Positions 1 to 64,000 of a stretch of DNA of 64,000 bases are shown here, piece after piece. How positions within the stretch are numbered: position 1 is the stretch's first letter; the number at the start of each line of letters is the position of its first letter. Origin of the DNA: an uncultured Clostridia bacterium (GTDB lineage: Bacteria > Acidobacteriota > Blastocatellia > UBA7656 > JADIYM01); the NCBI GenBank assembly GCA_964641945.1, contig CAZXLQ010000001.1, positions 13,725 through 77,724 of the forward strand. Reading direction: 5' to 3'. The position numbers and the translations under genes are program-made. Below the pieces are notes generated by a model. The model saw only the letters and a list, made by a program, of their open reading frames with translations. It made no database searches and was not told the origin of the DNA.

Positions 1-115
1 CAGAGGAATCGAGGTCGACGATCCACTCGCCTACCCGCATATCAAGATGCGGCATCCGAACCTCGCGAAGTAACGCCTACCGTCGCTTCGATGGCTGCGG
101 TAGGATTTCACTTCC

Positions 116-1780
116 GTGTCTGCCATGATCCCGAACAGCCCGGTCGGCCGCTTCGAGCACGTCATCAAGACGTACTGGGGCAAGTCCTACAAGGGCGAGT
201 CCCTCAATGCAGCCGTGCTGGACACGCTCTACGTGACCGTATCCCTAGTGGGAGCCCACGATGCAGTGGGCCACAGGCCAAGCAACATCATCGCGCATGA
301 GCCGGGGTCCCTCACGGTGCTTTGTCGGGCAGAGGAGATGATGGTCGAGCGAACGCAGAAGCTGTTGGATCTGCCGCCTGGCCGCGTCTCGAATGAGCCC
401 GGAGCAATCGGCGAATACAGAACCAACATGCAGAAGTGGGCGGCGGCAGCTCGGGCGATGCTTGCTCGTCTTGGACAGCCCTACGAGTACGATGCCCAGG
501 GATTCATCGATTGGGATGGGGAGCAGTGGGGGTTGGCAGATCTGACTCTGGCGGCGGTCCGCCTGCCCGAGCACAACCGCTACGACTTCCTCATTCCGTG
601 GATCGGCCGTGAGCTGGTCAAGCTGTTGAAAGCTGTCATCGACTTGGCCATGGTCGAGTTTTCGGAGACTGCTTTGCGGGCTCGCAAGGACTACCGTGAC
701 GCGGTTCATCTGCTGCATGACAAGGCGCCGGCCATCGCGCAGTGGGCGAAGGAGACGCGAACCGACATCGGCAAGGTGGATCTTGCGACGGCGCTTGAAG
801 CGGTCTCCATCTACCAGTTCAAGACGAGCCTCGTCGAGCAGGGCGACATCGTCTACACGTTCAAGGACGGCTGGACTGTCCAGGAGCTGCGAACCGAGTC
901 AGCGCTCACGGCCGAGGGCAACAACATGCAGAACTGCATCGCTGGATACCACGATGCCGTAGAAGAGGGAGGCACGCGCATCTACTCGATCCGCGACAAA
1001 GCCGGGAACCCGCACGTATCGATGGAACTGCGTGGAGTTGCGCCGGTGAAGGGTGCGAGGATTCGCGGCACCCCTATGAGCCTGATCATCGGTCCGCCAG
1101 GAGCCGATTTGGGACCGGACGAGTTCATCCGCTCGCCATTGAGGATGGGCTGGTACTTTGCGCAGATCTTGGGCAAGCAGAACGACCGTCCCATCGACGC
1201 GTACCGCGAGCGCGCTCGCGAGTTCATCGACAAGATCTTCGACAAGGAGGGCTTCGGCTGGTGCATCGTTGGCGGCACGGCGAAGTGGGCACGGTTCTCA
1301 GGCCGGCAGCTTAGCAACCTAGATGTGCCGGCGATCCTGGGCCCGAACCACGTCCAAAACGATGTTCTTGCTGGAGCCGACTTCGCAGAATCGCGTCTTG
1401 AATGGACGAACCTGTCTCATCTCGATCTGACAGGATGTGTGTTCGACCGAGCAAACACGACTCGCGCTTCATTTCGCGGGGCGAGCCTTGAAGGCGCGAA
1501 GTTTGAGGGGGCCACCTGCGACCACACGGACTTTGCTGGGGCTAGGCTGGTTGGAACGTCGTTCGATTCGGCCGACTGCACCGGCTCGGATTTCCAAAAA
1601 GCACAGCTAGCGGAAGCATTGTTTCGTGACGCCCGCGTCGACGGCGCAGACTTTCATCTCGCATCTGGAGGACAACGGGCGGTCTGGGAAGGTGCCAATC
1701 TAACCATAGCTCAGACACGTCAGCTCGAAGAACTGGGCCATGTTACGCACGAGTTTCTCGTGATGAGACGTGGCGAATGA
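116..1780 (+). CDS. PcfJ-like domain protein with C-terminal pentapeptide repeats
   Basis: 554-aa ORF, GTG start; core motif WTVQELRTE..NMQNCIAGYHDAV..RIYSIRD..P.VSMEL shared with ORFs 3232-4602 and 58952-60346; C-terminal tandem A(D/N)LxxA/GxxF pentapeptide repeats. Confidence 0.6.
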   Translation: MSAMIPNSPVGRFEHVIKTYWGKSYKGESLNAAVLDTLYVTVSLVGAHDAVGHRPSNIIAHEPGSLTVLCRAEEMMVERTQKLLDLPPGRVSNEPGAIGEYRTNMQKWAAAARAMLARLGQPYEYDAQGFIDWDGEQWGLADLTLAAVRLPEHNRYDFLIPWIGRELVKLLKAVIDLAMVEFSETALRARKDYRDAVHLLHDKAPAIAQWAKETRTDIGKVDLATALEAVSIYQFKTSLVEQGDIVYTFKDGWTVQELRTESALTAEGNNMQNCIAGYHDAVEEGGTRIYSIRDKAGNPHVSMELRGVAPVKGARIRGTPMSLIIGPPGADLGPDEFIRSPLRMGWYFAQILGKQNDRPIDAYRERAREFIDKIFDKEGFGWCIVGGTAKWARFSGRQLSNLDVPAILGPNHVQNDVLAGADFAESRLEWTNLSHLDLTGCVFDRANTTRASFRGASLEGAKFEGATCDHTDFAGARLVGTSFDSADCTGSDFQKAQLAEALFRDARVDGADFHLASGGQRAVWEGANLTIAQTRQLEELGHVTHEFLVMRRGE

Positions 1781-3228
1781 ACTGGTCACCAGAACAGACC
1801 GCTTTCGTCCGCATGTGGTCCGCGGTTCTGCTTGCGTTCGGCAAAGCCGCGTTCGTTCGGGGAACCATCTCCGACGTCGTCGCTTGGTCGGAAGAGGGCG
1901 GCCCGAGAGACTACAGCATGCTCCGGGTGGCCTTTGTCGGCGATGGCATGAAGGTGGCCCGTGAGTTTGGCTACCTGAGCGCGGAGGAGGGCGAGAACCT
2001 GAATCTCGGAGCGACGGGGCCGATCTCCTACGTGGCAGCAAGACTCCTCGGGGCCAAGGACATGGCGAGGGATCTGGGGCGAGACCGCATTGCCCTGGCA
2101 GACTTGCTCGACCGACTGTCTGGGCAGGCCGTCTACGAGTTTTGTGATGCCCACGGCATCGAGATGCCGTTCACTGAAACCTCGATGAGGCTGATCGTCG
2201 AACCGGGCTACCCGTGGCCTGAAAATGACCGACCCGGGCTCGTCTACTGGTCGGCAAAGAAGCAGAAGCTGATCAAACCAGAGCGTCCGGCCTGGCTCAT
2301 CCCGGTCGAGGATCGAGACGCTCCAGGCAAGACCAAACTCGGCGTGAACCCCTGCTTGGTGTTTCCTCCAGAGAAGCGAGATCGCACGTGGCCGCTCTGG
2401 GGCCGCTCGGGGAAGCAAGACCTGATCGTCGCCCATTCGATGACGCTACTCGCAACACCTGATGCACCGTCCTTCCCGTTCTTGGGGCAGAAGTCGTACA
2501 AGCAGATCGACACGGCGATCGAGAACATCCGATCCTGCGGCGGCTTGCTCTTTCCATCGTTGTCGGTTGGAGAGATTCCAGCCTCCAACTTCGGTCCCAT
2601 CACGCTCGTCGGGCACCTCGGGCTCGTCTTGGACGGCCTGAAGCCGTTCAAGGAACGCAGGACAGACATTACCTCCTGGGTCTACGAGCATGATGCCTGG
2701 ACGGTTAGCACGGGCGAACTGATGCGCGACGTTGCGGTGCGCCTCTTCGATGAGCTGCATGGGCATGAGGACTACGTGTATGGGCACAATATCTGGGCCA
2801 TCGGTCCCCCATCTGAATGGTTCGGCGGTCCGACGCAGGGGAGCACGCCGCTGAGGACCGTCAGCGAGCTGGTGAGGGCGGCCAAGCGGCGGGGTTCGAC
2901 GTTCAAGCGTGGCATGAGTCGCGAGGCGTTCATCGCAGCCAACGAGGCCGTCGCTGGAACGGCCGACAAGTACGCGTACTGCGAGTCCAAGGGGCGGCGG
3001 GTGATCTCCCTCGACGAGTTCCCGGTCTTGGTGGCTCCGAATACGCTCGCAGATCAAGTCAGAACCTTCACACGAGGCGTCGGATACTCCGGCGAGGTGG
3101 TTTTGCTGTCCGACGAGTTCGAGGTCGTGTCGAACGACATGTCGGACGATCGCGACTACCGTCTCTTCCAGTGGTCGTGGCTCGTGGCGGACGCGGTGAA
3201 GCGGCTCGCGAAGCCGATGGAGATCTGA
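1777..3228 (+). CDS. hypothetical protein (483 aa)
   Basis: long ORF, ATGA overlap with upstream stop; no recognisable motif. Confidence 0.6.
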   Translation: MNWSPEQTAFVRMWSAVLLAFGKAAFVRGTISDVVAWSEEGGPRDYSMLRVAFVGDGMKVAREFGYLSAEEGENLNLGATGPISYVAARLLGAKDMARDLGRDRIALADLLDRLSGQAVYEFCDAHGIEMPFTETSMRLIVEPGYPWPENDRPGLVYWSAKKQKLIKPERPAWLIPVEDRDAPGKTKLGVNPCLVFPPEKRDRTWPLWGRSGKQDLIVAHSMTLLATPDAPSFPFLGQKSYKQIDTAIENIRSCGGLLFPSLSVGEIPASNFGPITLVGHLGLVLDGLKPFKERRTDITSWVYEHDAWTVSTGELMRDVAVRLFDELHGHEDYVYGHNIWAIGPPSEWFGGPTQGSTPLRTVSELVRAAKRRGSTFKRGMSREAFIAANEAVAGTADKYAYCESKGRRVISLDEFPVLVAPNTLADQVRTFTRGVGYSGEVVLLSDEFEVVSNDMSDDRDYRLFQWSWLVADAVKRLAKPMEI

Positions 3229-3231
3229 CCC

Positions 3232-4602
3232 ATGCTACTCGAAGACGCGACATCGAAGGAACAGGTAGAGGCGGCACTCGCGGCCGGAGATGAGGAGCTA
3301 CGCGAAGACATCAACGAGCAGTTGTCGGTCGCCAAGAGGCGATGGGAGCAAGACGGCTACGCTTGCGAGACAGAGGAATGGAGCTTCTCCGAGTGGGGGA
3401 CCGACAACGAAGTGTTTGCAGAGGAGATCGTCAAGCAGAGCCCGCAGCGATTCGACCTCTCTGAGGTGCCTATCAAGTCCGTCCTGGACGCCGTCAACTA
3501 CCAGATCGGCCGCGTTCGCTCAGGGATCTTTCACCTCTACGATCGGCCTCGCTACTCATCTGTTGGGTTTCACTACTCAGTCGAACTCGAAATGTATTGC
3601 CGCTTTGACTCGTCAGACGCTCCGAAGGGTGCGGAGTACATTCCGGAAGACATCGCGAAAGAGTTCTGGGAAGATCTTGGATACGGCGTCGAGTGGGAGA
3701 GAACGGACCGCATTGGTGAGAACTTCGGCTACCGACGAGACTCTGGTGAGTCGGTGGACATCTACATTACGGAGGAGGACTTCGACGAGTTCTGCCGTGA
3801 CATCCGAAGCGAGTACATTCGCTCAGTCCGAAAGGAAAAGCCGAAGGACGTCGTCCCACTGTTTCTCAGCTCGCTGAAGGGCTATTCGAGCGACTTGTAC
3901 AACAAGCTGGTGGCCAAGAAGTTCTCCAAGGACGTTCTTCTGAAGCTCGCCGACTGGTGGTACGAAACAGAAGAGAACGGCGAGGACCCGTCTGAGATGC
4001 TCAAGAGCTGCATCGACGATCCACACGAAGGCGAAGAGCGTGAGGTGGTGGCGACCTTCTCGAAGGAGGAGATTCGCTCCATGGGCATCACCAGCGGCCC
4101 GCTGCTCGAAGAGGCTCCGTGGACGCTCGTGAAGCTGCTTCCTCCTTCGGACACGTGCATGGAAAGCGTCTTTCTCGGCCACTGCGTTGGCGAACCGGAT
4201 CGAGGCTACAATGACGCGATCGAGCGCGGAGAGATTGAGATCTGGTCACTCCGCTCTCGCTTCGGAAAGCCGCGCTTCACGCTGGAGGTGGACACCGACT
4301 TCTACAATGAGTCGGTTCCAATCGTTGACGGAAGGCCGATGACCGATGGAGATCGGGCCAACACCATCAAGCAGATCAAGGGCAAAGGCAACCGCACGCC
4401 TGGCTACGAACGAGCGAACCTACGAGGACCCGAAGTTCGGTTCCCAGATGAGGTCATCTTCTGGAGGCAAGTCTTCAAAGACATCGGCGTCGATCCGGAA
4501 GGGGTCGATGACTTCGACGCCGCGCGAGACGTGCCAGCGCTCGAAAGGAATGTGAGCCGCAACGCAACGAGGAGCTTCGACGAACCGTACGAGCCGATGT
4601 GA
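3232..4602 (+). CDS. PcfJ-like domain protein (paralog, no pentapeptide tail)
   Basis: motif WTLVKLL..SVFLGHCVGEPDRGYNDAI..IEIWSLRSRFGKPRFTLEVD parallels ORF 116-1780 core. Confidence 0.55.
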   Translation: MLLEDATSKEQVEAALAAGDEELREDINEQLSVAKRRWEQDGYACETEEWSFSEWGTDNEVFAEEIVKQSPQRFDLSEVPIKSVLDAVNYQIGRVRSGIFHLYDRPRYSSVGFHYSVELEMYCRFDSSDAPKGAEYIPEDIAKEFWEDLGYGVEWERTDRIGENFGYRRDSGESVDIYITEEDFDEFCRDIRSEYIRSVRKEKPKDVVPLFLSSLKGYSSDLYNKLVAKKFSKDVLLKLADWWYETEENGEDPSEMLKSCIDDPHEGEEREVVATFSKEEIRSMGITSGPLLEEAPWTLVKLLPPSDTCMESVFLGHCVGEPDRGYNDAIERGEIEIWSLRSRFGKPRFTLEVDTDFYNESVPIVDGRPMTDGDRANTIKQIKGKGNRTPGYERANLRGPEVRFPDEVIFWRQVFKDIGVDPEGVDDFDAARDVPALERNVSRNATRSFDEPYEPM

Positions 4603-4611
4603 GGTGGAACA

Positions 4612-4962
4612 GTGCGGGTGCCTTCACCAGAGAGAAGCGTCGTCCTGGAGCTGTACCGGCCGTCGTTGGTCACCAGAGAGTTCGAGCTTGCTGCGTCTGC
4701 TCAGTGCTTTTCTGTAGCCGAGGCTCATCGAGTCATCCGAGCCAACCGAGGGGCAGACCTAGCGATCGTGACGTGGCGCGAGAAGCGCTGGTCCTGGCTT
4801 CGCGTTGGAAACGATTGGCGACGCATCCCGCTCTGGTCCGTGCAGGACGTGCCCTATACGACGCAGGTGCGGGTCACCGTGACGCGGCGGCCAGAATCCG
4901 AGCACCTGAGCTACGGTGACCTGGACGCGTATGTGCTCGCCAAGTTCAAGCGAAGGCGGTAG
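4612..4962 (+). CDS. hypothetical protein
   Basis: GTG start preceded by GAGGTGG; 116 aa. Confidence 0.5.
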   Translation: MRVPSPERSVVLELYRPSLVTREFELAASAQCFSVAEAHRVIRANRGADLAIVTWREKRWSWLRVGNDWRRIPLWSVQDVPYTTQVRVTVTRRPESEHLSYGDLDAYVLAKFKRRR

Positions 4963-4979
4963 GTGCGTTCGATGAGCTG

Positions 4980-7832
4980 ATGTGCGAGGATCTGACCCAC
5001 ATGTCGGGCTACGACTCCGCCATCGAAGTCGGGAAACCACCCCTCACCTGTCCGCTTACGGGTGAACCACTGCATACCCGGACCGAGGTCGAGAGGGGTA
5101 TCAGCGACGAGGCTTGGGCCAAGCAGTTCGAGAACCCGAAGGTGCGACTCGGACCCGTCAGCCGAGAGAAGATGGAGGAGGCCATCGCGCTGGCTCCAGA
5201 ACCGCTCAAGAAGGCCTGGGAGCCTTTGCTGGGCCGCCAACACGGGCTCGACAGCGACGACACCAGGGCCGCCATGGTGGTCACTGGCCTGCGGGTCGCC
5301 TCGATGGCCATTTCGTACGGTTCCGATGCCAACAGAACGACGGTTTTGCGGGTGGATTCGGCGATGTTGGCGGTCGTCGTGGTTCAGAACTTCGCGAAAG
5401 CGGCTGGCTGGACCAATGTCGCGCAGGGACTGAACAACCGGTTCCACCGAGAGCTGCGGAGCGGGATCTTGCGCATGAAGGAACGCGCCGGGCGTCCTGG
5501 AACGCTCGGGATCCACGCTCCTTTCGATCAGCAGTGGAACGATCTCTGCCGAGCCAACCGCAACCTCTTCTTCGACCAGGAGAAGGAGGGGTCGCTTTTC
5601 TGGAGGTACTTCCACGAGAGCGATCTTCGCTACGTTGTGAATCTGCTTCAGTCCGCGTTTGGCGACGCTCTCATCGAAACCCAGGAGGGCAAGCTCCTAC
5701 TGCTTCCCTCAATGCCGCTACCAGCGCTGCCCAAGGCCGCGGAACGTCACGTCCCCAAGGGACCGAGGGCGACGAACGAGATCCACAAGATCGACCCAGC
5801 CATTGACGCCCTCCGTGTCGGCGACAAGGTCGTACTGCCGGATGGGACCGAGTCGATCATCCAGTTCATCGACGGACGAAAGTCGAAAATCGGCGTCGCT
5901 GACAAGCGCGGTCCACGGAACAGTTACACCTGGTTCGGCTTCGTCGAGATCGAAACCGTGAACGGGAAGAAGGTCGCCGAAGAGCTGTACCGGCAACGCG
6001 TGCAGCAAGCGACCAGGGACGGCTACCCGGAAAGCGTGGTCGCCCCGACGAAGATGCCGCCGAAGATCCCTGCTGGTGCTCAACTCAAGTCGAACCAGCT
6101 CGCCAATCTGGACTTCATCGAAACGCGTCGTCGGGTCATCGTGGCCGATGAGCCGGGACTCGGGAAGACGATCAGCGCTCTACTCGCCATCGAGACGCCG
6201 GCCATCATCGTGTGTCCGGCCCACCTCAAAGCCAACTGGGTGAGCGAAACGACCAAGTGGCGACCAGATCTCAACCTTCTTGCCGTCTCAGGCGGCAAAA
6301 CGCCAGAGCTGAAGGCGATCCGCAACGCCGACACGATCCTCATCAACTACGAAATCGTCGAGCCGCACCTGGAGTGGCTCATGCAGTTTCGTCCGAAAAC
6401 GATCGTCGCCGACGAAGCCCACTACCTGAAGACGCTGACAGTCGAGCGTGACAAGGAAGGCTTCTTCAAGCCGGCCGACGACAGCAGCATCCGCGCGTCG
6501 GCGTTCTACCGGCTGCACTTCGCCGCACCCAAGCTCGTCCTGCTTACGGGCACCCCATTGCTGAACCGCGTCAAGGAACTGTTCCCGCTGCTCCACATGG
6601 TCGACAGCCGAGAATGGAGCAACCAGAAGGAATTCCAGAAGAAATACTGTGCCGCCGGCTATTCGGTGAAAGGCGGCAGGCAGATTTGGGACGCCAACGG
6701 CCGGTCCAACACCCAAGAGCTGCACGAGAAGATCAAAGGCAAGTACATGATCCGCCACACCAAGGCGGACATCCTGACCGAGCTGCCTCCCAAGACCCGT
6801 CGAACCGTGGAGCTGCCCCTCGACCCGGTCACCGCCAAGGTCTACCAGGAGATGCAGGAAGACTTCATTGCGTGGCTGGAACGCCAAGAGGGCGGTCGAA
6901 AGCGTGTCGAGCGAGCTATGCGAGCCGAGGTTCTCGTGCGGCTCACGGCTTTGAGACGAACCTCAGCTTTCGGGAAAGCTCCCGCTCTCGCACTCGTCAT
7001 CCGCGACTTCTTCGCTTCGACAGCCGGCACCCGCCCTCTCGTCGTGATGGGAGTTTTCAAGGAGCCGCTTCTTCGCCTGGCCCGCTTCATCGAGAAGTTC
7101 AACCAGGAGTTCGAGCAGGCGAACGCGACGCCTGGTGCCGACACAGACATCCCGAGGCAGATCCGCTACGCGATGTACACCGGCGCCGAGACGCCGAAAC
7201 AACGCGCAAAGACGGTCGAGGAGTTCCAGTCGGGAAACATCGACGTGGTCTTCTATTCGATCCCGCTTGGCACCGGCACCACTCTGACCGCATCCAGCGA
7301 CGTGTTCTTCATCGAGCGCCTCTGGCGACCATCCGACCAAGTCCAAGCCGAGGACCGTGTGCATCGCATCGGGCAGAGCAAAGGCGTCATGATCACCTAC
7401 TACGACGCCACCGGCACTGTCGACACGAAGATGGGGATGCTCCTGCTCGACAAGACCGACGCAGCGGCCGAGGTCATCGACGGGCTTCAGCTCTCGCGCA
7501 ACGAGTCGCTTGCGCTCGTCTACGGAGAGATGACGGCAGGGCTTCGGAAGGGGTTTGCCGGTTCTTCGTTCGAGGAGATGACGGCAAGCGACATCCTGGA
7601 CGAGGCGTATGCTGCGTCGATCGACCTCGACAGGCAGATCATGAACGCCGACGGCGCTCAAGAAGTGGACGAAGACCAGGTTCTAGCCGACGTGCGCCGC
7701 CAGTTGAAGGAGATCGAAGCCCGTGAGAAGGCTCGGGCGGTCAAGAAGAACCGCCACGCGACCGACCGTGACGAAATGATCGTCATGAACGGATGGGACG
7801 AGCCCATCTACTTGCTGCACGACGAAGACTGA
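4980..7832 (+). CDS. SNF2-family DNA-dependent ATPase/helicase with ~340-aa N-terminal extension
   Basis: motifs DEPGLGKT (Walker A), DEAHYLK (DEAH box), LLTGTPLLN, helicase-C QAEDRVHRIGQ. Confidence 0.85.
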   Translation: MCEDLTHMSGYDSAIEVGKPPLTCPLTGEPLHTRTEVERGISDEAWAKQFENPKVRLGPVSREKMEEAIALAPEPLKKAWEPLLGRQHGLDSDDTRAAMVVTGLRVASMAISYGSDANRTTVLRVDSAMLAVVVVQNFAKAAGWTNVAQGLNNRFHRELRSGILRMKERAGRPGTLGIHAPFDQQWNDLCRANRNLFFDQEKEGSLFWRYFHESDLRYVVNLLQSAFGDALIETQEGKLLLLPSMPLPALPKAAERHVPKGPRATNEIHKIDPAIDALRVGDKVVLPDGTESIIQFIDGRKSKIGVADKRGPRNSYTWFGFVEIETVNGKKVAEELYRQRVQQATRDGYPESVVAPTKMPPKIPAGAQLKSNQLANLDFIETRRRVIVADEPGLGKTISALLAIETPAIIVCPAHLKANWVSETTKWRPDLNLLAVSGGKTPELKAIRNADTILINYEIVEPHLEWLMQFRPKTIVADEAHYLKTLTVERDKEGFFKPADDSSIRASAFYRLHFAAPKLVLLTGTPLLNRVKELFPLLHMVDSREWSNQKEFQKKYCAAGYSVKGGRQIWDANGRSNTQELHEKIKGKYMIRHTKADILTELPPKTRRTVELPLDPVTAKVYQEMQEDFIAWLERQEGGRKRVERAMRAEVLVRLTALRRTSAFGKAPALALVIRDFFASTAGTRPLVVMGVFKEPLLRLARFIEKFNQEFEQANATPGADTDIPRQIRYAMYTGAETPKQRAKTVEEFQSGNIDVVFYSIPLGTGTTLTASSDVFFIERLWRPSDQVQAEDRVHRIGQSKGVMITYYDATGTVDTKMGMLLLDKTDAAAEVIDGLQLSRNESLALVYGEMTAGLRKGFAGSSFEEMTASDILDEAYAASIDLDRQIMNADGAQEVDEDQVLADVRRQLKEIEAREKARAVKKNRHATDRDEMIVMNGWDEPIYLLHDED

Positions 7833-7839
7833 AAAAGGT

Positions 7840-7880
7840 GACGGGCTCGACGCCGGGGGGGAGATGCAGTCGAGCCCGTC
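7840..7880. terminator. 12-bp perfect inverted repeat hairpin between convergent genes
   Basis: GACGGGCTCGAC ..17 nt.. GTCGAGCCCGTC immediately after SNF2 stop; no clear U-tract. Confidence 0.35.
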
Positions 7881-7961
7881 TGGCAAGCGCCCGTGCGCCT
7901 TTCAGCACGCCGCCGGCCGTGAGGTGGAACCATAGACGCACTGCCGCCGGATGTCCAGCGA

Positions 7962-8285
7962 CTACGTCGTCTTGCGGGCGATCCGAAGCAAGATCAGGTA
8001 CCCGAGCAAGTCCTGCACGACGTCCTCTCCAGCAGCTTGTCCGCGAGAAAGTCGCGAGAGCTTGTCGTCGATGCGGACGAGAATCTGTTCCTCGATCGAC
8101 GCCTTCGAGAATACGCGAACCGGTTGAAGCGCGCTGTTGCCGTAGGCCGCGTTCTTTTCCATCAGCATCGAGGCGAGGCGGAGGCATTCCATGACGATGT
8201 CGAATCCCATCGGAGACGTGCTGAGCTTCGGCAACACCTCCTTTTGAAACTTGGCTTCCAGTTCCAGCTTTCGTCCTTCGGTCAT
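7962..8285 (-). CDS. hypothetical protein
   Basis: 107-aa ORF. Confidence 0.5.
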   Translation of the reverse strand: MTEGRKLELEAKFQKEVLPKLSTSPMGFDIVMECLRLASMLMEKNAAYGNSALQPVRVFSKASIEEQILVRIDDKLSRLSRGQAAGEDVVQDLLGYLILLRIARKTT

Positions 8286-8659
8286 GGCGCTTCTCCGAGT
8301 GCGAACGTCTCACCAGCTTGTGTGAGACGGTAGCCGTAGAACGCTGGTTCGACCAGACCATCTCGTTCCGCCAAACGCAACATCGCGGCTGCACTGGCAC
8401 GCAGCGCGTTGCGACGCTGTGGCGTTGCATTCTTCCACGTAGTCCAAAATCGCTCGGCGAGCACCTCTGGTGTGGCTCCCAATCCGGCTGGGCCAGCGCC
8501 GCTGTTCAAGAGGATGATCACCACCTTCAGGAACACCTGCGTCATCCTCGACGGTTTCTTTCCATCTGCTTCCATCGGTTCTTCTTGTCCTCTTTCCGCT
8601 GCTTCTTGTTCTTTTCGCTCTCGATGATTCGGTTGGGATCGTGCTCTGCACAGTACCAC
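8282..8659 (-). CDS. hypothetical protein (start uncertain)
   Basis: 125-aa ORF, TGA/start overlap with downstream gene. Confidence 0.45.
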   Translation of the reverse strand: MVLCRARSQPNHRERKEQEAAERGQEEPMEADGKKPSRMTQVFLKVVIILLNSGAGPAGLGATPEVLAERFWTTWKNATPQRRNALRASAAAMLRLAERDGLVEPAFYGYRLTQAGETFALGEAP

Positions 8660-8831
8660 CTAGTAACACCCTGGTGATCAACCCGTTCTCGATGCCCTGG
8701 TCGACCACAGGTCTCCCACAGCCAACGGAACGGGTGCCCAGCGCAACGAGGCTGCTCGGGTGGCGACGGATCCGGATGGCCAAGCCGTCGAAGCGTCTCG
8801 CGACATCGCTTGTCCGTCTTCTTGTCTGCAA

Positions 8832-9245
8832 TCACGACTCCAACTCCCTCAGAGCCTCCACAAGACCATCTTCGGCCAGCGAAGCGCGATGGCAACGATC
8901 GCAGAAGCCCATGCGTCTGTAATGGTTCGGGCAGTCCTCGGTGTCACGCCAGAACGCCGCCGCTTCTGCGACCGCCTCCAGCGCTGCAACCCGCTCGGCG
9001 CTCGGCGGTAGCCTAGCTGAACCACGAACCTGCGCTCGGTAGCACGGACGACAGCGTTTCGACCCGGGATCGACCAAGCGCTTGCCGCACTCACGACAGT
9101 CGCTCACGGGATCGGGTCCTTGGGCTTCGGTTCGCGCTTCCACAGGCGCACCCATCGCTCGACGACAGCGTCTACCTTTGCTGTTGCCCACTCGTTTACC
9201 GCGTTGTGACGAGACGTTCCGTCTAGACGACGCTGCGCTTCCCAA
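8832..9245 (-). CDS. zinc-ribbon protein (hypothetical)
   Basis: CRECGKR..CRPC and CPNH..CDRC cysteine pairs; TTG start, true start may be internal Met. Confidence 0.45.
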   Translation of the reverse strand: MGSAASSRRNVSSQRGKRVGNSKGRRCRRAMGAPVEARTEAQGPDPVSDCRECGKRLVDPGSKRCRPCYRAQVRGSARLPPSAERVAALEAVAEAAAFWRDTEDCPNHYRRMGFCDRCHRASLAEDGLVEALRELES

Positions 9246-9721
9246 CGAGCCACATCATGATGTGCATAGGTCTCGTATAGAACCCGCCCGAGGAGTCGCG
9301 TCATGGCACTGACAGCCCGATCGACCTGGTGCTCTGCCGCAACCTTCATCGCGAGTCCTACGGTCAGTTTCTCTGGAGCGTCTCCGACATCGGTCGACGC
9401 GGCGTTGGAGGCGAATGGCATGTAGATCCCACTGCCGTTGTCCAGATCTGACACACCAAGCCGCTGGATAATAGCCCTACGCACCTCTGCCTTCGCCCAC
9501 ATGACAGTGTCAGGCCATTCGTCGACCAATCGCTCGACTAGAAGCATCTTCGCCCGTCGCTGCGCCTTCGATCTGCGCCCGAGGAGATCCGACACTTCGT
9601 TCTGGCTCACCGTGTTGTCGTCCACCAGAGCGTCCAGCATCTCGCTGTCTGCCGCCTGTGGCCCGAAAATACCGCCCGAAGTGAAGAGGCCTCCGGTAAT
9701 ACCGCTGTCGTCGTCGCTCAT
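9104..9721 (-). CDS. hypothetical protein
   Basis: 205-aa ORF. Confidence 0.55.
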   Translation of the reverse strand: MSDDDSGITGGLFTSGGIFGPQAADSEMLDALVDDNTVSQNEVSDLLGRRSKAQRRAKMLLVERLVDEWPDTVMWAKAEVRRAIIQRLGVSDLDNGSGIYMPFASNAASTDVGDAPEKLTVGLAMKVAAEHQVDRAVSAMTRLLGRVLYETYAHHDVARWEAQRRLDGTSRHNAVNEWATAKVDAVVERWVRLWKREPKPKDPIP

Positions 9722-10203
9722 GCGTCGAGCCCTCGAAGCTTGGTGTACTGCGACTTGAGTTCCTCGTGCTGCCGAACCGCGTCATCGTACGCGTCCCGAG
9801 CCGCGAGCAGGTCGTAGACCAGCGGCTCGACCACGCGCGGAGGAGGCGGCACTCGAAGTCGGCCGGCCGGCGTCTCCTGGAACATCGGTTTCGTCCTGTC
9901 GTAGAAAACCTTCTCCGCTTCAGCCCACTTCAACTTGGTCGCCCGAACGTCTTGCTGGGCCAGCTCAACCTGGTCGTAGAGCGCCTGCTCCTCCGACGTT
10001 CTCTTCCTCTTCGGGTTCACCGTTTCCTCCTCTCGAACGCCTCGACGTGCCTGAGGCACTCGGGACAGGTTGGTCTTCTGCGGTCGTAGCCGCGATTGAA
10101 CTCGGCCCAGATCCCACACGAAGTGTACGCTCCGCCTCGGTGGATCTGCGGGGGCGATGCCTGTTCCTGGGTCAAGTGCCAAACGTCGCTCACGAGAACG
10201 CAC
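9718..10203 (-). CDS. hypothetical protein
   Basis: 161-aa ORF, ATGA overlap. Confidence 0.55.
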   Translation of the reverse strand: MRSRERRLALDPGTGIAPADPPRRSVHFVWDLGRVQSRLRPQKTNLSRVPQARRGVREEETVNPKRKRTSEEQALYDQVELAQQDVRATKLKWAEAEKVFYDRTKPMFQETPAGRLRVPPPPRVVEPLVYDLLAARDAYDDAVRQHEELKSQYTKLRGLDA

Positions 10204-10214
10204 TGGTACATCGA

Positions 10215-10655
10215 TCAGGGCTCCGACACCAGCCGCAACAATGTCTCTTCCACGGTCTCATCGTCTCTCGCGTATTCGGTGAAGAAAGAGACGTACATCG
10301 CTGAGCCAGACCATTTCCTGCGGTTCCGCTCCAAAAGGATGATCAAGCGGTGTTGCCAGAAATCGCGACGGGTCCACGTGTGTCGGAGGTTGATGTCTGG
10401 CAGAACAGATCGCAGATGCGCCCAACTCCTCCGAAGACGCCGTCCTGATCCATCTCGGGCGGACGGCAGCCAAGGATCTTCATTGCGTTCTCCGCTATTG
10501 TCATTGCTACCAGACAGTCGATGAACAGCATCGCACGCTCGCCGGTATACCTCCCATAGCGTTTCACCTTCGCCGGTCAGAAGCTCGAACGCATCCTTTC
10601 GTTGAGCCAGCGACGCAGCGCGCTGCTTCTTCTTCGCTCTGCTCGTTGAACTCAT
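10215..10655 (-). CDS. hypothetical protein
   Basis: 146-aa ORF. Confidence 0.5.
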   Translation of the reverse strand: MSSTSRAKKKQRAASLAQRKDAFELLTGEGETLWEVYRRACDAVHRLSGSNDNSGERNEDPWLPSARDGSGRRLRRSWAHLRSVLPDINLRHTWTRRDFWQHRLIILLERNRRKWSGSAMYVSFFTEYARDDETVEETLLRLVSEP

Positions 10656-11014
10656 GGCAAGCGATGAATGAGGATGGCCGTAGGAACGCCGATTCGTTCG
10701 CAGGCTTCGATCATGTGGGCCGTTCCACGACTCTCGCCGTCCCAGAACGCCATCAGCTCTCCTGCTCGCTCTTTCGCGTACTCGGCCATGAGAACGTTCC
10801 GAAGGATCCCGGCCCGCTTCCCGTGTTTCTTCCAGTCTGCGGGGAACCGGACGACGTGCAGGCCGCGCTGCTCAGCCCACTCGATTCCGAACGAGTCTGG
10901 GCCCGCAGCGCAACCGCTCACGATGACGCTGGGAAGTGGTCGAGCCTCGAAGATGTCCCGCAGGTGCGTCATGCACCTCTCCCGAGGGAACGTACGTGAT
11001 CCAGCGATGATCAT
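10652..11014 (-). CDS. DUF2493 / SLOG-like (DprA/LOG-fold) protein
   Basis: IVSGCAAGPDSFGIEWAEQRGLHVVRFPADW..GKRAGILRNVLM motif; start trimmed to internal Met (MIIAGSRTF) because the upstream extension overlaps ORF 11058-11348. Confidence 0.5.
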   Translation of the reverse strand: MIIAGSRTFPRERCMTHLRDIFEARPLPSVIVSGCAAGPDSFGIEWAEQRGLHVVRFPADWKKHGKRAGILRNVLMAEYAKERAGELMAFWDGESRGTAHMIEACERIGVPTAILIHRLP

Positions 11015-11057
11015 CGGTCCGTAGTAACGATCCCTCTTCTGGGCGATCTGAGTCACT

Positions 11058-11348
11058 TCAGTCTCCTCGGAGGCCACACACGCACTCGTAGCCAGACGGC
11101 TCTTCCATCCAATCGGCCCCCACAACCCGCACTTCGACCACTTCCATGTCGTCAGCACGACCGAGAGATCCGGCTCCAAGGCAAAGCGCTTCGCATCGGA
11201 TTCGCGCGTGCAGCCCAGCATCCTCGAACTCATCCTCCCCAGGAGGAGTCGGAAACACAGCACTCAAACCGGCTGTGACCATCCAAACGTAGGCGGCAAC
11301 CATCGCCACCGCCAGGAACGAAAGGCCGATCTTCACGGGTGGCCTCAC
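11058..11348 (-). CDS. small membrane protein (hypothetical)
   Basis: N-terminal hydrophobic helix LSFLAVAMVAAYVWMVTAGL. Confidence 0.4.
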   Translation of the reverse strand: MRPPVKIGLSFLAVAMVAAYVWMVTAGLSAVFPTPPGEDEFEDAGLHARIRCEALCLGAGSLGRADDMEVVEVRVVGADWMEEPSGYECVCGLRGD

Positions 11349-11528
11349 TCACATCTCGCGACAGCGAGCGCGCAGCCCCTGGTTCTCGGCTGCCTCCGCC
11401 AGCTCCACCGCGGTCTCCCGACTGACCTCCTGCGCGAGAGGCAGCCAGGGACCCCAGAGCCCAAGCTGGGCGCGCAGAGGCTCGGGCACCGGACCACAGA
11501 CCTCAACCGTGTGCTTCTTCTCATCCAT
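11349..11528 (-). CDS. hypothetical 59-aa protein (below ORF-track cutoff)
   Basis: ATG 13 nt after upstream stop with GAGG; MDEKKHTVEVCGPVPEPLRAQLGLWGPWLPLAQEV..; preferred over the Arg-rich overlapping frame 11345-11596. Confidence 0.35.
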   Translation of the reverse strand: MDEKKHTVEVCGPVPEPLRAQLGLWGPWLPLAQEVSRETAVELAEAAENQGLRARCREM

Positions 11529-11540
11529 CGCTTCAAAGCC

Positions 11541-11891
11541 TCATTTGTCGAGTTGGTCGACCAGGAGAGCAACGCACTCGTTGACAGCTTCCGCAAGCGT
11601 TCCCCACTCCTTGCTTTTCACGAAGCCTTCGCACCTCTCAGACTCGAACTTGGCTCGCACTTCCCATCGAGCCTGGTGAACCGCAGTCGCAAGACCAATC
11701 CTCACGCCATGCTTTGCTGCGAGGTTTGCCAGCCGGTCCTCCAGAGCGCCAAGGTCCGTGCTCTCGGTGATCAACATGAAATCGACGGTAGCTCGGCCCC
11801 GTAAGCCTGTCAACCAACTTTCGACGCACGGTCGCTTGATACTTTCGACCGACCAGCTATACTGCGAGCCGATGGCGAAGAAGTTCGACAT
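11541..11891 (-). CDS. hypothetical protein (start set at Met16)
   Basis: protein-like C-terminal 110 aa; start shares CATG with divergent plus gene at 11890. Confidence 0.45.
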   Translation of the reverse strand: MSNFFAIGSQYSWSVESIKRPCVESWLTGLRGRATVDFMLITESTDLGALEDRLANLAAKHGVRIGLATAVHQARWEVRAKFESERCEGFVKSKEWGTLAEAVNECVALLVDQLDK

Positions 11892-12537
11892 GACCCGCGT
11901 TCTCGAATCGATCGACATGCCAGAGCCAGGGAGCAAGGCTTGGGTAGAACGCGAACAGGGCCGGCGTCTCCGCTCGTTCGAGCAGCTATCGTCCTTCGCC
12001 GAGAGAGTTGTCCGGGAGACGTTGGGCGTCGCTGATGACGGTTCGGACAGTCGTCCGGATGGCTACTTCATGGAACCGGACGCCGATGGAGGGGAAGCGC
12101 GCCTCGCTGCCATGCTTCGACGTCGCCTGGTCTCGAAACTCGACAGCCTCATGATGAAGCTCATCGGCGTCGACGAAAGTGTCTTCCACAGCTCTTTCCC
12201 TCCACGTGTCACCGGCTTGGTCGGTGAGAAGCTCAAGAAGCGCGCGGAGGAGCTTGCTGGCAAGCTGGTCGACGAGTGGATTGCCAGGAACGAATCGACA
12301 GAAGCCACCATCTCCCAAAGCGCGGACAGGGCTCTGAGAGTCGTCTTTCGAGACGACCTCGATCGCGCACTTCGCAGGGTCTTGGAGTCCAAGATCCAGC
12401 GCATCGCCGAGCAGCGGGCCAACGAAATCGCCGAGGAGGTCATCGTCGCGGCCGTGGACAGGGCTCTGTTCAACCAGTACCCGATCTTGCGTAGAATGGA
12501 CGCCGCCTCCCGCCTGGGCGCCAAGCCCACGGAGTGA
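11890..12537 (+). CDS. hypothetical protein
   Basis: start chosen at MTRVLES (RBS GAAGAAG); 11872 is an alternative. Confidence 0.5.
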   Translation: MTRVLESIDMPEPGSKAWVEREQGRRLRSFEQLSSFAERVVRETLGVADDGSDSRPDGYFMEPDADGGEARLAAMLRRRLVSKLDSLMMKLIGVDESVFHSSFPPRVTGLVGEKLKKRAEELAGKLVDEWIARNESTEATISQSADRALRVVFRDDLDRALRRVLESKIQRIAEQRANEIAEEVIVAAVDRALFNQYPILRRMDAASRLGAKPTE

Positions 12538-12728
12538 AACGTGCTTCACCTCTTGCTCTCCGGGTTGCTGTTCGTTCGACGCCTTTTCGTTCGCGATGAT
12601 TCTTCTCGCGAACTTCAGCGACGCCTGAGCGCTGGCATTGTTCGCCCGATCTCCGAAGCGAGACGTCTTCCTCTTCCACCAGACCGAGCGCCTCGATGAG
12701 TACCAAGCGGCATTCGGGAACCGCAGAG

Positions 12729-13004
12729 ATGAACCCGTCCGTATCCAACATGACGGAAGAGCAGATTCGATCCGTAGATCGGAAGCAAGAAGCCCTTCGC
12801 CGCCTGCAAGACCCGCCAGTCGTCAGGCTTCCCAACGGAGTGCGGGTGACTCTCACAGGTTGGCAGGACCAAGCGATTTACGACACTCTGACCGCTTCAA
12901 CGGATTTTTCCCTCTGGCCTCGCCCAACCAAACCGCCTTCGGTGATCAAGACGCCTCCAGCGCCTCGCTTGCCAAATCGGCTCGGTAGACGAGGTCGACG
13001 ATGA
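12729..13004 (+). CDS. hypothetical protein with RKQEALRRLQDPPV motif
   Basis: motif repeated at protein level in ORF 16928-17485. Confidence 0.4.
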   Translation: MNPSVSNMTEEQIRSVDRKQEALRRLQDPPVVRLPNGVRVTLTGWQDQAIYDTLTASTDFSLWPRPTKPPSVIKTPPAPRLPNRLGRRGRR

Positions 13005-13405
13005 CCTTGGAAGTCAACACATTGGAGCCGATGCTCGGTCGCGTGTTGCGGTCCGTCAGGGTGGCTCCAGACAAAACCGAACTCGTCTTCGAGGCTGACA
13101 ACAACGTCAGATTTCGCTTCTATCACGCGCAGGAGTGTTGTGAAGAGGTTGCTATCGAAGATGTGGTCGGAGACCTCGAAGATCTCATCGACGCCCCGGT
13201 GCTTGTCGCTGAAGAAACAGTCGGCTGGTCTACACCCGGAGAAGAGGTGATGCGGCGTCTCGGTGCCGAACCGCTCGACGACTCGTGGACGTGGACCTTC
13301 TATCGGTTCGCCACGGTAAAGGGAACGGTCACTGTGAGGTGGTACGGCTCCTCGAACGGCTATTACTCGGAAAGGGTCAGCTTCGCCGTGGAGTCTTCGT
13401 CATGA
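13001..13405 (+). CDS. hypothetical protein
   Basis: 134-aa ORF, ATGA overlaps both sides. Confidence 0.55.
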   Translation: MTLEVNTLEPMLGRVLRSVRVAPDKTELVFEADNNVRFRFYHAQECCEEVAIEDVVGDLEDLIDAPVLVAEETVGWSTPGEEVMRRLGAEPLDDSWTWTFYRFATVKGTVTVRWYGSSNGYYSERVSFAVESSS

Positions 13406-13641
13406 AAAGTCGATCTGTGAAAAGTCGATCTGTGTATCGCATACCGGCCGGACTGACCTTCTACCAGCCGTCAGACCAGGATCGACTGTTTCGGATCGGC
13501 CCGTGCGAGGCGTGTGGCGTCGAGACCAAATCGGCCATAGGCATGTCCCCAACGTGCGGTCGTCAGACGTGCGCCGATCACATCGAAGCAATTCGTCGTA
13601 TTCGCCGCCAGACATTGGATGCGTTCCGGCGAACACCATAA
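13402..13641 (+). CDS. zinc-ribbon protein with in-frame KSRSV duplication
   Basis: CEACGVE..CGRQTCADH; 15-nt tandem duplication at 13403-13432. Confidence 0.5.
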   Translation: MKSRSVKSRSVYRIPAGLTFYQPSDQDRLFRIGPCEACGVETKSAIGMSPTCGRQTCADHIEAIRRIRRQTLDAFRRTP

Positions 13642-13647
13642 GGCTTC

Positions 13648-13926
13648 ATGAGCTACCACCTCGGACAAGTCTCATCTCAATCGGCCTGCGACGTGGACGC
13701 GATCGCCAAGCCGCAAACCGTCAGGCTCGTCGATGTGTTTCTGTTGGGGCCAGCCTGTCTCGCCGTCGCCTACGGGCTGCCGATGAAGAGTCCGCTCGCG
13801 CGTGCGTTCTGGGCCGTGGCAGGCGTCGGGACTATCTACTACAACGCGAGGAACTACCTCGCCGTGCAGCGGGCGATCCGAGCTGGCGAGGTCTCGACGC
13901 AGAGCGCCTGGAGACTGAGGCCATGA
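13648..13926 (+). CDS. small membrane protein
   Basis: two hydrophobic segments. Confidence 0.5.
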   Translation: MSYHLGQVSSQSACDVDAIAKPQTVRLVDVFLLGPACLAVAYGLPMKSPLARAFWAVAGVGTIYYNARNYLAVQRAIRAGEVSTQSAWRLRP

Positions 13927-14156
13927 GCTACCGACATCTCGGTGCCGGACCGGCGCCCACCACCACCGACGAGATTTGCTTCCCGCGTGACGCGATCATG
14001 CGTCTTCAGCCTCGGGCCGCAGGACCGCTTCGCCATCTCGTCACCCTCACCGGCGGGTACCAGTCGGTGCCGATCTCATGGAACCGTGGGCTTCTCATCG
14101 TCGATCCGCGCTACGACAACCTTCCGCTCGGACCTGGTTGGGAGTGGCGCACGTGA
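13923..14156 (+). CDS. hypothetical protein
   Basis: ATGA overlap; 77 aa. Confidence 0.45.
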   Translation: MSYRHLGAGPAPTTTDEICFPRDAIMRLQPRAAGPLRHLVTLTGGYQSVPISWNRGLLIVDPRYDNLPLGPGWEWRT

Positions 14157-14731
14157 CGACCCCCATCGAAGTCTACACCGGAACGCAGGTCTGGATCGGA
14201 CGGCCAACCATTCGCCCAGCAAAGAAAGGCCGCGTCGAGCACGGACCGGGCCTCTACTTCACCACCTCCCTGACCACTGCCTTGAGGTACGCTCGTGGAG
14301 GGCGTACCGTCCTGAAGGTCGAGCTGGATCCGTCCATCTCTTGGCTCGAAGACGCGAAACTACCGGTTTCTGCGGTCATCCAGTGGCTCATGGAAAGGCG
14401 TGGCCTCCGGAACAGAAGCTTCATCATCGCCGATGTAATGGAGAACGCTCTTCGCACGAGGTCTCGCACTGGAGACATGGGTCTGATCTACGCCAACGCA
14501 CTGGTCAATCTCATGGTGAACTGGGATGCGATCACCGGCGATCACGGCCCAGCGCTTGCTGAGTTTCTTGTCTGGTATGACATTGACGCTTCCCACGTGA
14601 GCCAGTCGGGTGGCGAAGAGTGGATCGTCCTCTTCAATCCGAAGAAGGTGCTGCGCTGGGAGAAGGTTCACGTCGACCCAGAGACGCCATACATGCTGCC
14701 GCGAGTTCGCGGCAGTGAGAAGAAAGGGTGA
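14153..14731 (+). CDS. hypothetical protein sharing GxGLYxTT / E(Y/W)IV motifs with ORF 30885-31637
   Basis: GTGA overlap start; EHGPGLYFTTSLTTALRY .. GEEWIVLFNPKKVL. Confidence 0.5.
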   Translation: MTTPIEVYTGTQVWIGRPTIRPAKKGRVEHGPGLYFTTSLTTALRYARGGRTVLKVELDPSISWLEDAKLPVSAVIQWLMERRGLRNRSFIIADVMENALRTRSRTGDMGLIYANALVNLMVNWDAITGDHGPALAEFLVWYDIDASHVSQSGGEEWIVLFNPKKVLRWEKVHVDPETPYMLPRVRGSEKKG

Positions 14732-14735
14732 AGTC

Positions 14736-15020
14736 ATGGTTCGCCGGCACGACCTCAAGACCTTGCCCGAACCATTTGCCGCTGTGTGGGTGGGTGCCAA
14801 GACGGCAGAGCTTCGCCGCGATGACCGCGGCTTCGAGGTGAACGACGTTCTTCGCCTGAAAGAGTTCGATCCAGCGACGGGGTACTCGGGCCGCTGCATC
14901 GACGTGATCGTCAACCACATCGTGAGAGCCCCGGGCTTCGGTGCGCTGGTCGAAGGCTACGTCATGCTGTCGTTCACAATCCTTGCGACCCATGCATCCA
15001 ACCTATGGGACGCAACGTGA
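14736..15020 (+). CDS. ASCH/DUF3850-like small protein
   Basis: KTLPEPFAAVWVGAKTAELRRDDRGFEVNDVLRLKEFD pattern; RBS GAAAGGG. Confidence 0.55.
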   Translation: MVRRHDLKTLPEPFAAVWVGAKTAELRRDDRGFEVNDVLRLKEFDPATGYSGRCIDVIVNHIVRAPGFGALVEGYVMLSFTILATHASNLWDAT

Positions 15021-15412
15021 GCTACACGAGAATCGAGCGAGCGAGGATTCAGTTCCCGAAGGCACGGCTGTACGTCGATGTGCCAGTCGCATCTACCGAC
15101 GCGGCGCGTAGGCGAGGCCTCTACGGTCGAACGTTCGTGGAGCATTCCGACGGCATGCTCTTCGTCTTCGACGACGCTCATCCGGTGATGACGATGACCG
15201 GCATGAGAACGGCGCTCGATTTCGTGTTCCTGAACTCCAGCCACCGTGCGGTTGCGGTCTACCCGAACGTGCCGCCGGGCACGCCGAGTGTGGACGCGGG
15301 GAGGAGCGCGAGCCGCTATGTGCTGGAACTGGGACCCGGATCGTTGATCGGGTCGGTCCGTGTCGGAGATTTGCTGCCGATCTGGCGGTACTACGCGCCG
15401 AGGGCTCAATGA
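15005..15412 (+). CDS. DUF192-family protein
   Basis: ARRRGLYGRTF..DGMLFVFDD..MTGMRTALDFVFLN..YVLELG. Confidence 0.6.
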   Translation: MGRNVSYTRIERARIQFPKARLYVDVPVASTDAARRRGLYGRTFVEHSDGMLFVFDDAHPVMTMTGMRTALDFVFLNSSHRAVAVYPNVPPGTPSVDAGRSASRYVLELGPGSLIGSVRVGDLLPIWRYYAPRAQ

Positions 15413-15555
15413 AGGAACGGCATCTACGCGGGCTCGACCCGCGTGACATCGAAGAGTTCGGGTTCGACGATGACGATGATCTGTCGAGAAACTCCTGCCG
15501 GTTGCGGTCGATGACTTGACGACCCCCGCTTCTAGAAGCCGTAGTGAGGGACGCC

Positions 15556-16491
15556 ATGTCTGAAATCCCCCATCCCATCCCGTATCAGGGGAGCAAGCGA
15601 CGGCTCGCCCCGATCATTCTTGAGTACCTGCCCGATGACGTCGACACGTTGTTCGAGCCCTTCTGCGGCTCGGCGGCGGTCAGCCTGGCGGTCGCGCGTG
15701 CCTCGAAAGCGAAGCGTATCGAACTCAACGATAGCCTCGACTCTCTGGCGAAGCTCTGGATGAACATTGTGGACCAGCCCACCTCCGTCGCCGACGACTA
15801 CGAGAGGATTTGGCATGGTCAGAAGGAGGACCCGCGTGCGTACTACGATGTTGTGCGCGACGAGTTCAATCGCGACCGAGACCCCTCGAAGCTGCTCTTC
15901 CTGCTTGCGCGTTGCGTGAAGAATGCTGTGCGATTCAACAGCTCAGGAGACTTCAATCAATCGCCCGACAAGCGTAGGACTGGCACAAGGCCCGAGCGGA
16001 TGCGGCAGAACATCATCGGTGCGGCCACACTCCTCAAGGGCCGCTCGAAAGTCACGTCTGGTGACTACGCAGCGGCGTTCAGCGCGGCAACCGCGAGGGA
16101 TGTCATCTACATGGATCCGCCGTATCAGGGGACCAGTGGAGAGCGCGACCAGCGCTACCATCAGCAACTCGACCGAGCCCGCTTTGTCGATGACCTCGAC
16201 CGGCTTCTGGTGCGAGGCGTCAGGGTGATCATCAGCTTCGATGGCCGTTGCGGGGACCGCACCTACGGGCCGGAGCTTCCGGCGAGTCTCGGATTGACGA
16301 AGCTGGAAATCCACGCGGGCCGCTCCTCTCAGGCGACGCTCAATGGCGAGGAGGCGGACACGGTCGAGTCGCTCTACGTCTCGCCGCAGCTACTGCGGGG
16401 CACCGGAGTGGCTCACCGAACAAGATCGGTGAAGGAAACCCCCCAGCAAGTAGCAACCAGGCGCGAACTCGGGCCGCAGCGCGATACATGA
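15556..16491 (+). CDS. Dam-like (D12 class) N6-adenine DNA methyltransferase
   Basis: IPYQGSKRRLAPII, FEPFCGSAAV (motif I), YMDPPY (motif IV); ATG with GAGGGA RBS. Confidence 0.85.
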   Translation: MSEIPHPIPYQGSKRRLAPIILEYLPDDVDTLFEPFCGSAAVSLAVARASKAKRIELNDSLDSLAKLWMNIVDQPTSVADDYERIWHGQKEDPRAYYDVVRDEFNRDRDPSKLLFLLARCVKNAVRFNSSGDFNQSPDKRRTGTRPERMRQNIIGAATLLKGRSKVTSGDYAAAFSAATARDVIYMDPPYQGTSGERDQRYHQQLDRARFVDDLDRLLVRGVRVIISFDGRCGDRTYGPELPASLGLTKLEIHAGRSSQATLNGEEADTVESLYVSPQLLRGTGVAHRTRSVKETPQQVATRRELGPQRDT

Positions 16492-16544
16492 GCGGTTGGT
16501 CGAAAGTAGTTGACCGCACGCCGGACAGTCGGTAGGTTTGCTGC

Positions 16545-16931
16545 ATGACCACGAGGACCGAGCGTGACTGCGCAAGAATCCGATGCCTGACCGCGGTGAT
16601 GAACAGCTTGCACTGCGAGTTGGCCCGTATCGTTCGTGCCGGCGAAGATCCCGACGCTCTGGACGGCTACGTGATCGAAAATCTCAACCGAGGTCTCGTC
16701 GGTGACTCATTTGTCGGACTCAGTCGTCGTGACCTGATGGAGTTGATGGGCTCCATCGCGGCGATGGAAAAGCTGATCGATCTCAAGCTGCCCCCAGAAC
16801 AAGTGCGCGATGCCCTCGTCATCGCCAACCGCGCCATCGGTTCGGAAATGCGAGCCGACCTGTTTCTCTATCTCGAAGGCATCGTCGCCGACCGAGCAGC
16901 CGAGGCGGCGCCCGAAGAAGCCCAGGCGTGA
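16545..16931 (+). CDS. hypothetical protein
   Basis: 128-aa ORF. Confidence 0.5.
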   Translation: MTTRTERDCARIRCLTAVMNSLHCELARIVRAGEDPDALDGYVIENLNRGLVGDSFVGLSRRDLMELMGSIAAMEKLIDLKLPPEQVRDALVIANRAIGSEMRADLFLYLEGIVADRAAEAAPEEAQA

Positions 16932-17485
16932 TGAAGGTCTTGGCCATCACGCAGGAGGGTGATCCGCTCTTCGTTCGAGATGAGAACGGACTAGACTTCG
17001 AGGTCGAAGCGGTTTGGGTTAGTGATGCTCGGCTCCGAAGTCCGAAGCCATCGTTGTCGTTGGAACAGAAAGTCTGGAACGAAGTCTTCAGCCCCGAGCG
17101 TCGGATCGCGCTCTACGGTTGCTCCATGCTGGTACGCCCGGAACCTCTTTTGGTCAGACCAGCTCGACGGATCCTTGTGGCCCATCCACTTCGCTCGCTT
17201 GCAGACCGTGACGAAGTGGAGCGGCGCGCTCGTGCTTTGGAGCGACTTGGCGGATGGCCCGCAGAGGATGAGGTAGTCATTCGTCGCTCCGAGGCGTACC
17301 GGCGCGATTTCGACCGAAAGCATCCGAAGGCCAGGCCCTCGCACCCGCTCGAAACGGAGCGCCCTGACCCTGCCCAAGCTCGGCGCCAAGAAGCTCTGCG
17401 TCGTCTTCAAGACCCGCCCGTCCCGCCCGACGCCGAGATGGTGAAGCACTTCATCAACGGGCTGATCCGGCGTCCCGTGGCCTGA
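16928..17485 (+). CDS. hypothetical protein with RRQEALRRLQDPPV motif
   Basis: shares motif with 12729-13004. Confidence 0.5.
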   Translation: MMKVLAITQEGDPLFVRDENGLDFEVEAVWVSDARLRSPKPSLSLEQKVWNEVFSPERRIALYGCSMLVRPEPLLVRPARRILVAHPLRSLADRDEVERRARALERLGGWPAEDEVVIRRSEAYRRDFDRKHPKARPSHPLETERPDPAQARRQEALRRLQDPPVPPDAEMVKHFINGLIRRPVA

Positions 17486-17611
17486 GGAAACGAGCCTCCA
17501 CGCATCAACGCCTCTTGGCCCTTCAACGCGATCTCGGGCCCCAGCGCGATTTTCGCCGTAGCCGATAATCTGTGTTATATCCAGTGGTTAGGTGATACGA
17601 AAAGATACGAT

Positions 17612-17639
17612 TTGACACGGTTTGAGACGGTGCTAGATT
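17612..17639 (+). promoter_or_regulatory. sigma70-like promoter TTGACA-N16-TAGATT, leaderless start at 17646
   Basis: sits in an unusually AT-rich 160-nt island (17486-17645) with GATACGA x2 direct repeat. Confidence 0.5.
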
Positions 17640-17645
17640 CCGGTC

Positions 17646-18185
17646 ATGGGCCTGCGAAACCCGACCGATGACGACGCAGCATTGGCATTCGCCGCGCACG
17701 ACTGCGCGCTCCGAGAAGCACACAAGGAGATCGAGCGACTTGGCTCCGAGCTGAACTTTGCTCGTGACGGGCTGCGTGCCTGGGAGGCGGATGCGCTGCT
17801 GGCGATGAAGCAGCGCGATGCGGCCCAAGAACACATCCACGGTCTGGAGGCCGAGGTCGATCGGCTAGAGGCAAAACTCGCGGCGCTGGTGGAAGCGGCA
17901 TCTCACCTGGAGCGACGCATCACCTACTCGGACACGAGCGGCATCTGGTACCTCGTGCCAGACCCAGGACAACCGCGGCTTGCTGCGCTCCGCTCCGCCC
18001 TCTTGGACCTCGTCAGCGAAGCCGCCGCCTACACCGCGAGTGTGGAGGCGCGAACGTTGCGAAGGGCTGCCGAGTGGCTCGCGGGGTCACCCGCACCATC
18101 GCGAGGCGTGCGGTCGGCAGCCGACTGGCTCCGCACCGAAGCACAAAAGCGGGAGGCTCATGTGCGACCGACCTCGAAGCCGTAA
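17646..18185 (+). CDS. coiled-coil protein (hypothetical)
   Basis: heptad-rich Ala/Glu/Leu sequence. Confidence 0.55.
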   Translation: MGLRNPTDDDAALAFAAHDCALREAHKEIERLGSELNFARDGLRAWEADALLAMKQRDAAQEHIHGLEAEVDRLEAKLAALVEAASHLERRITYSDTSGIWYLVPDPGQPRLAALRSALLDLVSEAAAYTASVEARTLRRAAEWLAGSPAPSRGVRSAADWLRTEAQKREAHVRPTSKP

Positions 18186-18188
18186 AGC

Positions 18189-18635
18189 ATGTACCAAACC
18201 AAGAAAACGCGAGCCCTGTCCAACGACCTTGCCCTTGCTACCGGACGCACTGCTGCCTTGCTGCGAGAGGCAACCGGGCTCTCTCAGGCTGCTGTCGCCA
18301 AACGCCTCGGCATCGCTCGTCGCAACTACGCTCGCTTCGAGGCTGGGGAGCATGAACCGATGCTGTCGACGATTGTTCGCCTCGCCCACGCCCACCAGTT
18401 CTCTCCAGCGTATGTCGTCTCGCTGGTGCTTGGGGCGGCACAGCCTCCATTGCAGATCGGCGCCGAGTGCGTGGTCGACAACGAGTACGAGGACGAAGTC
18501 GTCATTGTTCACCCGTGTGTCGCCGTGGATGGCAGCGAGGCCTACGCATGCCGCGACAAGTCCGGAAGGACTCAGGCGATTCGACGTTCCAACTTGCATC
18601 CGCGCTCCAGCTTTCCAACGAAGAAGAGGCCATGA
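18189..18635 (+). CDS. XRE-family helix-turn-helix transcriptional regulator
   Basis: LSQAAVAKRLGIARRNYARFEAGEHEPMLSTIVRLA. Confidence 0.7.
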   Translation: MYQTKKTRALSNDLALATGRTAALLREATGLSQAAVAKRLGIARRNYARFEAGEHEPMLSTIVRLAHAHQFSPAYVVSLVLGAAQPPLQIGAECVVDNEYEDEVVIVHPCVAVDGSEAYACRDKSGRTQAIRRSNLHPRSSFPTKKRP

Positions 18636-19024
18636 ACACCAAGGACCTTCCCGACGACACCTTGCTCCCGGGCCATCAATACACGCTCGGTGAGCAGCGA
18701 GAGACCATTCGCAAGATGCGAGCGATCAACAGCGACTTCTACGCGATGGTCTTTTCGGCCAGCATGGGCTCGCGCTGCCACGCGTTCGTGGAGTTCTGCG
18801 GCCTCCAGGCCAAGTTCATCGACATGTGCGAGGCCGCGCTCAACCAGGGCATCGAGTTCGCCTTCGCCAATCAGCACGGATCTGTTTCCTGGCCGCTCGA
18901 CACACACCACGCCGCATACCTCGGCGAGAAGTTCCAGTGCATCTACGGTTTCGCACTCGGGCCCAACCCAGAGCTGCGACAGACGTTTCTCGAAGCTGGG
19001 ATCGGGAAGGAGACGGGCAAATGA
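18632..19024 (+). CDS. hypothetical protein
   Basis: ATGA overlap; internal Met with AAGAAGAGG RBS. Confidence 0.5.
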   Translation: MNTKDLPDDTLLPGHQYTLGEQRETIRKMRAINSDFYAMVFSASMGSRCHAFVEFCGLQAKFIDMCEAALNQGIEFAFANQHGSVSWPLDTHHAAYLGEKFQCIYGFALGPNPELRQTFLEAGIGKETGK

Positions 19025-19392
19025 ACTTCGGACAAGCGCTCGAAGTGCTCAAGGCAGGCAGGCGCGTCGCTCGCGACGGGTGGAACGGCAAGGGTATGTG
19101 GCTGGTGCTCGTGAAGCCACGCGTCTCGTACGGGGCGGCGGAGGAGGAGGAGGTGACGTACCTGGTCGGCTTGCCGGCCGGAGTTGCGAGAATGCCAAAC
19201 TGGCGGGACGCGCGTTTCGCGGAGTGGGACGCGCGTTTCGCGGAGTGGCTATCCGGTGACGCGGAAGTGCAGCAGTCGGCGCGCCTGCTCCCGTGGATCG
19301 GGATGAAGACGGCGGACGGTGGCTTCGTGCCGTGGCTCGCGTCACAGACGGATCTGCTCGCTGAGGACTGGGCCGAGGTGCCAACCTCATGA
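19021..19392 (+). CDS. DUF2829-like protein (family that includes Thoeris anti-defence Tad2)
   Basis: MNFGQALEVLKAGRRVARDGWNGKGMW .. LLAEDWAEV; RBS GGAAGGAGA; contains 21-nt in-frame tandem duplication DARFAEW x2. Confidence 0.55.
   Translation: MNFGQALEVLKAGRRVARDGWNGKGMWLVLVKPRVSYGAAEEEEVTYLVGLPAGVARMPNWRDARFAEWDARFAEWLSGDAEVQQSARLLPWIGMKTADGGFVPWLASQTDLLAEDWAEVPTS
19208..19249 (+). repeat. 21-nt perfect tandem duplication inside DUF2829 gene
   Basis: ACGCGCGTTTCGCGGAGTGGG x2. Confidence 0.8.
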
Positions 19393-19423
19393 CCGAACAG
19401 GGCCAGAAGCCGCGGAGGCTCAG

Positions 19424-19732
19424 TTGACCGACGAAACGCGGATCGACGGTCGTTGTCAACGGTGCGAGGGCGCCTGCTTCTCGTTCGCGGTCGAAGGCGT
19501 CGGCTTGTGGCGGCGGTGGCTCGGCGCCTACATAGGCGGCGCTCCGCCCAAGCGCGACCGCATGACGTGCCTTGTGTGCCTCACGCCCGAGGAGCTGGCC
19601 CGCGTCGAGCGCATGAACCCAAAGCAGGCAATCGCGCCGCTTCTGAGCCGCATCGAAGCGGCCCGGGGCGGAGAAACGACACATGACGAGACAGGACGAC
19701 GAAACGAAGCAGACGACGATGGAACCGGGTGA
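19424..19732 (+). CDS. hypothetical Cys-containing protein (TTG start)
   Basis: GGAGG 6 nt upstream of TTG; CQRCEGAC..CLVC. Confidence 0.35.
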   Translation: MTDETRIDGRCQRCEGACFSFAVEGVGLWRRWLGAYIGGAPPKRDRMTCLVCLTPEELARVERMNPKQAIAPLLSRIEAARGGETTHDETGRRNEADDDGTG

Positions 19733-19910
19733 GCTGTCGCTGACGCATCTGCGGAAGGCCATCAGCTCCGCACGCAAACTCGTCGACCACTACCGTCGGC
19801 AGAACCCGGATCCCCGTGAAGGGCGCCAGCTCGCCATCGTCGCCACGCATCTCGAAGACGCCGAGCTGCACATCGTTGCGGCGACGGTTGGCGGCGTGGA
19901 GAAGCTGTGA
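19683..19910 (+). CDS. hypothetical protein
   Basis: 75-aa ORF; start uncertain. Confidence 0.35.
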   Translation: MTRQDDETKQTTMEPGELSLTHLRKAISSARKLVDHYRRQNPDPREGRQLAIVATHLEDAELHIVAATVGGVEKL

Positions 19911-20143
19911 GACGCCCAGAGTACGTCCACTGCGCCCAGATGGGCCTCTGGGACGGCAGTGTCCCGCTGAGCAAGACCTGGTGCGGTCGCGTCGACACGC
20001 CGAAGGACGAGTGGCAGTTCGAGAGCGCGAACCACGCATTACTGAGCGGCAGATCTCGATCCATGCTCTGTCCCGAATGCGCCACGGCCATCAAGGAAGC
20101 TCTGCGGGCAGTCGCCTACAGGCCAAGAAGGAAGTCTGCGTGA
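19907..20143 (+). CDS. hypothetical protein
   Basis: 78 aa; CPEC pair. Confidence 0.4.
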   Translation: MRRPEYVHCAQMGLWDGSVPLSKTWCGRVDTPKDEWQFESANHALLSGRSRSMLCPECATAIKEALRAVAYRPRRKSA

Positions 20144-20430
20144 CCAGTCGGGCTGAGGGGGTTCTTGCTCGGCTCAAGGACCCGGTCCCGTGGACAACGA
20201 TGGACGGTCGCGTGATGACCGTTCGGGACATGACAGACTCGCACCTTCGTAACTCGATCCGGTACATCGCACGCGTGGTTCGTCGACACAGGCCAGCGTT
20301 TGCTGGCGCCACACTCACGACCCTGCTCAGCTACGACAACGCCGAGAAGGCCATCCCATCCTACATGCACTCCGCCATCCCGGCACTCATCGAAGAGTGG
20401 CACGGCGCGGGCACGACCTGCTCAAGCTGA
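20141..20430 (+). CDS. hypothetical protein (GTG start)
   Basis: AAGGAAG RBS. Confidence 0.45.
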
Positions 20431-20491
20431 ACCTCAGCAACCTGTTCGGCGACCCTGGCAAGCCCATCGGCAGCGACCCCTGAAAGAAACC

Positions 20492-20833
20492 ATGTCCAAG
20501 CTCGATCCCCTCCTCATCGAAGGCATGCTCATGGCCGTCATCCGGCCCAAGGACCCTGGTCTTGCCATCGAGGCCGCACGAAAGGTCACCGAAGACCAGA
20601 ACCTGGGCCTGATCTCTCGCGACGAAGCGCACAGCCGCTTCAACGAGATCCTCTCGATGCAGGAGTACACCTTCCTCGGCCTTCTCGGGCCGCAGCAAGA
20701 AGTTCTCGACCAAGAAGGAAACATCATCGGCCAGATGCAGCCAGGGGACTCGTTCGTGCCGTACACACAGCTCGCCGCTGCCGCTGAAGTCTCCGACGCG
20801 ATGAAAGCCGTCGAGGCGAAGAGGGAGAACTGA
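20492..20833 (+). CDS. hypothetical protein
   Basis: GAAAGAAACC RBS. Confidence 0.5.
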   Translation: MSKLDPLLIEGMLMAVIRPKDPGLAIEAARKVTEDQNLGLISRDEAHSRFNEILSMQEYTFLGLLGPQQEVLDQEGNIIGQMQPGDSFVPYTQLAAAAEVSDAMKAVEAKREN

Positions 20834-20843
20834 CGTGGAACGG

Positions 20844-21005
20844 ATGTTGAAGCTCGCTGAAGTCGAGAAGATGCTGTCGATCAGCCGAACCACGCTGAAG
20901 AGATGGATCTACGCCAAGAAGATCCGAGCCACGAAGGTCGGCCGCGACTGGCGCATCAGCGAGAATGAGGTCGAGACGATCCGTGCGGGGCTGAGGAGAG
21001 CATGA
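20844..21005 (+). CDS. excisionase/MerR-like helix-turn-helix DNA-binding protein (53 aa)
   Basis: MLKLAEVEKMLSISRTTLKRWIYAKKIRATKVGRDWRISENEV; below ORF-track size cutoff. Confidence 0.55.
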   Translation: MLKLAEVEKMLSISRTTLKRWIYAKKIRATKVGRDWRISENEVETIRAGLRRA

Positions 21006-21667
21006 GCGGCACGAAGGTTCTGTCGAGCGTCCGGCGCCAATCCGACGAGTACAGCATCCGCTTCGACGACCGCTTCGGATGGATCGTTGCCCATGTCAGC
21101 GATGCCACCGGCGTACTCTCCATCGCCAGCGATTGGGGGAACTGGAGCCACCGCTGGGACACGCGACACCTGGGCTTCCCGACGCTGACCGAGTTCATTC
21201 TCAAGAGGCCTGACGTTCACTACCTGGCCAACAAGCTCATCGGCTACGGACGAGACCGTCAGGTGAGCATCGCCAAGACGCGTCAGTCCTTTCGTGAGAC
21301 AGTCTGTTCCAACCGACGCGCCAAGCTGCTGTCTCGTGTCAAGGCAGAGGAACTGTGGGCCGAGGTCGGGCTGTGGGAGGGCGGAGATCTTCCTGGCGAC
21401 TTCACCTGCGAGGATCTTGTCTACGAGGACACGTCCGAGTTCATGAACCTCAAAGAAATCGTGCTGCCTGCTCTTCTCAATGCGATGCGGAACAACCCTG
21501 CCAAGGCGGAAGCTGCGATGACGGACCACGAGGCTGCGGTGAGCAAGATTCGCGAGACCTACGAATCCGGCGGACCAGTTCTCGGGCTGCACAGCCGCGC
21601 CGACGTTGGTGTGCTGCTTCGTGAGATCGCTCGCCTGGAAGAGAAGCTCCGCCGCCAAGAAACATGA
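21002..21667 (+). CDS. hypothetical protein
   Basis: 221 aa. Confidence 0.55.
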   Translation: MSGTKVLSSVRRQSDEYSIRFDDRFGWIVAHVSDATGVLSIASDWGNWSHRWDTRHLGFPTLTEFILKRPDVHYLANKLIGYGRDRQVSIAKTRQSFRETVCSNRRAKLLSRVKAEELWAEVGLWEGGDLPGDFTCEDLVYEDTSEFMNLKEIVLPALLNAMRNNPAKAEAAMTDHEAAVSKIRETYESGGPVLGLHSRADVGVLLREIARLEEKLRRQET

Positions 21668-21722
21668 CGTGATGGGCGGGAATCCAATGAGTCGCACAGG
21701 TTCCGTACTGGGAGGGAAAGTT

Positions 21723-22271
21723 ATGAACCTCTCCGAGTGGTACCAGTTCGAGACCTGCCTGGAGGCGCAGCTCACCGGGACGCTTGTGCTCCCCGGAGCC
21801 ATGTGGAACAGGCACGAAGATTTTCGTCAGCAAGCCCTCCTTCATGGCTGGTCTGCATCGTTCGTAGACGGAACGGTGGACGACCAGTTTACGGCTCCGG
21901 AAGCACAGATGAGAGCCCTTGCACCACATGTTCTTGTGACGTTGTCGGACGAAGGTGCCGACCGAACTCTCTATCGAACTCATCTCGACCGGCTGCTCTC
22001 GTCCCCGCTGGAGGAACGCGTTGACCGCCTGGAAAAGTGGTTCGAGGCTCTGCTCAACGAGAAGGGCCGCGAAGCCGCAAAAAGGCTGGGCGCCGACCTC
22101 GATGAAGAGGAAAGCTCGCTTGACTCTAAGCGATTCAGCCCGCCGTTCATGGTTCAGTTTGGATCTCGCATCCGCGTGCATCTGGAAGTTCAGCAGGGCG
22201 CTCCGCGACTGACTCAGCCAGCGATCATCCGCATCTGCCTGATCGGCCTCAAGAAGAGGGAAATTAGGTGA
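21723..22271 (+). CDS. hypothetical protein (start uncertain; 21672 alternative)
   Basis: GGGAGGGAAAG RBS before MNLSEWYQ. Confidence 0.5.
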   Translation: MNLSEWYQFETCLEAQLTGTLVLPGAMWNRHEDFRQQALLHGWSASFVDGTVDDQFTAPEAQMRALAPHVLVTLSDEGADRTLYRTHLDRLLSSPLEERVDRLEKWFEALLNEKGREAAKRLGADLDEEESSLDSKRFSPPFMVQFGSRIRVHLEVQQGAPRLTQPAIIRICLIGLKKREIR

Positions 22272-22549
22272 AACGATCGAAGGACGACATTCTCGGCATC
22301 ATGCGCGAAGCCAACGAGGATGCAATGCTTGCCGAGGGGTTCGAGGACGCGTTCCTTGGACCTGCGGTTCGATGCGGTCAACAGCCGCTCGCCGCCTACT
22401 CCTACGAGAGAGCGGTCCAAGTGCTGATCGACCGTGACGGGATGACCCGCGAAGAAGCCACGGAGTGGATGGACTTCAACGTTGTCGGCGCCTGGGTAGG
22501 TCCGGGGACGCCGATCTGGATCTACGAACCCCAGGATGACAATGACTGA
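22268..22549 (+). CDS. hypothetical protein
   Basis: 93 aa. Confidence 0.5.
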   Translation: MKRSKDDILGIMREANEDAMLAEGFEDAFLGPAVRCGQQPLAAYSYERAVQVLIDRDGMTREEATEWMDFNVVGAWVGPGTPIWIYEPQDDND

Positions 22550-22877
22550 CCAGAGCGACGAGATCTTGGACCCGGGTTCCATTCCTCACGCAAACACTGC
22601 TCATGCCTCACCCGCTCGAAAGGCACTCGGCCGTCTCGACGGGCTCGATGACTTCGACAAGATCATCGACATGCTCTACGAGTGGAAGCGGTACGCCAAA
22701 GAGCTGAAGTTCAACGAGATGCTGTGGACCTTGTACGCCAGCGACTCAAGTAGCGAGGAGGCAGTTCTGAAGACACTGCAAAATGAGGTCGCCCAGGCCA
22801 GAGCCAACAGAATCGATCGTGCCATCGCGAAGATGGGCTTGGACGAGGCCGAGCGCATTCTGGGACTGGAACGATGA
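22536..22877 (+). CDS. hypothetical protein
   Basis: 113 aa. Confidence 0.5.
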   Translation: MTMTDQSDEILDPGSIPHANTAHASPARKALGRLDGLDDFDKIIDMLYEWKRYAKELKFNEMLWTLYASDSSSEEAVLKTLQNEVAQARANRIDRAIAKMGLDEAERILGLER

Positions 22878-23356
22878 GTCCGGCGAATGACCAGAGCGTG
22901 TCGAGCGCCTTGGGCCGCCTGGGAGTCGTTCGCGTGGCGTGGCGTGCCGGGTTCGCCGTGTACTCCGTCAAGACACCTCTTGGGCTCCATGATGTCTGGA
23001 ACGATCACCGCAGGTCCGGCACGTTTGGGTTCTACGACTGGATCTGCTCTGGTGCGAAAGACGGTCAATGGTACGCGCCCGTGGTGTTCCACTACTGCGA
23101 GAAGTGCGACCTCGGCGGAGCTGCGATCTACGTCGAGATGCGAGGCCGCGTCGTGTGTTCCTGCGGGAACATCGACGCCGTACCTCTTCAGCTTTCTGGG
23201 CTCCCAACCGAACCACCCTGGTGGTGCGCCGTTTGCGGAAAGCTGAACGACTCACCGAGGAGACTCGTTCGCGAGGGCTGGAGAAGTCCGTTCTACCTCT
23301 GCGGACCGTTCTGTGCGGATCTGTTCAACCAGATCGTACCCGATCCCATCCGCTGA
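22874..23356 (+). CDS. Cys-rich hypothetical protein
   Basis: CEKC..CSCG..CAVC..CGPFC. Confidence 0.5.
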   Translation: MSPANDQSVSSALGRLGVVRVAWRAGFAVYSVKTPLGLHDVWNDHRRSGTFGFYDWICSGAKDGQWYAPVVFHYCEKCDLGGAAIYVEMRGRVVCSCGNIDAVPLQLSGLPTEPPWWCAVCGKLNDSPRRLVREGWRSPFYLCGPFCADLFNQIVPDPIR

Positions 23357-23386
23357 CCCACCCTCAAAATAATCGTCGAAGGCACT

Positions 23387-23395
23387 TGTCAGACA
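23387..23395. promoter_or_regulatory. TGTCAGACA palindromic operator-like site
   Basis: intergenic, upstream of gene 23461; followed by TACTGT. Confidence 0.45.
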
Positions 23396-23460
23396 CGTAC
23401 TTTCGACGTACTGTTCCACCTGTTCGGGCTGGGCGCCCACAACCCACCACCGGAGATCCA

Positions 23461-23790
23461 ATGGCAGCGAAGCAGAAGAGCATCGAAGGCACCGAGAAGC
23501 CCGCAGAGACGGAGGAGGAGAAAAAGCCGAAGCCGAAGCGCGTCGTTAGGCGCAAGCCGCTCTGGCTCTGCCTTCCGGTCGCCTACGACCATGGCATCGA
23601 CGAAAACGGCAACGAGTTCTCCGTACCGAGGCAGTTCGAGATCCACCAGTGCCACAGCAAGGCCGACGTCCAGACGCTGCTCGAACTGCGTCAGCTCGAC
23701 AGCACGAACCTCAACTACGACCACGTGAAGATCTTCCGCGCCGACCCGTTGCCGCTGAAGCTCACGACCCAGGTTCTGATCAAGTTCTGA
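23461..23790 (+). CDS. hypothetical protein
   Basis: GGAGA RBS; Lys/Glu-rich N-terminus. Confidence 0.5.
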   Translation: MAAKQKSIEGTEKPAETEEEKKPKPKRVVRRKPLWLCLPVAYDHGIDENGNEFSVPRQFEIHQCHSKADVQTLLELRQLDSTNLNYDHVKIFRADPLPLKLTTQVLIKF

Positions 23791-23806
23791 GAGGAGGTAC
23801 AGCACA

Positions 23807-24682
23807 ATGGGAACGCAGCTTCTCCCCGGCGAGCGGGGAACGTACTTCAAGATGGACCCCGACGCTCTGGTGATCGTCGGTCTCGACACGCCTCACAAGT
23901 CCGGCGAGCACCCGCTCTGGGACGAACGCATTCTGCTGCCGCTCGATGAGTCCATGGTCAAGAACATCATGGCGCTCGGAGTTCAGGAGAGCGTGCGCGT
24001 CGAAGTCGAGAAGGGAACTGACGGGTCGAAGGTTCCCTACGTCGTCGACGGCCGCCGCCGCGTCATGCACGCACGCGAAGCCAACAAGCGGCTGAAGACC
24101 CTCGGAGAACCACCGGTCACTGTTCCGGTCATCGCGGAGAAGAACACCAACGCCGAGGACCTGTCCATGCTGACGATCTCGCTCAACGAGATCCGCAAGG
24201 ACGACCCGATGATGGTGAAAGCCGCCAAGGCTGGCCGCATGCAGGCGCGCGGGATGAGCACCAAGCAGATCGCCCTCGCCTTCGGCGTTGCCGCCGGCAC
24301 CGCTGATCTGTTCCTGCGTCTGAACGGAGCCCACGACGAACTGAAGAAGGCGGTCGCCGCAGACAAGATCACTGCCACGGCAGCCGGCAAGCTCTCCGAG
24401 CTGCCTCGCGACGAGCAGCCCGCTGCCCTCAAGAAGCTCCTCGACGAAGCCAAGGCCAGGGGCGAGAAGCGCGGCAAGGTGAAGGATGCGGCTGCCATCG
24501 CGACCTCGCGAAAGAAGGGCGGCGAAGCCCGTCCAGCGCCCGGGAAGCGCATCCTGCTGCGTGTGGTCTCCAACGGAACGAGCGTGCTGCACGACGAGTT
24601 CATCCGCGGGGTCCGGTTCGCCATGGGGGATCTCGATCCTCGCGCCGTCTCCGGACTCTCCGCTCTGATGACGAAGAAGTGA
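23807..24682 (+). CDS. ParB-like nuclease-domain / HTH protein
   Basis: ParB N-domain-like block PYVVDGRRRVMHAREAN and HTH MSTKQIALAFGVAAGTADLFLRL. Confidence 0.75.
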   Translation: MGTQLLPGERGTYFKMDPDALVIVGLDTPHKSGEHPLWDERILLPLDESMVKNIMALGVQESVRVEVEKGTDGSKVPYVVDGRRRVMHAREANKRLKTLGEPPVTVPVIAEKNTNAEDLSMLTISLNEIRKDDPMMVKAAKAGRMQARGMSTKQIALAFGVAAGTADLFLRLNGAHDELKKAVAADKITATAAGKLSELPRDEQPAALKKLLDEAKARGEKRGKVKDAAAIATSRKKGGEARPAPGKRILLRVVSNGTSVLHDEFIRGVRFAMGDLDPRAVSGLSALMTKK

Positions 24683-24891
24683 GAGCTGATATCGAACAGC
24701 TCGCCCTCAAGCTGGCCGACGAATGGCATCGCATGAGCACCTCCGATCGGCAGCTTCTCGTCCGTGCTAACCCACGAGTCGAGAAGCTGCTGTTCGACCT
24801 GCATACGCTCACACTTGGAGACCCGCGCCGATGCTACTGCTGTTCGGCACCGCACCACGACCCTCGCTGCCCAGCCTATCGGCGCACATGA
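24679..24891 (+). CDS. hypothetical protein
   Basis: GTGA overlap; 70 aa. Confidence 0.4.
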   Translation: MRADIEQLALKLADEWHRMSTSDRQLLVRANPRVEKLLFDLHTLTLGDPRRCYCCSAPHHDPRCPAYRRT

Positions 24892-24898
24892 AAGAGGC

Positions 24899-26929
24899 AT
24901 GGCCAAGAAAGCCAAACCGCGAAGCGATCTGAACCCTGAGCAGGAGGCCGTTGCTTCTCACGTGGACGGCCCGCTTCGAGTCGTCGCGACAGCCGGATCT
25001 GGCAAGACCACGGCGCTGATCGAGCGTGCGGTTCGGCTCGTTCAGTCGGGCGTCGACATGCAGAAGATCCTGCTCATCTCCTTCTCGGTGAACGCCAGAA
25101 AGCAGATGGCCCAGCGAATCTCTGCTCGTCTACCCGGCACCGAAGCTGGCGAGATGTGCCGAACGTTTCACTCGATCGCGCTCGACATCTTCCGGCGCGA
25201 GGTCGACCCGCAGAAATCGTGGGCCCTCGACACGAGCGGCAGTCTCACCCGAATGGTCATTCGCTCAGCTCTGAACGACCACGGACTCAGTCCGACTCAT
25301 GAACTGAGCCAGGCCGTCTTCGACTTCGCGTCGCGTGCCAAGAACGACCTGCTCGTCGAACCGCCAGCGCTGCGTCGCCTCGGCCTCCGCAATCCCGGAC
25401 TGCTGAGACTCGCTTCCACCTTCGCCAACGACACGCTGGTGGGCTGCTCGGGGGACGATCTCGTCACAGTGCTCCTGGCCATGGAAGACAATCGCCGTCG
25501 CGGGCTTCGGCTCGACGGCGCCGTCCGCCGCTTCGCGAACTTCGATGACCTGCTCGTGCATGCGGCCCATCTTTTGATTCAAAACGACGTGCGAGAGCGA
25601 TGGGGCTTGAGGTGGTCGCATGTGATGCAAGACGAGGCTCAAGACGAGAACACTGCTCAGGCAGAAATCGCCCATGCGCTCTGCCGCACGAGCCGCAACT
25701 ACGTGATCGTCGGAGACCCAGCTCAGAGCATCTTCGGCTTCCGTGGCTCTCGTCCTCAGCGCATCCTCAAGTTCGACGAAGAGTGGCCAGGCGCGGCTAC
25801 GGTCAAGATGTTCCGGAACTATCGGTCTGGCATCGAGATCGTCGAAGCCTCCAACCGTCTCATCAGCTTGATGCCCCCAGACACGGTCCTTCCGATGGAG
25901 GCAAAAAGCGAGCGACAGACGCATGCCTTCCTCGCCGCAGCGGAGTTTCGGACACAGAACGACGAGGCGAAAGCCATCGCGGCAAACATCAAGGCCCACC
26001 GGCGCGACGGGGTGGACTGGAAGGACCAGGCGATCTTGGTCCGCACCAACGCACAGACAGGACCCATAGAGGCAGCTCTTGCCGAGGCGGAGATCCCCTA
26101 CAACCTCATCTCCGGCGAGAGCTTCTTCGAGCTGCGAGAGACCGGATTCTTCTTTGGCTCGATGAGGATGATCGAGAAGCGGGCCAAGCGTGACGACGTG
26201 CGAATGGCGATGTCTGTCGTCGCCAACAAGGCCTTCGCGGACGGCGTCGCCGCTCGGTACGAAGAAGACCCGGAGCACGACTGGTTCCGCGCCGTACAGG
26301 GCGAACTGGAATCGCCGAACGCCAATCTCGCAGCAGGAACTCGGCGACGACTCCAGCAATGGATCGGGACGCTCCTTCGACCAACGTCGAACGGTGGAAC
26401 GGTTGTGTCCCCCTACAAGATCGTCAAGCTGCTCCAGTGGGCGGTGCTCCCGGACGAGAAAGCGACGGCTTCCGACACAAAGAAACTCGAAGCCGCTGGC
26501 GACAACCTCAAGTCCGAGAACGTCAAGGCCGTCTGCTCCTTCGTAAGTGACTACGCGAGCTGCGCCGCCGTGTGCGACAAGCTCGACTTGATCGACAAGG
26601 CTCGCTCGTCGCGCACCCCCAACAAGGTCGCCATCTCGACCGTTCACAAAGCGAAGGGAGCCGAGTGGCCGATTGTCTACATCGCCGGATGTGAGAACGG
26701 TCTGTTTCCTGTGGGCAGTGCAGACCTCGTGGAAGAACGGCGCCTCTTCTACGTTGCTGTCACACGGGCGATGGACGAGCTGTGGGTCTCCTACTCGACC
26801 GAAGACGACGAGCGAGACAAAGAACCGAGCTGCTTCATCGAGGAGGCCAAGATCCCAATCACCAACTGGCCCGAAACAGGACGCCGCATCACGCCCGCAA
26901 GAGTTGGCGACCAGCTCTCGCTGATCTGA
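24899..26929 (+). CDS. UvrD/Rep-like superfamily-1 DNA helicase
   Basis: Walker A ATAGSGKT; C-terminal VHKAKGAEWPIVYIAG..LFYVAVTRA. Confidence 0.85.
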   Translation: MAKKAKPRSDLNPEQEAVASHVDGPLRVVATAGSGKTTALIERAVRLVQSGVDMQKILLISFSVNARKQMAQRISARLPGTEAGEMCRTFHSIALDIFRREVDPQKSWALDTSGSLTRMVIRSALNDHGLSPTHELSQAVFDFASRAKNDLLVEPPALRRLGLRNPGLLRLASTFANDTLVGCSGDDLVTVLLAMEDNRRRGLRLDGAVRRFANFDDLLVHAAHLLIQNDVRERWGLRWSHVMQDEAQDENTAQAEIAHALCRTSRNYVIVGDPAQSIFGFRGSRPQRILKFDEEWPGAATVKMFRNYRSGIEIVEASNRLISLMPPDTVLPMEAKSERQTHAFLAAAEFRTQNDEAKAIAANIKAHRRDGVDWKDQAILVRTNAQTGPIEAALAEAEIPYNLISGESFFELRETGFFFGSMRMIEKRAKRDDVRMAMSVVANKAFADGVAARYEEDPEHDWFRAVQGELESPNANLAAGTRRRLQQWIGTLLRPTSNGGTVVSPYKIVKLLQWAVLPDEKATASDTKKLEAAGDNLKSENVKAVCSFVSDYASCAAVCDKLDLIDKARSSRTPNKVAISTVHKAKGAEWPIVYIAGCENGLFPVGSADLVEERRLFYVAVTRAMDELWVSYSTEDDERDKEPSCFIEEAKIPITNWPETGRRITPARVGDQLSLI

Positions 26930-26936
26930 GAACACC

Positions 26937-27338
26937 ATGGACACCAAGAAGTGGCAAAAGAACTGCGACACCTGTGGACAATCAGTCCCGCTGGATCCGA
27001 TCGAGCCTTGCAACCTGTGCGGCCATCCATGCGGTGTGCCGGCAGGCGAAAACGATCCCGGAGACCAGCGGATGGGGCTTATCAAGCAGACGGTAGTCGG
27101 TGGCTATTGGTCGACGCCTGGGAACGGAGACGGAGCGCTCGACGATGGCATTTCGTACCGCTTCTCCCTCTGCGAGTTCTGCCTGGACTGGCTCTTCCAA
27201 CGCTTCGTGATCCCGGTTTCTACAGTCCCGTCCCCATTCCGACCCGCAGAGCAGCGCGTGCGAGATGACGAGTGGCGACGGCACAAGACTGAGTTTTTCG
27301 CCGAGTTCGAGAAGCGGAACGCATCCAGGAAGCTCTGA
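26937..27338 (+). CDS. Cys-rich hypothetical protein
   Basis: CDTCGQ..CNLCGHPC. Confidence 0.5.
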   Translation: MDTKKWQKNCDTCGQSVPLDPIEPCNLCGHPCGVPAGENDPGDQRMGLIKQTVVGGYWSTPGNGDGALDDGISYRFSLCEFCLDWLFQRFVIPVSTVPSPFRPAEQRVRDDEWRRHKTEFFAEFEKRNASRKL

Positions 27339-28012
27339 TGCCCAAACTCGTCTTCGTCTCCGATACACACGAGCAGCACCACGTACTCAACATCCCTCCG
27401 TGTGACATCCTCATCCACTGCGGAGACGCGACAGGCGTTGGGCGCGTCGATCGTCTGGAAGCGTTCAACGCATGGGCTCGACGGCTCAAGAAGATCGGAA
27501 TGACCAAAGAAGTCGTCTTCGTGGCAGGAAACCACGACGTGCTTCTCGACGCGTCGCATCCCGCGGTCAATCGCGACGATCGGACGCGTCGGCTTCATCG
27601 CATGGCCGTTGAGGCTCTAGATTCGGTGATCTACCTGAAAGACTCCGAGGCTACCATCGACGGTCTACGGTTCTGGGCCAGTCCGTGGACGCCACGGTTC
27701 TTGGACTGGGGCTTTCAGCTTGATGGCGAAGCGCATGCGATGGAAGTGTTCTCCCAGATACCACACGGGATCGACGTGCTGGTAACACACGGTCCCCCAG
27801 CCGGCATTCTCGATCTGTGCCCAGACGGCCGACGAGTTGGATCAAGCGCTCTACTCGAAGTCGTGCGCGATCGTCGCCCGAAGATACATGCGTTCGGCCA
27901 CATCCACCACAGCTACGGAGTCGAAGAAATCGACGGCATCAAGTTCGTGAACGCCTCCATCTGCACCGAGCAGTACCTTCCGCTCAACAAGCCGATCGTC
28001 ATCGAAGCGTAA
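27338..28012 (+). CDS. calcineurin-like metallophosphoesterase
   Basis: VSDTHEQHH, HCGD, GNHD, THGPP, GHIH metal-binding motifs. Confidence 0.8.
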   Translation: MPKLVFVSDTHEQHHVLNIPPCDILIHCGDATGVGRVDRLEAFNAWARRLKKIGMTKEVVFVAGNHDVLLDASHPAVNRDDRTRRLHRMAVEALDSVIYLKDSEATIDGLRFWASPWTPRFLDWGFQLDGEAHAMEVFSQIPHGIDVLVTHGPPAGILDLCPDGRRVGSSALLEVVRDRRPKIHAFGHIHHSYGVEEIDGIKFVNASICTEQYLPLNKPIVIEA

Positions 28013-28557
28013 TGCGTCGGCAGGCGTCCACGATATCTCTCGAAGAGGAGCTTCAGCTTGAAGCTCGCATTCTCTCTGCGCGGAGGCTTGGTGCGAAACC
28101 GGGCACCGTCAGGCGCCTCTGCCCGCTCTGTCACGACGTCTACTTCGTAGCCAGCGGTCATCGCGGCAGCGTCTACTGCAAGATGGTAGCGACTCGAAAG
28201 GCGTTGCTTGAGCGGCAACTCGCCGCCGTGTCTATGAACTACAAAAAATGGATGGACGAGCTGGGTGTCCCGTACGAGCTGCATGAGACCAGCTACAGCC
28301 GAGTCGAGAGGGGTGCCTTCAAAGGCATCGGCGAGCTGGAGACGCGGATGTGGGTTCCGATGACGGTTGCCAAAGCCGTCAGGCTGGTCGAGGAAACCGG
28401 ACGAACCGAGTTCGGTCCTACTTATTCGCTGTGCAGTATCGAGACTCGGCGAGCGCTCATCGCTGATCTGGTACTGAAGAACAAGGCTCAGTGGCTTCGA
28501 GAAGGAATCGGAACGCAAGGTCTTCTCACCGCATCAACTGACACTTCCCCAGCCTAG
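28012..28557 (+). CDS. hypothetical protein
   Basis: TAATG overlap; 181 aa. Confidence 0.5.
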   Translation: MRRQASTISLEEELQLEARILSARRLGAKPGTVRRLCPLCHDVYFVASGHRGSVYCKMVATRKALLERQLAAVSMNYKKWMDELGVPYELHETSYSRVERGAFKGIGELETRMWVPMTVAKAVRLVEETGRTEFGPTYSLCSIETRRALIADLVLKNKAQWLREGIGTQGLLTASTDTSPA

Positions 28558-28786
28558 CCATTGCTATCCGTCCTTCTCGGTCTCGACGCATGGACATCCT
28601 TCGATGGCGTTGCCTGTTAGGATCGACTCTTCGACGAAGATCACAGTCCAAGCACATCTCCGCCTTCCGAGGCTCACCACCGATGAAAGACCACTCGGGA
28701 GTGGTTTCGCCGCAGCAAACGCACACGGGGTTCCCCAGTCGCCTCAACGCCTGGAACCTCAACGAGGGCTTGGGACGCTTACGCAT
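28526..28786 (-). CDS. doubtful small Cys-containing ORF
   Basis: low complexity; convergent overlap with 28012-28557. Confidence 0.25.
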   Translation of the reverse strand: MRKRPKPSLRFQALRRLGNPVCVCCGETTPEWSFIGGEPRKAEMCLDCDLRRRVDPNRQRHRRMSMRRDREGRIAMARLGKCQLMR

Positions 28787-29549
28787 GAGCGGCAGAACCT
28801 GAAGCAACGCGCTTGAGGTACTCGTTCACCTGCTCGATCGTCAGCGGTGGGACGTGAACTTGGGTGTCAGTGTGCATGAAGCCCCAGCCAACGTCCGCGA
28901 CAACCAGGGTCCCGTCCGGACGACGCATGAGGTTGCCCGAGTGAACGTCTTCCCAGTCGATTCCCATCGAGTGCATCGCGTGGACCGCGTCGCTGATCTG
29001 ACGCAGCAGTTCGACACCGCGCTCCAGGTTGGGCGCCGTATTCATTCCGCTTTCCACGAGATCGTCCCTCAGGTAGCTCCGCCACTTGTCGAGCATTGCT
29101 CGATGCGATGGCCGCGGAAACTTCAGGTCGATGTCCATGTCGTTGTAGATGTCGAAGAGAATGTCGACCAGCGTCGAGTCTTTCTTCGAGAGCGGCGTCA
29201 TGTAGGACCGGTGAATCAGATACCAGCCGCGAAGACCTGGCTGATGCGAGCCCGTCACGACCCAGATGTTGTGGATGTCGACGATGTTCTTGTGCCTCTT
29301 GCCACGAAGCACGGCGGAGGCCTGAGCCTCGGACGGATCCCGAGTGAACTTCAGAACGGACTTGCCCCCGAGGTCCACTTCGTAGGCAGCGCCGAACGCT
29401 CCTTTGCCGAGCTTCTGCTTCACGGGGTCGGTGATTCCGAGTCGCTCGACGCAATCTCGATGCTTCAACATCACAAGCCCCAACGGCATGTGAGGCTCGC
29501 GGGTGATCTTCGAGAACGTGGAAGGGTAGCTGTAGGACTGGTCGATCAT
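28779..29549 (-). CDS. protein kinase-like (Ser/Thr kinase fold)
   Basis: Gly-rich loop LGKGAFGAAYEV, Lys in VLKF, catalytic HSGNLMRR, DVGWG. Confidence 0.7.
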   Translation of the reverse strand: MIDQSYSYPSTFSKITREPHMPLGLVMLKHRDCVERLGITDPVKQKLGKGAFGAAYEVDLGGKSVLKFTRDPSEAQASAVLRGKRHKNIVDIHNIWVVTGSHQPGLRGWYLIHRSYMTPLSKKDSTLVDILFDIYNDMDIDLKFPRPSHRAMLDKWRSYLRDDLVESGMNTAPNLERGVELLRQISDAVHAMHSMGIDWEDVHSGNLMRRPDGTLVVADVGWGFMHTDTQVHVPPLTIEQVNEYLKRVASGSAAHA

Positions 29550-29552
29550 GTC

Positions 29553-29579
29553 TGTCAGACACGCATCTTATGTCGGACA
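29553..29579. promoter_or_regulatory. paired operator-like sites TGTCAGACA and TGTCGGACA, 18 bp centre-to-centre
   Basis: divergent region between kinase gene and basic-protein gene. Confidence 0.45.
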
Positions 29580-29646
29580 GCCGTCTCCGCCAACACCCGG
29601 TGGGCTCTGGCTGCGGAATCAGTTAGGATAGGCCCCGGAGAACCAG

Positions 29647-29907
29647 ATGGCCTACCACATCCCGAAGCCACGTCGTCGCAAGAAGTCTCGCAAGACCAGC
29701 CGCCGCACCAGCAAGCACGGCTACATCGTCGTCGCTGGTCGAGGCCGAGGCCGCAAGTGCCTCAAGACGACCTTTCGATCCAAGGCGAAGGCTGCCGCGG
29801 CTGCTCGTCGCACCTCGAAGCGCACGGGGCGGTCGTGCCGGGTGCGACAGGTCGCGGTGGCAGCTCGCCGTCGTCGGACCAGTCGTCATCGCCGGACCAG
29901 CCGTTGA
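29647..29907 (+). CDS. highly basic small protein (Arg/Lys-rich)
   Basis: GGAGA RBS; GC3-rich codons; could be histone-like DNA-binding or a frame artefact. Confidence 0.4.
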   Translation: MAYHIPKPRRRKKSRKTSRRTSKHGYIVVAGRGRGRKCLKTTFRSKAKAAAAARRTSKRTGRSCRVRQVAVAARRRRTSRHRRTSR

Positions 29908-29915
29908 GGTAGCCA

Positions 29916-30866
29916 GTGAGCTACCGAGGACTTGGTCAGGCGAAGATCGTCCCTGGGCAGATCAACTTCGCAACCCTCCCGCCTGGCCAGACGGCGTTGC
30001 CCAGCCTCGAACCGTTGGTACGAGCGGGCCTGCCCATCGCGCCGTACATCGAACACGGAAGCTGGGAGACAGGAGAGCCGGCCATCATGCGCTACGGACT
30101 GGACCCATACCGGGGCATCATGGGGCTCGGCCAAGGCGGCGGTGCCGCCGAGGCACAGTCCATGAAGTTCGAGGTCGTGGTACCCGGCGAGCCCCGCGGT
30201 TCCTTTCTCTTCGAGGAGCTTCTGGAGGCCGTAGACGCTGCTGCCATGCTCCACGGGCAGAAGGGGCGGCAATCGCGAGTCGTGAGCCCACCGGGCTCTG
30301 AGAACATCGTGGCTGATGTCGACACGGCCGGCCGGGTCCGGATGCTTCACGGGCTGGGTCAGAGCATCGGACAGTCCATCCGACGCCTGGAGAACCAGTC
30401 CTACCGTGTCATTCCAGACACATGGGCTCGGACTGCTGCCGGAGCTGGTCGCTACGTCAGGGGGATGGACGCGGCCATGAAGACAGCCAAACGGCTCCTT
30501 CGTGAGAACCCCAGGACGACCATCAGGGTCTTCGCCGAGGGGACCGGGCTCATGATGCCCGGATCCGAGGTCGTGGCCATCCAGCGCCAGCCCGGTGGCG
30601 GCATCGACGTGCGATTCAACTACCATCTCTCTGGAGGGCTGGGACAGGCACTGACCGACCTGGTGTGCTCAGAGACCGCGGTGGCCGGCTCCTGGCGAGC
30701 CAGAGTGGTCGGAGGTCTCAATGCTGGCGCCCAGGCCGCCCTTCTGGGGGCTGCCGCAGCCGGCTTCATTGGGGCTCTGATTGGCAAGCCGGTCATCGCT
30801 GCCGCAGCCGGCGCAGCCATCGGATGGAGCGGGTACTCGATCTGGACGGCAACCTACCGCGTCTGA
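29916..30866 (+). CDS. hypothetical protein with C-terminal glycine-zipper membrane segment
   Basis: GAAAAGFIGALIGKPVIAAAAGAAIGW. Confidence 0.55.
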   Translation: MSYRGLGQAKIVPGQINFATLPPGQTALPSLEPLVRAGLPIAPYIEHGSWETGEPAIMRYGLDPYRGIMGLGQGGGAAEAQSMKFEVVVPGEPRGSFLFEELLEAVDAAAMLHGQKGRQSRVVSPPGSENIVADVDTAGRVRMLHGLGQSIGQSIRRLENQSYRVIPDTWARTAAGAGRYVRGMDAAMKTAKRLLRENPRTTIRVFAEGTGLMMPGSEVVAIQRQPGGGIDVRFNYHLSGGLGQALTDLVCSETAVAGSWRARVVGGLNAGAQAALLGAAAAGFIGALIGKPVIAAAAGAAIGWSGYSIWTATYRV

Positions 30867-30884
30867 CGCCCACACCGAGGCGGC

Positions 30885-31637
30885 ATGGCTCTCTACCACG
30901 GATCGAACGAAGACCTCGACGAGCTGGACGGCAACGAGCCCGGCTACACGGGCTCGCTCGGCTGGGGCCTCTACCTCACGACCGACCCGGAGTTCGCCAG
31001 GATCTTCGGCAAGCATATCTACGAGGTCGAGAGCCCGGTACCTGACGAGCTGGTGGCTCAGATCGAACCGATGTCCTACGACTGCGGCAACGACCTGACC
31101 TTCTACACGCCCGGTTCGACTCCGTTCTCCTTCGAGATCGTCGACCGCAAGACGGGAGAGACGCACCGCTATTCGGTGCTCGGAGACTGCGACGAGGAAG
31201 TTCGCCAGGACCTCCGCCGGTGGGCCCTCGATGAGTTCGTGCCGTCGCAGGAGCTGAAGGACGCCGTGAACAAGCTGCCAGCGGCGATCGCCTCCCGTGT
31301 CGGCGTCGGCGCCAAGGAGATCCTCGATGCGGCCAGCAAGGGGGAGCGTGTCGACGACGTCATCGACGCGATCCTCGACACGATGTCCGAAGAGGGTGTC
31401 GACGGGGACCTTCTCGACGATGAGATCAAGCCGCTACTCGAAGCGCTCGAACGGGAAATCGACGAGTTCGCCGACGAGAAGGTCGCCGAGCGCCTGGGTG
31501 ACGAACTCGATCTCGACGACATCTCGGCAATCGTCGAGCGCCACGGCTACAGCGCGTTCTTCATCGAAGGCTACGCGCCGGGCAACGAGTACGTCATCGT
31601 GGACGAGAAGTACCTACCGATCCCGGTGACCAAGTAG
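30885..31637 (+). CDS. candidate PARP-like (H-Y-E class) ADP-ribosyltransferase
   Basis: LYHGS, GWGLYLTTD and GNEYVIVDEKYL resemble PARP catalytic triad blocks (HGS / GIYFA / YNEYIVYD); acidic linker between; motif-level call only. Confidence 0.45.
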   Translation: MALYHGSNEDLDELDGNEPGYTGSLGWGLYLTTDPEFARIFGKHIYEVESPVPDELVAQIEPMSYDCGNDLTFYTPGSTPFSFEIVDRKTGETHRYSVLGDCDEEVRQDLRRWALDEFVPSQELKDAVNKLPAAIASRVGVGAKEILDAASKGERVDDVIDAILDTMSEEGVDGDLLDDEIKPLLEALEREIDEFADEKVAERLGDELDLDDISAIVERHGYSAFFIEGYAPGNEYVIVDEKYLPIPVTK

Positions 31638-31638
31638 G

Positions 31639-32337
31639 TCACAGGCCGAGAACGCGCGCCGCCCACTCCTCGTGGATGCAGACGATGTGCGCCTCGACGC
31701 ACGCCATGTTCTCCAACTTGGCGTAGACCGGACGCAACCCGTGACGTCGGTAGTGGGCACACCACTCCTCCAGCGTCTGCACCGTCACATGTGCCGGCTC
31801 CGGGTCTGGAAAGACGTGCGGCGTCACCGCTCCGACGATCCCGTGCGGTGCAAGAACACGCTTGATCGCCGACAGCGCTGCGTCGAGGTTGATGACGTGT
31901 TCCATGACATGGCGCGAGTAAATGAACTGCACCTGGCCGTCCCAGTCCGACGGCATCTCCTCGATCGCCAGATGACGCACGTTGAGGTGTGCCGTCCGCT
32001 CAGCAGCCTCCTTGACCACCTCGATGCCGCAGTAGTTCGCCTCAAAGCGCTGCATCAAGTAGTCGCGATCGCGTGCCGAGCCAGACCCGAGATCGAGCAC
32101 GCCGCGGTCTTCTCCCTCGATCTTCATCCCGGCGCGATGCTGACATCCGAGCATGGCGTCGACGATGAGCCGGCGGCTCTCTTCATCGCGTTCCAACCAC
32201 CACCGAACACGCTCATCCGGCTGCCCGACGTGCATCACCGCCATCCGCCGATGGTGGTCAGTGTTCAGCAACTCCAGGCGCGCTCGCTCGTTCGGATCCA
32301 TCTCACGCCTTCCGCAGCACGACCATGCGCTCGACAC
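31639..32337 (-). CDS. class I SAM-dependent methyltransferase
   Basis: VLDLGSGSARD motif I and downstream motifs. Confidence 0.75.
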   Translation of the reverse strand: MSSAWSCCGRREMDPNERARLELLNTDHHRRMAVMHVGQPDERVRWWLERDEESRRLIVDAMLGCQHRAGMKIEGEDRGVLDLGSGSARDRDYLMQRFEANYCGIEVVKEAAERTAHLNVRHLAIEEMPSDWDGQVQFIYSRHVMEHVINLDAALSAIKRVLAPHGIVGAVTPHVFPDPEPAHVTVQTLEEWCAHYRRHGLRPVYAKLENMACVEAHIVCIHEEWAARVLGL

Positions 32338-33073
32338 CGTCCATCATGACGGACTCGTCCGCAGGAACCTCGTGCCCATCGTACCCGATGTAGGAGCAGG
32401 AGAACCCCTCCACGACCAGCTCCTCCCAAAACCTACGCGGCGCGCTGTACCGTTGCGGAGACCACTCGATGACAGCTCGAAACCCGGGGTTGGTGCGGAT
32501 CTTCTTCATCCCTGCCCACACGAACGGCTCATGGCCCTCTGTGTCGATGACCGCGAAGGTCGCCTCCGGACAGACGTCATCGGCTCGGACGGCCTCCACG
32601 ATCTGCTTTCCTTCGGCGGAGATCGCGCTGTTCATGCTCATGCCGTCGTCACGCATGTTGAACTTGCGCTGACCGGGCGCGTCGCTTGCGACAGCTCGAA
32701 CCACAGTCGTGTACGGATGGAAGCCGTTCAGGTGCATCGAGTGCTCGATGTTTCTGGCGTGAGTCTCGTTCGGCTCGATCGCAACGATGCGACCCATGCT
32801 GCCGACCTGCCGCGCCATCATCACCGAGTAGTAGCCGCAGTTCGCTCCGATGTTGACAGCGGTCTCCCCCTTCTTGAGGTTGTTCAGAATCCAGACCGTC
32901 ACCCATGATTCCCAGAACCCGTCGAGCAGCAGGTGAGGGGCCAGACCGCGATCGGAGGTGTCCAAGATCATCCGCAGTTCGCCGAGCACGACGGCCAGGG
33001 CCGTCTGCTTGCCCAGGTACACCGACCTCGCTCCCGCTCGACTCGACGCCTCGACGTTCGCGACTGTCGCCAT
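32303..33073 (-). CDS. FkbM-family methyltransferase
   Basis: VNIGANCGYYSVMMA..RIVAIEPNETHARNIE..LNG. Confidence 0.7.
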   Translation of the reverse strand: MATVANVEASSRAGARSVYLGKQTALAVVLGELRMILDTSDRGLAPHLLLDGFWESWVTVWILNNLKKGETAVNIGANCGYYSVMMARQVGSMGRIVAIEPNETHARNIEHSMHLNGFHPYTTVVRAVASDAPGQRKFNMRDDGMSMNSAISAEGKQIVEAVRADDVCPEATFAVIDTEGHEPFVWAGMKKIRTNPGFRAVIEWSPQRYSAPRRFWEELVVEGFSCSYIGYDGHEVPADESVMMDGVERMVVLRKA

Positions 33074-33591
33074 CAGCTCTTCCTCGGCGGCAGGTCGCTG
33101 ATGTCCACGTCGGATGCGGGTGGCAGATCGTCTCTGCGTCCAGGGACGTGCTTGTCATCCTGATGAGCATCGAGAGTCGAGTTCGGCATGACGCCTCCCA
33201 TCATCGTCTGGATGCGCTCCCCGGCCTTGTCGAGGAAGACCTCCGCTGCCTCTCCGAACTCAGCGCGCCTGTTGTCGCGAGCACGCTGGGCGATCGGCCT
33301 GAACTCATCGCCGCCGAGGCTGTCGTATGGACGGAGCATCTCCAGGCCGCAGCCGCTGCACGGGCCCGTGTAAGAACGAACATCGCCTCCGAGAGCTTCG
33401 ATCTCGTCCTTCTCGAAGCGGAGCGTTTTGTCCCATCCGCACTGGATGCAGACGAACCGACACTCGTCCGGCAGAGCCTCACCGGCGATTCGGCGAGCCA
33501 AGCGAGCGGCGTCTTCCTTCGACTTCAGCGCCAAAGCGGCGCCGGAGCTGGGAACGTCAGGACGGAACCCGGGAACGTCATCCTCGGCCAT
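33073..33591 (-). CDS. zinc-ribbon hypothetical protein
   Basis: CIQCGW..CSGCG. Confidence 0.5.
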   Translation of the reverse strand: MAEDDVPGFRPDVPSSGAALALKSKEDAARLARRIAGEALPDECRFVCIQCGWDKTLRFEKDEIEALGGDVRSYTGPCSGCGLEMLRPYDSLGGDEFRPIAQRARDNRRAEFGEAAEVFLDKAGERIQTMMGGVMPNSTLDAHQDDKHVPGRRDDLPPASDVDISDLPPRKS

Positions 33592-33784
33592 TCTTCTTCT
33601 CCTTCTTGGGCTCGAACTTCTCGATCAGGTAGTTCAGCACGGCCGAGATGTTCGGCTTGTTCTTGGCGTTCATCCACCCGCGCTCGCGCGCCAGCCCGAC
33701 GAGCTTCTCGAAGTTGGACACCGTCGAGCGAAACGACAGCCGAACGCTGTGGGTTTCTTCCTTCTCATCGGGCTCGGTCGACAT
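33578..33784 (-). CDS. small hypothetical protein
   Basis: 68 aa. Confidence 0.4.
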   Translation of the reverse strand: MSTEPDEKEETHSVRLSFRSTVSNFEKLVGLARERGWMNAKNKPNISAVLNYLIEKFEPKKEKKNGRG

Positions 33785-34077
33785 CAGAGCACCTTGCTCA
33801 TCGCCCGGACCATGAAGAGGTCCTCACCGCGAAGGTAGATCAGCGATGCCGCCGGACCTGCCGGAGTCGGCATCGTTGTCCTGAACTCCCAGACGTCGTC
33901 CGAGCCCAGCTCACGGAAGCTCTGCGCTGTGAACGCCACCAGGGTGTTCGCCGGCACGGACATCGCCTTGCCGTCCGGACCTTCGACCGTCGAGATGTTG
34001 AAGTCGCTCACCCTCGTGAGGATCTCGATCGGACCCTGACCGTTCAGGTTGCGCAACGCGATGCCCATCGACGCCAT
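33784..34077 (-). CDS. hypothetical protein
   Basis: 97 aa. Confidence 0.45.
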   Translation of the reverse strand: MASMGIALRNLNGQGPIEILTRVSDFNISTVEGPDGKAMSVPANTLVAFTAQSFRELGSDDVWEFRTTMPTPAGPAASLIYLRGEDLFMVRAMSKVL

Positions 34078-34078
34078 T

Positions 34079-35176
34079 TCAGCCTCCTTCGACCCATGTT
34101 CGGAGTTTCTCGACCCACTGCGGGAGCGCCCATTCCCAGGTGCCCCAGTTGCCCTGCTTCTCGAAGTCCATCGAGTTGCGAACCTGCATCGCGTGAACGT
34201 TGAGCCTGTTCAGGCCGCGATCCAGACAAGCTCCCAACAGTCCGACATCGATCACTGGTGCCATCCCGTTCTCGTACGCGAGAGGGGCGTCGAATGGAGA
34301 AGGGATGCACATCCATCGCCCCGGCCAATCGACGAGGAACTCTGCGTGCCCAGTGTTGCATGTCGTCAGCAAGGGAACACCGGCTACCAGCGCCCCGCTG
34401 ATCATCATGCCGTACCCCTCACAGCGAGACGGGGAGATCACGAGATCCGCTTCTTCGTAGAGCCGCGACAGCGACTCGTCCGACTCTCCGCGAGCTTCAC
34501 CACACCGGAACACCACGTCGTCGCTCAGGTCGTGGTCGGCGATCTTGTAGAGGACACCCTTTTGAAGGGCGCTTGGGCCATGGATGACGAGCTTTGCGTG
34601 CGGTCGCACGTGAGCCCAAGCCTCGATCAGCTCCTCGGTGCCCTTTCGCCCAGGCCAGGCGAAGTCACTGGTAAAATGGACCGCCGTGAGGCAAGGGCTG
34701 CCCTGAACGCACTGGGCCCTGAGCCAGCGCTGCTTGCTGTCCGAAGGGACCGGACTCCCGAGAGGAAGCACGCTGGCCACGAAGTCGCTGTTCTCGATGT
34801 CATCAAGCGCTCGCAGACAGAACCTCGATGGAGCGATGACCGTCCCGAACTTCGCGATCGTCGTCAGGTACTCCTTGTCCATCTCAGTCGTGTTGGGGCT
34901 GATGAAGATGGCCGACCGGTCCCTTCCTCTCTGCTCGGGGAAAGAGCTGAGGTAGTGGTGCGGCACGGCGATCACGAGAACATGCGTGCCGTCGCGCGGG
35001 TCCTCGGCGACGCTCCTCCACCGGTCATGAAGTGCCGGGTCAAGGTTGATCACCCGCCCGAGCATGCCCTCATGCCTCAGCGCCTCCGCGACGCGCCCGG
35101 CGACAGACGCGTAGGAGTGCATGGTGCCGAAGTGTCCGACGATGTCGATCACGCGAGCTTCCACTCCTTCACCCAC
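34079..35176 (-). CDS. GT4-type (GT-B) glycosyltransferase
   Basis: C-terminal EGYGMMISGALVAGVPLL (E-x7-E region). Confidence 0.75.
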   Translation of the reverse strand: MGEGVEARVIDIVGHFGTMHSYASVAGRVAEALRHEGMLGRVINLDPALHDRWRSVAEDPRDGTHVLVIAVPHHYLSSFPEQRGRDRSAIFISPNTTEMDKEYLTTIAKFGTVIAPSRFCLRALDDIENSDFVASVLPLGSPVPSDSKQRWLRAQCVQGSPCLTAVHFTSDFAWPGRKGTEELIEAWAHVRPHAKLVIHGPSALQKGVLYKIADHDLSDDVVFRCGEARGESDESLSRLYEEADLVISPSRCEGYGMMISGALVAGVPLLTTCNTGHAEFLVDWPGRWMCIPSPFDAPLAYENGMAPVIDVGLLGACLDRGLNRLNVHAMQVRNSMDFEKQGNWGTWEWALPQWVEKLRTWVEGG

Positions 35177-36510
35177 TCTTCAGGGACGATGCGGCTCAGC
35201 CCCGCCCTCACCGCCGGCAGGCAGCTCTCTGCGCTGAACATCTCACGGGTGGCCGAGGCTGCGGCGCGGTCGAGATACCGGCCTCGGTCGAACTGGGTCT
35301 GCATCCCTGCTGCCAGGTCGTCCAGCTTGTAGGTGCCCCACCGCGTTCGCTTGTCGAACATGAGAGCGATGCGAGCGACTTCTGGGCCGACCTCGGTGAG
35401 CTGGTAGGGGAAGGTGGTGTCTCGGGTCGATCCGGACTTCTGACGAATCTCCTCGACCATCTGCCCGACGGCACCGTAGGCGCTCGTGACCATCGGCACC
35501 CCCTGAGCTTTCGCCCAGACATGCGGAATGCCAAGGCCCTCCCCGTAGGACGGGTTCGCGTAGCAGTCCAAGTCGCCGAGCCACTCGATGACCTGCTGGT
35601 CCGTCTGGTCGGTCCCCAGCTCGAAGCCGATGCGAGGCATCTTTCCGGACATCGGAAACCCAGAGTCACCGAACTCTTTCGCGATCTCCGCGATCTCCGC
35701 CGTGAGCTTCTCCTTGAACTTCTTGATGGTGAGGTTTTCACCGAATGCGCTCGTCTTGAGGACGAGCTTCACCGGCTGCTCGCGAGCAAACGCCGAGAAG
35801 TAGGCTCGCACAAGATCGTGCATGCCCTTCCGCTTCTGCCACGTACCAAGCACGCCGAAGATGAATGGATCGTCATGCGTGACCGGCCGATTCTTCCGCT
35901 CAGCCAACACGTCGAGTGCCGTCATCGACCATGGCCCCTCCGTCAGCATCGGCCTGACCACGTGGACCACGCTTGCCGGAACGTTGGACTGGACGAAAGC
36001 GTCACGAACGAACTCGCTCACGACCCAGATGCCAGCAAAGACCGGACCGGTCGCGAGGCTCCGGCAGTAATCCGAGACCCGATCGCCCTCGAACGCGCAG
36101 TACGGGACGATCTTCGGCGCCATCTCCTCCATCTCCACGGCCACCTCGGGCGGCCACGAGCAGAACAGCGCCTTCGGATGCCCAACGCCTTCCTTCACCC
36201 ACTGGAAGAGCAGGTCGTATCGGTCGGGCGGAAAACGCTCGATGTCGATGTCCACATTGCGATGCGGCACCAGCGCCGTCGGGATCCCAAGCGACCGCGA
36301 GAGCATCCACTGTAGCGACAGCGCGTGCGTCGCGTACCCCGTACGATGATGGCTTCCCCACGTGTGCCAGAGCCCATGCACGTCGTACCCGGGAGCCGGC
36401 GGCGCGACGTAGTCGCGGAACTTCTGCCCCGTCGGACGCATCTGCGACGCAACCAGCGCCTCGAACTCTTCTGGCGTCCGATCCTTGTATTCCTGGTACT
36501 TGTCCGACAT
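35149..36510 (-). CDS. glycosyltransferase-like protein (GT-B, family 1/4-like)
   Basis: YGEGLGIPHVWAKAQGVPMVTSAYG. Confidence 0.6.
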   Translation of the reverse strand: MSDKYQEYKDRTPEEFEALVASQMRPTGQKFRDYVAPPAPGYDVHGLWHTWGSHHRTGYATHALSLQWMLSRSLGIPTALVPHRNVDIDIERFPPDRYDLLFQWVKEGVGHPKALFCSWPPEVAVEMEEMAPKIVPYCAFEGDRVSDYCRSLATGPVFAGIWVVSEFVRDAFVQSNVPASVVHVVRPMLTEGPWSMTALDVLAERKNRPVTHDDPFIFGVLGTWQKRKGMHDLVRAYFSAFAREQPVKLVLKTSAFGENLTIKKFKEKLTAEIAEIAKEFGDSGFPMSGKMPRIGFELGTDQTDQQVIEWLGDLDCYANPSYGEGLGIPHVWAKAQGVPMVTSAYGAVGQMVEEIRQKSGSTRDTTFPYQLTEVGPEVARIALMFDKRTRWGTYKLDDLAAGMQTQFDRGRYLDRAAASATREMFSAESCLPAVRAGLSRIVPEEWVKEWKLA

Positions 36511-36521
36511 GAGGGTGTCAG

Positions 36522-36550
36522 ACAGTACATGGGCAGTCAGACAGGTGCAA
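36522..36550 (-). promoter_or_regulatory. promoter TTGCAC-N17-TACTGT with two TGTCWGACA sites, 11 nt before ATG 36510
   Basis: minus-sense TTGCACctgtctgactgcccatgTACTGTctgacaccctcATG. Confidence 0.5.
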
Positions 36551-36558
36551 GTCGAGAA

Positions 36559-36900
36559 CTACGACAGATCCTTGGAAGCGACGGGAAGCTCGTCGTGGTC
36601 CTCTCCATCGGGTTCTCGGAGTGGTCTGTTGCGAGGAACGCTTGCGAGCAGGTCGAGCTTCATCTGTTCGAGAAGACCGATGGCCTGGTAGATGACCGGA
36701 CTCGACGTCGAGAAGTTGTTCGTCTTGATGTAGTACGTGCCGTCTTCGCTCACGAGCAGTGCCATCGCCAACGTCGGAGCCCCCTCGAAGCCTTCAGCTC
36801 CGTCCTCGGCGATCTCAGCCAGGAACTGATCGAACCTCTTTCGGTCCTCAGCAACCTGACGAGCGATCTCCATGTCCAACTCGTTCTTCTTGTCGGTCAT
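36559..36900 (-). CDS. hypothetical protein
   Basis: 113 aa. Confidence 0.5.
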   Translation of the reverse strand: MTDKKNELDMEIARQVAEDRKRFDQFLAEIAEDGAEGFEGAPTLAMALLVSEDGTYYIKTNNFSTSSPVIYQAIGLLEQMKLDLLASVPRNRPLREPDGEDHDELPVASKDLS

Positions 36901-36904
36901 CGGT

Positions 36905-37255
36905 TCAGACCTGGCTGGAGTACGACTTCAGCGAACGCATGACGGTCTCGTTCGCACCGCCTCGGCGCTCCAACCGTTCGTAGAGGTTCTTGGCCAGCTC
37001 TGGCGTCGAGAGCTTTCTGGCTGCCTTGTTCCGCGACATTGGCTGCGGCGCCGGCTTCCGGTTGACCATCCAGACGACGACGAGAACGGCCAGAACCGCC
37101 AAGAGTAGGAGCAGCAGCTTCTTCTGACGGTCATCGGCGACGGAGACCGGAGAGAACTGCGACAGCGGAACGAGCGGGTAGTTGTGCGGCTGAACAGCAG
37201 GCCGCAGCCCGACGACGAACTGCGCTGGGTTGGGCGGCAGAATGCGGTAGGACAT
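36905..37255 (-). CDS. single-pass membrane protein
   Basis: KKLLLLLLAVLAVLVVVWMV. Confidence 0.5.
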   Translation of the reverse strand: MSYRILPPNPAQFVVGLRPAVQPHNYPLVPLSQFSPVSVADDRQKKLLLLLLAVLAVLVVVWMVNRKPAPQPMSRNKAARKLSTPELAKNLYERLERRGGANETVMRSLKSYSSQV

Positions 37256-37262
37256 TGGACCT

Positions 37263-37820
37263 CTACTTGGGGTCGATCAGCGTAGGACGCTGATGCACTA
37301 CGAGCTGCGTCACGCCGGACATGTCGGTGACAGCGATGCCGTCCTGCACTCGCACGCACCACTCTCGGCAGTAGTCGCAGACCCACTTCTCTGCGGAGGA
37401 GATGAGGGGGATCTTGTCATCGTCCATCACCGGACGACCGAGGACGTTCTTGCAGTGGAACTGCCAGTTGATCTTGATGTGCTTGGGCGCCTTCCTGTAC
37501 GGAACCGCCTCGACGCTCATCTGCTTGTTGTCCTCGCGGACGAGAAAGTTGTTGTGACAGCGAGGGCACATTCCCACGAGCATGCCGACGGCCTCTGCCC
37601 TCTCGCTGGCGCGAGGGGCCGCGTACAGCTCGCACTCGATGGTGCTGATCTCCTCGCCCTTCGGGCCGACCCACATGATCCACGTCTTCGGCGCCATCTC
37701 TTCCGCATCGAACGAACTGTATGCCAGCCGTCCCTGCTGCGACGTCTTTCGCCACATCTCCTGACCAGCACGCATCTGCGCCTCGGTCATGTGGAACGCG
37801 TCTCTCTTGCTCACGGTCAT
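37263..37820 (-). CDS. hypothetical protein
   Basis: 185 aa, several Cys. Confidence 0.55.
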   Translation of the reverse strand: MTVSKRDAFHMTEAQMRAGQEMWRKTSQQGRLAYSSFDAEEMAPKTWIMWVGPKGEEISTIECELYAAPRASERAEAVGMLVGMCPRCHNNFLVREDNKQMSVEAVPYRKAPKHIKINWQFHCKNVLGRPVMDDDKIPLISSAEKWVCDYCREWCVRVQDGIAVTDMSGVTQLVVHQRPTLIDPK

Positions 37821-37847
37821 CGGGGTGCCCAGCCCTTTCTTTTTCGA

Positions 37848-38330
37848 TCAGCGGCGACGACGGTTCGCGCGAACCGGCTTGCCTTCGGTCAGGATCTTGA
37901 GACCCTGAAAGCTGTAGAACGCACTCAAGCCGCTGAGCACGTAGAGCACGGCCAGAGGCGGCAGGATGTACCGGACCATGTACGGCGCCGCAGCGACCGC
38001 CATGCGATCGACGAGCGGGTTGACGACGTGGCGGTCGAGAGCGGCAACGATCTGCGGCCCCTGCCGACGCATCGTCCCTTCCGGGTCGCTGATCAGCCTT
38101 GCGGTCGTATCCGCCACCGACGCGACGGTGCTCGCGGTCGTCTGCCCGAGGCCAGCGATCGTCACAGGCCGATGCCGAGCGACGCGCGCAAGGCACGCTC
38201 CTTCGTCAGCCATCCCACGACACGCCTGAGCCCTGGCGTTCCAGTAGGCGTTGAGCTTCGACCTCGTCCAGCCGAGGTCGCGGTTCGCCTGAGCCCTGGT
38301 GAGAGCCACCTGCCCGAGCGAGTAGCTCAC
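37848..38330 (-). CDS. hypothetical membrane-associated protein (GTG start)
   Basis: GGAGG RBS, GTGA overlap; C-terminal TM. Confidence 0.5.
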   Translation of the reverse strand: MSYSLGQVALTRAQANRDLGWTRSKLNAYWNARAQACRGMADEGACLARVARHRPVTIAGLGQTTASTVASVADTTARLISDPEGTMRRQGPQIVAALDRHVVNPLVDRMAVAAAPYMVRYILPPLAVLYVLSGLSAFYSFQGLKILTEGKPVRANRRRR

Positions 38331-38860
38331 GATCGCCTCCGACGGCGGTTCGCCCGAAGGGCGGAGCGACGCCCCATCCGATAGCCCAGGAAGGCCATGA
38401 GCGGGATCCCGATGAACGTACCGACCGCGGTGATCTTCGCGTAGTCGGTGAGGGCCGAGTAGTTGGTCGGAGGAACTCCGTCGAAACGCAATGTGGCCGT
38501 GTTCGGCCCGTACTCGACCCGGGGTGTCGGACCCATCCACAGTCGACGAGCCACTGCGAAGAACTTCGAGACGACGTTCTCCCCCTGCTCGGGCACGACC
38601 TCGGTCACCTGGCCCAGGCCACGGAGCGGGACGGTGTGGTACCGACCGTACGGATAGGTCGGACCGACCTTGAAGAGGTCGCCGTAGCCGCCGAGGTAGA
38701 GCACCTGCTCGCCCCAAACGCCTCGACCGACCTTGTAGCCTGCGCCGGGGATGGGCGTCTGGACGACGCGCGGATACTGCCGGAACCTGGCGAGACTGCC
38801 TGGCAAGTAGAGCGACGGGCGGTACGGTTGGACCTCAACCGGCTGCGGATTTACCGACAT
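38327..38860 (-). CDS. hypothetical protein
   Basis: 177 aa; C-terminal TM. Confidence 0.5.
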   Translation of the reverse strand: MSVNPQPVEVQPYRPSLYLPGSLARFRQYPRVVQTPIPGAGYKVGRGVWGEQVLYLGGYGDLFKVGPTYPYGRYHTVPLRGLGQVTEVVPEQGENVVSKFFAVARRLWMGPTPRVEYGPNTATLRFDGVPPTNYSALTDYAKITAVGTFIGIPLMAFLGYRMGRRSALRANRRRRRS

Positions 38861-38896
38861 GGAGCAATCCTACGCGAGAATGGGCCACGGCGGTAG

Positions 38897-39382
38897 TCAC
38901 CCGGCCCGGCTCGTTCGGCGCTTTCGTGCGGGCTTCTGACGCCCGACTGGGCGACTCGTTCGACGACGTGGCTTCACATCTCCTGGCAGCAGCGACGCGA
39001 GCGACCTTCTGACCCTGAGCGAGATGATTGGTCGCACCGGCTTGCCGCTCTTCCCGAGCACTGCGACGCACCGCCCAACAGGGCTGACCACGGCGATCAG
39101 CAAATCGAGCAAGCTGTCGCCAAACTTCTGCGCCTCGTAGGCGGCGTACTTGAGGGCCGTGCGGCGGTCATAGACCTTTGCCGAAAGTACGTGCGGCTTC
39201 GCCCACAACGAAGCGGCTCCGGCATCGTCGACTCGGAGAAAGACGACCTTGTACACCTGACCTTCTGGCTCAGCCTGCCGAACCGGCACCGCATCGACTT
39301 CGGGCGTCTCTTCCTCAGCCGGCACTTCGGTCTCATCCATGAGGTCGGATGTACCACTTGTCTGACAGCAGATGCAAGCCAC
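38897..39382 (-). CDS. hypothetical protein (start uncertain)
   Basis: 161-aa ORF. Confidence 0.45.
   Translation of the reverse strand: MACICCQTSGTSDLMDETEVPAEEETPEVDAVPVRQAEPEGQVYKVVFLRVDDAGAASLWAKPHVLSAKVYDRRTALKYAAYEAQKFGDSLLDLLIAVVSPVGRCVAVLGKSGKPVRPIISLRVRRSLASLLPGDVKPRRRTSRPVGRQKPARKRRTSRAG
39359..39367. promoter_or_regulatory. TGTCTGACA operator-like site
   Basis: at 5' end of minus gene 38897-39382. Confidence 0.4.
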
Positions 39383-39416
39383 CCTCGCTTCCGTCTGGAC
39401 CTGCTACGATCGCCGC

Positions 39417-39647
39417 ATGTCCTACACGGCCATCAACGACATGCGCTCGGCACGATACCCGCTCCAAGGACTCGGCTGCGGATGCTCGGCACCGGCTTCG
39501 GTCGGGTCATTCGGTGGTCTCGGGCAAACCGTGACCTCCAACTGGATGCCGTGGGCAATCGGTGGCGTCGCCCTTCTCGGACTGGGCGTGGGCTCCTACT
39601 TTGCCCTGAGGCCGGTACGCAGGAATCGGCGACGGAGACATCGGTGA
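39417..39647 (+). CDS. doubtful small membrane protein
   Basis: isolated plus-strand ORF in a minus block. Confidence 0.3.
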   Translation: MSYTAINDMRSARYPLQGLGCGCSAPASVGSFGGLGQTVTSNWMPWAIGGVALLGLGVGSYFALRPVRRNRRRRHR

Positions 39648-39820
39648 GAGTGAAAGTCTGGCGAGAGCGGCCCGGGGTGATCGGCCCAGGACCCTGCTGG
39701 TGCGCTCTGGTCGACGGAATGTACCTGCACGTACACGACCGACTGATCGCCCTGCTGTTCGCGCTGATCACCAGTCCACGGAACGAACGATGTCTCGTCG
39801 GCTGGTAAGTCAGGTCGAGT

Positions 39821-40027
39821 TCATGAGATTACGCGTTCCCAGTCTCTGAGCAGCACGTCGTCCACGACGGTCTCGTAGGCGCGGCATGGACCCGGACCGC
39901 TGAGGCCGATCAGACCGTTCTCGGAGATCGAAACGACCACCCACGTCTCAGACGCATGGGCGGTCTTCTCCTTCCAAACCTGCCCAGTTGCGATGGTCGG
40001 ATGCGTTGCCTTCAGCTTCTTCGCCAT
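39821..40027 (-). CDS. hypothetical protein
   Basis: 68 aa. Confidence 0.45.
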   Translation of the reverse strand: MAKKLKATHPTIATGQVWKEKTAHASETWVVVSISENGLIGLSGPGPCRAYETVVDDVLLRDWERVIS

Positions 40028-40037
40028 GATGACTTTC

Positions 40038-40406
40038 CTAGGCGCCCAAGCGCTTGAGTGCCATCAGCGGCCTGACGGATCTCCGCAGCTTGTGAAGCGC
40101 ATTGATTGCCTTCGCGAGCTTCTGAGCTTCGTACGCGTTCCAGGTCTCACGACGACCCTTCTCATTCGCCCGCGAGCGAAACTCTGACAACCCAACGAGG
40201 AGCTTGTCGACGACAGGAAGCATCTCCGCGAACTCGTTCTTCGGTCGGTCCCACATGCTTTTGAACAAGTCGACCGTCCTCAACAACCCTTGCGCTGAAA
40301 CGCCGGACTGCTGCTGAGCGCGTACCAGAGCGATGCGAAGGTCGGAGCCGATCAGCCAACCCATCTCCCGGCAGATTGCCTTCTCTTCGTCCGACACGGT
40401 CATCAA
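40038..40406 (-). CDS. hypothetical protein
   Basis: 122 aa. Confidence 0.5.
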   Translation of the reverse strand: MMTVSDEEKAICREMGWLIGSDLRIALVRAQQQSGVSAQGLLRTVDLFKSMWDRPKNEFAEMLPVVDKLLVGLSEFRSRANEKGRRETWNAYEAQKLAKAINALHKLRRSVRPLMALKRLGA

Positions 40407-41089
40407 AGCCCTCGACGGCCGAAAGAACGCAGAACCGAAGCGATGCTCTCCAGCTTGGAGACGATTCGCAGCTCAGGCGCCAGCCTGTACATCAACTCAG
40501 GCTCAGTCGGCTCGGGCATGTAAACAACGAGTGGCCTGCCTCTCCCAGCGAACCACCCAGCTTCCAGATGAGCGCTCTTGCCGCAGTCGAGCACCAGGAC
40601 CACCGCATCAGCAGACCGCATGCCTTCGTAATCGGCATCAAACGCACGCTGGGCCGATGGATGCGTGAGCGCTTTCCCCAAGACCTCTGCGCTCCATGGC
40701 TTCGGCCCAGCAACGTCTACCCAGCGAAACCCAGACTCGTCGCTGCGAAAGTCGTAGACATCGAACCCATCAGCACGCAGCGCGCTGACCACCGCGGGCT
40801 GGTGGATGTTCTTCCACGAAGACGCAACGTATATGCTCTGCGGTGCGCGGCGCGTCTGATCGCTCAAGAGCGAGGCCAACCGTTGCGCACACGCTGAGCA
40901 CCCCGGAACGTTCATCTCGTAGAACGCAACGACCGCGTGAGCAGCCGACCCAAAGACCCTCTCACCCTTCTCCGGGACCCGACCGCACCACGTCAACGAC
41001 TGCAAAAAGCAGTGGTCCTCCAGCCCGCGCGTGATGGAGTCTGGTCCGCAGTCAGGCGGCAATCCTCGCAAGATGCAGAGAGGCCTCAC
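40403..41089 (-). CDS. hypothetical protein, possibly nucleoside 2-deoxyribosyltransferase-like (flavodoxin-like fold)
   Basis: IYVASSW..ADAVVLVLD..EAGWFAGRGRPLVV pattern; weak. Confidence 0.45.
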   Translation of the reverse strand: MRPLCILRGLPPDCGPDSITRGLEDHCFLQSLTWCGRVPEKGERVFGSAAHAVVAFYEMNVPGCSACAQRLASLLSDQTRRAPQSIYVASSWKNIHQPAVVSALRADGFDVYDFRSDESGFRWVDVAGPKPWSAEVLGKALTHPSAQRAFDADYEGMRSADAVVLVLDCGKSAHLEAGWFAGRGRPLVVYMPEPTEPELMYRLAPELRIVSKLESIASVLRSFGRRGL

Positions 41090-41988
41090 AAATCAACCGG
41101 CATCAGCTCACGAGCCAATCCGACGTCCCAGAACGGGCTCGACCAAACCGCACGCCTTGTCTTGTCGTAGCGGCTACGACCACCGTCTCCCGGCTCGTCC
41201 TGCCAAGCGGCATACTTCTTGGTTCCGAGCTTGCGGATGAGCCTCTTTGCGAAGTCGATCGCCTTTTCGTTGATCCGAAGTGGAAGCGCGGCGTCGAGGC
41301 AGCCCTTGGCAATGGCCGGCGCGTTCACCGAGAACGCGTGGTAGACGCACATCGCGACGTCGATCTCCGGCGGCAGTAGTACCGATGGCAAACCGATGAA
41401 GCTGTCGAGGCACGGCTGCAAAGTGAACCTCTTGTAGATGTCCAGCTCTGTGCTGCCGTAACCGGCCGCAAGCCACTCGGCGGCATAGTCGATCTGAGCC
41501 CGGTGCGTCCCATGCGCAGCGAAGAGACGATGGAACCGCTCGGCCCACGCCTTCTGCCGCTCGCTCCCGAGACGCGGCACCTTTCCCTCCGGACCGCTGA
41601 ACTCGTTGCGAATCGACCTGCCAGATGCCTTCACGCCTTGCACGTCGCGCAGGACACCGTCCCGACCCACCTGCCAGCCTTGCGCGGCCAACGCCCCACG
41701 GACTTCTTCTGCGTCCGCTGGCGCTGCTGTCATGACCCGACCGAGCAGAGCGAAGAAGGAACCTTGCTCCAAGCTCCTGGGAGAGACGGCGATGTTGTGA
41801 AGCAACCCGGCGCTCATGCCAGCACCGTCGTAGCTCTGCACGGTGCCGAAGTGCGAACCCTCCAAGCGACTCGTGAGCCAGACCGCCCGCATGATGTGCA
41901 GGTTCTTTTCGGGACCCAGCTCGACCGGCGGCCCGCCGTCCACGATGTAGCCGGAGTAGTTCTTGTAGGTGACCCAACGGGTTCTCAT
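41086..41988 (-). CDS. hypothetical protein
   Basis: 300 aa; ATGA overlap. Confidence 0.55.
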   Translation of the reverse strand: MRTRWVTYKNYSGYIVDGGPPVELGPEKNLHIMRAVWLTSRLEGSHFGTVQSYDGAGMSAGLLHNIAVSPRSLEQGSFFALLGRVMTAAPADAEEVRGALAAQGWQVGRDGVLRDVQGVKASGRSIRNEFSGPEGKVPRLGSERQKAWAERFHRLFAAHGTHRAQIDYAAEWLAAGYGSTELDIYKRFTLQPCLDSFIGLPSVLLPPEIDVAMCVYHAFSVNAPAIAKGCLDAALPLRINEKAIDFAKRLIRKLGTKKYAAWQDEPGDGGRSRYDKTRRAVWSSPFWDVGLARELMPVDL

Positions 41989-41997
41989 GGTGCGTCG

Positions 41998-42026
41998 AAT
42001 CTACGCACGACTGTCTGACAAGTCAA
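41998..42026 (-). promoter_or_regulatory. promoter TTGACT-N17-TAGATT with TGTCAGACAG operator in spacer, 9 nt before ATG 41988
   Basis: minus-sense gcgcTTGACTtgtcagacagtcgtgcgTAGATTcgacgcaccATG. Confidence 0.55.
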
Positions 42027-42080
42027 GCGCCGCGTGCTAGCGTGCGGCGAGCACTCTGAAAACCAAATAGAGGTAGTGGT

Positions 42081-42548
42081 TCGCAAGGGCTGCCCAGCGC
42101 CCTGAAGCTGATGACAGGTTGGGCCCCGACACGCCTCGCCCGCCGGGGGATATCGCAATGGCTGCCCAGCGCCCTAAAGCTGGTGACCGGGTGATGATAC
42201 GGCGACGCGTGCGACCTCCCTCGGGTCGCAAGGGCTGCCCAGCGCCCTGAAGCTGGTGACGGCCGCACGCTTGCTCACCGACTGCTCGGCCACGAGTCGC
42301 AAAGGCTGCCCAGCGCCCTGAAGCTGGTGACCTCGCGCCGCAGGGTGGACGCGCGCCCGAGGCGGACATCGCAAGGGCTGCCCAGCGCCCTGAAGCTGGT
42401 GACGTGTACGTGTGCGCGAGATCGGTGTCGCGCAGCACGTCGCAAGGGCTGCCCAGCGCCCTGAAGCTGGTGACGGAGCGACCTTTTCCCCCCACGAGAT
42501 CCTCGACCGTGCATCGCAAGGGCTGCCCAGCGCCCTGAAGCTGGTGAC
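42081..42548. CRISPR. CRISPR-like array: 7 repeats of about 35-36 nt, 6 unique spacers of 36-39 nt
   Basis: repeat (G/A)TCGCAAGGGCTGCCCAGCGCCCTGAAGCTGGTGAC starting at 42081, 42153, 42226, 42297, 42369, 42440 and 42514; repeats 1 and 2 carry point variants; internal hairpin GGGCTG/CAGCGCCC; no cas genes in window. Confidence 0.8.
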
Positions 42549-42656
42549 GTGTTGGCATGGCGACCAAAGACAACGGCCTCGACGGCTTTCGCCACCGAGG
42601 CCGCTGCCTCCACAACATGAAGGAGGTCACGTCAACCGCAGGACAAGACCGTACCA

Positions 42657-43148
42657 TCAGCGCACCGTCGCAGCAACCCACACGATTGCCGTCACGACGA
42701 CTCCGACAGCAAACCAGAGCGCCGGGTGCTCAAACCATGACCTCTCCGCTGCCGCTCGCGTCGCCTCTCTCGCCTCCACCAAAGCTGCCGTCAGCTCCGC
42801 CTGACGTGCCGTCCACAGGTCATCCCGAAGACGCAGACGTTCCTCACAGGCGCTGATCCTTGATCGCTCCATTTCCACACGCACGTCGCAGGTCTCGCGA
42901 TCTCGCTCGGTGGTGCGATCGAGCAGGTACCGCATGCGCTCATACTCTTGCTGGATCTGGAGCAGATCCGCCGCACCGATGAGCAGCCCGTCACGAGGAG
43001 CAGGCGCTCCACGACGCAGAGGAAGGATCTCCTCCGGCTCAGGAAGCCGCAGCTCTGTTGCTTCCGGAGTCTCCTGAGCCGCCGACCGGGCAGGGAGCAT
43101 CAGAAGCAAACTGAGGAGGAAGGATAGAGCGCGGGCCATGAGTAGCAT
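42657..43148 (-). CDS. secreted/membrane coiled-coil protein
   Basis: N-terminal signal-like LSFLLSLLLMLPARSAAQ, C-terminal TM ALWFAVGVVVTAIVWV. Confidence 0.5.
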   Translation of the reverse strand: MLLMARALSFLLSLLLMLPARSAAQETPEATELRLPEPEEILPLRRGAPAPRDGLLIGAADLLQIQQEYERMRYLLDRTTERDRETCDVRVEMERSRISACEERLRLRDDLWTARQAELTAALVEAREATRAAAERSWFEHPALWFAVGVVVTAIVWVAATVR

Positions 43149-43158
43149 CGTAGCGCAA

Positions 43159-43401
43159 TCAATCGAAGTGGAACGCGCGGTGCTCGGCGAGCTGCGTCTC
43201 GTGGTCGAAGCGATGCGAGTAGACTTCCATCACACGCTGCATCTCACCAGGACTGGCCGCTATCTTGCGGACATCATCACCGGGCATGACGTGGACTGGA
43301 TAGTCCTCATGGTCGAACGTGTCGCACACGATCAGCGTGTGCGTCGCGCCCCTCGCCTTGCCTTCGGTGAGCCACGTCCGGATCTCGTCCTTCGTCGTCA
43401 T
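43159..43401 (-). CDS. hypothetical protein (start at MTTKDEI)
   Basis: TGTCAGACAG site directly upstream of ATG. Confidence 0.45.
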   Translation of the reverse strand: MTTKDEIRTWLTEGKARGATHTLIVCDTFDHEDYPVHVMPGDDVRKIAASPGEMQRVMEVYSHRFDHETQLAEHRAFHFD

Positions 43402-43407
43402 GGAAAC

Positions 43408-43416
43408 TGTCTGACA
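43408..43416. promoter_or_regulatory. TGTCTGACA operator-like site abutting ATG 43401
   Basis: TTGACT lies 24 nt further upstream (minus sense). Confidence 0.45.
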
Positions 43417-43441
43417 GGTTCTTTCGACGGAGTCAACCAAG

Positions 43442-43512
43442 TTCGGGGAGAGGGACTCGAACCCCCGTGAACTGGACCAAGGCCAGTCGTCCTGCCGCTA
43501 GACGATCCCCGA
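43442..43512 (-). tRNA. tRNA (anticodon loop CCTTGGT; TTG, Gln-type, C33)
   Basis: acceptor 7/7, T-loop TTCGAGT. Confidence 0.6.
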
Positions 43513-43513
43513 G

Positions 43514-43584
43514 CGCAGCGTGCGGGAGTCGAACCCGCCTGGCGTCGGTGAAAGCGACGCGGCCTCCCGGAAGCCCAACGCTGC
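43514..43584 (-). tRNA. tRNA-Glu(TTC)
   Basis: acceptor 7/7 (43515-21 vs 43578-84), T-loop TTCGACT, loop CTTTCAC. Confidence 0.75.
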
Positions 43585-43597
43585 ATCATCCAGATAG

Positions 43598-43670
43598 AGC
43601 CCCGAGCCGGTCTCGAACCGGCGGCCCCCTGCTTACAAGGCAGGTGCTCTGCCAACTGAGCTATCGGGGC
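43598..43670 (-). tRNA. tRNA-Thr(TGT)
   Basis: acceptor 7/7, loop CTTGTAA. Confidence 0.75.
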
Positions 43671-43851
43671 GGTTTCGTTCTTCACGCCATCGGTCAAGAA
43701 TCGCAGCCGTCTCACGCGTCGCAACGAAAAGCCGCACGGAGAGGCACGACTCGCACTGCCTGTCGCCAGAGTACGACGGCAGGACCCCTTCGTGCCCAGT
43801 GCGACCACACTTCTCGCAGATCGAGTAGAACTCGTGCCAGTAGTCGATCAT
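43633..43851 (-). CDS. doubtful small Zn-binding ORF whose 3' end overlaps tRNA-Thr
   Basis: CEKCGRTGH..CESC; overlap with tRNA 43598-43670. Confidence 0.25.
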   Translation of the reverse strand: MIDYWHEFYSICEKCGRTGHEGVLPSYSGDRQCESCLSVRLFVATRETAAILDRWREERNRPDSSVGRAPAL

Positions 43852-43867
43852 TCGACGAACTGTATCA

Positions 43868-43940
43868 TGCCGGTTGCGGGAGTCGAACCCGCCTGCTCCG
43901 CTTTACGAGTGCGGTGCTCTCCCACGAGAGCGTAACCGGC
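43868..43940 (-). tRNA. tRNA-Thr(CGT)
   Basis: acceptor 7/7, loop CTCGTAA. Confidence 0.7.
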
Positions 43941-43977
43941 GTATACTGCATGCGATGAGGCCCACCGCGACAGAACG

Positions 43978-44166
43978 ATGCGAATGATCTCAACGGCGAG
44001 AACGAGTCTGCTCGACGCTCAGTACGCGCTCGGAGCGATCTCCCGCTACTCACCCGAGGCCGCCGCGCTCCACAAGATCATCGTCGAGACCCGGAAGACC
44101 GTCGAGCGAATGCGTGTCGTCGACGCGCAAACCATCTCGCCCAACAAGAGGCGGAAGCGGCGCTGA
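43978..44166 (+). CDS. doubtful small ORF between tRNAs
   Basis: 62 aa. Confidence 0.3.
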   Translation: MRMISTARTSLLDAQYALGAISRYSPEAAALHKIIVETRKTVERMRVVDAQTISPNKRRKRR

Positions 44167-44239
44167 CGTCCCGTACGCGAATCGAACGCGTGTTTCCAGG
44201 TTGAGGGCCTGGCGACTTGAGCCGCTGGTCGAACGGGAC
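44166..44239 (-). tRNA. tRNA (anticodon loop CCCTCAA; CTC, Glu-type, C33)
   Basis: acceptor 7/7, T-loop TTCGATT. Confidence 0.55.
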
Positions 44240-44560
44240 ATCACGGAGACCGGAAGGCTCGAACTCCAACGCCTTGCGACGTCGCACCGGGTAGCGGCCG
44301 GGCCCAGCACCACCTGCTGGTTCAGTCTCCAAGCGGAAGAAGGAGGTCACGATCCCCAACGCCTTGCGACGCCGCTCCGCTTTCGAGGCGGACCCGGTCC
44401 CCGACCGGTTCTTCTTCCAAGCGGAGAGCGGAGGTCCTGACCCTCAGCGCCTTGCGACGCCGCAACCGCTTCCAACGGTACCCGAGCCCCGCTCGGTTCG
44501 CTCTCCATGGAGAAGTGGGGGCACGATCCCCAGCGCCGAAACGCCCATCGGTGTTCAAAG
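44240..44560. repeat. three or four degenerate ~90-nt tandem units with palindromic core CTTGCGACG(Y)CGC and tRNA-fragment-like GGTCACGATCCCC
   Basis: cores at about 44266, 44356, 44444; partial copy at about 44520. Confidence 0.6.
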
Positions 44561-44942
44561 CCGTGTCGAGCCCAGCTCGATTCCTTCTCCAGTCGGTGAT
44601 CCGTTCGAGTCCGGCGTCTACACACCTGAGTTACCAGCCCAGGACGCCTCAGCAGAAGTCGATTGTTCGGTCACGATCCTCCGCCGCCTGGCCGGGCGAC
44701 TTCAACGGACCGGAGGGACTCTACCCCCAAGGCGCAAAGCACTGGTTCATGATTTTCGCGCCAACCGCATTGACCAAGGGCCAGGAACCTCGCCGACCGG
44801 CGCCCAAGGTCTCACGTACCGTATCTTCCTCTGCTGTACGACACACCCGATTCCCCGAAGCGCTGCCTTGCCCGCCGTGCCAGCGTGCGTCTTCAGCCAT
44901 GGGTAGAAACCGGACTCGAACGGATCACTTACATTCTCACCT

Positions 44943-45455
44943 TCACGCAGCCTTGCCGAAGTAGGGCCGCCATGCCTCAGGGACAGCCCTGAGATCGAAC
45001 TTCTTGGGAACCACCGGAAGCCAGACAGGCTTCTTCGGCTGCCTGAGCAGCTTCATCTTCGCCTCCTCCGGCGTCCGGTTGCCCTTCTTCGAGTTGCACG
45101 GATAGCAAGCCGCGACGATGTTGTCCCATTCCGTACGACCACCTCGCGAGCGAGGGATGACGTGGTCGTAGTTCAGCTCGTGCGCCTCGAAGTCACCGCC
45201 GCAGTATTGACACTGGTGCCCGTCGCGGAGCAGCACGTTCGCGCGAGAGAACTTGATCGACACCTTCTTTCCGCGAGCCTTCCGCACCATACGGATGATC
45301 GACGGCATGTGCATCGCGACCGACGGGGAGCGGATCACCTCCGACGTCGCCTCCACGACCTCTGCCTTTTCGTCGTAGAGCAGGCAGATCGCCCGCTCCC
45401 AGGAGACGATCCGACTTGGTTGGTAGAACGAATCGAGGACGAGTACGCGCTGCAT
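44943..45455 (-). CDS. HNH endonuclease
   Basis: DGHQCQYCGG..YDHVIPRSRGG..WDNIVAACYPCNSKKGN. Confidence 0.75.
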   Translation of the reverse strand: MQRVLVLDSFYQPSRIVSWERAICLLYDEKAEVVEATSEVIRSPSVAMHMPSIIRMVRKARGKKVSIKFSRANVLLRDGHQCQYCGGDFEAHELNYDHVIPRSRGGRTEWDNIVAACYPCNSKKGNRTPEEAKMKLLRQPKKPVWLPVVPKKFDLRAVPEAWRPYFGKAA

Positions 45456-45472
45456 GATCTGGCTCCGTGATC

Positions 45473-45545
45473 TGCGGACCGTCGGAGTCGAACCGACACT
45501 GAGCGGTGTTTGAAGCCGCTGCCTCTGCCGTTGGGCTACGTCCGC
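45473..45545 (-). tRNA. tRNA (anticodon loop TTCAAAC; CAA on a short-variable-arm scaffold, identity unclear)
   Basis: T-loop TTCGACT, acceptor 6/7. Confidence 0.5.
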
Positions 45546-45559
45546 GTTGAGGTTGGTCG

Positions 45560-45587
45560 ATAGTAAGGTTCGTGTCTGACAAGTCAA
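45560..45587 (-). promoter_or_regulatory. promoter TTGACT-N16-TACTAT with TGTCAGACA in spacer, upstream of tRNA 45473-45545
   Basis: minus-sense cttcTTGACTtgtcagacacgaacctTACTATcgacc. Confidence 0.5.
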
Positions 45588-45594
45588 GAAGCGA

Positions 45595-45668
45595 TGCGCG
45601 AGGACGGATTTGAACCGACACTTGCTAGGTTCTTAGCCTAGTGCCTCTGCCAGTTGGGCTACCCGCGC
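45595..45668 (-). tRNA. tRNA (anticodon loop CTAAGAA; identity unclear)
   Basis: T-loop TTCAAAT, acceptor pairs with one G-U. Confidence 0.5.
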
Positions 45669-45670
45669 GT

Positions 45671-45744
45671 TGCCGACGAGTGGATTTGAACCACCACTGG
45701 GTACGGTCTGAACGTACTGCCTCTGCCAGTTGGGCTACATCGGC
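45671..45744 (-). tRNA. tRNA (anticodon loop TTCAGAC; CAG on a short-variable-arm scaffold)
   Basis: T-loop TTCAAAT, acceptor pairs with one G-U. Confidence 0.5.
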
Positions 45745-45750
45745 GTGGAG

Positions 45751-45824
45751 ATGCACGACCAGAGATCGAACTCTGCTGGGGCGACGTGTGAGATCGCTGC
45801 CGTCTCCAGACGGCTCGTCGTGCA
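45751..45824 (-). tRNA. tRNA-Val(CAC)
   Basis: acceptor 7/7; imperfect T-stem; loop CTCACAC. Confidence 0.6.
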
Positions 45825-45924
45825 GGTTCAGATCGTCATCCGTGTCGCGCACACCTCGGCCGTGGCCACGGCCGCCGGACTCCTAGCCGGGACTGATGAC
45901 GATCCGGTTCGGTCCGCGGACCGA

Positions 45925-45996
45925 TCGGGCTGGCCGGACTCGAACCGGCAACTACTCCGCCCCGAACGGAGTGGGGTACCTTTCCCCTACAGCCCG
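45925..45996 (-). tRNA. tRNA-Pro(CGG)
   Basis: acceptor 7/7, T-loop TTCGAGT, loop TTCGGGG. Confidence 0.75.
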
Positions 45997-46077
45997 GAAG
46001 TCTGGGTGGCCGGTTCCGCCCCGGCGGCCTCGTGCTCCCCGAGCACGCGCTCTGCTTGCTGAGCTACACCCAGATGA

Positions 46078-46148
46078 TCGCAGCGGCGAGAATCGAACTC
46101 GCTCTGCCCGCGTATGAAACGGGTCCTCGGCCATCGAGGATCGCTGCG
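46078..46148 (-). tRNA. tRNA-Met(CAT) (Met/fMet/Ile2 not distinguished)
   Basis: acceptor 7/7, loop TTCATAC. Confidence 0.7.
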
Positions 46149-46231
46149 TTGGTTTGCGGCCCCCGGAGTCGCGCCGGGTTGGCAAGGGGTATGAGCCCAA
46201 GCTGGTATCTCCACCTGCGCCGCACAAGACA

Positions 46232-46303
46232 CGCTGTCGGGTTGACTCGAACAACCATCTCCGACTTCGGACGTCGGGATCCTATCCTTTGGACTACGAC
46301 AGC
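46232..46303 (-). tRNA. tRNA-Arg(CCG)
   Basis: acceptor 7/7, loop GTCCGAA. Confidence 0.75.
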
Positions 46304-46779
46304 TTTTTCCACGAAAGCGGGACAAGTAGCCCGTGGTCCATCTCCCAGTGGCAGTTGCGACACAGGATCGCCACGTTGTCCTCCGCGTTGACCTCTGAGA
46401 GCGAAGCGCTCTCGCTGAACCCCGAGATTGGCTTGATATGGCAGAACTCGACATGCTTCGAGTACCCACAGTTCTCACACACTCTTGCACGGTGAGCGTT
46501 TGATTCGCGGCAGTGAGTCCGTACCAGCGAGTGTCGCCACGGCCCATCCTTGGAACGCTGAAGTTCTCCCAACGTGCGCTCACGCGACTTGTCCACAGAG
46601 ATGCACGCGATGCACTTCTGCCTCCTGGACCGCTCTACCTGCACTCCGCAAGCGCTACATGCCGGACGCGGGTTTCGCTTTCTCTTGACGGTCTCCCTGT
46701 TTGTCATGCGCGCGGAGCAGGTGCGAGAGCAAAACCTTGGGTTCTCCGTCTCCTGGCCGCACGTGGCACACTTGACCAT
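46294..46779 (-). CDS. HNH endonuclease
   Basis: C-terminal CHIKPISGF..NVAILCRNCHWEMDHG; N-terminal Cys clusters; start at MVKCATCG. Confidence 0.75.
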   Translation of the reverse strand: MVKCATCGQETENPRFCSRTCSARMTNRETVKRKRNPRPACSACGVQVERSRRQKCIACISVDKSRERTLGELQRSKDGPWRHSLVRTHCRESNAHRARVCENCGYSKHVEFCHIKPISGFSESASLSEVNAEDNVAILCRNCHWEMDHGLLVPLSWKKLS

Positions 46780-46789
46780 GACGCGTGGC

Positions 46790-46817
46790 AATCTAGCCAC
46801 CCACTGTCTGACAGTCA
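46790..46817 (-). promoter_or_regulatory. promoter TTGACT-N16-TAGATT with TGTCAGACAG in spacer, 10 nt before HNH ATG 46779
   Basis: minus-sense gcgTTGACTgtcagacagtggtggcTAGATTgccacgcgtcATG. Confidence 0.55.
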
Positions 46818-46892
46818 ACGCCCACGGAGGGACTTGAACCCCCACGAGACCCAGGTTCGTAGCCTGGCGCTCTATCCATTGAGCTACGCGGG
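46818..46892 (-). tRNA. tRNA-Arg(ACG)
   Basis: loop CTACGAA, acceptor pairs with one G-U. Confidence 0.7.
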
Positions 46893-46899
46893 CAGAAGA

Positions 46900-46974
46900 C
46901 CGCGACCGGAGGGAGTCGAACCCACATCGATCCATTACGGTTCACTCGTTTAGAAAACGAGACCGGTACGGTCG
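46900..46974 (-). tRNA. tRNA (anticodon undetermined)
   Basis: canonical T-arm, acceptor 7/7 (46901-07 vs 46968-74); internal arms ambiguous. Confidence 0.5.
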
Positions 46975-47481
46975 CCCAGATGTAGCCAGGCCATGGGCCT
47001 TCGCCCACTTTCTGACAGCGTTATCCGACACGCCGAACATCTCACCGAGCGCGACCCACGAGTGCGTCTCCAACAACTTCTCAAGCTCCTCCTTCTCTGG
47101 TCGCTTCGCGATTCGCGAAGCCATAGCGGAGCATTCGTACGAGCAAAAACGCGCGTTGAACGTCTGGCGTCCGCATCGCTCGCACGTGGACGATTCGCGA
47201 GGCCCGTAGCGCTCCATATTGTGCGCGGCCACATGCTGCCTGTGATCCATGACCTCCAAGTTCTCTGGACGGTTGTCGTCCTTCAGCTCGTTCTTGTGAT
47301 GGACGCTTTCGGATGGCAGTACCCAGCGGCCGATCGTGATCGATGCGACGTGACGATGGACGTAAACCTTCCCCTGACTGTTTGCGAGCGGGTGAGATTT
47401 ATCCAGAAAGTACATGTACCCGAGCGTCTTGTCCTTCTTCGGCGGCTTTGCGCAAGGATCCCAACTGTACTCTTGGTCCAT
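46942..47481 (-). CDS. HNH endonuclease (HNH_3-like) with C-terminal HTH
   Basis: HHKNELKDDNRPENLEVMDHRQH; 3' end overlaps tRNA 46900-46974. Confidence 0.75.
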   Translation of the reverse strand: MDQEYSWDPCAKPPKKDKTLGYMYFLDKSHPLANSQGKVYVHRHVASITIGRWVLPSESVHHKNELKDDNRPENLEVMDHRQHVAAHNMERYGPRESSTCERCGRQTFNARFCSYECSAMASRIAKRPEKEELEKLLETHSWVALGEMFGVSDNAVRKWAKAHGLATSGRPYRSRFLNE

Positions 47482-47515
47482 GTTTTTGGCCTAGAATGTT
47501 GAGGTTCGAATGTCA

Positions 47516-47583
47516 AGGACCGACCGCGAATCGAACGCGGCTTCGACGGGTTGCAATCGTCGGTCTTCCCAGAAGACCGGTCC
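47516..47583 (-). tRNA. tRNA-Cys(GCA), tentative, compact D-arm
   Basis: T-loop TTCGATT, loop TTGCAAC, acceptor 6/7. Confidence 0.45.
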
Positions 47584-47588
47584 AGAAA

Positions 47589-47659
47589 AGCGGGCGGCGA
47601 GAATCGAACTCGCTTGGCTGGGTTGGAAGCCCAGAGCCTAACCAGTCGGCCACGCCCGC
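47589..47659 (-). tRNA. tRNA-Gly(TCC)
   Basis: acceptor 7/7, loop CTTCCAA. Confidence 0.75.
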
Positions 47660-47822
47660 ATAGCCGGCGCAGGAGAAAGGCGGCTCCCTACGCCCACACC
47701 GTCATCGACGGCTCGGTCCTGCGACCGAGCGCTCCGCCCAACGCAGAGCCCCCGACCGGCATCGCACCGGCACCATCGTCCATACCAAGGACGCGTTCTT
47801 CTTCTTGAACTTCGGGGGCACA

Positions 47823-47895
47823 TGGACCTGGAGGGCTCCGCCCCCTCCGCCTCCTGCTTGCAAGGCAGGCGCTCTCCTGAATGAGCTACAGGCCC
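47823..47895 (-). tRNA. tRNA-Ala(TGC) with G3:U70, non-canonical T-loop GGCGGAG
   Basis: anticodon arm cctgc/TTGCAAG/gcagg, D-arm gctc..gagc, acceptor GGGCCUG with G3-U70. Confidence 0.55.
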
Positions 47896-47898
47896 AGA

Positions 47899-47970
47899 TC
47901 GTCGCGCCGGGTTCCGCCCCCGGGGCCTCCTGCGTGTCGAGCAGGCCTCTTCTGACTGAGCTACGCGACG
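47899..47970 (-). tRNA. tRNA-Val(GAC)-like, non-canonical T-loop GGCGGAA, C33
   Basis: acceptor 7/7 (47900-06 vs 47964-70). Confidence 0.5.
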
Positions 47971-47974
47971 AGAA

Positions 47975-48050
47975 CTCCCGCGGTGGGAATCGAACCCACG
48001 CCATCGTGCCCACGGCACCTTGTTGGGAAACGCGCTTCCCTAGCGACCAG
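47975..48050 (-). tRNA. tRNA-like element: canonical 3' half, 5' end unresolved
   Basis: T-arm gtggg/AATCGAA/cccac; only 7/7 acceptor partner lies 210 nt away at 48185-48191. Confidence 0.3.
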
Positions 48051-48191
48051 GGATCTCCTTGCCATTCGGTGCATCCGCAACCCGCGGTGCCTACCCACAC
48101 CCCGAGGACAGCCCCAAGTAGCAGGCGGCCCGATGCCTTTTACGGTGATCGGCTCCGTTTTTCCGACGTTCTGCCTCTGAACTACGCGGGA

Positions 48192-48264
48192 TGGAGCAGT
48201 CGGGGATCGAACCCGCCACAGCCCGCGTATCAGACGGGCCAGGACAACCAGTCACTTCCGCTCC
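48192..48264 (-). tRNA. tRNA-Ile(GAT)
   Basis: loop CTGATAC; acceptor pairs with one G-U. Confidence 0.7.
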
Positions 48265-48268
48265 GAAG

Positions 48269-48343
48269 CATCCCCAGCGCGACTCGAACACGCGACCTGA
48301 TCTTTAGGAAAGATCTGCTCTGATCCAACTGAGCTATGGGGAC
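48269..48343 (-). tRNA. tRNA-Arg(CCT)
   Basis: loop TTCCTAA; D-arm gctc/gagc. Confidence 0.7.
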
Positions 48344-48426
48344 ACGATCTGGTAGACGGGACCTGCCCCCGCTTGACCTGGAGCCACAATCCAGGGCCTC
48401 GACTACTTCGGCCTCTACCAGCATGA

Positions 48427-48497
48427 GAGCGGATGGGGAGAATCGAACTCCCAGAGTCGCGCTGGCAACGCGACCGCCTCACCATCGGCAACATCCG
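48427..48497 (-). tRNA. tRNA-Gly(GCC)
   Basis: acceptor 7/7, loop TTGCCAG. Confidence 0.75.
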
Positions 48498-48501
48498 CAA
48501 C

Positions 48502-48574
48502 ATGGACCTCAGCGGGGTCGAACCGCTGACCTCCTCGATGCCATCGAGGCGCTCTCCCAACTGAGCTAGAGGCC
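48502..48574 (-). tRNA. tRNA-Ala(GGC) with G3:U70
   Basis: loop ATGGCAT; acceptor GGGCCUC with G3-U70. Confidence 0.7.
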
Positions 48575-48638
48575 CGAAGAAGATCCGACGAACCGAAACT
48601 GCTCGGTGGTTGGGGATTGTTGGTGCGCCGGACCTTCA

Positions 48639-48710
48639 TCTGGGTGACTGGAATCGAACCAGCCGAGACGAGCACCCAAAGCTCGTGCCGCACCTTGCGG
48701 CTCCACCCAG
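48639..48710 (-). tRNA. tRNA-Pro(TGG)
   Basis: acceptor 7/7, loop TTTGGGT. Confidence 0.7.
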
Positions 48711-48714
48711 GGAC

Positions 48715-48788
48715 CGCCTCGTAGGGGGATTGAACCCCTCTCGACACCGCTCGACAAGCGGCCGGCGTCCCCAGACGCCTCACGAGGC
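48715..48788 (-). tRNA. tRNA-Asp(GTC)
   Basis: acceptor 7/7, T-loop TTCAATC, loop TTGTCGA. Confidence 0.7.
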
Positions 48789-48816
48789 ATTGGCGCGGCG
48801 AATCGTCGACGCGCGA

Positions 48817-48889
48817 TGGGACGTCTCGGAGTCGAACCGAGTTCTGTGGATCTTCAGGCCACCGCAATGACCGCACTTGCTCACGTCCC
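48817..48889 (-). tRNA. tRNA-Phe(GAA)
   Basis: acceptor 7/7, loop CTGAAGA. Confidence 0.7.
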
Positions 48890-48931
48890 AAGCGGGAAAC
48901 GCAGAGGCGCAAGCGTCTCCACGTGACCCCA

Positions 48932-49003
48932 CAGGCCGTGCAGGAGTCGAACCATGCTCGACGACGGATTTGGAGTCCGTCCGGCTGCCTCAGCCTACGG
49001 CCT
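48932..49003 (-). tRNA. tRNA-Trp(CCA)
   Basis: acceptor 7/7, loop CTCCAAA, imperfect T-stem. Confidence 0.65.
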
Positions 49004-49007
49004 GTAG

Positions 49008-49081
49008 CTCCAGGGGTCGGTGACGATCCGACAAGCACTCCGGTAACAGCGGAGCGGCTAGCCAACTTTGCCTTCCCTGGA
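49008..49081 (-). tRNA. tRNA-Asn(GTT), atypical T-loop ATCGTCA
   Basis: acceptor 7/7, loop CTGTTAC. Confidence 0.6.
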
Positions 49082-49139
49082 ATAGCGGACGCCCTCACGG
49101 ACGCCCGCGCTCTACTTCTTCAGTTTTCAGAGAGCCGAG

Positions 49140-49210
49140 TTCCGGCGCCAGGAATCGAACCTAGATTTTCGCGTTCAGAGCGCGACGGCCTGCCGTTAGC
49201 CGAAACCGGA
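49140..49210 (-). tRNA. tRNA-Gln(CTG)
   Basis: loop CTCTGAA, acceptor 6/7. Confidence 0.65.
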
Positions 49211-49281
49211 TGGGCTGCCAGGGAATCGAACCCTGCACGGCCTGAGTAAGAATCAGGTCCCTCCCTTGAGGGGTGCAGCCC
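49211..49281 (-). tRNA. tRNA-Lys(CTT)
   Basis: acceptor 7/7, loop TTCTTAC. Confidence 0.7.
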
Positions 49282-49660
49282 GCTGCTTCGATCTGGTCTT
49301 TCTGCTTTGCGCGGCGCTCGCCGCCCTGCATTCGTCACACCTGCGTCCGTGCCGGTACATCGCGAACGTTCCGTGCTTGCGAAGTTCGCGACCGAGATCC
49401 TCCTTGACCGTCTTCTCTGTGTGACATCGAGAGCAAAGAAGCTGACAGAGCTTCAGCTCCTTCATGAAGCGAGACATGCCGCAGCCGTACATTCGACTGA
49501 ATGGCATGGTCTTTTTCTTTCGATCGATATGATCCACCTCCAGACCATCAACACTGTCACAGCGAGCGCACTTGCCGCCCAGAACAGCAATCGCCAACTC
49601 GCGCCGCTCGTGGTAGCGACGCTTCATGTAGACCCTCATGTGTGCCGCGTTACTCGACAT
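49253..49660 (-). CDS. HNH endonuclease
   Basis: LEVDHIDRKK..CQLLCSRCH; 3' end overlaps tRNA-Lys. Confidence 0.75.
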   Translation of the reverse strand: MSSNAAHMRVYMKRRYHERRELAIAVLGGKCARCDSVDGLEVDHIDRKKKTMPFSRMYGCGMSRFMKELKLCQLLCSRCHTEKTVKEDLGRELRKHGTFAMYRHGRRCDECRAASAAQSRKTRSKQRAAPLKGGT

Positions 49661-49686
49661 CGTCCTTGGGAGCGAGAGGAGTCGAA

Positions 49687-49758
49687 CCTCCGCAGTCCGG
49701 AGTAAAGGTCCGGTGTCCAGCCATCAGACGCCGCTCCCGCGTTCACGCGGCAGCGCGT
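49687..49758 (-). tRNA. tRNA-Lys(TTT)-like (C33)
   Basis: acceptor 7/7, loop CCTTTAC. Confidence 0.55.
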
Positions 49759-49940
49759 TTCTCCTCTCTCTTCTCGCCGACACCGCGGACCGTGCGGCGA
49801 TCCGCGTCGGACATGACCCGCCAGAGCCCGTCCAGCTCGTCCTGAAGACGATCGACCTCGTCCTCTCCACCACGCAGATGCGCCTGCCTGAGGCGCTCCC
49901 GCGCCCGCTTGTACCTCTCGACGATGTGATGGGTGCTCAT
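49743..49940 (-). CDS. doubtful small ORF between tRNAs
   Basis: 65 aa. Confidence 0.3.
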   Translation of the reverse strand: MSTHHIVERYKRARERLRQAHLRGGEDEVDRLQDELDGLWRVMSDADRRTVRGVGEKREEKRAAA

Positions 49941-49960
49941 GATCTTGTTCCTGTTGCTGT

Positions 49961-50041
49961 TGGAGCCGCTTGGAATCGAACCAAGTCTCCCCGGAGGGAG
50001 CGGATTTACAGTCCGCCTGCGACACCAGCCGCATCGACTCC
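49961..50041 (-). tRNA. tRNA-Tyr(GTA), class II with variable-arm hairpin
   Basis: loop CTGTAAA, variable stem ctccc/gggag, acceptor pairs with one G-U. Confidence 0.7.
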
Positions 50042-50249
50042 AGAAACGACGAAGGCCGCCTGGTTTCCCTGGCGGCCTCCGTAGGTTCTGGGACTTTAGG
50101 TCCTCTTTCTACGATGCCGCCTCCGCTTCCCGGATGCTGGGCTTCTGGTTGCGGTCGACCTGGTGCCACGTCGGGCGCACCTCGGTCGACCCGCCCAGAA
50201 GGCGGGTACCGAGATACATCGTCGCGAACCTGGATGACAACATGGTCCC

Positions 50250-51700
50250 CTACTCATGCCAGATGTCCGACAGGCCGTCAAGCGAAAAAGTGATCGTTCT
50301 TTCGACCCACACTTCCCTACGAATCGTCGGGGCTCTCGATCGGCGCTCGTCGGGTCGGACCCTCCAGTTTGCCATCCGGACCACATTCTTCTTGTAGGAC
50401 TTCGGGCACTGGGGTCATCCCTCTTCGGGCCGCTCAGGTCGCTGCACAACCGACCCGAGCGAGCACCACGCTCGTACCGAGCGCCTTCACATTCTGAGCC
50501 GCGTTCACGTCACGGTCCACCACGTATCCGCACGGGCAGCGGTGCTCACGGACGCTCAGGTCCTTGGGCACCACGATTCCGCACCGGCTACAGCGCTGGC
50601 TCGTGCCGCGAGCATCGACCGCCACACACCACTTGCCGGCACTCTCAGCCTTGCAAGCTACGGCATGCACCAGCGTGCTCCACGCAGCATCCGTCACCGA
50701 CTTGGCCAGCACACCAGCCGCCAAGCCCTTCACGTTCAAGTCTTCGACTGCGATGACGTCATACTTCGCCACCAACACGCACGCGAGCTTGCGTGCGAAG
50801 TCGAGCCGTTGCTGCCGCACGTGGGCATGCGCCTTGGCCACGAGCCGCTGAGCGACCCTGGCCCCCTGCGTGGACTTCTGCCCGCGGCGCCGTCGCCGCG
50901 CCAGGCGCTGTTGGCGCATGGCCAACTGGTCTTCGGCCTTTCGGAAGAACCGCGGCGCGGCGATGGTCTCGCTGTCGCTCGTCGCCACCAGCGACGTAAG
51001 CCCCACGTCGATTCCGACCACGCTCTGAGCGGCCTCGGCTGCCGGCACCTTTGGTGGTGCGGCGCCCAGGTCGCAACTGAAGCACACGAACCAGCGGCCG
51101 GTCGCTTCGCGGCGGACGGTAACGTTGCGGATGGCACCCGTGAGCGACCGGTACTCGTGGAACCGCACCAGGCCGAGCTTGGGGATACGGACGTGCGCCG
51201 AGCGCGTGCCGCGCTGAGCGGCGACCGGCGCAACTCGGCCGACCTCGAAGCTGTCGTAGCGAGAAAGCGACCGGAAGCGAGGGTAGCCCGGCTTCTGGCC
51301 CGCCTTCACGCGGCGGAAGAACGCCTGGAAGGCGCGATCGCAGCGACGGAGCGCCGAACGTTCGACCTCGACGGGGATGCTGGCGATGATCTCGTCGGAA
51401 GACCGGAGCGAGGTCAGCTCGGCGGTTTGGCTGTTGTAGGTCACGATCGGCGCGGGCTTGCGCTCGACGCCGCGATCGGTGGCCGCCTGCCGCTGGCGCT
51501 TCTCGTGCTCCCACGCGTCTCGCCGGTGCTGGAGCGCGGCGTTGTAGAGCTGCTGGCAGGTCCGCAGCCAAGAACCGAGCGTGGTCTCCTGGGCGACGGT
51601 CGGATGTAGCGGGTAGCGGAAGGTGCGGAGCAAGAGGGGTATGGTGTGAAGGGCAAAGTCAAATGTCAAATGCCTCCACTACCCGGACTCGCACAGGCGA
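50250..51700 (-). mobile_element. IS200/IS605-family TnpB-only element (IS1341-like remnant; ends not defined)
   Basis: tnpB with no tnpA; expected omegaRNA region downstream of tnpB 3' end at about 50250-50480. Confidence 0.45.
50434..51669 (-). CDS. tnpB: TnpB (OrfB) RuvC-like transposon-associated nuclease
   Basis: N-terminal RTFRYPLHPT..QLYNAAL; C-terminal zinc finger CSRCG..CPCGYVVDRDVNAAQN. Confidence 0.85.
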   Translation of the reverse strand: MTFDFALHTIPLLLRTFRYPLHPTVAQETTLGSWLRTCQQLYNAALQHRRDAWEHEKRQRQAATDRGVERKPAPIVTYNSQTAELTSLRSSDEIIASIPVEVERSALRRCDRAFQAFFRRVKAGQKPGYPRFRSLSRYDSFEVGRVAPVAAQRGTRSAHVRIPKLGLVRFHEYRSLTGAIRNVTVRREATGRWFVCFSCDLGAAPPKVPAAEAAQSVVGIDVGLTSLVATSDSETIAAPRFFRKAEDQLAMRQQRLARRRRRGQKSTQGARVAQRLVAKAHAHVRQQRLDFARKLACVLVAKYDVIAVEDLNVKGLAAGVLAKSVTDAAWSTLVHAVACKAESAGKWCVAVDARGTSQRCSRCGIVVPKDLSVREHRCPCGYVVDRDVNAAQNVKALGTSVVLARVGCAAT

Positions 51701-51797
51701 CCAACGTCCTCCAGCATCTTCGCCTTGGTTTAGATCGGAACGTCGCCGGGCAACATAACTAGCTTCGTCCTCTTGTACCTGGAGAGATTCCCGCCCT

Positions 51798-52112
51798 TCA
51801 CGACTGCTCCACATCCGCGACGTGCTCCGGCCCGAACACGACTTCATCGCCCCAACGCAAGCCGAGGATGGTGGCCGGATGGTTCTTGAGCTTGCCCTTG
51901 TACTCAACCCCGTTCGCAGTCCTGGACCTCGATGAAATCTCCACCCACATCCGCTCGCCAGCGGGCTTTCCGCCGATCATCGAGCCGATGAAGATGAGCT
52001 TCACCAGATCTTTCGCTCGCAAGTCTTCGCGGAGCGAACGCTCGGGGATTTGGAACGTCGAGTAGTGACGATCGTTCTGCGCTTCAGCAGATTCGAGATG
52101 CCACGGCTTCAC
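51798..52112 (-). CDS. hypothetical protein (GTG start, GAGGAG RBS)
   Basis: GTGA overlap with upstream stop; ORF-track N-terminal extension rejected. Confidence 0.5.
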   Translation of the reverse strand: MKPWHLESAEAQNDRHYSTFQIPERSLREDLRAKDLVKLIFIGSMIGGKPAGERMWVEISSRSRTANGVEYKGKLKNHPATILGLRWGDEVVFGPEHVADVEQS

Positions 52113-52531
52113 AGTTCGTACTCCTCGACCAGCTCCAGAAATCGATCTGGTTCGCAGATCATCGTGTCGCTGCCACTCGGGTAGTTCGATGGTACGTGCC
52201 AGCCGTCCACGCCGGACACGCGGCACACTTGCTCGGCAAGCTCGAAAACCCCTGGCTCAGCCTCCTCACCGAGTTTTTGCTCGACCCAATGCGACAGGTT
52301 TCGCATGTCCGTCTCTTCGCTGATGATAATCAGCCGAGGGGCTTCGATGATCTTGAACGCCAGCACGCGCGGAGGACCGCCGCCTTGGTTCCACGTCGTG
52401 AACTCACGTGCAACCGTCTCGGCGTCTGAGACCCATGCTGGACCACGCAGCTCAGTAAACCTCTCCATCGCACTCGTCCCGTGATAGACGAGCGTTCCCT
52501 TCCGAAGAGGCTTCCGGATCGACAGCTTCAT
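52109..52531 (-). CDS. hypothetical protein with YHGTS motif
   Basis: start at MKLSIRK (uncertain). Confidence 0.45.
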   Translation of the reverse strand: MKLSIRKPLRKGTLVYHGTSAMERFTELRGPAWVSDAETVAREFTTWNQGGGPPRVLAFKIIEAPRLIIISEETDMRNLSHWVEQKLGEEAEPGVFELAEQVCRVSGVDGWHVPSNYPSGSDTMICEPDRFLELVEEYEL

Positions 52532-52745
52532 GCGGCGGTGTGAACAACACAGCAGAGGTAAGCCCCCGCCTGGCATCCTCGAAGACACGACTCGGGCATG
52601 TGAACGGCTCCGCAGCCACACCGGCCCGGAGACAACGACGAGCCGCACCCTGAACAGACCCACCTGTGCTCGCTCTCAGAGCGTCCGCAGTTTGCGCACG
52701 GATCGAACCTACCGGGATGAGGGTCGAACGTGAGCTGCTTGGTGA

Positions 52746-53561
52746 TCATCTCTTCCATTCGCTCGCGCTCCCGTGTCGGAATGCTTCCTTGAGAACCTCG
52801 CCGACCAGACCCTCTGACGAACGGTGCCACATGTACTCGATCTTGGCCCTTGAGAAAGGACGCACGGTCAGATGTGTAGGCACAAAATCGTCTTCCAGAT
52901 CACTTCCTTCCTCGACGCATTCGATCGTGAAGATGTCGTCGATGCCTAGCAGGTCTTCGACCGCTCCTTCGGCATCAAACACATCGGTCAGGTGCAAGCT
53001 GCCGAAGCCCAGACGATCAGCGACTCGGCTGACCGCCGGAGCGTCCGCAAAGATGAAGGTGTCCGCGGCCAAACGATCGGCGCATTCAAGCGTCGGTTCC
53101 CACTCAAACTCTTTCCTGAACCAGGCGAGAGATCCCTCAAAGATTCCCCAGGGCTCCTCATCGTCTTCGTACTCCTCGTACTCCTCGTCTTTGACGACGT
53201 ACTTGAACTCTCCACCCGCAGCTTTGCCCATCGATCTGCGCACCAGATAGTTCAAGATCTTCAACGCTTCCACCTGATCGATGCCGCCTTCTTCGTACCT
53301 CAGCGATCGAAGCACATCGCCAAAAGACATCCATGGCCACAGCCACGACAGTCGGCTACCGCCGTCATGGATGACGGCTGCATGCACCATCGACGATGGG
53401 AGAAAATGGGCCCTGGAAAGTTCCTTGCTGCGAGACCAAGGATCTCCTGGAACAGCCGAGTAGACCAACGCAGCACCCAAGCATGGGGTGAAGGACAAGG
53501 CTTTCCTGGCTGACCTCGTCGGATCTTCCGACTGAGTGCCACGGAAAACGAAGTCGCTCAC
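52746..53561 (-). CDS. hypothetical protein with acidic EEYEEYEDDEE stretch
   Basis: 271 aa. Confidence 0.5.
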   Translation of the reverse strand: MSDFVFRGTQSEDPTRSARKALSFTPCLGAALVYSAVPGDPWSRSKELSRAHFLPSSMVHAAVIHDGGSRLSWLWPWMSFGDVLRSLRYEEGGIDQVEALKILNYLVRRSMGKAAGGEFKYVVKDEEYEEYEDDEEPWGIFEGSLAWFRKEFEWEPTLECADRLAADTFIFADAPAVSRVADRLGFGSLHLTDVFDAEGAVEDLLGIDDIFTIECVEEGSDLEDDFVPTHLTVRPFSRAKIEYMWHRSSEGLVGEVLKEAFRHGSASEWKR

Positions 53562-53803
53562 CGAACCACCCGCAGCCTCTTCCCGTCGGCTGCCCGTACC
53601 TTGTCATCACCGGCGAGAACCCAGTTGTTGCAGCAACCATAGGTCTTCACTGGCACCTTCAACCCCAAGCACCAGCCATCCTTGTCGCCGCGGTAATCGA
53701 GCTTCGAGCACGTGCCGCAGAAGTAGCCGGGGCCCGCATGAGAGAAGCCCTCGACCTGAACGTAGCCTGCCGATTGCTTGATCTTGCGTTCCTCGGGAGT
53801 CAT
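53558..53803 (-). CDS. small Cys-rich protein
   Basis: CGTC..CC; ATGA overlap. Confidence 0.45.
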   Translation of the reverse strand: MTPEERKIKQSAGYVQVEGFSHAGPGYFCGTCSKLDYRGDKDGWCLGLKVPVKTYGCCNNWVLAGDDKVRAADGKRLRVVR

Positions 53804-54162
53804 CGGCGTCCTCCGTCACTACGTCTTGATCGATTCCACTCGCTGAGGTAGCGCGCGGCGGCATCCAGATCATCGCCACCTCGAAGCCGTTCGTACTCTT
53901 CGCGCTGACGAGCATCGAAGGCCGCCATGTCGTCCTCGAACTTCTCCTCGATCTCCTCGATCCTGGCCCGGCCATCGACGAGCGCCGCATCCAGACGAGC
54001 AGAAATCTCGTCCTCGCCGGGCCCGGCATCGATCCCGATGACCACTCCGGGGTCGACTACCACCGTCGGACCTGCACACCGAGTCCCGCCGTAGAACATC
54101 GCAATGGCCAGCAACAGAGCCGCCACCCCGAGAAGAATCCCTTGCGTCCTTGAAATCGTCAC
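53800..54162 (-). CDS. N-terminal TM plus coiled-coil protein (GTG start)
   Basis: GTGA overlap with 36-aa peptide ORF; ILLGVAALLLAIAMF. Confidence 0.45.
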   Translation of the reverse strand: MTISRTQGILLGVAALLLAIAMFYGGTRCAGPTVVVDPGVVIGIDAGPGEDEISARLDAALVDGRARIEEIEEKFEDDMAAFDARQREEYERLRGGDDLDAAARYLSEWNRSRRSDGGRR

Positions 54163-54268
54163 AGTTCGTCCGGGGACACGAAGAAGGCGCCGAGCAGCGC
54201 GAGACACCCGAGGGCAATGACCAGAACCAGTGCCACCACTACTGCCAGGATCATGGACAGGACCGTCA
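54159..54268 (-). CDS. 36-aa hydrophobic TM peptide
   Basis: AAGGAG RBS 8 nt upstream; MTVLSMILAVVVALVLVIALGCLALLGAFFVSPDEL. Confidence 0.4.
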
Positions 54269-54272
54269 TGCC

Positions 54273-54797
54273 TCACTCCTTGGGCATCGCGCCATTGTCC
54301 TCTGCCTCGGGTTCGAGCTTGTCGGCCAACGAGTCGTCGGTCGGCGGAGGCGGAGGAGGGTCCGACTTCACGCCCAGGCGCTGTTTGGCGAAGGAGACGA
54401 CGATCTCCGACAGGCGCTTGCCGATCTCGTAGACCTGTCCGCTCAACGCTCCAGCCAGCGCAAACCATAGAACATGCGCTGGAACCGAATCGGGTACCCA
54501 TGCGGCTGCTGGGATGGGCGCCAGCCCAGCGAGGCCTCCGACCACTACCGGATGCATCGAGATGGTCGCACGCCAGAAGCGGTACCAGATGGGAAGCTTC
54601 GGGTCGGCCACAATCTCTGCAACGCTCTGTCGGCTGCCTCGCCCCTCCGCGGCCTCCGCAGCCCGTTCGGCAGGGACCACCACAGCGACGAGTCGCTTCG
54701 CCGCAATCCCCCCAAGCGCTACGCCGATCGAGACCGCCACGAAGCTCCAGAACTGCTCCAGAAAGTAGACGACCTTTCCGCTTGCGATCTCTTCCAT
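54273..54797 (-). CDS. multi-pass membrane protein
   Basis: at least 3 hydrophobic segments; poly-Pro tail. Confidence 0.55.
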   Translation of the reverse strand: MEEIASGKVVYFLEQFWSFVAVSIGVALGGIAAKRLVAVVVPAERAAEAAEGRGSRQSVAEIVADPKLPIWYRFWRATISMHPVVVGGLAGLAPIPAAAWVPDSVPAHVLWFALAGALSGQVYEIGKRLSEIVVSFAKQRLGVKSDPPPPPPTDDSLADKLEPEAEDNGAMPKE

Positions 54798-55035
54798 GAT
54801 AGGCGGATTCTACTGCATCACCGGCCCAACATCGAGAACCGACGGACTAGCCCAGGTTCTCCGACCTCGTCGGAAAGCCGCGCGCCGAGCAGGATGAGCG
54901 CGTTGTCCAGCTCACCGGCCCAACGACCACAGGCCACGCACTGCCAACGCATGGTGCATGGGAGAGGTGGCCCGTTGAATGAGAGTCGCCAAATCACGCA
55001 TGAGCACTGCGGCTTCTGATTCTCCCGGTAGGGGC

Positions 55036-55461
55036 TCAACCGAACCTCGGCGTGTTGTAGTAGTTGGACAGCCCGGAACCCCAGAGGCCGAGGCCCTTGA
55101 TGCACCTCAGGCACTGCACGCTCTTCTTCTTCCGGGTCACGTGCGAGCCGTCCGTTCGGGCGCCACACAGAGGCAAGCCGTCGTCCGACCGAAAGTGCTT
55201 CGGCTTGACGTACGAGTTTCGGCTCCGCACTCGCGCCTGCACTCGCGCGGCGAGCTTGAACGTCCGCAGGGCCTCCTCGGCTGCTTCGACCGGGTCTTCG
55301 ATCGACTTGACCAGCTTGACGAGCTGATGAGCCAGCGGAAGGCTGGCCAACCGCACAGCCGAGGCGAACTGCTTTCTACTCATCCGCATCGACGTTCTTT
55401 CGTCTGCTGCGGCTCCGCGGAGCATGCGTGCTCGGGTGGCCCTTTGGTCCCCAGTCAGCAT
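55036..55461 (-). CDS. hypothetical protein (start uncertain)
   Basis: 141-aa ORF. Confidence 0.4.
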   Translation of the reverse strand: MLTGDQRATRARMLRGAAADERTSMRMSRKQFASAVRLASLPLAHQLVKLVKSIEDPVEAAEEALRTFKLAARVQARVRSRNSYVKPKHFRSDDGLPLCGARTDGSHVTRKKKSVQCLRCIKGLGLWGSGLSNYYNTPRFG

Positions 55462-55657
55462 ATCTCGTCCGCAGCTTCCTGATGCTCTTTGAGTCGCGCG
55501 TCCGAACTGTACTCGGCCACGGGAAGCGACCCCGCCACCTCTCCGGAATCACCACAACCTTGCCACGCCGAACGCGGACGACCGGAGCAGTTCCGCCAGC
55601 CAGCCGGCGTACAACTTCCTCACGCGTAGCTTCCCCTGTCCACGTCTTCTTCATCGT

Positions 55658-55966
55658 CTACCCCATGCACTCCACACACATGCACTCCATCGGGTGCTCA
55701 GATCTTCGCTGTCCGCGCCATGTTGTGAACCACCGCATCTTGCACTTGTTGCAGCAGAACCGAAGCGTCTTGGGGTCCTCGATGTTCTTGAGCGACGCGA
55801 GCGCTTCGTTCCCCTGCACGCTTGGGCAAGAGTCGGGCAGTACCTCGCGGGCGCACCACTCGCAGTAGAAGCGGTCAGTCGCCTCCGCCACCGAAGATGC
55901 CTCCGATCTTCCAGCTCCGCATCGCGTGCTTGATCTCCTTGCGATGCCTTCGCACCTCAGCAACAT
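55658..55966 (-). CDS. zinc-finger hypothetical protein (start uncertain)
   Basis: CEWC..CCNKCK..CMCVEC. Confidence 0.4.
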   Translation of the reverse strand: MLLRCEGIARRSSTRCGAGRSEASSVAEATDRFYCEWCAREVLPDSCPSVQGNEALASLKNIEDPKTLRFCCNKCKMRWFTTWRGQRRSEHPMECMCVECMG

Positions 55967-56294
55967 ACTCGCGACTGTTCGCGGTCATGCTGCGATGCAG
56001 ATCCCGCTGAGTCTGAACGCGATCTCGTGCGAGCTGCACGCCGGCCTCGGCCTTGGCCATCATCTCTCGCGCCTGACGCTCGTTCAGAGCCCTGAGGTAC
56101 GACTGCCGACAGCCGTCGCAAAGAACGGCCGATCCAACCGATCCAGCGACCACCTTCGGTCGACGCCCAAACTGCTTCTCGAAATCCTCCACCGAAGAAA
56201 CTGGGATCGAGGCCGGATCGTAGTCCAGCACGTCGTCGCACGCGCAGCAGATGGGCGCTCCAAGACGGCGAAGAGCAACGAGGCCTCGATTCAC
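55875..56294 (-). CDS. hypothetical protein (GTG start, GTGA overlap)
   Basis: start re-set from ORF-track 56456. Confidence 0.45.
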   Translation of the reverse strand: MNRGLVALRRLGAPICCACDDVLDYDPASIPVSSVEDFEKQFGRRPKVVAGSVGSAVLCDGCRQSYLRALNERQAREMMAKAEAGVQLARDRVQTQRDLHRSMTANSREYVAEVRRHRKEIKHAMRSWKIGGIFGGGGD

Positions 56295-56515
56295 GGCGAC
56301 TTCCAAGAGTAGCCCGACTCTCGATAGGTGCCAGAGCACGCGCAGGCGTCGAACACACGGAAAGCATGCTCTCTGCCGCGTGGAGGGCGTCCGCCGCACG
56401 AATCGCACTTGAGAAAGCGACCCCAAGACCGATGGAATGCGAGACGGATCTCCCACTGGGCTGCTCGCTTGGCGAAGTCCGCTGCCTTGGCCAGATCCTC
56501 AGCCTTCGGACTCAT
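56291..56515 (-). CDS. hypothetical Cys-containing protein
   Basis: GAGGAG RBS before MSPKAEDL. Confidence 0.45.
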   Translation of the reverse strand: MSPKAEDLAKAADFAKRAAQWEIRLAFHRSWGRFLKCDSCGGRPPRGREHAFRVFDACACSGTYRESGYSWKSP

Positions 56516-56732
56516 CCGACTTCTCCTCGAACATCGCAACCTGGTTCAGGTCAGCCTGCGGCGCGAGAGCGTCCGCGAGATCCCGCATCGGCCGACGAAC
56601 CCTGATCACCTTCTTCGCCAACTCCACGAGCACGTACACGGCCACCGCCTCCTCCCGCTTCAAGCTCGGGACGAGAGCCTCGGCGTGCTTGATGGCGTCG
56701 GAGATCTTCACCTTCGTGCCCCCGGCCGCCAA
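56499..56732 (-). CDS. hypothetical protein
   Basis: 77 aa. Confidence 0.45.
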   Translation of the reverse strand: MAAGGTKVKISDAIKHAEALVPSLKREEAVAVYVLVELAKKVIRVRRPMRDLADALAPQADLNQVAMFEEKSDESEG

Positions 56733-57037
56733 CGCTGCTCGGCGACCATCGCGCGAACCTCGTCCGCCACAGCTTTCGGATCTCTCGCGCCATCCGGACC
56801 CTCAAGCCGCTTCTCCAGCTCCAACGCGATCGCCTCGTGAACGATCCCAGACTTGACGACCGCCTCCATCGCCGCGGAAGCGGCTTCTGACGCCTCTTCC
56901 CACTTCACATCGCCGAGGAGCGAAGATGCACGAGCGCGTAGCTCAGCATCTCCTCTCGACTCGATCAGCTTCATGAGCAAGCCGACCTTGCTCTGCCAGA
57001 TGACCAGATCCCGCTGCGACCGCTGCGTGTTAGACAT
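56708..57037 (-). CDS. hypothetical protein
   Basis: 109 aa. Confidence 0.5.
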   Translation of the reverse strand: MSNTQRSQRDLVIWQSKVGLLMKLIESRGDAELRARASSLLGDVKWEEASEAASAAMEAVVKSGIVHEAIALELEKRLEGPDGARDPKAVADEVRAMVAEQRWRPGARR

Positions 57038-57090
57038 GCGACCCGGTTCTATACGGCCACCACCGACAATGTCAAGTACATTCGACAGAC

Positions 57091-57282
57091 CTATCGCAAG
57101 CGACGGAGGGCCTCCTCCAGCGACCGTACCAGATCCTCGTCTGGCAATGCACGAACCCGCTCCAGGGCCGATGCTTCCGGCTCAAACGGGTCGAAGAACG
57201 CCAGCGCGAACAGATCTCCCAGTCGTCCTGAAGGGCACAGCTCAATCACCGTCGCAGCGCGACGGGCCAGGTCGGTCGTCAT
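57091..57282 (-). CDS. hypothetical protein
   Basis: 63 aa. Confidence 0.4.
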   Translation of the reverse strand: MTTDLARRAATVIELCPSGRLGDLFALAFFDPFEPEASALERVRALPDEDLVRSLEEALRRLR

Positions 57283-57620
57283 CCGAGCAAGCGTAGCTCA
57301 CGGGTCCGCCTGATGGCGCCAGGAAAGTCGGCGCAGACAGAACGGATGGCTTCGGTTTTGGACGTAATGCCTTCCGGAGCTGCCAGCTCTTCCATTCCCA
57401 TCCCACACTCAGCGCACACTACCGCGTCATCGGACCGGTGTTTCATTGTGAGCACACCGATTCGAGCCAGCTCCTGCTCGAAGTCCAGTTCGCCGCGCTC
57501 GGACCTCTTCTTCAGTCTGGCGATCGTCCCGTTGGCCACCGCCCGCTCTCGCTTCAGCGCACGCTCCAGCGTGTGCTTCGGCTCGAACGTGCAGACCATC
57601 ACCCGGACCGGCGCGGTCAC
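57279..57620 (-). CDS. hypothetical protein
   Basis: 113 aa; CAECG. Confidence 0.5.
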   Translation of the reverse strand: MTAPVRVMVCTFEPKHTLERALKRERAVANGTIARLKKRSERGELDFEQELARIGVLTMKHRSDDAVVCAECGMGMEELAAPEGITSKTEAIRSVCADFPGAIRRTRELRLLG

Positions 57621-57844
57621 GCCAGCGACAGGTCCTGAGGACGGAACTCGAACGTCTTGCCGCTCCGCAAGGCGACCTTCACGCGGGCGATCCTGCCTTC
57701 CAGGCGGACGCCCACGACCTTGCCGACCGCGCTCTCCTTCAACCCGTGCGTCTTCTGCATCGCAACGGGGACACGAACGGTCACCTTGGCGTTCTTCTTC
57801 TGCGTGATTTCTGCGAGGTTCACTGTTGGCTCCTGTCGAGTCAC
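57617..57844 (-). CDS. small beta-rich putative DNA-binding protein divergent from integrase (candidate regulator)
   Basis: GTG start; KVTVRVPVAM..VVGVRLEGRIARVKVAL. Confidence 0.5.
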   Translation of the reverse strand: MTRQEPTVNLAEITQKKNAKVTVRVPVAMQKTHGLKESAVGKVVGVRLEGRIARVKVALRSGKTFEFRPQDLSLA

Positions 57845-57860
57845 TCGACTGGATACAGGG

Positions 57861-57869
57861 TGTCAGACA
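57861..57869. promoter_or_regulatory. TGTCAGACA operator-like site in int / divergent-regulator intergenic region
   Basis: between GTG 57844 (minus gene) and int ATG 57910. Confidence 0.45.
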
Positions 57870-57909
57870 GACGGGGACGAGTCAACTTCGATGCGCTATC
57901 CTCGTGCCC

Positions 57910-58947
57910 ATGAACGAACTGGCCTTTGTGACTCGGGAGACGAGGATGCTCCAGAGGTTCGGCAAGGGCGACGAGCGCAAGCTCAAGAGCTACCTGCTCA
58001 TGCTCGCAGCCTTCCTCGAAGGACGGCCCGAGAACACCAGGCGGTCCTACAAGACGGCGATTCGTCAGTTCTTCGAGATGTTCGACTGGATCTGCCCCGA
58101 GGATGTCACCGTTGCCCACGCTGTTGCGTTCAAGAAGCGACTCGGCGAACGCGTCGGAGATGCCACGGTCTACTACCGCATCTCGGCTCTGAAGTCGTTC
58201 TTCGACTTCCTGAGGAAGCCGGCGGGTGCGACCGAGCAGGCGCTCATCACTTCAAACCCGTTCGACCTCGTGCCACGTTCGGACATCAAGCCGACGCCGT
58301 ACGGTCGAGCGACGGTAATGGATTGGTCGACGTTCATGAAAATCTACGACGCCATTCCAGGTGATCCGCTCGGTCTTCGAGACAAGGCGATCTTGCTCTT
58401 CTTCGCCTTCACCGGAAGGCGGCGAACAGAAGTGGCCTCGCTTCGCATTCGCGATCTCGATCTGAAGTCGACGCCCAAGAAGTACACGGTTCGCGTGAAA
58501 GGCGGCGAAGTGAAGACCTGGCAGTTGCCGCAGATCTGCTACGACGCTCTCAAGGCGTACTGGATTGCCTCCGACCGTCTTTCGGGTCTACAGCCGGACG
58601 ACGGCGTGTTCACCGCATCGGACGAGACGCCGCTGACGAGTCGGCTCGAACCGAACCGACCGCTGGCATCGCGGACGATGAACGAGATCTTGCTTCGAGC
58701 TGCTCGTCGCGCTGGCGTAGACCGCAAGGTCGCTCACATTCACGCGCTTCGCCACATGTCCGCCAGAGACCTCGACGAGGCTGGCGTTCGGTTGCAGGAC
58801 ATCCAGGAGTTCCTCGGCCATCTCAACCCGAACACGACGGCCATCTATCTTCAGAAGATCGGACGAACCGGGCCCGCTCACGAAGAGCGGCTCATCGCCA
58901 TTCGAGAAGCCGCAGAAAAGCTCGCAATGGGTCTGAAGTCAACCTGA
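57910..58947 (+). CDS. int: tyrosine integrase/recombinase (XerC/D-like)
   Basis: box II AHIHALRHM and LGH..TTAIYLQ catalytic Tyr region; core-binding-like N-domain. Confidence 0.85.
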   Translation: MNELAFVTRETRMLQRFGKGDERKLKSYLLMLAAFLEGRPENTRRSYKTAIRQFFEMFDWICPEDVTVAHAVAFKKRLGERVGDATVYYRISALKSFFDFLRKPAGATEQALITSNPFDLVPRSDIKPTPYGRATVMDWSTFMKIYDAIPGDPLGLRDKAILLFFAFTGRRRTEVASLRIRDLDLKSTPKKYTVRVKGGEVKTWQLPQICYDALKAYWIASDRLSGLQPDDGVFTASDETPLTSRLEPNRPLASRTMNEILLRAARRAGVDRKVAHIHALRHMSARDLDEAGVRLQDIQEFLGHLNPNTTAIYLQKIGRTGPAHEERLIAIREAAEKLAMGLKST

Positions 58948-58951
58948 GCCC

Positions 58952-60346
58952 TCATTTCCGAACGCGGGTGGTCCCAAGCATCGCACCACGATCTTCCGGA
59001 TCGACATCCGGAGGCCACTTGGTGCGCGAATCGTATCTCGCACGGTACAAATCGGTCTCGAAAAGGTTTGCGCCGAAAAGATTCGATCCGTATAGAGCGG
59101 CACCAGAGAGGTTGGCGTGCGAGAGGTCGGCGTGCGAGAGGTCGGCGTGCGAGAGGTCGGCGTGGGCCATCCTTGCTCTCGAAAGGTCCGCGCCAGACAG
59201 GTTCGTGTTGCTCAGTTGACGGCCGATCAGGTCTGCGCCGGCCAGGTCTCGTCCCGCCAGTGATGCGCGAGAAAGCAGAATCCCGTTTGGCTCGCCGCCC
59301 TTTCCTCTATCGACGAACTCCACGACCATCGACCGGATCGCCTCGACCACAGCTTTGACTTCGTGCCCTCCCAATGGCGGCTCGTTGTCCTGTCCCGCTT
59401 GCAGCACGTAGGTGGCGAACTGAGCGTCCCCGATGTTCGAGTTGGCTTGCCCGAAGATCTGCAAGAAGCTCCCGCCCCAACGATTCTCATTTGACGGCTT
59501 CCACTCCATCGTGACGTACGGGACGCCGTCCGGGTCTCGTAGCGAGTAGATCACGCTATCGCCGTGCTCCACCGCCTCGCAGTATGTTCCGACGCAGTGG
59601 CTGAGGGCTTTCCCCTCAGGCTCCAGCTCCCGCCTGCCTCGCAGCTCTTGCACGGTCCATCCGGTCGGGAACCGGTAGACGACCTTGCCCTGGCGCACCT
59701 TCTTCGAGTAGCGGAAGGTCTTGATCGCTTCGAGGACTTCCGCGAGCGACTTCTTCATCAGATCGATGCGATTCAGCTTCGCCCACTGAGCGATGGCATT
59801 GCCTGACCGGCGGAGCCTTCCAAGAGCCTCCTCGTAGTCACGGTACTCGTCCAGCGGTGCAAGGTTCTCCTCGATTGCCTTCTCCACAGCCGTGATGGTG
59901 TGCTTCGAGAGCTTGCTCAGCTCACGAGCCACCCACGGAAAAATCCCGTCTGCCTCGTGCGGCTCACGCATGGCACCGCCAGCGAACGTCGGCAACGCGA
60001 TCGTCTCAAGCAGCAAACGAAGAAGATGCCGATGGCCCGCAGGACCAACCGGCCAATAATCGTGCTCTACGAGGCGTACGTATCCGAGGTTTGAGATGCC
60101 CAACCATTGAAAACTTGGTCGCGGAAGACCTGTGACGAGAGAGCCGCCCGAGTAGAGATCAAGAAGGTCTCGGCGACCTTTCCCATGGGCCTCGTAATAC
60201 GCGTCCTCGACCTCTCGCCACGACTCGTCGATTCCGATGGTTGGGAAGATCACGCTGAGCGTGTCGAGCACGACCCATGGTTGCTTCTCGATGTACATCT
60301 TGGTGATGTACTGAAGCCGGTCGATCGCTGCGTTCTTCGTCAGCAC
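58952..60346 (-). CDS. PcfJ-like domain protein with C-terminal pentapeptide repeats (paralog of 116-1780)
   Basis: WTVQELRGRRELEPEGKALSHCVGTYCEAVEHGDSVIYSLRD; ADLSHADLSHADLSHANLSGAAL repeats; GTG start 1 nt after upstream stop with GGGGG RBS. Confidence 0.6.
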   Translation of the reverse strand: MLTKNAAIDRLQYITKMYIEKQPWVVLDTLSVIFPTIGIDESWREVEDAYYEAHGKGRRDLLDLYSGGSLVTGLPRPSFQWLGISNLGYVRLVEHDYWPVGPAGHRHLLRLLLETIALPTFAGGAMREPHEADGIFPWVARELSKLSKHTITAVEKAIEENLAPLDEYRDYEEALGRLRRSGNAIAQWAKLNRIDLMKKSLAEVLEAIKTFRYSKKVRQGKVVYRFPTGWTVQELRGRRELEPEGKALSHCVGTYCEAVEHGDSVIYSLRDPDGVPYVTMEWKPSNENRWGGSFLQIFGQANSNIGDAQFATYVLQAGQDNEPPLGGHEVKAVVEAIRSMVVEFVDRGKGGEPNGILLSRASLAGRDLAGADLIGRQLSNTNLSGADLSRARMAHADLSHADLSHADLSHANLSGAALYGSNLFGANLFETDLYRARYDSRTKWPPDVDPEDRGAMLGTTRVRK

Positions 60347-60347
60347 G

Positions 60348-61190
60348 TCACCCCCGACGGTTGCGACGCATCGAGCGTCGCCAGATCGCCCATCCCAGAA
60401 CACCTGCACCAGCAAGAACGGCGATGCCGCCGACGATCGGAACCGCTGACGACCTAGAAACCCCGATCGCCGCGGCTCCTGCCGCTTCTACGGCCGATCG
60501 CACACGCTCCCATTCGGGAGCCCACCGGTCGTACGCCTGTCGCAACCGAGTGACGTAGACAGAACAGTCCGAGCAGCCGTTGTACCTGCGAGCCAGCTCG
60601 TTCCAGTCCATCGACCTCGCAGCGGTCTGAGCGCGAGGGTTCGCCCGCATCCACGCCGCCAGTAGCCGTTCGCTGACCAGAGACGGGTCGCTGTCGAACC
60701 CTCTCACGGCCGCAGCCGCGTCGTCTCCGAAGAGAGACAGCAGATGGCCGCCCAGCACCTGGTAGCTGCCCCAGGATGTCGCCTTCACGGCTTCGCGAGG
60801 TGCGAGCCTGAAAGCTCGGTCGAATGCCGCTCGGTTCGTTTCAGACCCGGTACAGGATGCTGAACGCGAGATGCGGCACGGTTCGAGCCCGTTCGCTGAT
60901 CGCCAGTCGTTGTTGCCCGGCGTGTAGGGCACCGCAGCCATGTCCGCGGCTGACATGGCGGCACGGATCTGGGGACCGGACGTTCCGGTCGGCAACCCTT
61001 TTCGCATACGCCAGTAGAGATGTGGCTCAAAACGCACCACCGACGGGTTCGATCCAGATTCGACCGACCGAATGGATCGCAGAGCGGTGATGGGGATCTG
61101 TGCCTCGTTCGCAAGAGCGAGGTCTCTTCGCCAACCTTCCAGGTCTGCAACCAACGCGGCCTGTCCGAGGCCGCTCACCGCGTAGGACAT
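60348..61190 (-). CDS. DUF3380-type N-acetylmuramidase-like protein with C-terminal TM anchor (candidate endolysin)
   Basis: TSWGSYQVLGGHLLSLFGD resembles the SWG.FQIMG muramidase motif; C-terminal AVPIVGGIAVLAGAGVLGWAIW; start trimmed to MSYAVSG. Confidence 0.5.
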   Translation of the reverse strand: MSYAVSGLGQAALVADLEGWRRDLALANEAQIPITALRSIRSVESGSNPSVVRFEPHLYWRMRKGLPTGTSGPQIRAAMSAADMAAVPYTPGNNDWRSANGLEPCRISRSASCTGSETNRAAFDRAFRLAPREAVKATSWGSYQVLGGHLLSLFGDDAAAAVRGFDSDPSLVSERLLAAWMRANPRAQTAARSMDWNELARRYNGCSDCSVYVTRLRQAYDRWAPEWERVRSAVEAAGAAAIGVSRSSAVPIVGGIAVLAGAGVLGWAIWRRSMRRNRRG

Positions 61191-61224
61191 GGGGCCGATC
61201 CTATCATCGGAAGGGACTGGACGC

Positions 61225-61233
61225 TGTCTGACA
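61225..61233. promoter_or_regulatory. TGTCTGACA operator-like site upstream of muramidase-like gene
   Basis: 35 nt upstream of ATG 61190 in divergent region. Confidence 0.4.
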
Positions 61234-61253
61234 GCCGGTGCATCATCGCGGGC

Positions 61254-61742
61254 ATGTCGGACAGGAAGCCCCCGCCCAGCCCGTTCCCAGCCGAAGACGA
61301 CGACTCGATCATCTTCGAGAAGAAGCCGGAAGCGTCCGCATTCGAGCGGGCCGCGCAAGAGCTGACCTCGGCTCGCGAAGCGGTCCGTCTCCAGATGGAG
61401 AATGAGCGGTTCTTCGATGTCGAGTTCTGCATCAAGAACCACAAGGTCTGGTGGTCTCACTCGCAGAGCGAGATTCCCGCTCATGCTCTCGCCGACCTGA
61501 TCATCGAAGCCGTACAGAGGCTGCCCACCGAGGCCATCGAGTACAAGCCGAGGACGGCGGTCATCGCAGATCTCGCCACGAAGCAGGTCACCTATGACCG
61601 GTACGTCAGGTTCAACTGGTCGGATCAGAAGATCCAGACCTCGCTTTCGCCCAACGAAGGGGAGATCTTCCTGAGCGTCATGTCGGCACTCGTCGAAGAC
61701 CTCAGACGAAAAGCACAGACCCTCACAGGAGGAACCAACTGA
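61254..61742 (+). CDS. hypothetical protein
   Basis: start at MSDRKPPP. Confidence 0.45.
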   Translation: MSDRKPPPSPFPAEDDDSIIFEKKPEASAFERAAQELTSAREAVRLQMENERFFDVEFCIKNHKVWWSHSQSEIPAHALADLIIEAVQRLPTEAIEYKPRTAVIADLATKQVTYDRYVRFNWSDQKIQTSLSPNEGEIFLSVMSALVEDLRRKAQTLTGGTN

Positions 61743-61978
61743 TGGCGATGATGGACAAAGACGAGTTCGCTGAATGGCTGGAGGAGCACAAGGACGAAGC
61801 GCTCGACGGTCTGTCAGACAGACCCCGATCGCTGTCTCGATGGCTTCTTGCCTTCTACGAAGAGACGAAAATCCTGGCACCGAAGCCGTATCAAGAGAGC
61901 GTCACGGTCCCAGACGATGACGACGACCTGGATGAGGACGGAGACCTGGACGAAGACGACGAGGAGGAGGGCGAATGA
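61742..61978 (+). CDS. acidic small protein
   Basis: ATGA overlap; D/E-rich tail. Confidence 0.45.
   Translation: MAMMDKDEFAEWLEEHKDEALDGLSDRPRSLSRWLLAFYEETKILAPKPYQESVTVPDDDDDLDEDGDLDEDDEEEGE
61812..61820. promoter_or_regulatory. TGTCAGACA site inside coding sequence (GGTCTGTCAGACAGACC)
   Basis: extended 17-nt near-palindrome within gene 61742-61978. Confidence 0.3.
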
Positions 61979-62796
61979 TCCGCTTCAGGTCCGCAGAAGA
62001 CGAGCGCCGCTACCTGATCCTTCGCGGAGAGATGTTTCGTCGCATCACCGGCGCCGGGCTTTCCGACGAAACGGCAAGTCAGATCCTCCGCAACCTCGGC
62101 AAGGTCGAGATGATGCTCTTCCTCGAAGGAATCCGTCAGGGGCTTGCTCTCGGAGCCATCGGACAGGAAGCGTCTCATACCAATCAGAGCCCCGAAGACG
62201 TCGCTGCTCCGAGTCCGATGCCTGACCCCCACTCCTTCAAGGCCTACCAACTTCACGCGATCGTCTACGGAAGCGCCGACACGCCTCTTCGGTCCGTCGA
62301 AAAGGAGTGGCTCGAACGCCTCGGCCTGCCCGAAGACCATCTGGCCTCGTCCTGGCTCGATGACCGACCAATGCGATTCGCACCCATGACCGTCGCTGAA
62401 GCCATGGGCGAACCAACGCCAGCGCCGCCGATGATCAAAATCTCCGCAGACCGCGCTCCGATTCCGGTCATCGAACCAGAGCAGGACCCCCTACTCCTCG
62501 AACTCCTGAGCAGGAAGAACGAGACCCCGGAACCTGACGACGATCGACCAGAAAGCCCCATCTTTCTCGACAGCGTTCGTGATCGGATCCAGACACTCAC
62601 CTCGTCAGGGTGGAAGCCGACCACCTGGCCCGAGCTGATCCTGCGTCTTCACCACGAGATGGCAGTCGATGCTGCCTTCCTCGATCTCCAGCTTTCGACC
62701 GACTTCGGGCGAACTGTGCTCGATCAGTGCGGGCTCGCGGGACTCGCTCCTGGATCGTCTATTCTGTTTTCGGACCTGACGAAGACGGATCCGTAG
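61975..62796 (+). CDS. hypothetical protein
   Basis: 273 aa. Confidence 0.5.
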   Translation: MIRFRSAEDERRYLILRGEMFRRITGAGLSDETASQILRNLGKVEMMLFLEGIRQGLALGAIGQEASHTNQSPEDVAAPSPMPDPHSFKAYQLHAIVYGSADTPLRSVEKEWLERLGLPEDHLASSWLDDRPMRFAPMTVAEAMGEPTPAPPMIKISADRAPIPVIEPEQDPLLLELLSRKNETPEPDDDRPESPIFLDSVRDRIQTLTSSGWKPTTWPELILRLHHEMAVDAAFLDLQLSTDFGRTVLDQCGLAGLAPGSSILFSDLTKTDP

Positions 62797-63094
62797 GCGG
62801 CGGCGGCGGGTCCGTCTCTCGATCGTCGGGGATGTCTGCGGCAACCCGAGCGATGGTGCGGGTCGTTGCGTGGATCTCCTCCAGGCCGCGCTCCAGCTCT
62901 TCCTTCGCCTTCACGAAGTGCTGAGCTGAGTGCGTGGCGGTGCCCACCCCCATCATCGCCGTCTTGGAGAGCCGTCTGCCTCGGTCGGCGTACTTCATCA
63001 GCGTCCGGAGAGCCTGAGCCTGCTCACCGCCTAGAGCGTCGGCGATCTCCTGGACGAGAGCAACGGCTCGCTCATAGGTCATCGGCTGAGCCAT
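62759..63094 (-). CDS. hypothetical protein
   Basis: strong RBS AGGAAGGAGAGAGGG before MAQPMTYE. Confidence 0.5.
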   Translation of the reverse strand: MAQPMTYERAVALVQEIADALGGEQAQALRTLMKYADRGRRLSKTAMMGVGTATHSAQHFVKAKEELERGLEEIHATTRTIARVAADIPDDRETDPPPPPTDPSSSGPKTE

Positions 63095-63107
63095 CCCTCT
63101 CTCCTTC

Positions 63108-63362
63108 CTAGACAAGCGCCGCGTGAGCCAAGATTCCTCTCGCGACCAACGCTGTCTCCACCTTCGTTTTCGCACAAGCGAACCTCGGACAGCCCTCCCG
63201 AGGGAGGCCAACCGCCTGAGCAAAGTACACTGCGACTGGACGCCCAGCTAGGTCGAGAGCCAGACCCTGTGAGACTCGTCCGACTTCTCGGCCATCAGGC
63301 GTCCGCCAGAGAGCCATCGGCCGCTCGGGAGGAAGCTGCCTCATCGGCGCCACCGTCGCCAA
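63108..63362 (-). CDS. hypothetical protein
   Basis: 84 aa. Confidence 0.4.
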   Translation of the reverse strand: MATVAPMRQLPPERPMALWRTPDGREVGRVSQGLALDLAGRPVAVYFAQAVGLPREGCPRFACAKTKVETALVARGILAHAALV

Positions 63363-63428
63363 GCCAGGGCGAGCCCTACCGTCGCCACGACCGCTCCCAG
63401 GCCGTACATCCAGGCCGCTCCAGAGCCG

Positions 63429-63971
63429 TCACCGGCTTCCAGAGCGGCCCCCGGGAAGAGGGCTGGCAGTCTCCCGCCGGAGCAGCTCGTTGACCGCACC
63501 CTGGCCCCATGGCTCGCCGCCAGCACGGGTGAAGTGCAGGCCATCTGGAGCGCGACCGGCCTCGGGGCCGGTGAACGGGTAGGCGTCGATGTAGCGGGAA
63601 GCACCGTAGACGCGCTGAGCGATGTCCTTGATCCCCTGACCGCGGGACTGAGCCTCCGGGTCCGCGTATCGCGGCGGACCCGTGTAGTAGACGCGTGGGC
63701 GAACGCGGTCCTTGATCTGCCTCATCGCAGATTCGAGCGCCCGCGATGCAGGGTCGTTCGATCCGAACACGAGAAGGATCACGTCCGGGGCAAACGAAGC
63801 GACGGCGCTCGTGTACTGCGACCACAGATCAGGCAATCGCACGTAGTCATAGGGTCCCTTACCAGGGTTGCCGACTCGCTGCACGCGATGACCTGCCTGC
63901 GTGAGCTTCTGCTCCATGTGCAAGCCCGGCGGACCGGCAGCCTGACTGTCACCCACAATGAGAACCTTCAT
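63429..63971 (-). CDS. SGNH/GDSL-family hydrolase (esterase)
   Basis: block I LIVGDSQA, block III FGSND. Confidence 0.75.
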   Translation of the reverse strand: MKVLIVGDSQAAGPPGLHMEQKLTQAGHRVQRVGNPGKGPYDYVRLPDLWSQYTSAVASFAPDVILLVFGSNDPASRALESAMRQIKDRVRPRVYYTGPPRYADPEAQSRGQGIKDIAQRVYGASRYIDAYPFTGPEAGRAPDGLHFTRAGGEPWGQGAVNELLRRETASPLPGGRSGSR

Positions 63972-64000
63972 ACGGCTGATGGTAGCATTGACCCTGCCGT

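Follow-up and report, generated by a model that had tools for sequence, protein, structure and literature searches.

A predicted H-Y-E ADP-ribosyltransferase with a variable acidic insertion, and its distant ART-fold relative, in DNA of a large uncultivated phage

Introduction

To our knowledge, few ADP-ribosyltransferases (ARTs) of phages have been characterised, namely Alt, ModA and ModB of phage T4 and AcrIF11. Phage ARTs disarm or redirect their hosts catalytically, so that small amounts are effective. The T4 enzymes act early in infection by reprogramming proteins of the host (PMC5512222, PMC9503650). AcrIF11 has been validated by experiment as an ADP-ribosyltransferase, with the key residues H-F-H-D (PMC12421852). 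It contains a poorly conserved helical region for which a role in target specificity has been proposed, and in one homolog D146-E147 are catalytic (PMC12421852). According to the authors of that work, the way in which ARTs choose their substrates is an open question (PMC12421852). The active site of ART-PolyVal, a domain found in polyvalent proteins of phages and conjugative elements (PF18760, Tox-ART-HYD2 clade), has His on strand 1 and Tyr on strand 2 (PMC5512222).

The window analysed in this report is a stretch of 64,000 nucleotides. One of its open reading frames, ORF-A, very probably encodes a new and unannotated family of NAD-using ADP-ribosyltransferase. A second one, ORF-B, is predicted to encode a protein of the same fold. 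Alt, ModA and ModB may be regarded as functional analogues of ORF-A, but they belong to the clade with an R-S-E active site and have neither a sequence match nor a specific structural match to ORF-A or ORF-B. AcrIF11 (pdb entries 6KYF and 8DWQ) resembles ORF-A in its helical variable region, which is comparable to the insertion of ORF-A, and in D146-E147, which is comparable to G-D-E-Y of the ORF-A family. On the other hand, H-F-H-D differs from H-Y-F-E in ORF-A, the two proteins have no significant similarity in sequence (E 0.4), no CRISPR connection of ORF-A was found, and AcrIF11 has 137 residues whereas ORF-A has 250, including an insertion of 100 residues and an extra hairpin.

ORF-A shares a phage origin and a significantly similar N-terminal half with ART-PolyVal. 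Furthermore, giant multidomain proteins (P0087, P0099, P0100 and P0131) contain relatives to which ORF-A aligns with both of its halves. ART-PolyVal is described with an Asp on strand 5, whereas an invariant Glu is present in the ORF-A family. ART-PolyVal is part of a virion-delivered polyprotein, whereas ORF-A is a single-domain gene among early and DNA-metabolism genes. DUF3990 (PF13151, ADP-ribosyl clan) gives N-terminal matches below threshold with ORF-A and members of its family and also matches ORF-B relatives, but the aligned part of ORF-A comprises about 41 residues and DUF3990 has no assigned function. Compared with diphtheria toxin, exotoxin A and the PARPs, ORF-A and ORF-B have no Pfam PARP or toxin match and no translocation or regulatory domains. 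Additionally, the His of these enzymes is replaced by Thr in ORF-B.

Table 1. Positions of the genes, segments and active-site codons discussed in the text (numbering of the window)
Feature	Coordinates	Strand	Description
ORF-A	30885..31637	+	250-aa H-Y-(F/Y)-E ART-fold protein (predicted); ATG start; net charge -38, pI 4.1
ORF-A residues 1-60	30885..31064	+	N-terminal half of the ART core
ORF-A residues 61-104	31065..31196	+	Conserved loop and β-hairpin (PF-x-F ... Y-S-V); also in compact relatives
ORF-A residues 105-203	31197..31493	+	Variable acidic all-helical insertion
ORF-A residues 204-250	31494..31634	+	C-terminal half of the ART core
ORF-A codon H5	30897-30899	+	Putative catalytic residue
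ORF-A codon Y30	30972-30974	+	Putative catalytic residue
ORF-A codon E235	31587-31589	+	Putative catalytic residue
ORF-B	14153..14731	+	192-aa ART-fold protein (predicted), second family; GTG start after GGGAG
ORF-B codon T9	14177-14179	+	Tetrad position
ORF-B codon Y35	14255-14257	+	Tetrad position
ORF-B codon Y46	14288-14290	+	Tetrad position
ORF-B codon E155	14615-14617	+	Tetrad position
Kinase-like gene	28779..29549	-	256 aa; Pkinase match below cutoff, and motifs
Basic ORF	29647..29907	+	86 aa, net charge +34, pI 12; RRTS/RTSR-rich; candidate gene
316-aa protein	29916..30866	+	Directly upstream of ORF-A (18-nt gap); Gly/Ala-rich hydrophobic C-terminus

Sequence and conservation of ORF-A

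The start codon of ORF-A is preceded by GAGG at a distance of 7 nt. With 0.86, the GC content at codon position 3 is the highest among the long ORFs of the neighbourhood. The protein begins with MALYHGS and contains GSLGWGLYLTTD and GYAPGNEYVIVDEKYLP further along. The three motifs on which an earlier note on this DNA based its ART assignment (LYHGS, GWGLYLTTD and GNEYVIVDEKYL) are all found in the 250-residue product.

A search of 5.8 billion proteins yielded 36 full-length homologs with identities of 44-93%. These are derived exclusively from metagenome assemblies and none of the 36 carries a functional name. The family alignment comprises 34 sequences (ORF-A and 33 homologs with identities of 44-92%) and has a mean column identity of 31%. 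None of the 34 sequences deviates at H5, Y30 or E235. Since this invariance is found at such a low mean identity, the motifs of ORF-A are not a chance occurrence. The residues G6, G26, G28, A38, G42, G233, C67 and C102 are also invariant in the alignment (n = 34), with the two cysteines being invariant in the close family only. In distant relatives, the strand-1 His is present in 118 of 123 sequences and the strand-2 Tyr in 125 of 127, and all 47 sequences that align at the C-terminus have a Glu equivalent to E235. Thus, the conservation of H, Y and E that the earlier note had proposed as a check is strict in the family and nearly strict beyond it.

The helix following strand 2 has the pattern A-x-x-[Y/F]-G, which places the aromatic residue F41 at position +11 relative to Y30. 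This spacing is the same as that of Y54/Y65 in diphtheria toxin and of Y896/Y907 in PARP1. Because of this aromatic residue, the layout of ORF-A is described as H-Y-[Y/F]-E. At the catalytic position, the consensus of the family is G-D-E-Y, and ORF-A itself has G-N-E-Y.

Predicted structure of ORF-A

With the family alignment as input, AlphaFold2 produced a model of ORF-A with a pLDDT of 94.6 and a pTM of 0.84. Assignment of secondary structure by DSSP places H5 in a strand formed by residues 2-7, Y30 in a strand formed by residues 28-32 and E235 in a strand formed by residues 234-238. Residues 100-204 constitute a block of helices. In the N-terminal half of the core (residues 1-60), LYHGS is located on β1 and GLYLT on β2, followed by the helix with A38-x-x-F41-G42. 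The C-terminal half (residues 204-250) consists of a helix, the strand SAFFI, the loop EGYAPG and the strand (N/D)-E-Y-V-I, with E235 at the catalytic position.

A fold search with the model retrieved ARTs of several kinds. The scores were 7.3 for ParT, 7.1 for MbcT and 6.9 for the Res toxin; 6.9 for the ADP-ribosylating toxin SAIP, 6.8 for diphtheria toxin and 6.2 for exotoxin A; 6.8 for PARP4, 6.7 for PARP15, 6.3 for tankyrase-2 and 6.1 for PARP1; and 6.6 for AcrF11 (21% identity) and 6.0 for Tpt1. In a Foldseek search of the PDB, AcrF11 (6KYF) was the sole match with a substantial probability (0.84, E 0.07). Structure prediction therefore results in an ART-like fold and not in a different one. 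Model and alignment together support the earlier description of ORF-A as an H-Y-E ART-fold protein of the diphtheria-toxin/PARP clade with a long acidic insertion. As judged from the predicted model, ORF-A possesses both the fold and the H-Y-E residues of the H-Y-[EDQ] clade of the ADP-ribosyltransferase superfamily.

The acidic helical insertion

Compact relatives of ORF-A with a length of 155-180 residues align with it in hhalign at 99.6% probability (E 1.5e-24). Residues 1-104 and 204-250 of ORF-A are aligned, and the alignment is gapped at residues ~105-203. As the compact relatives lack this segment, it is an insertion. It is located where ARTs carry variable helical elements. The mean frequency of the commonest residue is 0.42 in the insertion vs. 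0.73-0.76 in the other three segments, which makes it the least conserved segment of the protein. Its net charge is -15. Every segment of ORF-A is acidic, and the net charge of all 34 family members is in the range of -15 to -45, so acidity is a property of the family. The insertion is proposed to be a target-recognition module.

Relationship to annotated ART families

Two Pfam families match ORF-A weakly and both belong to the ADP-ribosyl clan. ART-PolyVal aligns with residues 2-48 (21.7 bits, E 3.8e-4) and DUF3990 with residues 1-41 (20.9 bits, E 3e-4); these scores are below the respective cutoffs of 31.2 and 32.2. At E ≤ 0.01, ART-PolyVal matches 23 and DUF3990 matches 12 of the 34 family members.

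Searching 1.84 billion representative proteins with the family HMM gave 132 relatives at a library-wide E ≤ 1e-3. They include multidomain proteins of 1,000-3,600 residues, in which the HMM matches several stretches. Among the 102 relatives that were compared with Pfam, 42 match ART-PolyVal (best 1.6e-66), 19 match DUF3990 and two match PARP. True ART-PolyVal proteins with scores above the cutoff are P0121 (229 bits, five copies), P0138 (195 bits), P0134 (49 bits) and P0137 (33 bits), and the ORF-A profile matches these at 1e-10 to 5e-8. The relatives with ART-PolyVal matches are the distant ones that align at the N-terminus only, and PF18760 does not match any of the ten full-length relatives that were checked (P0084-P0099). 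For the latter reason, the possibility that ORF-A is closely ART-PolyVal-like was rejected. Since PF18760 is missing in these full-length relatives, the ORF-A family is a separate, unannotated one. On the basis of these profile matches, the N-terminal half of ORF-A is considered homologous to domains of the ART-PolyVal/DUF3990 type, and the family is nearest to the group of ART-PolyVal, DUF3990 and AcrIF11.

The Pfam PARP family (PF00644) matches neither ORF-A nor ORF-B at E values up to 1, and NCBIfam gave nothing for either protein. PADLOC returned weak matches only (E ≥ 0.007) to the candidate models PDC-M10A and PDC-M13A/B. The matches to PDC-M13A/B are common to ORF-A and ORF-B and are not informative on their own. 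In sequence searches of the PDB, profiles A2, A4 and A5 found no ART. With the ORF-A family profile (A1), AcrF11 (6kyf) was the only ART and the match is the non-significant one mentioned above (E 0.4); its alignment pairs LYHGS with LFHGS and GLY with GLF. As every curated threshold was failed, ORF-A and ORF-B are outside all curated families. They represent two new families in the known ART superfamily, and their mode of action would be that of AcrIF11, ART-PolyVal and the ARTs of the diphtheria-toxin class.

ORF-B

ORF-B contains the motifs GPGLYFTT and GGEEWIVLF, and public assemblies carry an identical product of 192 residues. The model of ORF-B has an ART fold and a pLDDT of 90.3. The highest fold-search score was obtained with exotoxin A (7.8), followed by diphtheria toxin (6.7), PARP15 and PARP4 (both 6.4), PARP1 (6.0) and AcrF11 (5.8).

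The earlier note regarded ORF-A and ORF-B as paralogs. Pairwise BLASTP of the two proteins detects no similarity (E 0.64), and direct profile-profile comparison results in a probability of 35% over the first 57 columns. When the ORF-B family is compared with the broad set of ORF-A relatives, however, the probability is 95% (E 3.4e-8). In this alignment YTGT of ORF-B is paired with YHGS and GPGLYFTT with GxGVYxT. Because the similarity is seen with the broad profile only, ORF-A and ORF-B are distant members of one clade with a common fold and not close paralogs.

Profile searches extended the ORF-B family to 216 proteins. At E ≤ 0.01, 22 of 79 distant members match ART-PolyVal and 22 of 79 match DUF3990; ORF-B itself has no match to Pfam ART-PolyVal. 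In 120 aligned family members, the strand-1 position is occupied by His in 77 and by Thr in 39, and the forms with Thr are exactly the closest relatives of ORF-B. Y35 is present in 119 of the 120 sequences, Y46 (at +11) in 117 and E155 in 113. ORF-B thus has the predicted fold and the Tyr and Glu of the H-Y-[EDQ] triad, but Thr takes the place of His. The aligned sequences put ORF-B in a derived T-Y-Y-E subclade of an H-Y-Y-E family. Since Thr is combined with retained Tyr, Tyr and Glu, ORF-B may be an altered or weakened enzyme. The pattern suggests an NAD+ chemistry that is retained but altered, with a non-catalytic role as a realistic alternative.

Genomic context and distribution

The window has a GC content of 62%, and the matching metagenome contigs from Logan and NCBI are up to 78.8 kb long. 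It contains 27 tRNA genes in one array and genes for SNF2 and UvrD helicases, a Dam methylase, a ParB-like protein, a tyrosine integrase, an HNH endonuclease and TnpB, as well as a glycosyltransferase/methyltransferase block. The matches of the UvrD helicase in phages reach only ~28% identity. Relatives of ORF-A are present on IMG/VR viral contigs of 66, 139 and 171 kb. No relative of ORF-A was found in 185,579 reference genomes (species representatives), and searches of 50,697 GenBank phage records with blastn (positions 28000-33000) and tblastn (ORF-A and ORF-B) gave nothing. Both families are absent from these reference genomes and from cultured phages, and no curated library annotates either of them. 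Large uncultivated phages carry the members of the ORF-A family as accessory genes.

ORF-A is the last gene of a plus-strand run that starts with the basic ORF and continues with the gene of the 316-residue protein. Only the ends of the latter are conserved in the nearest relative. A very basic small protein and a protein kinase had previously been placed just upstream of ORF-A. The basic ORF exists, but it is a doubtful gene because it is a singleton cluster, was left uncalled in one identical contig and has no counterpart in the nearest relative. The kinase-like gene is found at the expected position, but it is located on the opposite strand, and 1.3 kb and two genes separate it from ORF-A. 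Its similarity to kinases is weak: Pkinase matches with 22.7 bits (E 7e-5; cutoff 31.7), PD-T4-6 of PADLOC with E 1.3e-5 and kinases of the PDB with E values of 0.006-0.05. Direct reading of the sequence reveals a putative G-loop (GKGAFG, residues 48-53), Lys67 within VLKF, the catalytic-loop-like D-V-H-S-G-N (residues 201-206) and the DFG-like D-V-G (residues 219-221).

In an all-vs-all comparison of the regions within 6 kb on either side of five divergent ORF-A homologs, no gene besides the ART is shared. For this reason, an ART toxin-antitoxin pair of the RES-Xre, DarTG or ParST type was rejected. Around ORF-B homologs the neighbourhoods vary and no conserved partner gene was found. The lack of a conserved partner in both families leads to the rejection of a toxin-antitoxin system as well as of a fixed operon. 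A promoter scan of positions 28500-32500 found no sigma-70-like sites, and terminator-like sites in this region are within noise.

Discussion

The best overall explanation is probably that ORF-A is a standalone mono-ART whose target is selected by the insertion, with ORF-B as a distant ART-fold relative. ORF-A would be a soluble mono-ADP-ribosyltransferase that depends on NAD+ and belongs to the H-Y-[E/D] (diphtheria-toxin/PARP) clade, and its carrier is a large uncultivated phage. If ORF-A works like solved ARTs, NAD+ would be held by H5 (strand 1) and Y30 (strand 2). F41, at the '+11' position of the toxins and PARPs, would aid in holding NAD+, and E235 at the start of the catalytic strand would activate the transfer of ADP-ribose. 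The fast-evolving acidic insertion (residues ~105-203), which splits the catalytic core, would select the substrate, possibly a defence component or a part of the transcription or translation machinery. In view of the extreme negative charge of ORF-A, a host protein that is basic or binds nucleic acids is the most likely substrate. Binding of NAD+ and transfer of ADP-ribose by ORF-A are predicted with considerable confidence. The chances are about even that ADP-ribose is transferred to a protein chosen via the insertion, probably a host factor with a basic character or an affinity for nucleic acids. As to the purpose of ORF-A, we infer host takeover or counter-defence.

Several other explanations have to be considered. 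ORF-A could be an anti-defence enzyme of the AcrIF11 type. Its hypervariable, DNA-mimic-like insertion would then dock to a nucleic-acid-binding immune protein, which would be ADP-ribosylated and inactivated by the core, and ORF-B would have a shifted acceptor or chemistry. If true, large uncultivated phages would possess two new families of catalytic counter-defence enzymes, represented by ORF-A and ORF-B. This specific scenario is rather unlikely. An acidic protein with a net charge of -38, all segments of which are acidic, is poorly suited to bind a polyanion. It is therefore very unlikely that ORF-A ADP-ribosylates nucleic acid in the manner of DarT, pierisin/ScARP or Tpt1, or that it cooperates with the adjacent methyltransferase/glycosyltransferase block in modifying the DNA of the phage. 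This block is, moreover, transcribed convergently and is absent beside the ART in three divergent loci (L005, L006 and L008). The conserved residues of ORF-A correspond to the H-Y-E pattern of transferases and not to R-E-S, no antitoxin-like conserved partner is adjacent in the five divergent loci, and a drain of NAD+ would presumably be a heavy burden on a large-genome phage. These observations make it highly improbable that ORF-A is an NAD+ glycohydrolase or another consumer of NAD+, or that it transfers NAD-capped RNA like ModB of T4. Loss of the His goes along with inactivity in some members of the PARP family, and Thr is present at the strand-1 His position in ORF-B and 39 of its closest relatives. 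ORF-A and/or ORF-B may thus be pseudoenzymes, i.e. non-catalytic binders with an ART fold, which is more plausible for ORF-B. However, Y35, Y46 and E155 are almost invariant in the Thr subclade and all catalytic positions of ORF-A are invariant, so that this explanation is unlikely. With respect to ORF-A, action on nucleic acids, NAD+ consumption and loss of catalysis are disfavoured.

The earlier note also suggested that kinase, basic protein and ART form one host-takeover module. In one version of this proposal, the kinase phosphorylates RRTS and the ART acts on the same target. The genes are indeed close to each other (28779-31637). RRTS/RTSR fits the consensus of basophilic kinases and recurs in tails of ART homologs. 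Furthermore, kinase-like gene and ART also occur together in a 171-kb phage (loci L004 and L007), with identities of 56% and 68%, respectively. This phage is the closest relative and the only one with both genes; in a single close lineage, shared synteny is expected by descent alone. No kinase homolog was found within 6-8 kb of the ART in the four distant loci L005, L006, L008 and L009. Additionally, the kinase-like gene is oriented divergently, and the basic ORF is a singleton that is absent from the 171-kb relative. The proposed module is not borne out by these data and is most improbable.

A standalone ART is in line with the kind of gene that is expected in large phages; the notable features of this locus are the variable insertion and the Thr variant. 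Because a clear catalytic signature is combined with a separable, fast-evolving insertion, the ORF-A family is convenient for studying the choice of substrates by ARTs. The subclade of ORF-B, in which His is naturally replaced by Thr, offers a test of whether the strand-1 His is essential.

Domain architectures and neighborhood of the ADP-ribosyltransferase-like genes

Several homologs of ORF-A, the 250-residue protein with an ADP-ribosyltransferase (ART) fold, carry additional terminal domains. An N-terminal domain of about 115 residues is present in P0007 and P0015, and a C-terminal domain of about 120 residues in P0031 and P0033; one extra terminal domain among the homologs matches Pfam YunG. 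Because of these additions, comparison of the sequences shows the ART of this family as a module used across several architectures.

A DUF192 protein may be functionally linked to the ART. This possible link is based on the DUF3850 (ASCH-like) and DUF192 genes downstream of ORF-B (the distant, 192-residue relative of ORF-A), on P0099, a distant ORF-A relative of 1302 residues in which DUF192, GGACT and ART domains are fused in a single protein, and on locus L011, where a DUF192 gene lies 2.4 kb away from an ORF-B homolog. At two divergent loci, L005 and L008, homologous NUDIX-domain proteins of about 480 residues are encoded less than 5 kb from the ART. The window contains no homolog of this type. 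NUDIX enzymes can process ADP-ribose.

Basic K/R-R-T-S-R motifs recur in the window and in several ART homologs. The 86-residue basic ORF is filled with them, and another protein of the window has a C-terminal tail made of them. One ORF-A homolog (KRTSRRPKRTSRRPKRTSRRS) ends in a tail of this kind, as do eight ORF-B homologs (...LPRVKRTSRP); the motif-tailed homologs of both families are P0003, P0040, P0043, P0045, P0054, P0061, P0063, P0064 and P0200. The motifs could represent a shared signal or a site for a basophilic kinase.

Coordinates of features in the window and at the divergent loci
Feature	Position	Strand	Remark
PcfJ-like domain and pentapeptide repeats	116-1780	+	
DUF3850 (ASCH-like) gene, DUF192 gene	14736-15412		downstream of ORF-B
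ParB-like protein	23807-24682	+	
Basic ORF	29647-29907	+	
Two SAM methyltransferases, two GT4 'conflict-system' glycosyltransferases; nucleoside 2-deoxyribosyltransferase-like gene farther on	31639-36510 and 40403-41089	-	
Protein with basic tail	38897-39382		
tRNA array	43441-50041	-	
HNH endonuclease	44943-45587		splits tRNA array
TnpB/IS605 OrfB-like	50434-51669		after tRNA array
Tyrosine integrase	57826-58947	+	
PcfJ-like domain and pentapeptide repeats	58952-60415	-	
NUDIX-domain protein	L005 13257-14798		
NUDIX-domain protein	L008 9002-10414		

Other features of the window

The methyltransferase/GT4 block, which is convergent with ORF-A, is kept in the nearest relative, a phage locus on a 171-kb contig. 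It is a candidate sugar-modification cluster, for DNA or for the surface.

The window encodes a tyrosine integrase as well as a ParB-like protein, which is suggestive of a lifestyle that is temperate or plasmid-like. Capsid, portal and terminase genes were not found in a scan covering part of the window ORFs. The single array of 27 tRNA genes, with most amino acids represented, is a feature characteristic of the genomes of large phages. The two PcfJ-like/pentapeptide-repeat proteins are paralogs; one is encoded at each end of the window, and their genes point in opposite directions.

Follow-up and report, generated by a model that had tools for sequence, protein, structure and literature searches.

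What does a phage-like genome gain from encoding glycosyltransferases (GTs) and methyltransferases side by side, and what do these enzymes act on? In the window, the whole 64,000-nucleotide stretch of DNA analysed here, seven minus-strand genes (36510-31639) form one operon for two GTs, three small proteins and two methyltransferases (Table 1). We consider it very probable that this is a phage-borne operon of a large uncultivated phage for glycan building and tailoring, and building a methylated sugar coat on some target is its most likely role.

The open reading frames and their strand were checked and agree with the earlier description. All six downstream genes have a Shine-Dalgarno sequence, and each either overlaps the preceding stop with its start or follows it after a gap of 1 nt; GT-A, the first gene, has no ribosome-binding site. 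The first-pass annotation's four ORFs and minus strand hold, but two starts were moved: GT-B probably begins at GTG 35152 rather than 35176, with AAGGAG upstream and a GTGA overlap with the GT-A stop through which it is predicted to be translationally coupled to GT-A, and the class I methyltransferase at ATG 32301 rather than 32337, 1 nt past the FkbM stop and preceded by GGAAGG. The proposal of a single operon under operator control is supported by gene junctions and promoter sites and strengthened by relatives. Lack of HMM support had been named beforehand as what would refute the GT and methyltransferase calls, and it did not refute them: all four enzymes scored above curated cut-offs (Pfam, NCBIfam or PHROGs), and both GTs were also recovered by structure.

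Table 1 Features of the operon and its promoter, in order of transcription
Feature	Coordinates	Strand	Basis or remark
-35-like hexamer TTGCAC	36545..36550	-	Read from sequence
Operator O1 TGTCTGACT	36535..36543	.	TGTCWGACA with one mismatch; adjoins the -35 on its 3' side
-10-like hexamer TACTGT (TANNNT type)	36522..36527	-	17-nt spacer; 11 nt before the GT-A ATG
Operator O2 TGTCTGACA	36516..36524	.	Exact; overlaps the presumed start of transcription and the -10 (3' half)
Operator O3 TGTCGGACA	36501..36509	.	Overlaps the GT-A start codon (ATG TCG GAC A = Met-Ser-Asp)
GT-A, GT-B-fold, GT4-like glycosyltransferase, 453 aa	35149..36510	-	PF00534, PF13692; phrog_2170; AlphaFold; Foldseek
GT-B, GT4 glycosyltransferase, 357 aa	34079..35152	-	PF13692, PF00534, PF20706; AlphaFold; Foldseek
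97-aa conserved protein	33784..34077	-	GAAGGAGG before the ATG; core partner
68-aa conserved protein	33578..33784	-	Beta-alpha-alpha (ribbon-helix-helix-like) pattern
Zn172, zinc-ribbon protein (CxxC...CxxC), 172 aa	33073..33591	-	Last gene of the conserved core
FkbM-family SAM-dependent (O-)methyltransferase, 256 aa, accessory	32303..33073	-	TGATG overlap with upstream gene
Class I SAM methyltransferase, ~220 aa, accessory, last gene	31639..32301	-	Methyltransf_23, _11 and _25 above cut-off

GT-A lies barely above the Pfam cut-offs (Glycos_transf_1, 29.2 bits against 26.4; Glyco_trans_1_4, 28.3 against 27). Its AlphaFold model (pLDDT 91.9) has two Rossmann-like halves and a clear GT-B fold, and Foldseek found 555 PDB matches at E ≤ 1e-3, GT4 enzymes among them by the hundreds. 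GT-B scored higher (Glyco_trans_1_4, 49.8 bits against 27; Glycos_transf_1, 47.9 against 26.4; GT4-conflict, 35.2 against 26) and its model (pLDDT 94.9) has a GT-B/GT4 fold. A chlorovirus NY-2A GT (PDB 3oy2) was the best match of GT-A (E = 8.8e-14) and of GT-B (1.8e-13), followed for GT-B by WaaG, SdgB/GtfA, BshA and ManT. These matches are generic to the GT4 fold, with WaaG, BshA, TarM and glycogen and sucrose-phosphate synthases scoring about equally, and 3oy2 itself aligns to either (E ~1e-13, TM 0.60-0.72) at 12-14% sequence identity. Invariant residues are R227-K228-G229 and E324-G325 in GT-A (51-sequence alignment) and R168-K169-G170 and E244-G245 in GT-B; neither has the second Glu that the classical EX7E motif calls for, which counts against the explanation that we favor below. 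GT-A homologues fall into 109 clusters, every one metagenomic, and JGI automatically names the family 'glycosyltransferase involved in cell wall biosynthesis'.

Some 45 relatives were found, all metagenomic and none matching a cultured phage; contigs of the lineage measure roughly 140-180 kb. Searching 50,697 phage records, mycobacteriophages included, by tblastn gave no match to either GT, and the family had no true relative in 185,579 bacterial and archaeal species (one genome each). Because it is absent from those genomes and core to a phage-like lineage, the operon is unlike a lysogenic-conversion moron. The relatives share a fixed five-gene core in the order GT-A, GT-B, 97-aa protein, 68-aa protein and Zn172. 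GT-B follows GT-A in all 40 relatives with a long enough contig, and Zn172, whose homologues are confined to this lineage, is present in 30 of 30 such relatives; the 97-aa protein was found in 29 of the 43 tabulated loci, and tblastn gave no match for it in L056, L060 and L067, divergent loci whose contigs extend to Zn172. The conserved unit is therefore the GT4 pair with the three small proteins: the four enzymes first described as one cassette do share an operon here, but the set is not fixed, both methyltransferases being interchangeable accessory genes.

Neither the 97-aa protein, with the conserved pattern G-x-G-P...DFN...FRE...D-x-WEF...G-x-D-I, nor Zn172, with cysteines that read C-x4-C-x2-C ... 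C-x2-C, matched a family in Pfam, PHROGs or NCBIfam. Seventeen homologues of the 68-aa protein align as S-x-RLSFR ... EKL..lAkakGW ... PNvSaVLNfLIe, a pattern that makes it a candidate DNA binder; HMM and PDB-sequence searches gave no support.

The slot right after Zn172 holds, in relatives, Methyltransf_24, tandem GT2, GNAT-GT2 fusions, DegT/DnrJ/EryC1, Methyltransf_11 or a Methyltransf_13/23/14 architecture typical of NDP-sugar C-methyltransferases. To judge from these domains, such interchangeable methyl, amino, acetyl and sugar genes appear to be the signature of a glycan-tailoring island. One BLASTP cluster from the slot (17 ORFs, 15 loci) joins Methyltransf_24-only and GT2-only members through a 407-aa protein of L001, which resembles a methyltransferase-GT2 fusion because its N-terminus is Methyltransf_24 and its C-terminal part groups with GT2-only proteins such as that of L054. 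In the window, the FkbM gene (PF05050, 28.9 bits against 22.7; TIGR01444 fkbM_fam, 61.4 against 37.7; phrog_8156, 1.4e-27) sits in the same place as in eight relatives (L002, L034-L037, L049, L055 and L068). The class I methyltransferase (Methyltransf_23, 46.9 bits against 27; Methyltransf_11, 42.2 against 21.2; motif VLDLGSGSA) was found in only the nearest relatives (L002 and the P0003 contig), and profile searches gave it no specific family. A GT4-FkbM fusion protein occurs in an uncultured phage; this fusion, together with the sharing of a GT-adjacent slot by three unrelated methyltransferase families, argues for methylation on the glycan. The FkbM clade need not act on sugars, since its homologues in BE-cluster phages of Streptomyces are surrounded by replication genes and have no GT close by.

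The promoter, TTGCAC-17 nt-TACTGT, agrees with the E. coli consensus in only 3+3 of 12 positions; a scan with that consensus called nothing at this site. Relatives carry TTG(A/C)NN equally far ahead of GT-A (TTGACA in L001 and L035, TTGCTC in L036, TTGCGG in L049), and the -10 is retained as TA(C/G)NGT. The short distance from the -10 to the ATG suggests a leaderless or nearly leaderless GT-A mRNA. Two TGTCWGACA sites had been annotated here, of which O2 is exact and O1 has one mismatch; a third, O3, had been overlooked. This layout of three TGTCNGACA-type sites is repeated in 20 of 23 relatives: the O1 position holds TGTCNGACA in L001, L034, L035, L036, L040, L049, L060 and others, O2 is kept in L002, L033, L035, L036 and L049, and ATGTCAGACA lies over the start codon in most, with M1 and D3 of GT-A at least 90% conserved (51-sequence alignment). 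The arrangement of a -35 followed by the palindrome also occurs at window promoters 42012, 45573 and 46805. Overall, the window has 11 exact copies of TGTCWGACA (0.57 expected; 0 of 100 shuffles reached 11), and the palindrome is present at many other promoters of this genome arm.

Taken whole, our best explanation, which we advance tentatively, is a glycan-assembly operon whose likeliest acceptor is a protein of the phage, probably one of the virion; for the acceptor itself, a phage or virion protein is a possible assignment rather than a probable one. The rank of 3oy2 as top structural match of both GTs is consistent with it, as is the presence of SdgB and GtfA, which O-glycosylate proteins, among the top matches of GT-B. 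Chlorovirus and giant-virus machinery (NY-2A B736L, PDB 3oy2; PBCV-1 capsid; mimivirus amino-sugar clusters) is thus alike in structure; it differs in belonging to viruses of eukaryotic hosts and in its low identity to the GTs here, and the function of B736L is listed only as 'putative'. GTs of these viruses, with methyltransferases, DegT-type aminotransferases and N-acetyltransferases, put methylated or amino sugars on virion proteins. Against the phage-protein reading, no capsid or tail-tube gene was found within the 80 kb read of a 161.5-kb relative, and a scan of the window and flanking loci for Ser/Thr-rich stretches returned only spurious out-of-frame ORFs.

There is precedent for phage GTs that O-glycosylate phage virions (Freeman et al. 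2023, Cell Host Microbe 31:1216): according to the summary in PMC12619734, mycobacteriophages carry such glycans at the C-terminal ends of their capsid and tail-tube subunits. Like the operon here, gp108-gp110 of mycobacteriophage Che8 form a multi-GT phage operon outside the structural module, a phage-borne glycan machinery; these genes are annotated as glycosyltransferases of 391, 232 and 211 aa, against two GT4s with three small partners here. In BLASTP, gp108, the one gene of the three compared, had no similarity to GT-A or GT-B (E 0.29-0.95), and so the likeness to actinophage virion glycosylation that was first suggested stands as an analogy of phage-encoded GTs but not as homology.

Alternatively, the operon could remodel the host envelope, decorating a lipid-linked or wall polymer (teichoic acid, lipoglycan or an O-antigen-like chain) in the manner of TarM/TarP or seroconverting phages, as a superinfection block or an aid to release; we regard this as unlikely. 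It agrees with the structural neighbours (WaaG, TarM, PimB', PglA and the mycobacterial methylmannose-polysaccharide mannosyltransferase), with a family name that refers to cell wall biosynthesis, with the phage-encoded integrase and with tail-anchored membrane proteins just upstream in a conserved block. FkbM-type RfbT methylates Vibrio cholerae O-antigen (the Pfam match to PF05575 is weak), and receptor-level arms races also yield glycan hypervariability. Bacterial GT4 glycan loci (Campylobacter pgl, with PglA/H/J and PglE/PglD; O-antigen loci with RfbT; mycobacterial ManT with methyltransferases) are likewise hypervariable and resemble the lineage in its GT4, GT2, DegT aminotransferase, GNAT and FkbM or other O-methyltransferase genes, with PglA, WaaG and ManT among the structural matches. 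Unlike them, the operon has no initiating phosphoglycosyl transferase, flippase, polymerase or oligosaccharyltransferase, nor a GtrA/GtrB-type or other integral-membrane transferase, and its family occurs only on phage-like contigs, tied to three lineage-specific small proteins. It also lies 21 kb from the integrase in a core syntenic block, not like a moron; its absence from the species genomes scanned leaves it with neither a resident prophage copy nor a counterpart of host origin among them; and its promoter shares an operator with many others of this arm, so that the operon would be silent in lysogens if this operator is that of the prophage repressor.

Doubtful too is a role in DNA hypermodification, in which the GT4 pair would place sugars on bases of replicated phage DNA that bear a hydroxyl or hydroxymethyl group, in the style of T4, RB69/DLP3 or 5mYOX clusters, and the island would diversify the DNA glycan against modification-dependent nucleases. 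Phage GT-Bs of BshA-, MshA- and PglH-like (GT4) type add mono- to trisaccharides, HexNAc and heptose included, to 5hmC in DNA (bioRxiv 10.1101/2023.12.21.572611), and the nucleotide sugars for DNA glycans can come from synthesis genes of the phage itself (PMC13326640). Known clusters (T4 alpha/beta-GT; C5-methyltransferase + 5mYOX + GT, Pyle et al.; arabinosyl-5hoC in RB69/DLP3) also have GT4-related GT-B folds, several serial GTs and glycan diversity among related phages, and arms races with restriction systems could explain hypervariability. Moreover, the DNA transglycosylase DpdA is encoded directly upstream of the GT pair in one relative (L008/L009), and the window has a ParB-like gene and, 4 kb upstream, a nucleoside-deoxyribosyltransferase-like gene. 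However, such clusters are defined by a base-hydroxylating enzyme (a ThyA homologue, or a C5-methyltransferase with a dioxygenase), and searches of ~70 window ORFs against Pfam and PHROGs found no ThyA-like hydroxymethylase or hydroxylase, TET/JBP dioxygenase, C5-cytosine methyltransferase or DpdA; the relatives' flanks list none save the one DpdA. These negatives cover the 64-kb window and flanks of a genome that extends ~100 kb further. The sole DNA methyltransferase in the window is a Dam-type N6-adenine enzyme, the 161.5-kb relative has an ordinary ThyX motif (read by eye, with no HMM run), and T4 beta-GT is outside the top 50 structural matches of either GT. Methyl-, amino- and acetyl-sugar tailoring genes predominate here instead, and we know of no report of O- or C-methylated sugars or 4-amino sugars on DNA.

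Least probable is that the genes are neighbours from separate pathways, with GTs acting on a small molecule or metabolite (perhaps inactivating a host antiphage compound, as GT4 enzymes such as BshA, MshA and SenB also glycosylate small molecules) and the FkbM or class I enzyme methylating nucleic acid, protein or a cofactor: most relatives lack both methyltransferases, one of which has no specific family, and FkbM homologues stand alone amid replication genes in Streptomyces and Rhodococcus phages, but all seven genes here are tightly coupled, sugar and nucleotide-sugar enzymes (GT2, DegT, GNAT-GT2 fusions, an NDP-sugar-type C-methyltransferase) recur in the slot, and GTs occur fused to FkbM and apparently, in L001, to Methyltransf_24.

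On the preferred reading, transcription of the seven coupled genes would start at a leaderless-type promoter that the three palindromes may occlude at the spacer, the -10 and transcription start, and the start codon. GT-A and GT-B, two different GT4 enzymes of retaining type, would add sugars in sequence from host nucleotide-sugars to a cytoplasmic acceptor, perhaps with the 97-, 68- and 172-aa proteins as partners that confer specificity or regulate them. O-methylation of these sugars by the FkbM-type and class I enzymes may then cap or tailor the glycan. The acceptor would be a phage protein, probably of the virion, produced in lytic growth. This timing is a prediction from the putative operators: because the palindrome is common to many promoters of the arm, one DNA-binding protein would switch the operon together with them. 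Slot contents vary between relatives, and each phage may thus elaborate a shared core into a glycan variant of its own.

The seven minus-strand ORFs described in the first-pass annotation were confirmed in the window sequence and are predicted to form a single polycistronic unit. They encode, in order, two GT4-like glycosyltransferases (GT-A and GT-B), a 97-aa protein, a 68-aa protein, a 172-aa CxxC...CxxC (zinc-ribbon) protein, an FkbM methyltransferase and a class I SAM methyltransferase. GT-A has no Shine-Dalgarno sequence and starts 11 nt past a TACTGT -10-like box, while each gene downstream of it is preceded by a GGAGG-like sequence and either overlaps the preceding stop (GTGA, TGATG) or follows it after a 1-nt gap. 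The operon ends 1 nt from the stop codon of a convergent gene, the C-terminal half of which is very acidic and which is kept near the cassette in several relatives. A 6-bp hairpin at the convergent stop codons was too weak to be called a terminator, and terminator-like sites in a consensus scan showed no excess over shuffles. The earlier proposal of one operator-controlled operon is supported, with a corrected operator count and two revised gene starts: a GTG for GT-B and an ATG for the class I methyltransferase, the latter agreeing with the start called in a contig of 96% identity.

Coordinates of the operon, its operators and other features (window positions unless a relative's locus, L plus number, is named)
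Feature	Position	Strand	Remark
GT-A	35149-36510	minus	
GT-B	34079-35152	minus	GTG start at 35152
68-aa protein	33578-33784	minus	
FkbM methyltransferase	32303-33073	minus	
Class I SAM methyltransferase	31639-32301	minus	ATG start at 32301
Hairpin	31626-31642		6 bp
Convergent gene	30885-31637	plus	weak N-terminal ADP-ribosyltransferase-like match (ART-PolyVal, DUF3990)
Ser/Thr-kinase-like gene	28779-29549	minus	256 aa; weak resemblance, catalytic-loop region
Operator copies at kinase-like gene	29553, 29571		
GT-A operator, exact	36516-36524		covers -10 and transcription start
GT-A operator, single mismatch	36535-36543		in promoter spacer
GT-A operator, third copy	36501-36509		over start codon (ATG TCG GAC A)
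TGTCWGACA, all exact copies	23387, 29553, 36516, 39359, 42012, 43408, 45573, 46805, 57861, 61225, 61812		
XRE-type HTH protein	18189-18635		
Plus-strand arm	116-31637	plus	
Minus-strand arm	31639 to ~57844	minus	
tRNA array	43441-50041	minus	27 genes
HNH endonuclease genes	44943-45587, 46294-46935, 46942-47481		between the tRNA genes
Nucleoside 2-deoxyribosyltransferase-like	40403-41089	minus	phrog_12607 4.6e-41; Pfam below cut-off
PcfJ-like paralogue	116-1780	plus	C-terminal pentapeptide repeats
PcfJ-like paralogue	58952-60415	minus	C-terminal pentapeptide repeats
(A/P)NRRRR-tailed proteins	38327-38860, ~37848-38330	minus	
(A/P)NRRRR-tailed protein	L018 6568-7473		
IS605/TnpB-type transposase	50434-51669	minus	
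IS605/TnpB-type transposases	L006 4746-5987; L030 4082-5956		
DpdA-family protein	L008 8240-9406 / L009 2364-3530		
ORF with ThyX-type motif	L030 ~2300-3174		
Helicase, 1040 aa	L030 10852-13974		161.5-kb relative
Cpn10 (GroES-like)	L080 13520-13816		

All four enzyme assignments, which the first-pass annotation had made without database searches, lie above curated HMM thresholds. GT-B scored 49.8, 47.9 and 35.2 bits against GT4-type Pfam HMMs (cut-offs 27, 26.4 and 26), FkbM matched TIGR01444 (61.4 bits, cut-off 37.7), PF05050 (28.9 bits, cut-off 22.7) and phrog_8156 (1e-27), and the class I enzyme, with a motif I glycine loop readable as VLDLGSGSA, matched Methyltransf_23 (46.9 bits) and Methyltransf_11 (42.2 bits), with Methyltransf_25 also above cut-off. 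The larger glycosyltransferase, GT-A, is marginal in Pfam (29.2 and 28.3 bits, cut-offs 26.4 and 27) yet models as a GT-B fold, so the concern that the glycosyltransferase and methyltransferase calls might lack HMM support does not apply. Both AlphaFold models, that of GT-A (pLDDT 91.9, from 51 homologues) and that of GT-B (pLDDT 94.9), show a clear GT-B fold with two Rossmann-like domains, with 555 and 350 Foldseek matches in the PDB, respectively, at E<=1e-3. These include solved GT4 enzymes (the chlorovirus NY-2A glycosyltransferase, HepE, WaaG, BshA, TarM, PglA and PimB'), the protein O-GlcNAc transferases SdgB and GtfA, and ManT; the chlorovirus enzyme (3oy2) is the top match for both, and the matches as a set do not tell candidate acceptors apart. 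Within the donor-binding motifs of the C-terminal domain, a basic R/K-G and EX7E, the invariant residues are R227-K228-G229 and E324 in the GT-A family and R168-K169-G170 and E244 in the GT-B family, the glutamate in each case being the first of EX7E; the second is replaced by W332 in GT-A and by a small residue in GT-B. GT4 domains have been described as effectors in bacterial immune systems (PMC8195603). The match to PF20706 ('GT4-conflict') is only 50 residues long, lies in the shared nucleotide-binding region and overlaps that to PF00534; we therefore did not take it as evidence of a defence function.

Homologues form 109 clusters for GT-A and 62 for GT-B, all metagenomic and on contigs of up to 180 kb; one of them lies on a 161.5-kb IMG/VR viral contig, and a metagenome scan added 40 further loci. 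Neither glycosyltransferase had a tblastn match in 50,697 phage records. A GT-A profile searched against one genome per species from 185,579 bacterial and archaeal species found no true relatives and only four distant GT4 fragments (25-29% identity), and therefore no host or prophage copies. Across 43 loci compared by tblastn, GT-B immediately follows GT-A in all 40 that extend far enough, and none of the 30 that extend further lacks the zinc-ribbon protein. The 97-aa protein was found in 27 of those 30, with no tblastn match in three divergent loci, and the 68-aa protein was detected in the less divergent loci. These three partner proteins are confined to this phage lineage and had no match in Pfam, PHROGs, NCBIfam or PDB sequences. 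The 68-aa protein may be of the ribbon-helix-helix type; its profile gave no ribbon-helix-helix match among PDB sequences.

Beyond this five-gene core, gene content varies. FkbM follows the zinc-ribbon gene in only eight loci and the class I methyltransferase of the window recurs only in its two closest relatives, and both methyltransferases are accessory. We clustered the ORFs lying within 5 kb downstream of the zinc-ribbon gene and scanned representatives. In other loci the slot holds Methyltransf_24 proteins, which fall within a BLASTP cluster of 17 ORFs from 15 loci that also contains GT2-only proteins and is tied together by a 407-aa protein of locus L001 that looks like a methyltransferase-GT2 fusion. 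Other occupants are tandem GT2 proteins (~500 aa), GNAT-GT2 and GNAT-methyltransferase fusions, DegT/DnrJ/EryC1 aminotransferases, small Methyltransf_11 proteins and a 608-aa protein whose Methyltransf_13/23/14 architecture is that of NDP-sugar C-methyltransferases. In one relative a Cpn10 gene lies between the core and the variable glycan genes. The usual far end of the slot is a conserved Ser/Thr-kinase-like gene, a homologue of which marks the end in 12 relatives and which, in the window, is preceded by a separate leaderless promoter of the GT-A kind bearing the operator twice. A fixed glycosyltransferase core with exchangeable sugar-tailoring enzymes is the pattern of hypervariable glycan loci; bacterial O-antigen loci likewise exchange sugar-tailoring enzymes, as this slot does beside its core. 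That this one slot takes methyltransferases of three unrelated families, and that an uncultured phage encodes GT4 and FkbM fused in a single protein, argues that the FkbM and class I enzymes would place their methyl groups on the glycan. FkbM homologues (~30% identity) in Streptomyces BE-cluster phages lie among replication genes with no glycosyltransferases, which calls for caution in presuming a sugar substrate; from its context, FkbM may methylate a sugar or another hydroxyl of the pathway product.

The GT-A promoter (TTGCAC-17 nt-TACTGT) is a poor fit to the E. coli consensus, and a consensus scan called no promoter. The window contains 11 copies of the palindrome TGTCWGACA, where 0.57 would be expected. 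Most of them mark the 5' ends of minus-strand genes, and often the palindrome comes directly 3' of a TTGACT -35 (42012, 45573, 46805) and ahead of a TAGATT/TACTAT -10. Two such sites had been reported at the GT-A promoter; one is exact and the other carries a single mismatch, and a third, at the start codon, had been missed. The arrangement recurs in 20 of the 23 relatives with a readable upstream region, persisting down to 36% protein identity, in the order TTGNNN hexamer, palindrome, TA(C/G)NGT, second palindrome and, at the start, ATGTCAGACA. This recurrence and the conservation of GT-A Met1 and Asp3 (each at least 90%) show that the promoter and operators are real and under selection. In this triple-operator leaderless promoter, one operator lies within the first three codons, whose bases are under both regulatory and coding constraint. 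TGTCWGACA appears to be an operator used genome-wide in the minus-strand arm, for which the XRE-type HTH protein and the 68-aa protein are candidate binders, and the operon would be co-regulated with the other operator-bearing promoters of that arm.

The window (G+C ~62%) resembles the non-structural portion of the genome of a large tailed phage. By coding-frame G+C statistics, its plus-strand arm, which encodes two helicases, a Dam-type DNA methyltransferase, a ParB-like protein and a metallophosphoesterase, meets the minus-strand arm exactly at the operon end. The window also encodes HNH endonucleases, three of them within the tRNA array, an IS605-type transposase of a type dispersed among relatives, a tyrosine integrase and a muramidase, and no structural genes were found in its 64 kb. 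Megablast of 31000-37500 and 1-25000 against the 50,697 phage records gave no match, and the UvrD helicase shares only ~28% identity with helicases of Bacillus and Listeria phages; on these comparisons the phage appears to have no close cultured relative. Two paralogues with a PcfJ-like domain lie in inverted orientation close to the two ends of the window. Several proteins end in a hydrophobic helix followed by a basic (A/P)NRRRR tail, a tail shared by an M23 peptidase of the 161.5-kb relative, and this may be a common membrane-anchoring or sorting signal. A nucleoside 2-deoxyribosyltransferase-like protein is encoded 4 kb upstream of the operon, and locus L030 contains an ORF with a ThyX-type motif and a helicase that appears, by eye, to carry an intein with a homing-endonuclease-like insert.

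Taken together, the locus is probably a glycan-building and tailoring operon, in which GT-A and GT-B would attach sugars one after the other to an acceptor in the cytoplasm, with the methyltransferases expected to cap or tailor these sugars. For the acceptor, we tentatively favour a phage (virion) protein. The likeness to actinophage virion glycosylation that had been suggested stands as far as this is a phage-encoded glycosylation locus; it does not extend to homology, as mycobacteriophage Che8 gp108 has no BLASTP similarity to either glycosyltransferase (E 0.29-0.95; gp109 and gp110 lay outside the comparison) and the phage collection gave no match. In the Che8-type system the capsid and tail-tube subunits carry glycosylated C-terminal extensions; a walk through 80 kb of the related 161.5-kb contig (50.8-131 kb), aimed at the C-termini of such subunits, found no capsid or tail-tube genes; the region carries tail-fibre-like and beta-helix ORFs, an M23 peptidase, replication genes, ThyX, TnpB, MoxR/VWA and ParB-like genes. 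A search with the muramidase and a look-up of the window's right-end gene reached no structural genes, and scanning for Ser/Thr-rich tracts that might serve as acceptors turned up nothing but out-of-frame artefacts. The likelihood left over after virion protein, DNA and host envelope goes to small molecules or unlinked functions.

DNA is an unlikely acceptor. An enzyme that hydroxylates or hydroxymethylates the base is the defining companion of all known DNA-glycosylation routes (bioRxiv 10.1101/2023.12.21.572611; PMC13326640). The operon differs from these routes: neither a ThyA-like hydroxymethylase or hydroxylase nor a C5-MT with 5mYOX/TET-JBP was found among ~70 window ORFs, and no base-hydroxylating enzyme was found in the Pfam annotation of the relatives' flanks (+/-10 kb), a search covering the 64-kb window and these flanks, with ~100 kb of genome beyond. 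T4 beta-GT falls outside the top 50 structural matches of both glycosyltransferases, and known DNA-modifying GT-B enzymes likewise resemble BshA and MshA (bioRxiv 10.1101/2023.12.21.572611). The sole hint of a link to DNA modification is a protein of the DpdA (7-deazaguanine DNA transglycosylase) family encoded directly upstream of the glycosyltransferase pair in the most divergent relative. It is improbable that the GT4 pair and its three partners constitute a new DNA-hypermodification system, following a route without known hydroxylating enzymes; methylated, aminated or acetylated sugars could then sit on the base, and the hypervariable island would give rise to phage-specific 'DNA serotypes'. 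The host envelope, whether through Gtr-type seroconversion or a wall-polymer moron, is likewise unlikely: the membrane-embedded transferase/flippase set of such systems is absent from the operon, the integrase lies 21 kb away and no copy was found in the 185,579 species genomes.

To our knowledge, a few mycobacteriophages are so far the only demonstrated cases of phage-encoded glycosylation of non-DNA targets, and the authors of that work reportedly saw little sign of it elsewhere. Here, a fixed two-enzyme core with three partner proteins is found throughout a lineage of large, uncultivated phages, which comprises ~110 protein clusters (90% identity) on contigs of up to 180 kb. The main value of the finding lies in this conserved five-gene core, its variable tailoring slot and the operon itself, which has seven genes, is compact and is cleanly bounded. 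The operon could be a virion-glycosylation system complete in itself and common among uncultivated ~160-kb phages, which would bring O-antigen-like diversity to phage particles. Whatever the acceptor, the pattern suggests that a glycan made by the phage is under strong diversifying selection.

Follow-up and report, generated by a model that had tools for sequence, protein, structure and literature searches.

A stand-alone array of seven 36-nt repeats and six unique spacers lies at positions 42080-42548 of the DNA analyzed here, a stretch of 64,000 nucleotides that is referred to below as the window. It is probably a cas-less CRISPR array of a large phage, transcribed on the plus strand, processed at a hairpin near the 3′ end of each repeat, and served by Cas proteins acting in trans. 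The initial annotation of this region had already described a stand-alone array on a phage-type element, and the array, the phage genes around it, and the finding of no cas genes in 64 kb were all upheld. The supply of Cas proteins in trans, which was also suggested there, is still the best explanation. The locus is made up of the following elements.

41989..42079, plus strand: leader, a 91-nt intergenic segment from the divergent core gene (start codon at 41988, minus strand) to repeat 1
42015..42043, plus strand: promoter-like site CTGACA-17-TAGCGT, predicted by motif scan and pointing into the array
42080..42115, plus strand: repeat 1, with TT at the 5′ end and G32A, which disrupts the closing pair of the stem; 60.1 bits
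42116..42151, plus strand: spacer 1, 36 nt, 78% GC
42152..42187, plus strand: repeat 2, with G8T and G25A
42188..42224, plus strand: spacer 2, 37 nt
42225..42260, plus strand: repeat 3
42261..42295, plus strand: spacer 3, 35 nt
42296..42331, plus strand: repeat 4, with G8A
42332..42367, plus strand: spacer 4, 36 nt, 83% GC
42368..42403, plus strand: repeat 5, consensus; 64.5 bits
42404..42438, plus strand: spacer 5, 35 nt
42439..42474, plus strand: repeat 6
42475..42512, plus strand: spacer 6, 38 nt
42513..42548, plus strand: repeat 7, consensus
42567..42610, unstranded: strong terminator-like hairpin, placed after the last repeat and before the stop codon of the convergent gene at 42657-43148

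Analysis of the repeats showed that they follow the pattern (A/G/T)TCGCAAGGGCTGCCCAGCGCCCTGAAGCTGGTGAC in seven copies (consensus written out, ATCGCAAGGGCTGCCCAGCGCCCTGAAGCTGGTGAC) and that each agrees with the consensus at 34 to 36 of its 36 positions. The intervening spacers measure 35 to 38 nt and the array period is 71 to 74 nt, so that the window has both the near-identical direct repeats of ~23 to 55 nt and the unique spacers of narrow length range, close to the repeat length, that are expected of a CRISPR array. The copies are far above chance, as the 3′ 17-nt core of the repeat is present seven times in the window compared to 0.28 times expected, and the array lies where it had been described. 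The spacers are mutually dissimilar, with a pairwise identity of 0.45 versus 0.50 for random 36-mers. That the repeats are not part of a translated repeat protein, as was also argued at the outset, is confirmed by the periods, which are 0, 1, 2, 0, 2, and 2 modulo 3. This means that no reading frame is preserved through the array, and a 214-aa minus-strand open reading frame (ORF) at 42037-42681, which takes the repeat through all three frames, is an artefact. Variants of the repeat were said to be confined to the two copies at the low-coordinate end. They occur in repeats 1 and 2 but also in repeat 4 (G8A), and position 1 is variable in all of the copies.

The repeat contains a 5-bp stem, CCAGC/GCTGG, near its 3′ end (positions 15-19 and 28-32), and this stem is supported by covariation. 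Across 13 distinct unit variants, it was paired in 98.5% of the cells, and slid controls collapsed. Changes on both sides were found at three of the five pairs, the stem forms being CCAGC/GCTGG, CCGGT/ACCGG, and TCGGT/ACCGA; a structured repeat that is kept by covariation is a further feature expected of a CRISPR array. The 8-nt loop, GCCCTGAA, is almost invariant, the exception being repeat 2, which has an A at G25, and the stem is separated from the spacer by four nucleotides, UGAC. A different hairpin, GGGCTG/CAGCGCCC, had been proposed in the initial annotation, but it would have a sterically implausible 2-nt loop and is without covariation support, and it gives way to the CCAGC/GCTGG stem. 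A second possible helix at positions 7-11 and 20-24 (AGGGC/GCCCT) is weak. It shows a single compensatory change, would make a pseudoknot, and has one pair broken in 6 of the 13 variants. Single-sequence folding of the repeat was uninformative, with z-scores near 0.

Relatives of the array were sought by an exact 22-mer scan of the GTDB species-representative genomes and by degenerate scans of IMG/VR and the JGI metagenomes. The exact scan returned one real relative, L002, on a 3.9-kb phage-like contig that was binned with a Bifidobacteriaceae MAG. L002 consists of seven units with two interleaved stem variants and irregular spacers of 12 to 41 nt, outside the narrow range kept in the window, and the GC content of these spacers equals the local background. 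In L002 the array stands ahead of a structural-like gene that is highly conserved. Its irregular spacers and interleaved stems are unlike the product of a ruler-type adaptation machine, an observation that goes against the reading favored here. The degenerate scans added a single further genome, a viral contig of 297,749 bp (the 298-kb phage), which has two arrays of ATCGCAATGGCTGCCCGGTGCCCTGAAACCGGTGAC with five and three repeats and spacers of 37 to 39 nt. Single-copy matches to the degenerate pattern in metagenomes (L006 to L034, including L027 and L028) fall within coding sequence, reach only 15 bits, and were rejected as chance. When 437 kb of related sequence was searched with a covariance model of the repeat unit, neither solitary nor diverged copies turned up.

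On the 298-kb phage, the repeats are identical between the two arrays and the spacers entirely unrelated, which is the pattern of differing spacers behind the same leader and repeat that is expected of CRISPR arrays. On the GCAA side of both arrays lies a 98%-identical upstream duplication of 228 nt, of which ~198 nt are leader and the first ~30 nt are the 3′ end of a helicase gene. Because the duplication starts inside the helicase 3′ end, array 2 must have come from a duplication of the leader region of array 1. A near-identical leader region combined with unrelated spacers in turn suggests spacer insertion, a hallmark of CRISPR adaptation. The shared duplication with unrelated spacers is the strongest single argument for CRISPR-type spacer acquisition in this family and indicates it. 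The two phages have a helicase, an integrase, a phosphoesterase, and other proteins in common at 30 to 75% identity, and judged by these shared proteins, the phage that carries the window array is related to the 298-kb IMG/VR phage. The gene neighborhoods of the 298-kb phage arrays differ from that of the window array. Closer at hand, a variant of the window phage (neighboring protein 91% identical) has the leader and the first repeat at the same position; every one of the Logan contigs, assembled from short reads, breaks at the first perfect repeat. More distant relatives of the array-adjacent gene have no array beside the gene. Three of the four arrays are placed between convergent genes. 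Related arrays were thus seen only in related uncultured phages, and the repeat family so far appears to be confined to one phage clade.

Several features point to transcription of the window array on the plus strand. First, since the duplication that both 298-kb phage arrays share is on the GCAA side, the functional strand would read GCAA...GTGAC; this corresponds to the plus strand of the window and puts the leader at 41989-42079. Second, the promoter-like part of the 298-kb phage leader aligns to window positions 42009-42068, and the promoter-like site of the window aligns there to TGGACG-16-TAGAGT. Third, the variant phage has this leader at the same place, changed by a 3-nt insertion and a small number of substitutions, and the boxes CTGACA-17-TAGCGT are unchanged, though adjacent leader bases differ. 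Fourth, the hairpin at 42567-42610 divides the array from the convergent minus-strand genes. Finally, the units of L002 are oriented like all L002 genes. The initial annotation had placed the leader at the 42549 side and suggested minus-strand transcription, a proposal that is not supported, as the duplication, the alignment of the leader to the low-coordinate flank, the flank and boxes kept in the variant, the hairpin, and the direction of the L002 units all point the other way.

The boxes on the plus strand lie across the palindromic -35 region of a minus-strand promoter for the divergent gene, at 41998-42026, and this confounds the prediction of an array promoter. A strict form of the promoter motif was found at only 5 sites compared to 1.4 expected, which is anecdotal as a phage-wide consensus. 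The hairpin downstream of the array pairs over ~20 bp when read on the minus strand and over 8+3 bp when read on the plus strand, and the 112-nt segment that contains it has z-scores of -4.1 and -3.2, respectively, with 0 of 200 shuffles folding as well; because it has no T-run, we can only infer a terminator function. The degenerate repeats 1 and 2 are at the leader-proximal end, an unusual place for them in an array that continues to gain spacers.

The surroundings of the array are those of a large phage. The window has a GC content of 62% and carries 27 to 28 tRNA genes on the minus strand (43441-50041) with HNH endonucleases interspersed, a tyrosine integrase, and a Dam-type methylase, confirming the phage-like neighbors reported earlier; it also encodes SNF2 and UvrD helicases, a muramidase, and glycosyltransferase and methyltransferase genes. 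Close relatives were not found among deposited or cultured phages. Exact-protein look-ups located the same phage in several public sequencing runs and showed that its genome extends past both ends of the window. The gene that diverges from the array encodes 300 aa, belongs to the core of a large-phage clade, and has more than 130 homologues. It was considered as an array-specific partner and rejected, as it is clade-wide and the array is absent beside it in distant relatives; a search for its homologue in the array loci of the 298-kb phage gave no match. No acr or aca gene was recognizable next to the array, where the small neighboring ORFs are unannotated.

Scans of ~50 window ORFs with Pfam, PHROG, or PADLOC detected no Cas1, Cas2, Cas4, Cas6, or effector, in agreement, within the sensitivity of these profile libraries, with the initial statement that 64 kb held no cas genes. 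Likewise, the precomputed Pfam annotations of contigs overlapping the window include no Cas family. No Cas proteins were found in ~10 kb further left or ~5 kb further right, and hence the case of an identical array with cas genes directly flanking the window, which had been named as one that would make the region simply host CRISPR DNA, did not materialize there. Nor were any found within 2.6 to 10 kb of either array of the 298-kb phage. The adjacent cas genes of a CRISPR-Cas locus thus did not turn up in the scanned ORFs of the window, in the extra flanks, or in the array surroundings in the relatives. A 776-aa ORF beside array 1 of the 298-kb phage, which was considered as a Cas effector, is a UvrD-type helicase with an intein, and the other ORFs flanking the two arrays encode sugar-modification enzymes or are without assigned function. 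The only Cas-related protein seen in the window is a 411-aa TnpB (50434-51669).

The repeat itself was also compared with known repeats. Comparison with typed families, which the initial annotation had suggested, gave no match to the Rfam CRISPR-DR families even at an E value of ≤10, and only chance matches were obtained in plasmids and deposited phages. The stem-free pattern GCAANRGCYRCNNNNNGCYCTGAANNNNNNGAC found phage-type loci only, and no host array, in the JGI metagenomes; the exact 22-mer found a phage-type locus only, again with no host array, in the GTDB species genomes. Across these scans (Rfam CRISPR-DR, plasmids, phages, metagenomes, and genomes), the repeat belonged to no typed family and to no cas-linked array, and a literature search for its sequence found nothing.

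The window spacers have a mean GC content of 72.4%, compared to 61.9% for the window background (P = 5e-5 by resampling). Since they exceed the phage in GC content, they look foreign and would derive from a source of higher GC. In the 298-kb phage, the GC content of the spacers does not differ significantly from their own background. Comparison with phage and plasmid sequences, which had been proposed as a check, produced no protospacer match: for 12 spacers, none was found in the deposited phages, plasmids, or related loci compared. In addition, two window spacer cores were absent from IMG/VR, and the window spacers did not match related phage sequences.

We propose the following course of events. 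The array would be transcribed from the plus strand as a small unit by itself, starting from a promoter at ~42015-42043 in the 91-nt leader, running through the array, and then reaching the hairpin at 42567-42610. In the transcript, each repeat would fold as the 5-bp stem CCAGC/GCUGG with the invariant 8-nt loop GCCCUGAA, followed by UGAC and the spacer. A Cas endoribonuclease or effector may recognize this structure and cleave the transcript into guide RNAs, the Cas proteins coming in trans either from the host or from the phage genome outside the window. The GC-rich spacers (72% versus 62%) could then steer the Cas proteins to foreign DNA of higher GC content, which might be the host chromosome or competing mobile elements.

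However, other explanations have to be weighed. One is that the array works as a set of decoys of the kind described as Racrs: the transcribed hairpins would mimic host repeats and sequester Cas6 or effector subunits, and the spacers would be filler. Like the solitary repeat units already reported (PMC10651486), the array is borne by a phage, without cas genes, behind a promoter-like site. L002 gives this idea its best support. Its hairpin is kept by compensatory change, whereas its spacer length is free (12 to 41 nt) and its spacer composition is that of the local background, and this suggests that selection acts there on the repeat and not on the spacers. The window array behaves differently. 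Described Racrs are solitary units without regular spacers, whereas the window has seven repeats and the 437 kb of related sequence yielded no solitary unit; the spacers of the window and of the 298-kb phage are tightly regulated in length, and those of the window are compositionally foreign. In addition, the scans of Rfam, plasmids, metagenomes, and genomes offered no host repeat to be mimicked, and no recognizable acr or aca lies beside the array. Decoy function is therefore an unlikely account of the window array, though one to be taken seriously.

A related idea, on which we would also place only a small weight, is that the repeat family works with a phage-encoded partner that is missed by Cas profiles, or without Cas altogether, and that L002 is possibly a repeat-only, multi-hairpin decoy or regulatory array. 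It follows from the distribution of the family: because the repeat is restricted to one clade and lacks a counterpart linked to cas genes, the partner could be encoded by the phage, or there could be no Cas protein. If this were true, it would be a phage-private RNA-guided or RNA-decoy system rather than a borrowed host array.

The repeats might also be structured elements unrelated to CRISPR, such as sites that a phage protein binds or processes, acting as an RNA element where transcription units converge or as DNA sites like those of iterons or centromeres. The period of 71 to 75 bp, which is about seven helical turns, would suit such sites, as would the free spacing in L002, the placement of three of the four arrays between convergent genes, and the restriction of the family so far to one clade; the searches for cas genes, a typed repeat match, and protospacers, all of which came back empty, agree with it as well. 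But L002 combines two interleaved stem variants in one array with fully compensatory changes, which argues for a hairpin in a single strand and not for a double-stranded DNA site bound by one protein. Moreover, unrelated, length-regulated spacers behind a duplicated leader are hard to explain by divergence alone, and neither the foreign composition of the window spacers nor the result that the 437 kb of related sequence holds no solitary units is what this account would predict. We regard it as rather improbable.

The initial annotation raised the possibility that the array serves the TnpB-type nuclease at 50434-51669, which would make the locus a split-guide intermediate between transposon and CRISPR systems. 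The TnpB is intact and is the sole RuvC nuclease in the window, and in the 298-kb phage, array 2 has a truncated C-terminal TnpB fragment (a 216-aa ORF) at a distance of 3.3 kb. The hairpin, four nucleotides from the spacer, may also resemble type V handles. However, the protein is a canonical transposon TnpB of the ISDra2 type: in the structural-sequence comparison it matched ISDra2 TnpB best, along almost all of its length (E = 2.5e-36), and the CRISPR-linked relatives Cas12f, LaTranC, and Cas12m match it in the C-terminal part only. The gene is 7.9 kb from the array and on the opposite strand, with 27 tRNA genes between. Nor does the repeat show a significant relation to the guide-RNA scaffold of the nuclease: the best local alignment of the repeat with the TnpB 3′ flank scored 12, which 12.5% of random segments equaled, and the stem partner is missing. 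An array that serves a TnpB or Cas12 nuclease would be adjacent to it and co-occur with it in relatives. Ten IMG/VR relatives of the window TnpB have no interspaced arrays, the arrays in relatives are without an intact TnpB, and no TnpB is near array 1 of the 298-kb phage or L002. The window TnpB was always found in the same phage context. Arrays that had been flagged near TnpB relatives proved to be plain 90-nt and 12-nt tandem repeats. A role of the array in guiding this nuclease is thus very improbable. The locus resembles the TnpB-derived type V-U systems and transposon-CRISPR intermediates, which include LaTranC and Cas12f (both PDB matches of the window TnpB), in that one phage region holds a CRISPR-like array as well as a small RuvC nuclease of TnpB/Cas12f lineage. 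It differs from them in that the nuclease gene is set apart from the array, is nearest to a canonical transposon TnpB, and does not co-occur with arrays.

Finally, although the window is part of a larger genome, it is scarcely credible that the array is ordinary host chromosomal CRISPR DNA with a cas operon just beyond the window, since the whole neighborhood is of phage type and has a relative in an IMG/VR viral contig, the gene next to the array belongs to the core set of a large-phage clade, no cas gene was found within ~42 kb on one side and ~21 kb on the other inside the window or in the extra flanks, and the arrays of the related phage are also without adjacent cas genes.

If the reading of the locus as a cas-less phage CRISPR array is correct, it adds a previously uncatalogued repeat family to the cas-less arrays of large phages. 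The family offers several footholds for comparison, namely, a relative with two arrays and a duplicated leader, a close variant with the array in place, and the degenerate, irregular L002. It could thus be a reasonable system in which to ask how phages acquire, keep, and use arrays when they have no cas genes of their own, and whether such arrays degenerate to decoys made of repeats only. With their high GC content, the spacers hint at a target that is itself GC-rich, either a host or a competitor, and could aid in identifying the host of this orphan phage clade.

Among known systems, Racrs (Camara-Wilpert et al. 2023, PMC10651486) share with the window a phage-borne, CRISPR-repeat-like hairpin downstream of a promoter, in the window a putative one, and without cas genes, and L002 keeps the hairpin but not the length of the spacers. 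Racrs are single repeats, whereas the window has a regular array with length-controlled, compositionally foreign spacers. The mini-CRISPR arrays described by Medvedeva et al. in 2019 (PMC6858448) are likewise cas-less and carried by viruses, with Cas presumed to act in trans, and their spacer sets likewise differ between related viruses. Those arrays have one or two spacers and repeats identical to those of the host, and most of their spacers match related viruses (PMC6858448); the window array differs in having six spacers, no host repeat found, and no match to the related phages compared. The closest counterparts are the compact arrays of huge phages of over 200 kb that are without interference and/or adaptation genes (Al-Shayeb et al. 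2020, PMC7162821; reviewed in PMC11656645). The arrays that phages encode are small, the median being six repeats, and some huge phages without interference and integration genes have been documented (PMC7162821; PMC11656645). The window array resembles them in belonging to a tRNA-rich large phage lineage with no adjacent cas genes, in having seven repeats compared to the median of six, with unique spacers behind a leader that bears a putative promoter, and, in the 298-kb relative, in the presence of more than one array per genome. The difference is that the published arrays had repeats resembling those of the host, or a phage effector was present, and some of their spacers matched competing phages or host genes (PMC7162821; PMC11656645), whereas the window repeat came without a matching host array, typed family, or effector in the searches made here. 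The array overturns nothing, as the category is already on record, and its interest is in a clade-restricted repeat family for which the searches found no Cas partner and in the irregular L002 variant. The initial annotation considered such an array unusual. Compact stand-alone arrays of huge phages have, however, already been described (PMC7162821; PMC11656645), and the window array would therefore be a fresh example of them rather than a novel type of system.

Two TnpB-type genes were found, one in the window and one in the 298-kb IMG/VR phage, a relative of the window phage with two CRISPR-type arrays.

Window 50434-51669, minus strand: intact, solo, ISDra2-like TnpB with HTH, OrfB_IS605, and TNB domains
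L017 4812-5462 (locus of the 298-kb phage): truncated TnpB-like ORF retaining only the RuvC-II, zinc-finger, and RuvC-III portion

The window gene has no accompanying TnpA and is fixed, occupying the identical site in all eight of the public contigs that carry it. The ∼390 nt of structured, noncoding sequence on its 3′ side, between TnpB and tRNA-Tyr, probably encodes its omega-RNA. The truncated ORF lies 3.3 kb upstream of array 2 and adjoins an integrase homologue and a small ORF that was judged, by its sequence motifs, to be endonuclease VII-like.

The other features of the window include tRNA, endonuclease, and methyltransferase and glycosyltransferase genes.

43441-50041, minus strand: dense tRNA cluster, 27 genes by ARAGORN
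44943-45587 and 46942-47481: HNH endonuclease genes among the tRNA genes
31639-36510 and 40403-41089, minus strand: methyltransferase and GT4 glycosyltransferase cluster with a 2-deoxyribosyltransferase-like gene
16510-16538, 17612-17639, and 41998-42026: TTGACn-17-TAGnnT promoter-like sites

One further tRNA, at 47823-47895, was missed by ARAGORN and found with Rfam. The tRNA-Tyr (49961-50041) scored 49.5 bits against the Rfam tRNA-Sec threshold of 47, a marginal excess that is probably due to its long variable arm. A tandem duplication of 88 nt at 44328-44499, with 2.0 copies and 77% matches, overlaps the tRNA-Ser(cga) gene (44333-44418); this gene may have been duplicated, with the extra copy now decayed.

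In the methyltransferase and glycosyltransferase cluster, one GT4 glycosyltransferase matches the "GT4 in conflict systems" family, and the nucleoside 2-deoxyribosyltransferase-like gene adjoins the core gene next to the array. Together, these genes may constitute a DNA or cell-surface modification module. At least two paralogous proteins of the window join a PcfJ-like domain to pentapeptide repeats (116-1780 and 58952-60415), and three further PcfJ-like genes lie directly to its left (L043 3285-10004).

LAGLIDADG-type sequences were found in two relatives. The UvrD-type helicase of the 298-kb phage (L004 5211-7541) carries a LAGLIDADG-bearing intein; its window orthologue (24764-26929, 721 aa) has no intein. 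The second case is in L002, a 3.9-kb phage-like contig.

L002 207-2448: insertion of ∼2.2 kb between two conserved genes

Besides the irregular hairpin array, this insertion comprises two ORFs, one for a LAGLIDADG-type homing endonuclease (372-1580) and one of 91 aa; the relatives L064 and L065 have only ∼170 nt at the site. The gene downstream probably encodes a major structural protein because its >200 homologues share 65 to 98% identity.

The leader common to both arrays of the 298-kb phage (L016 and L017) contains two copies of CGGACCCGCTCGCAA (L017 8577-8591 and 8680-8694). At its 3′ end, this sequence is similar to the repeat's 5′ end (TCGCAA), and it could be a protein-binding or integration-related motif.

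Finally, the promoter-like sites of the window end only 7 to 10 nt before start codons. This spacing suggests leaderless transcripts in the window phage, and the placement of the sites hints at its host clade, the predicted transcripts being of the actinobacterial type.
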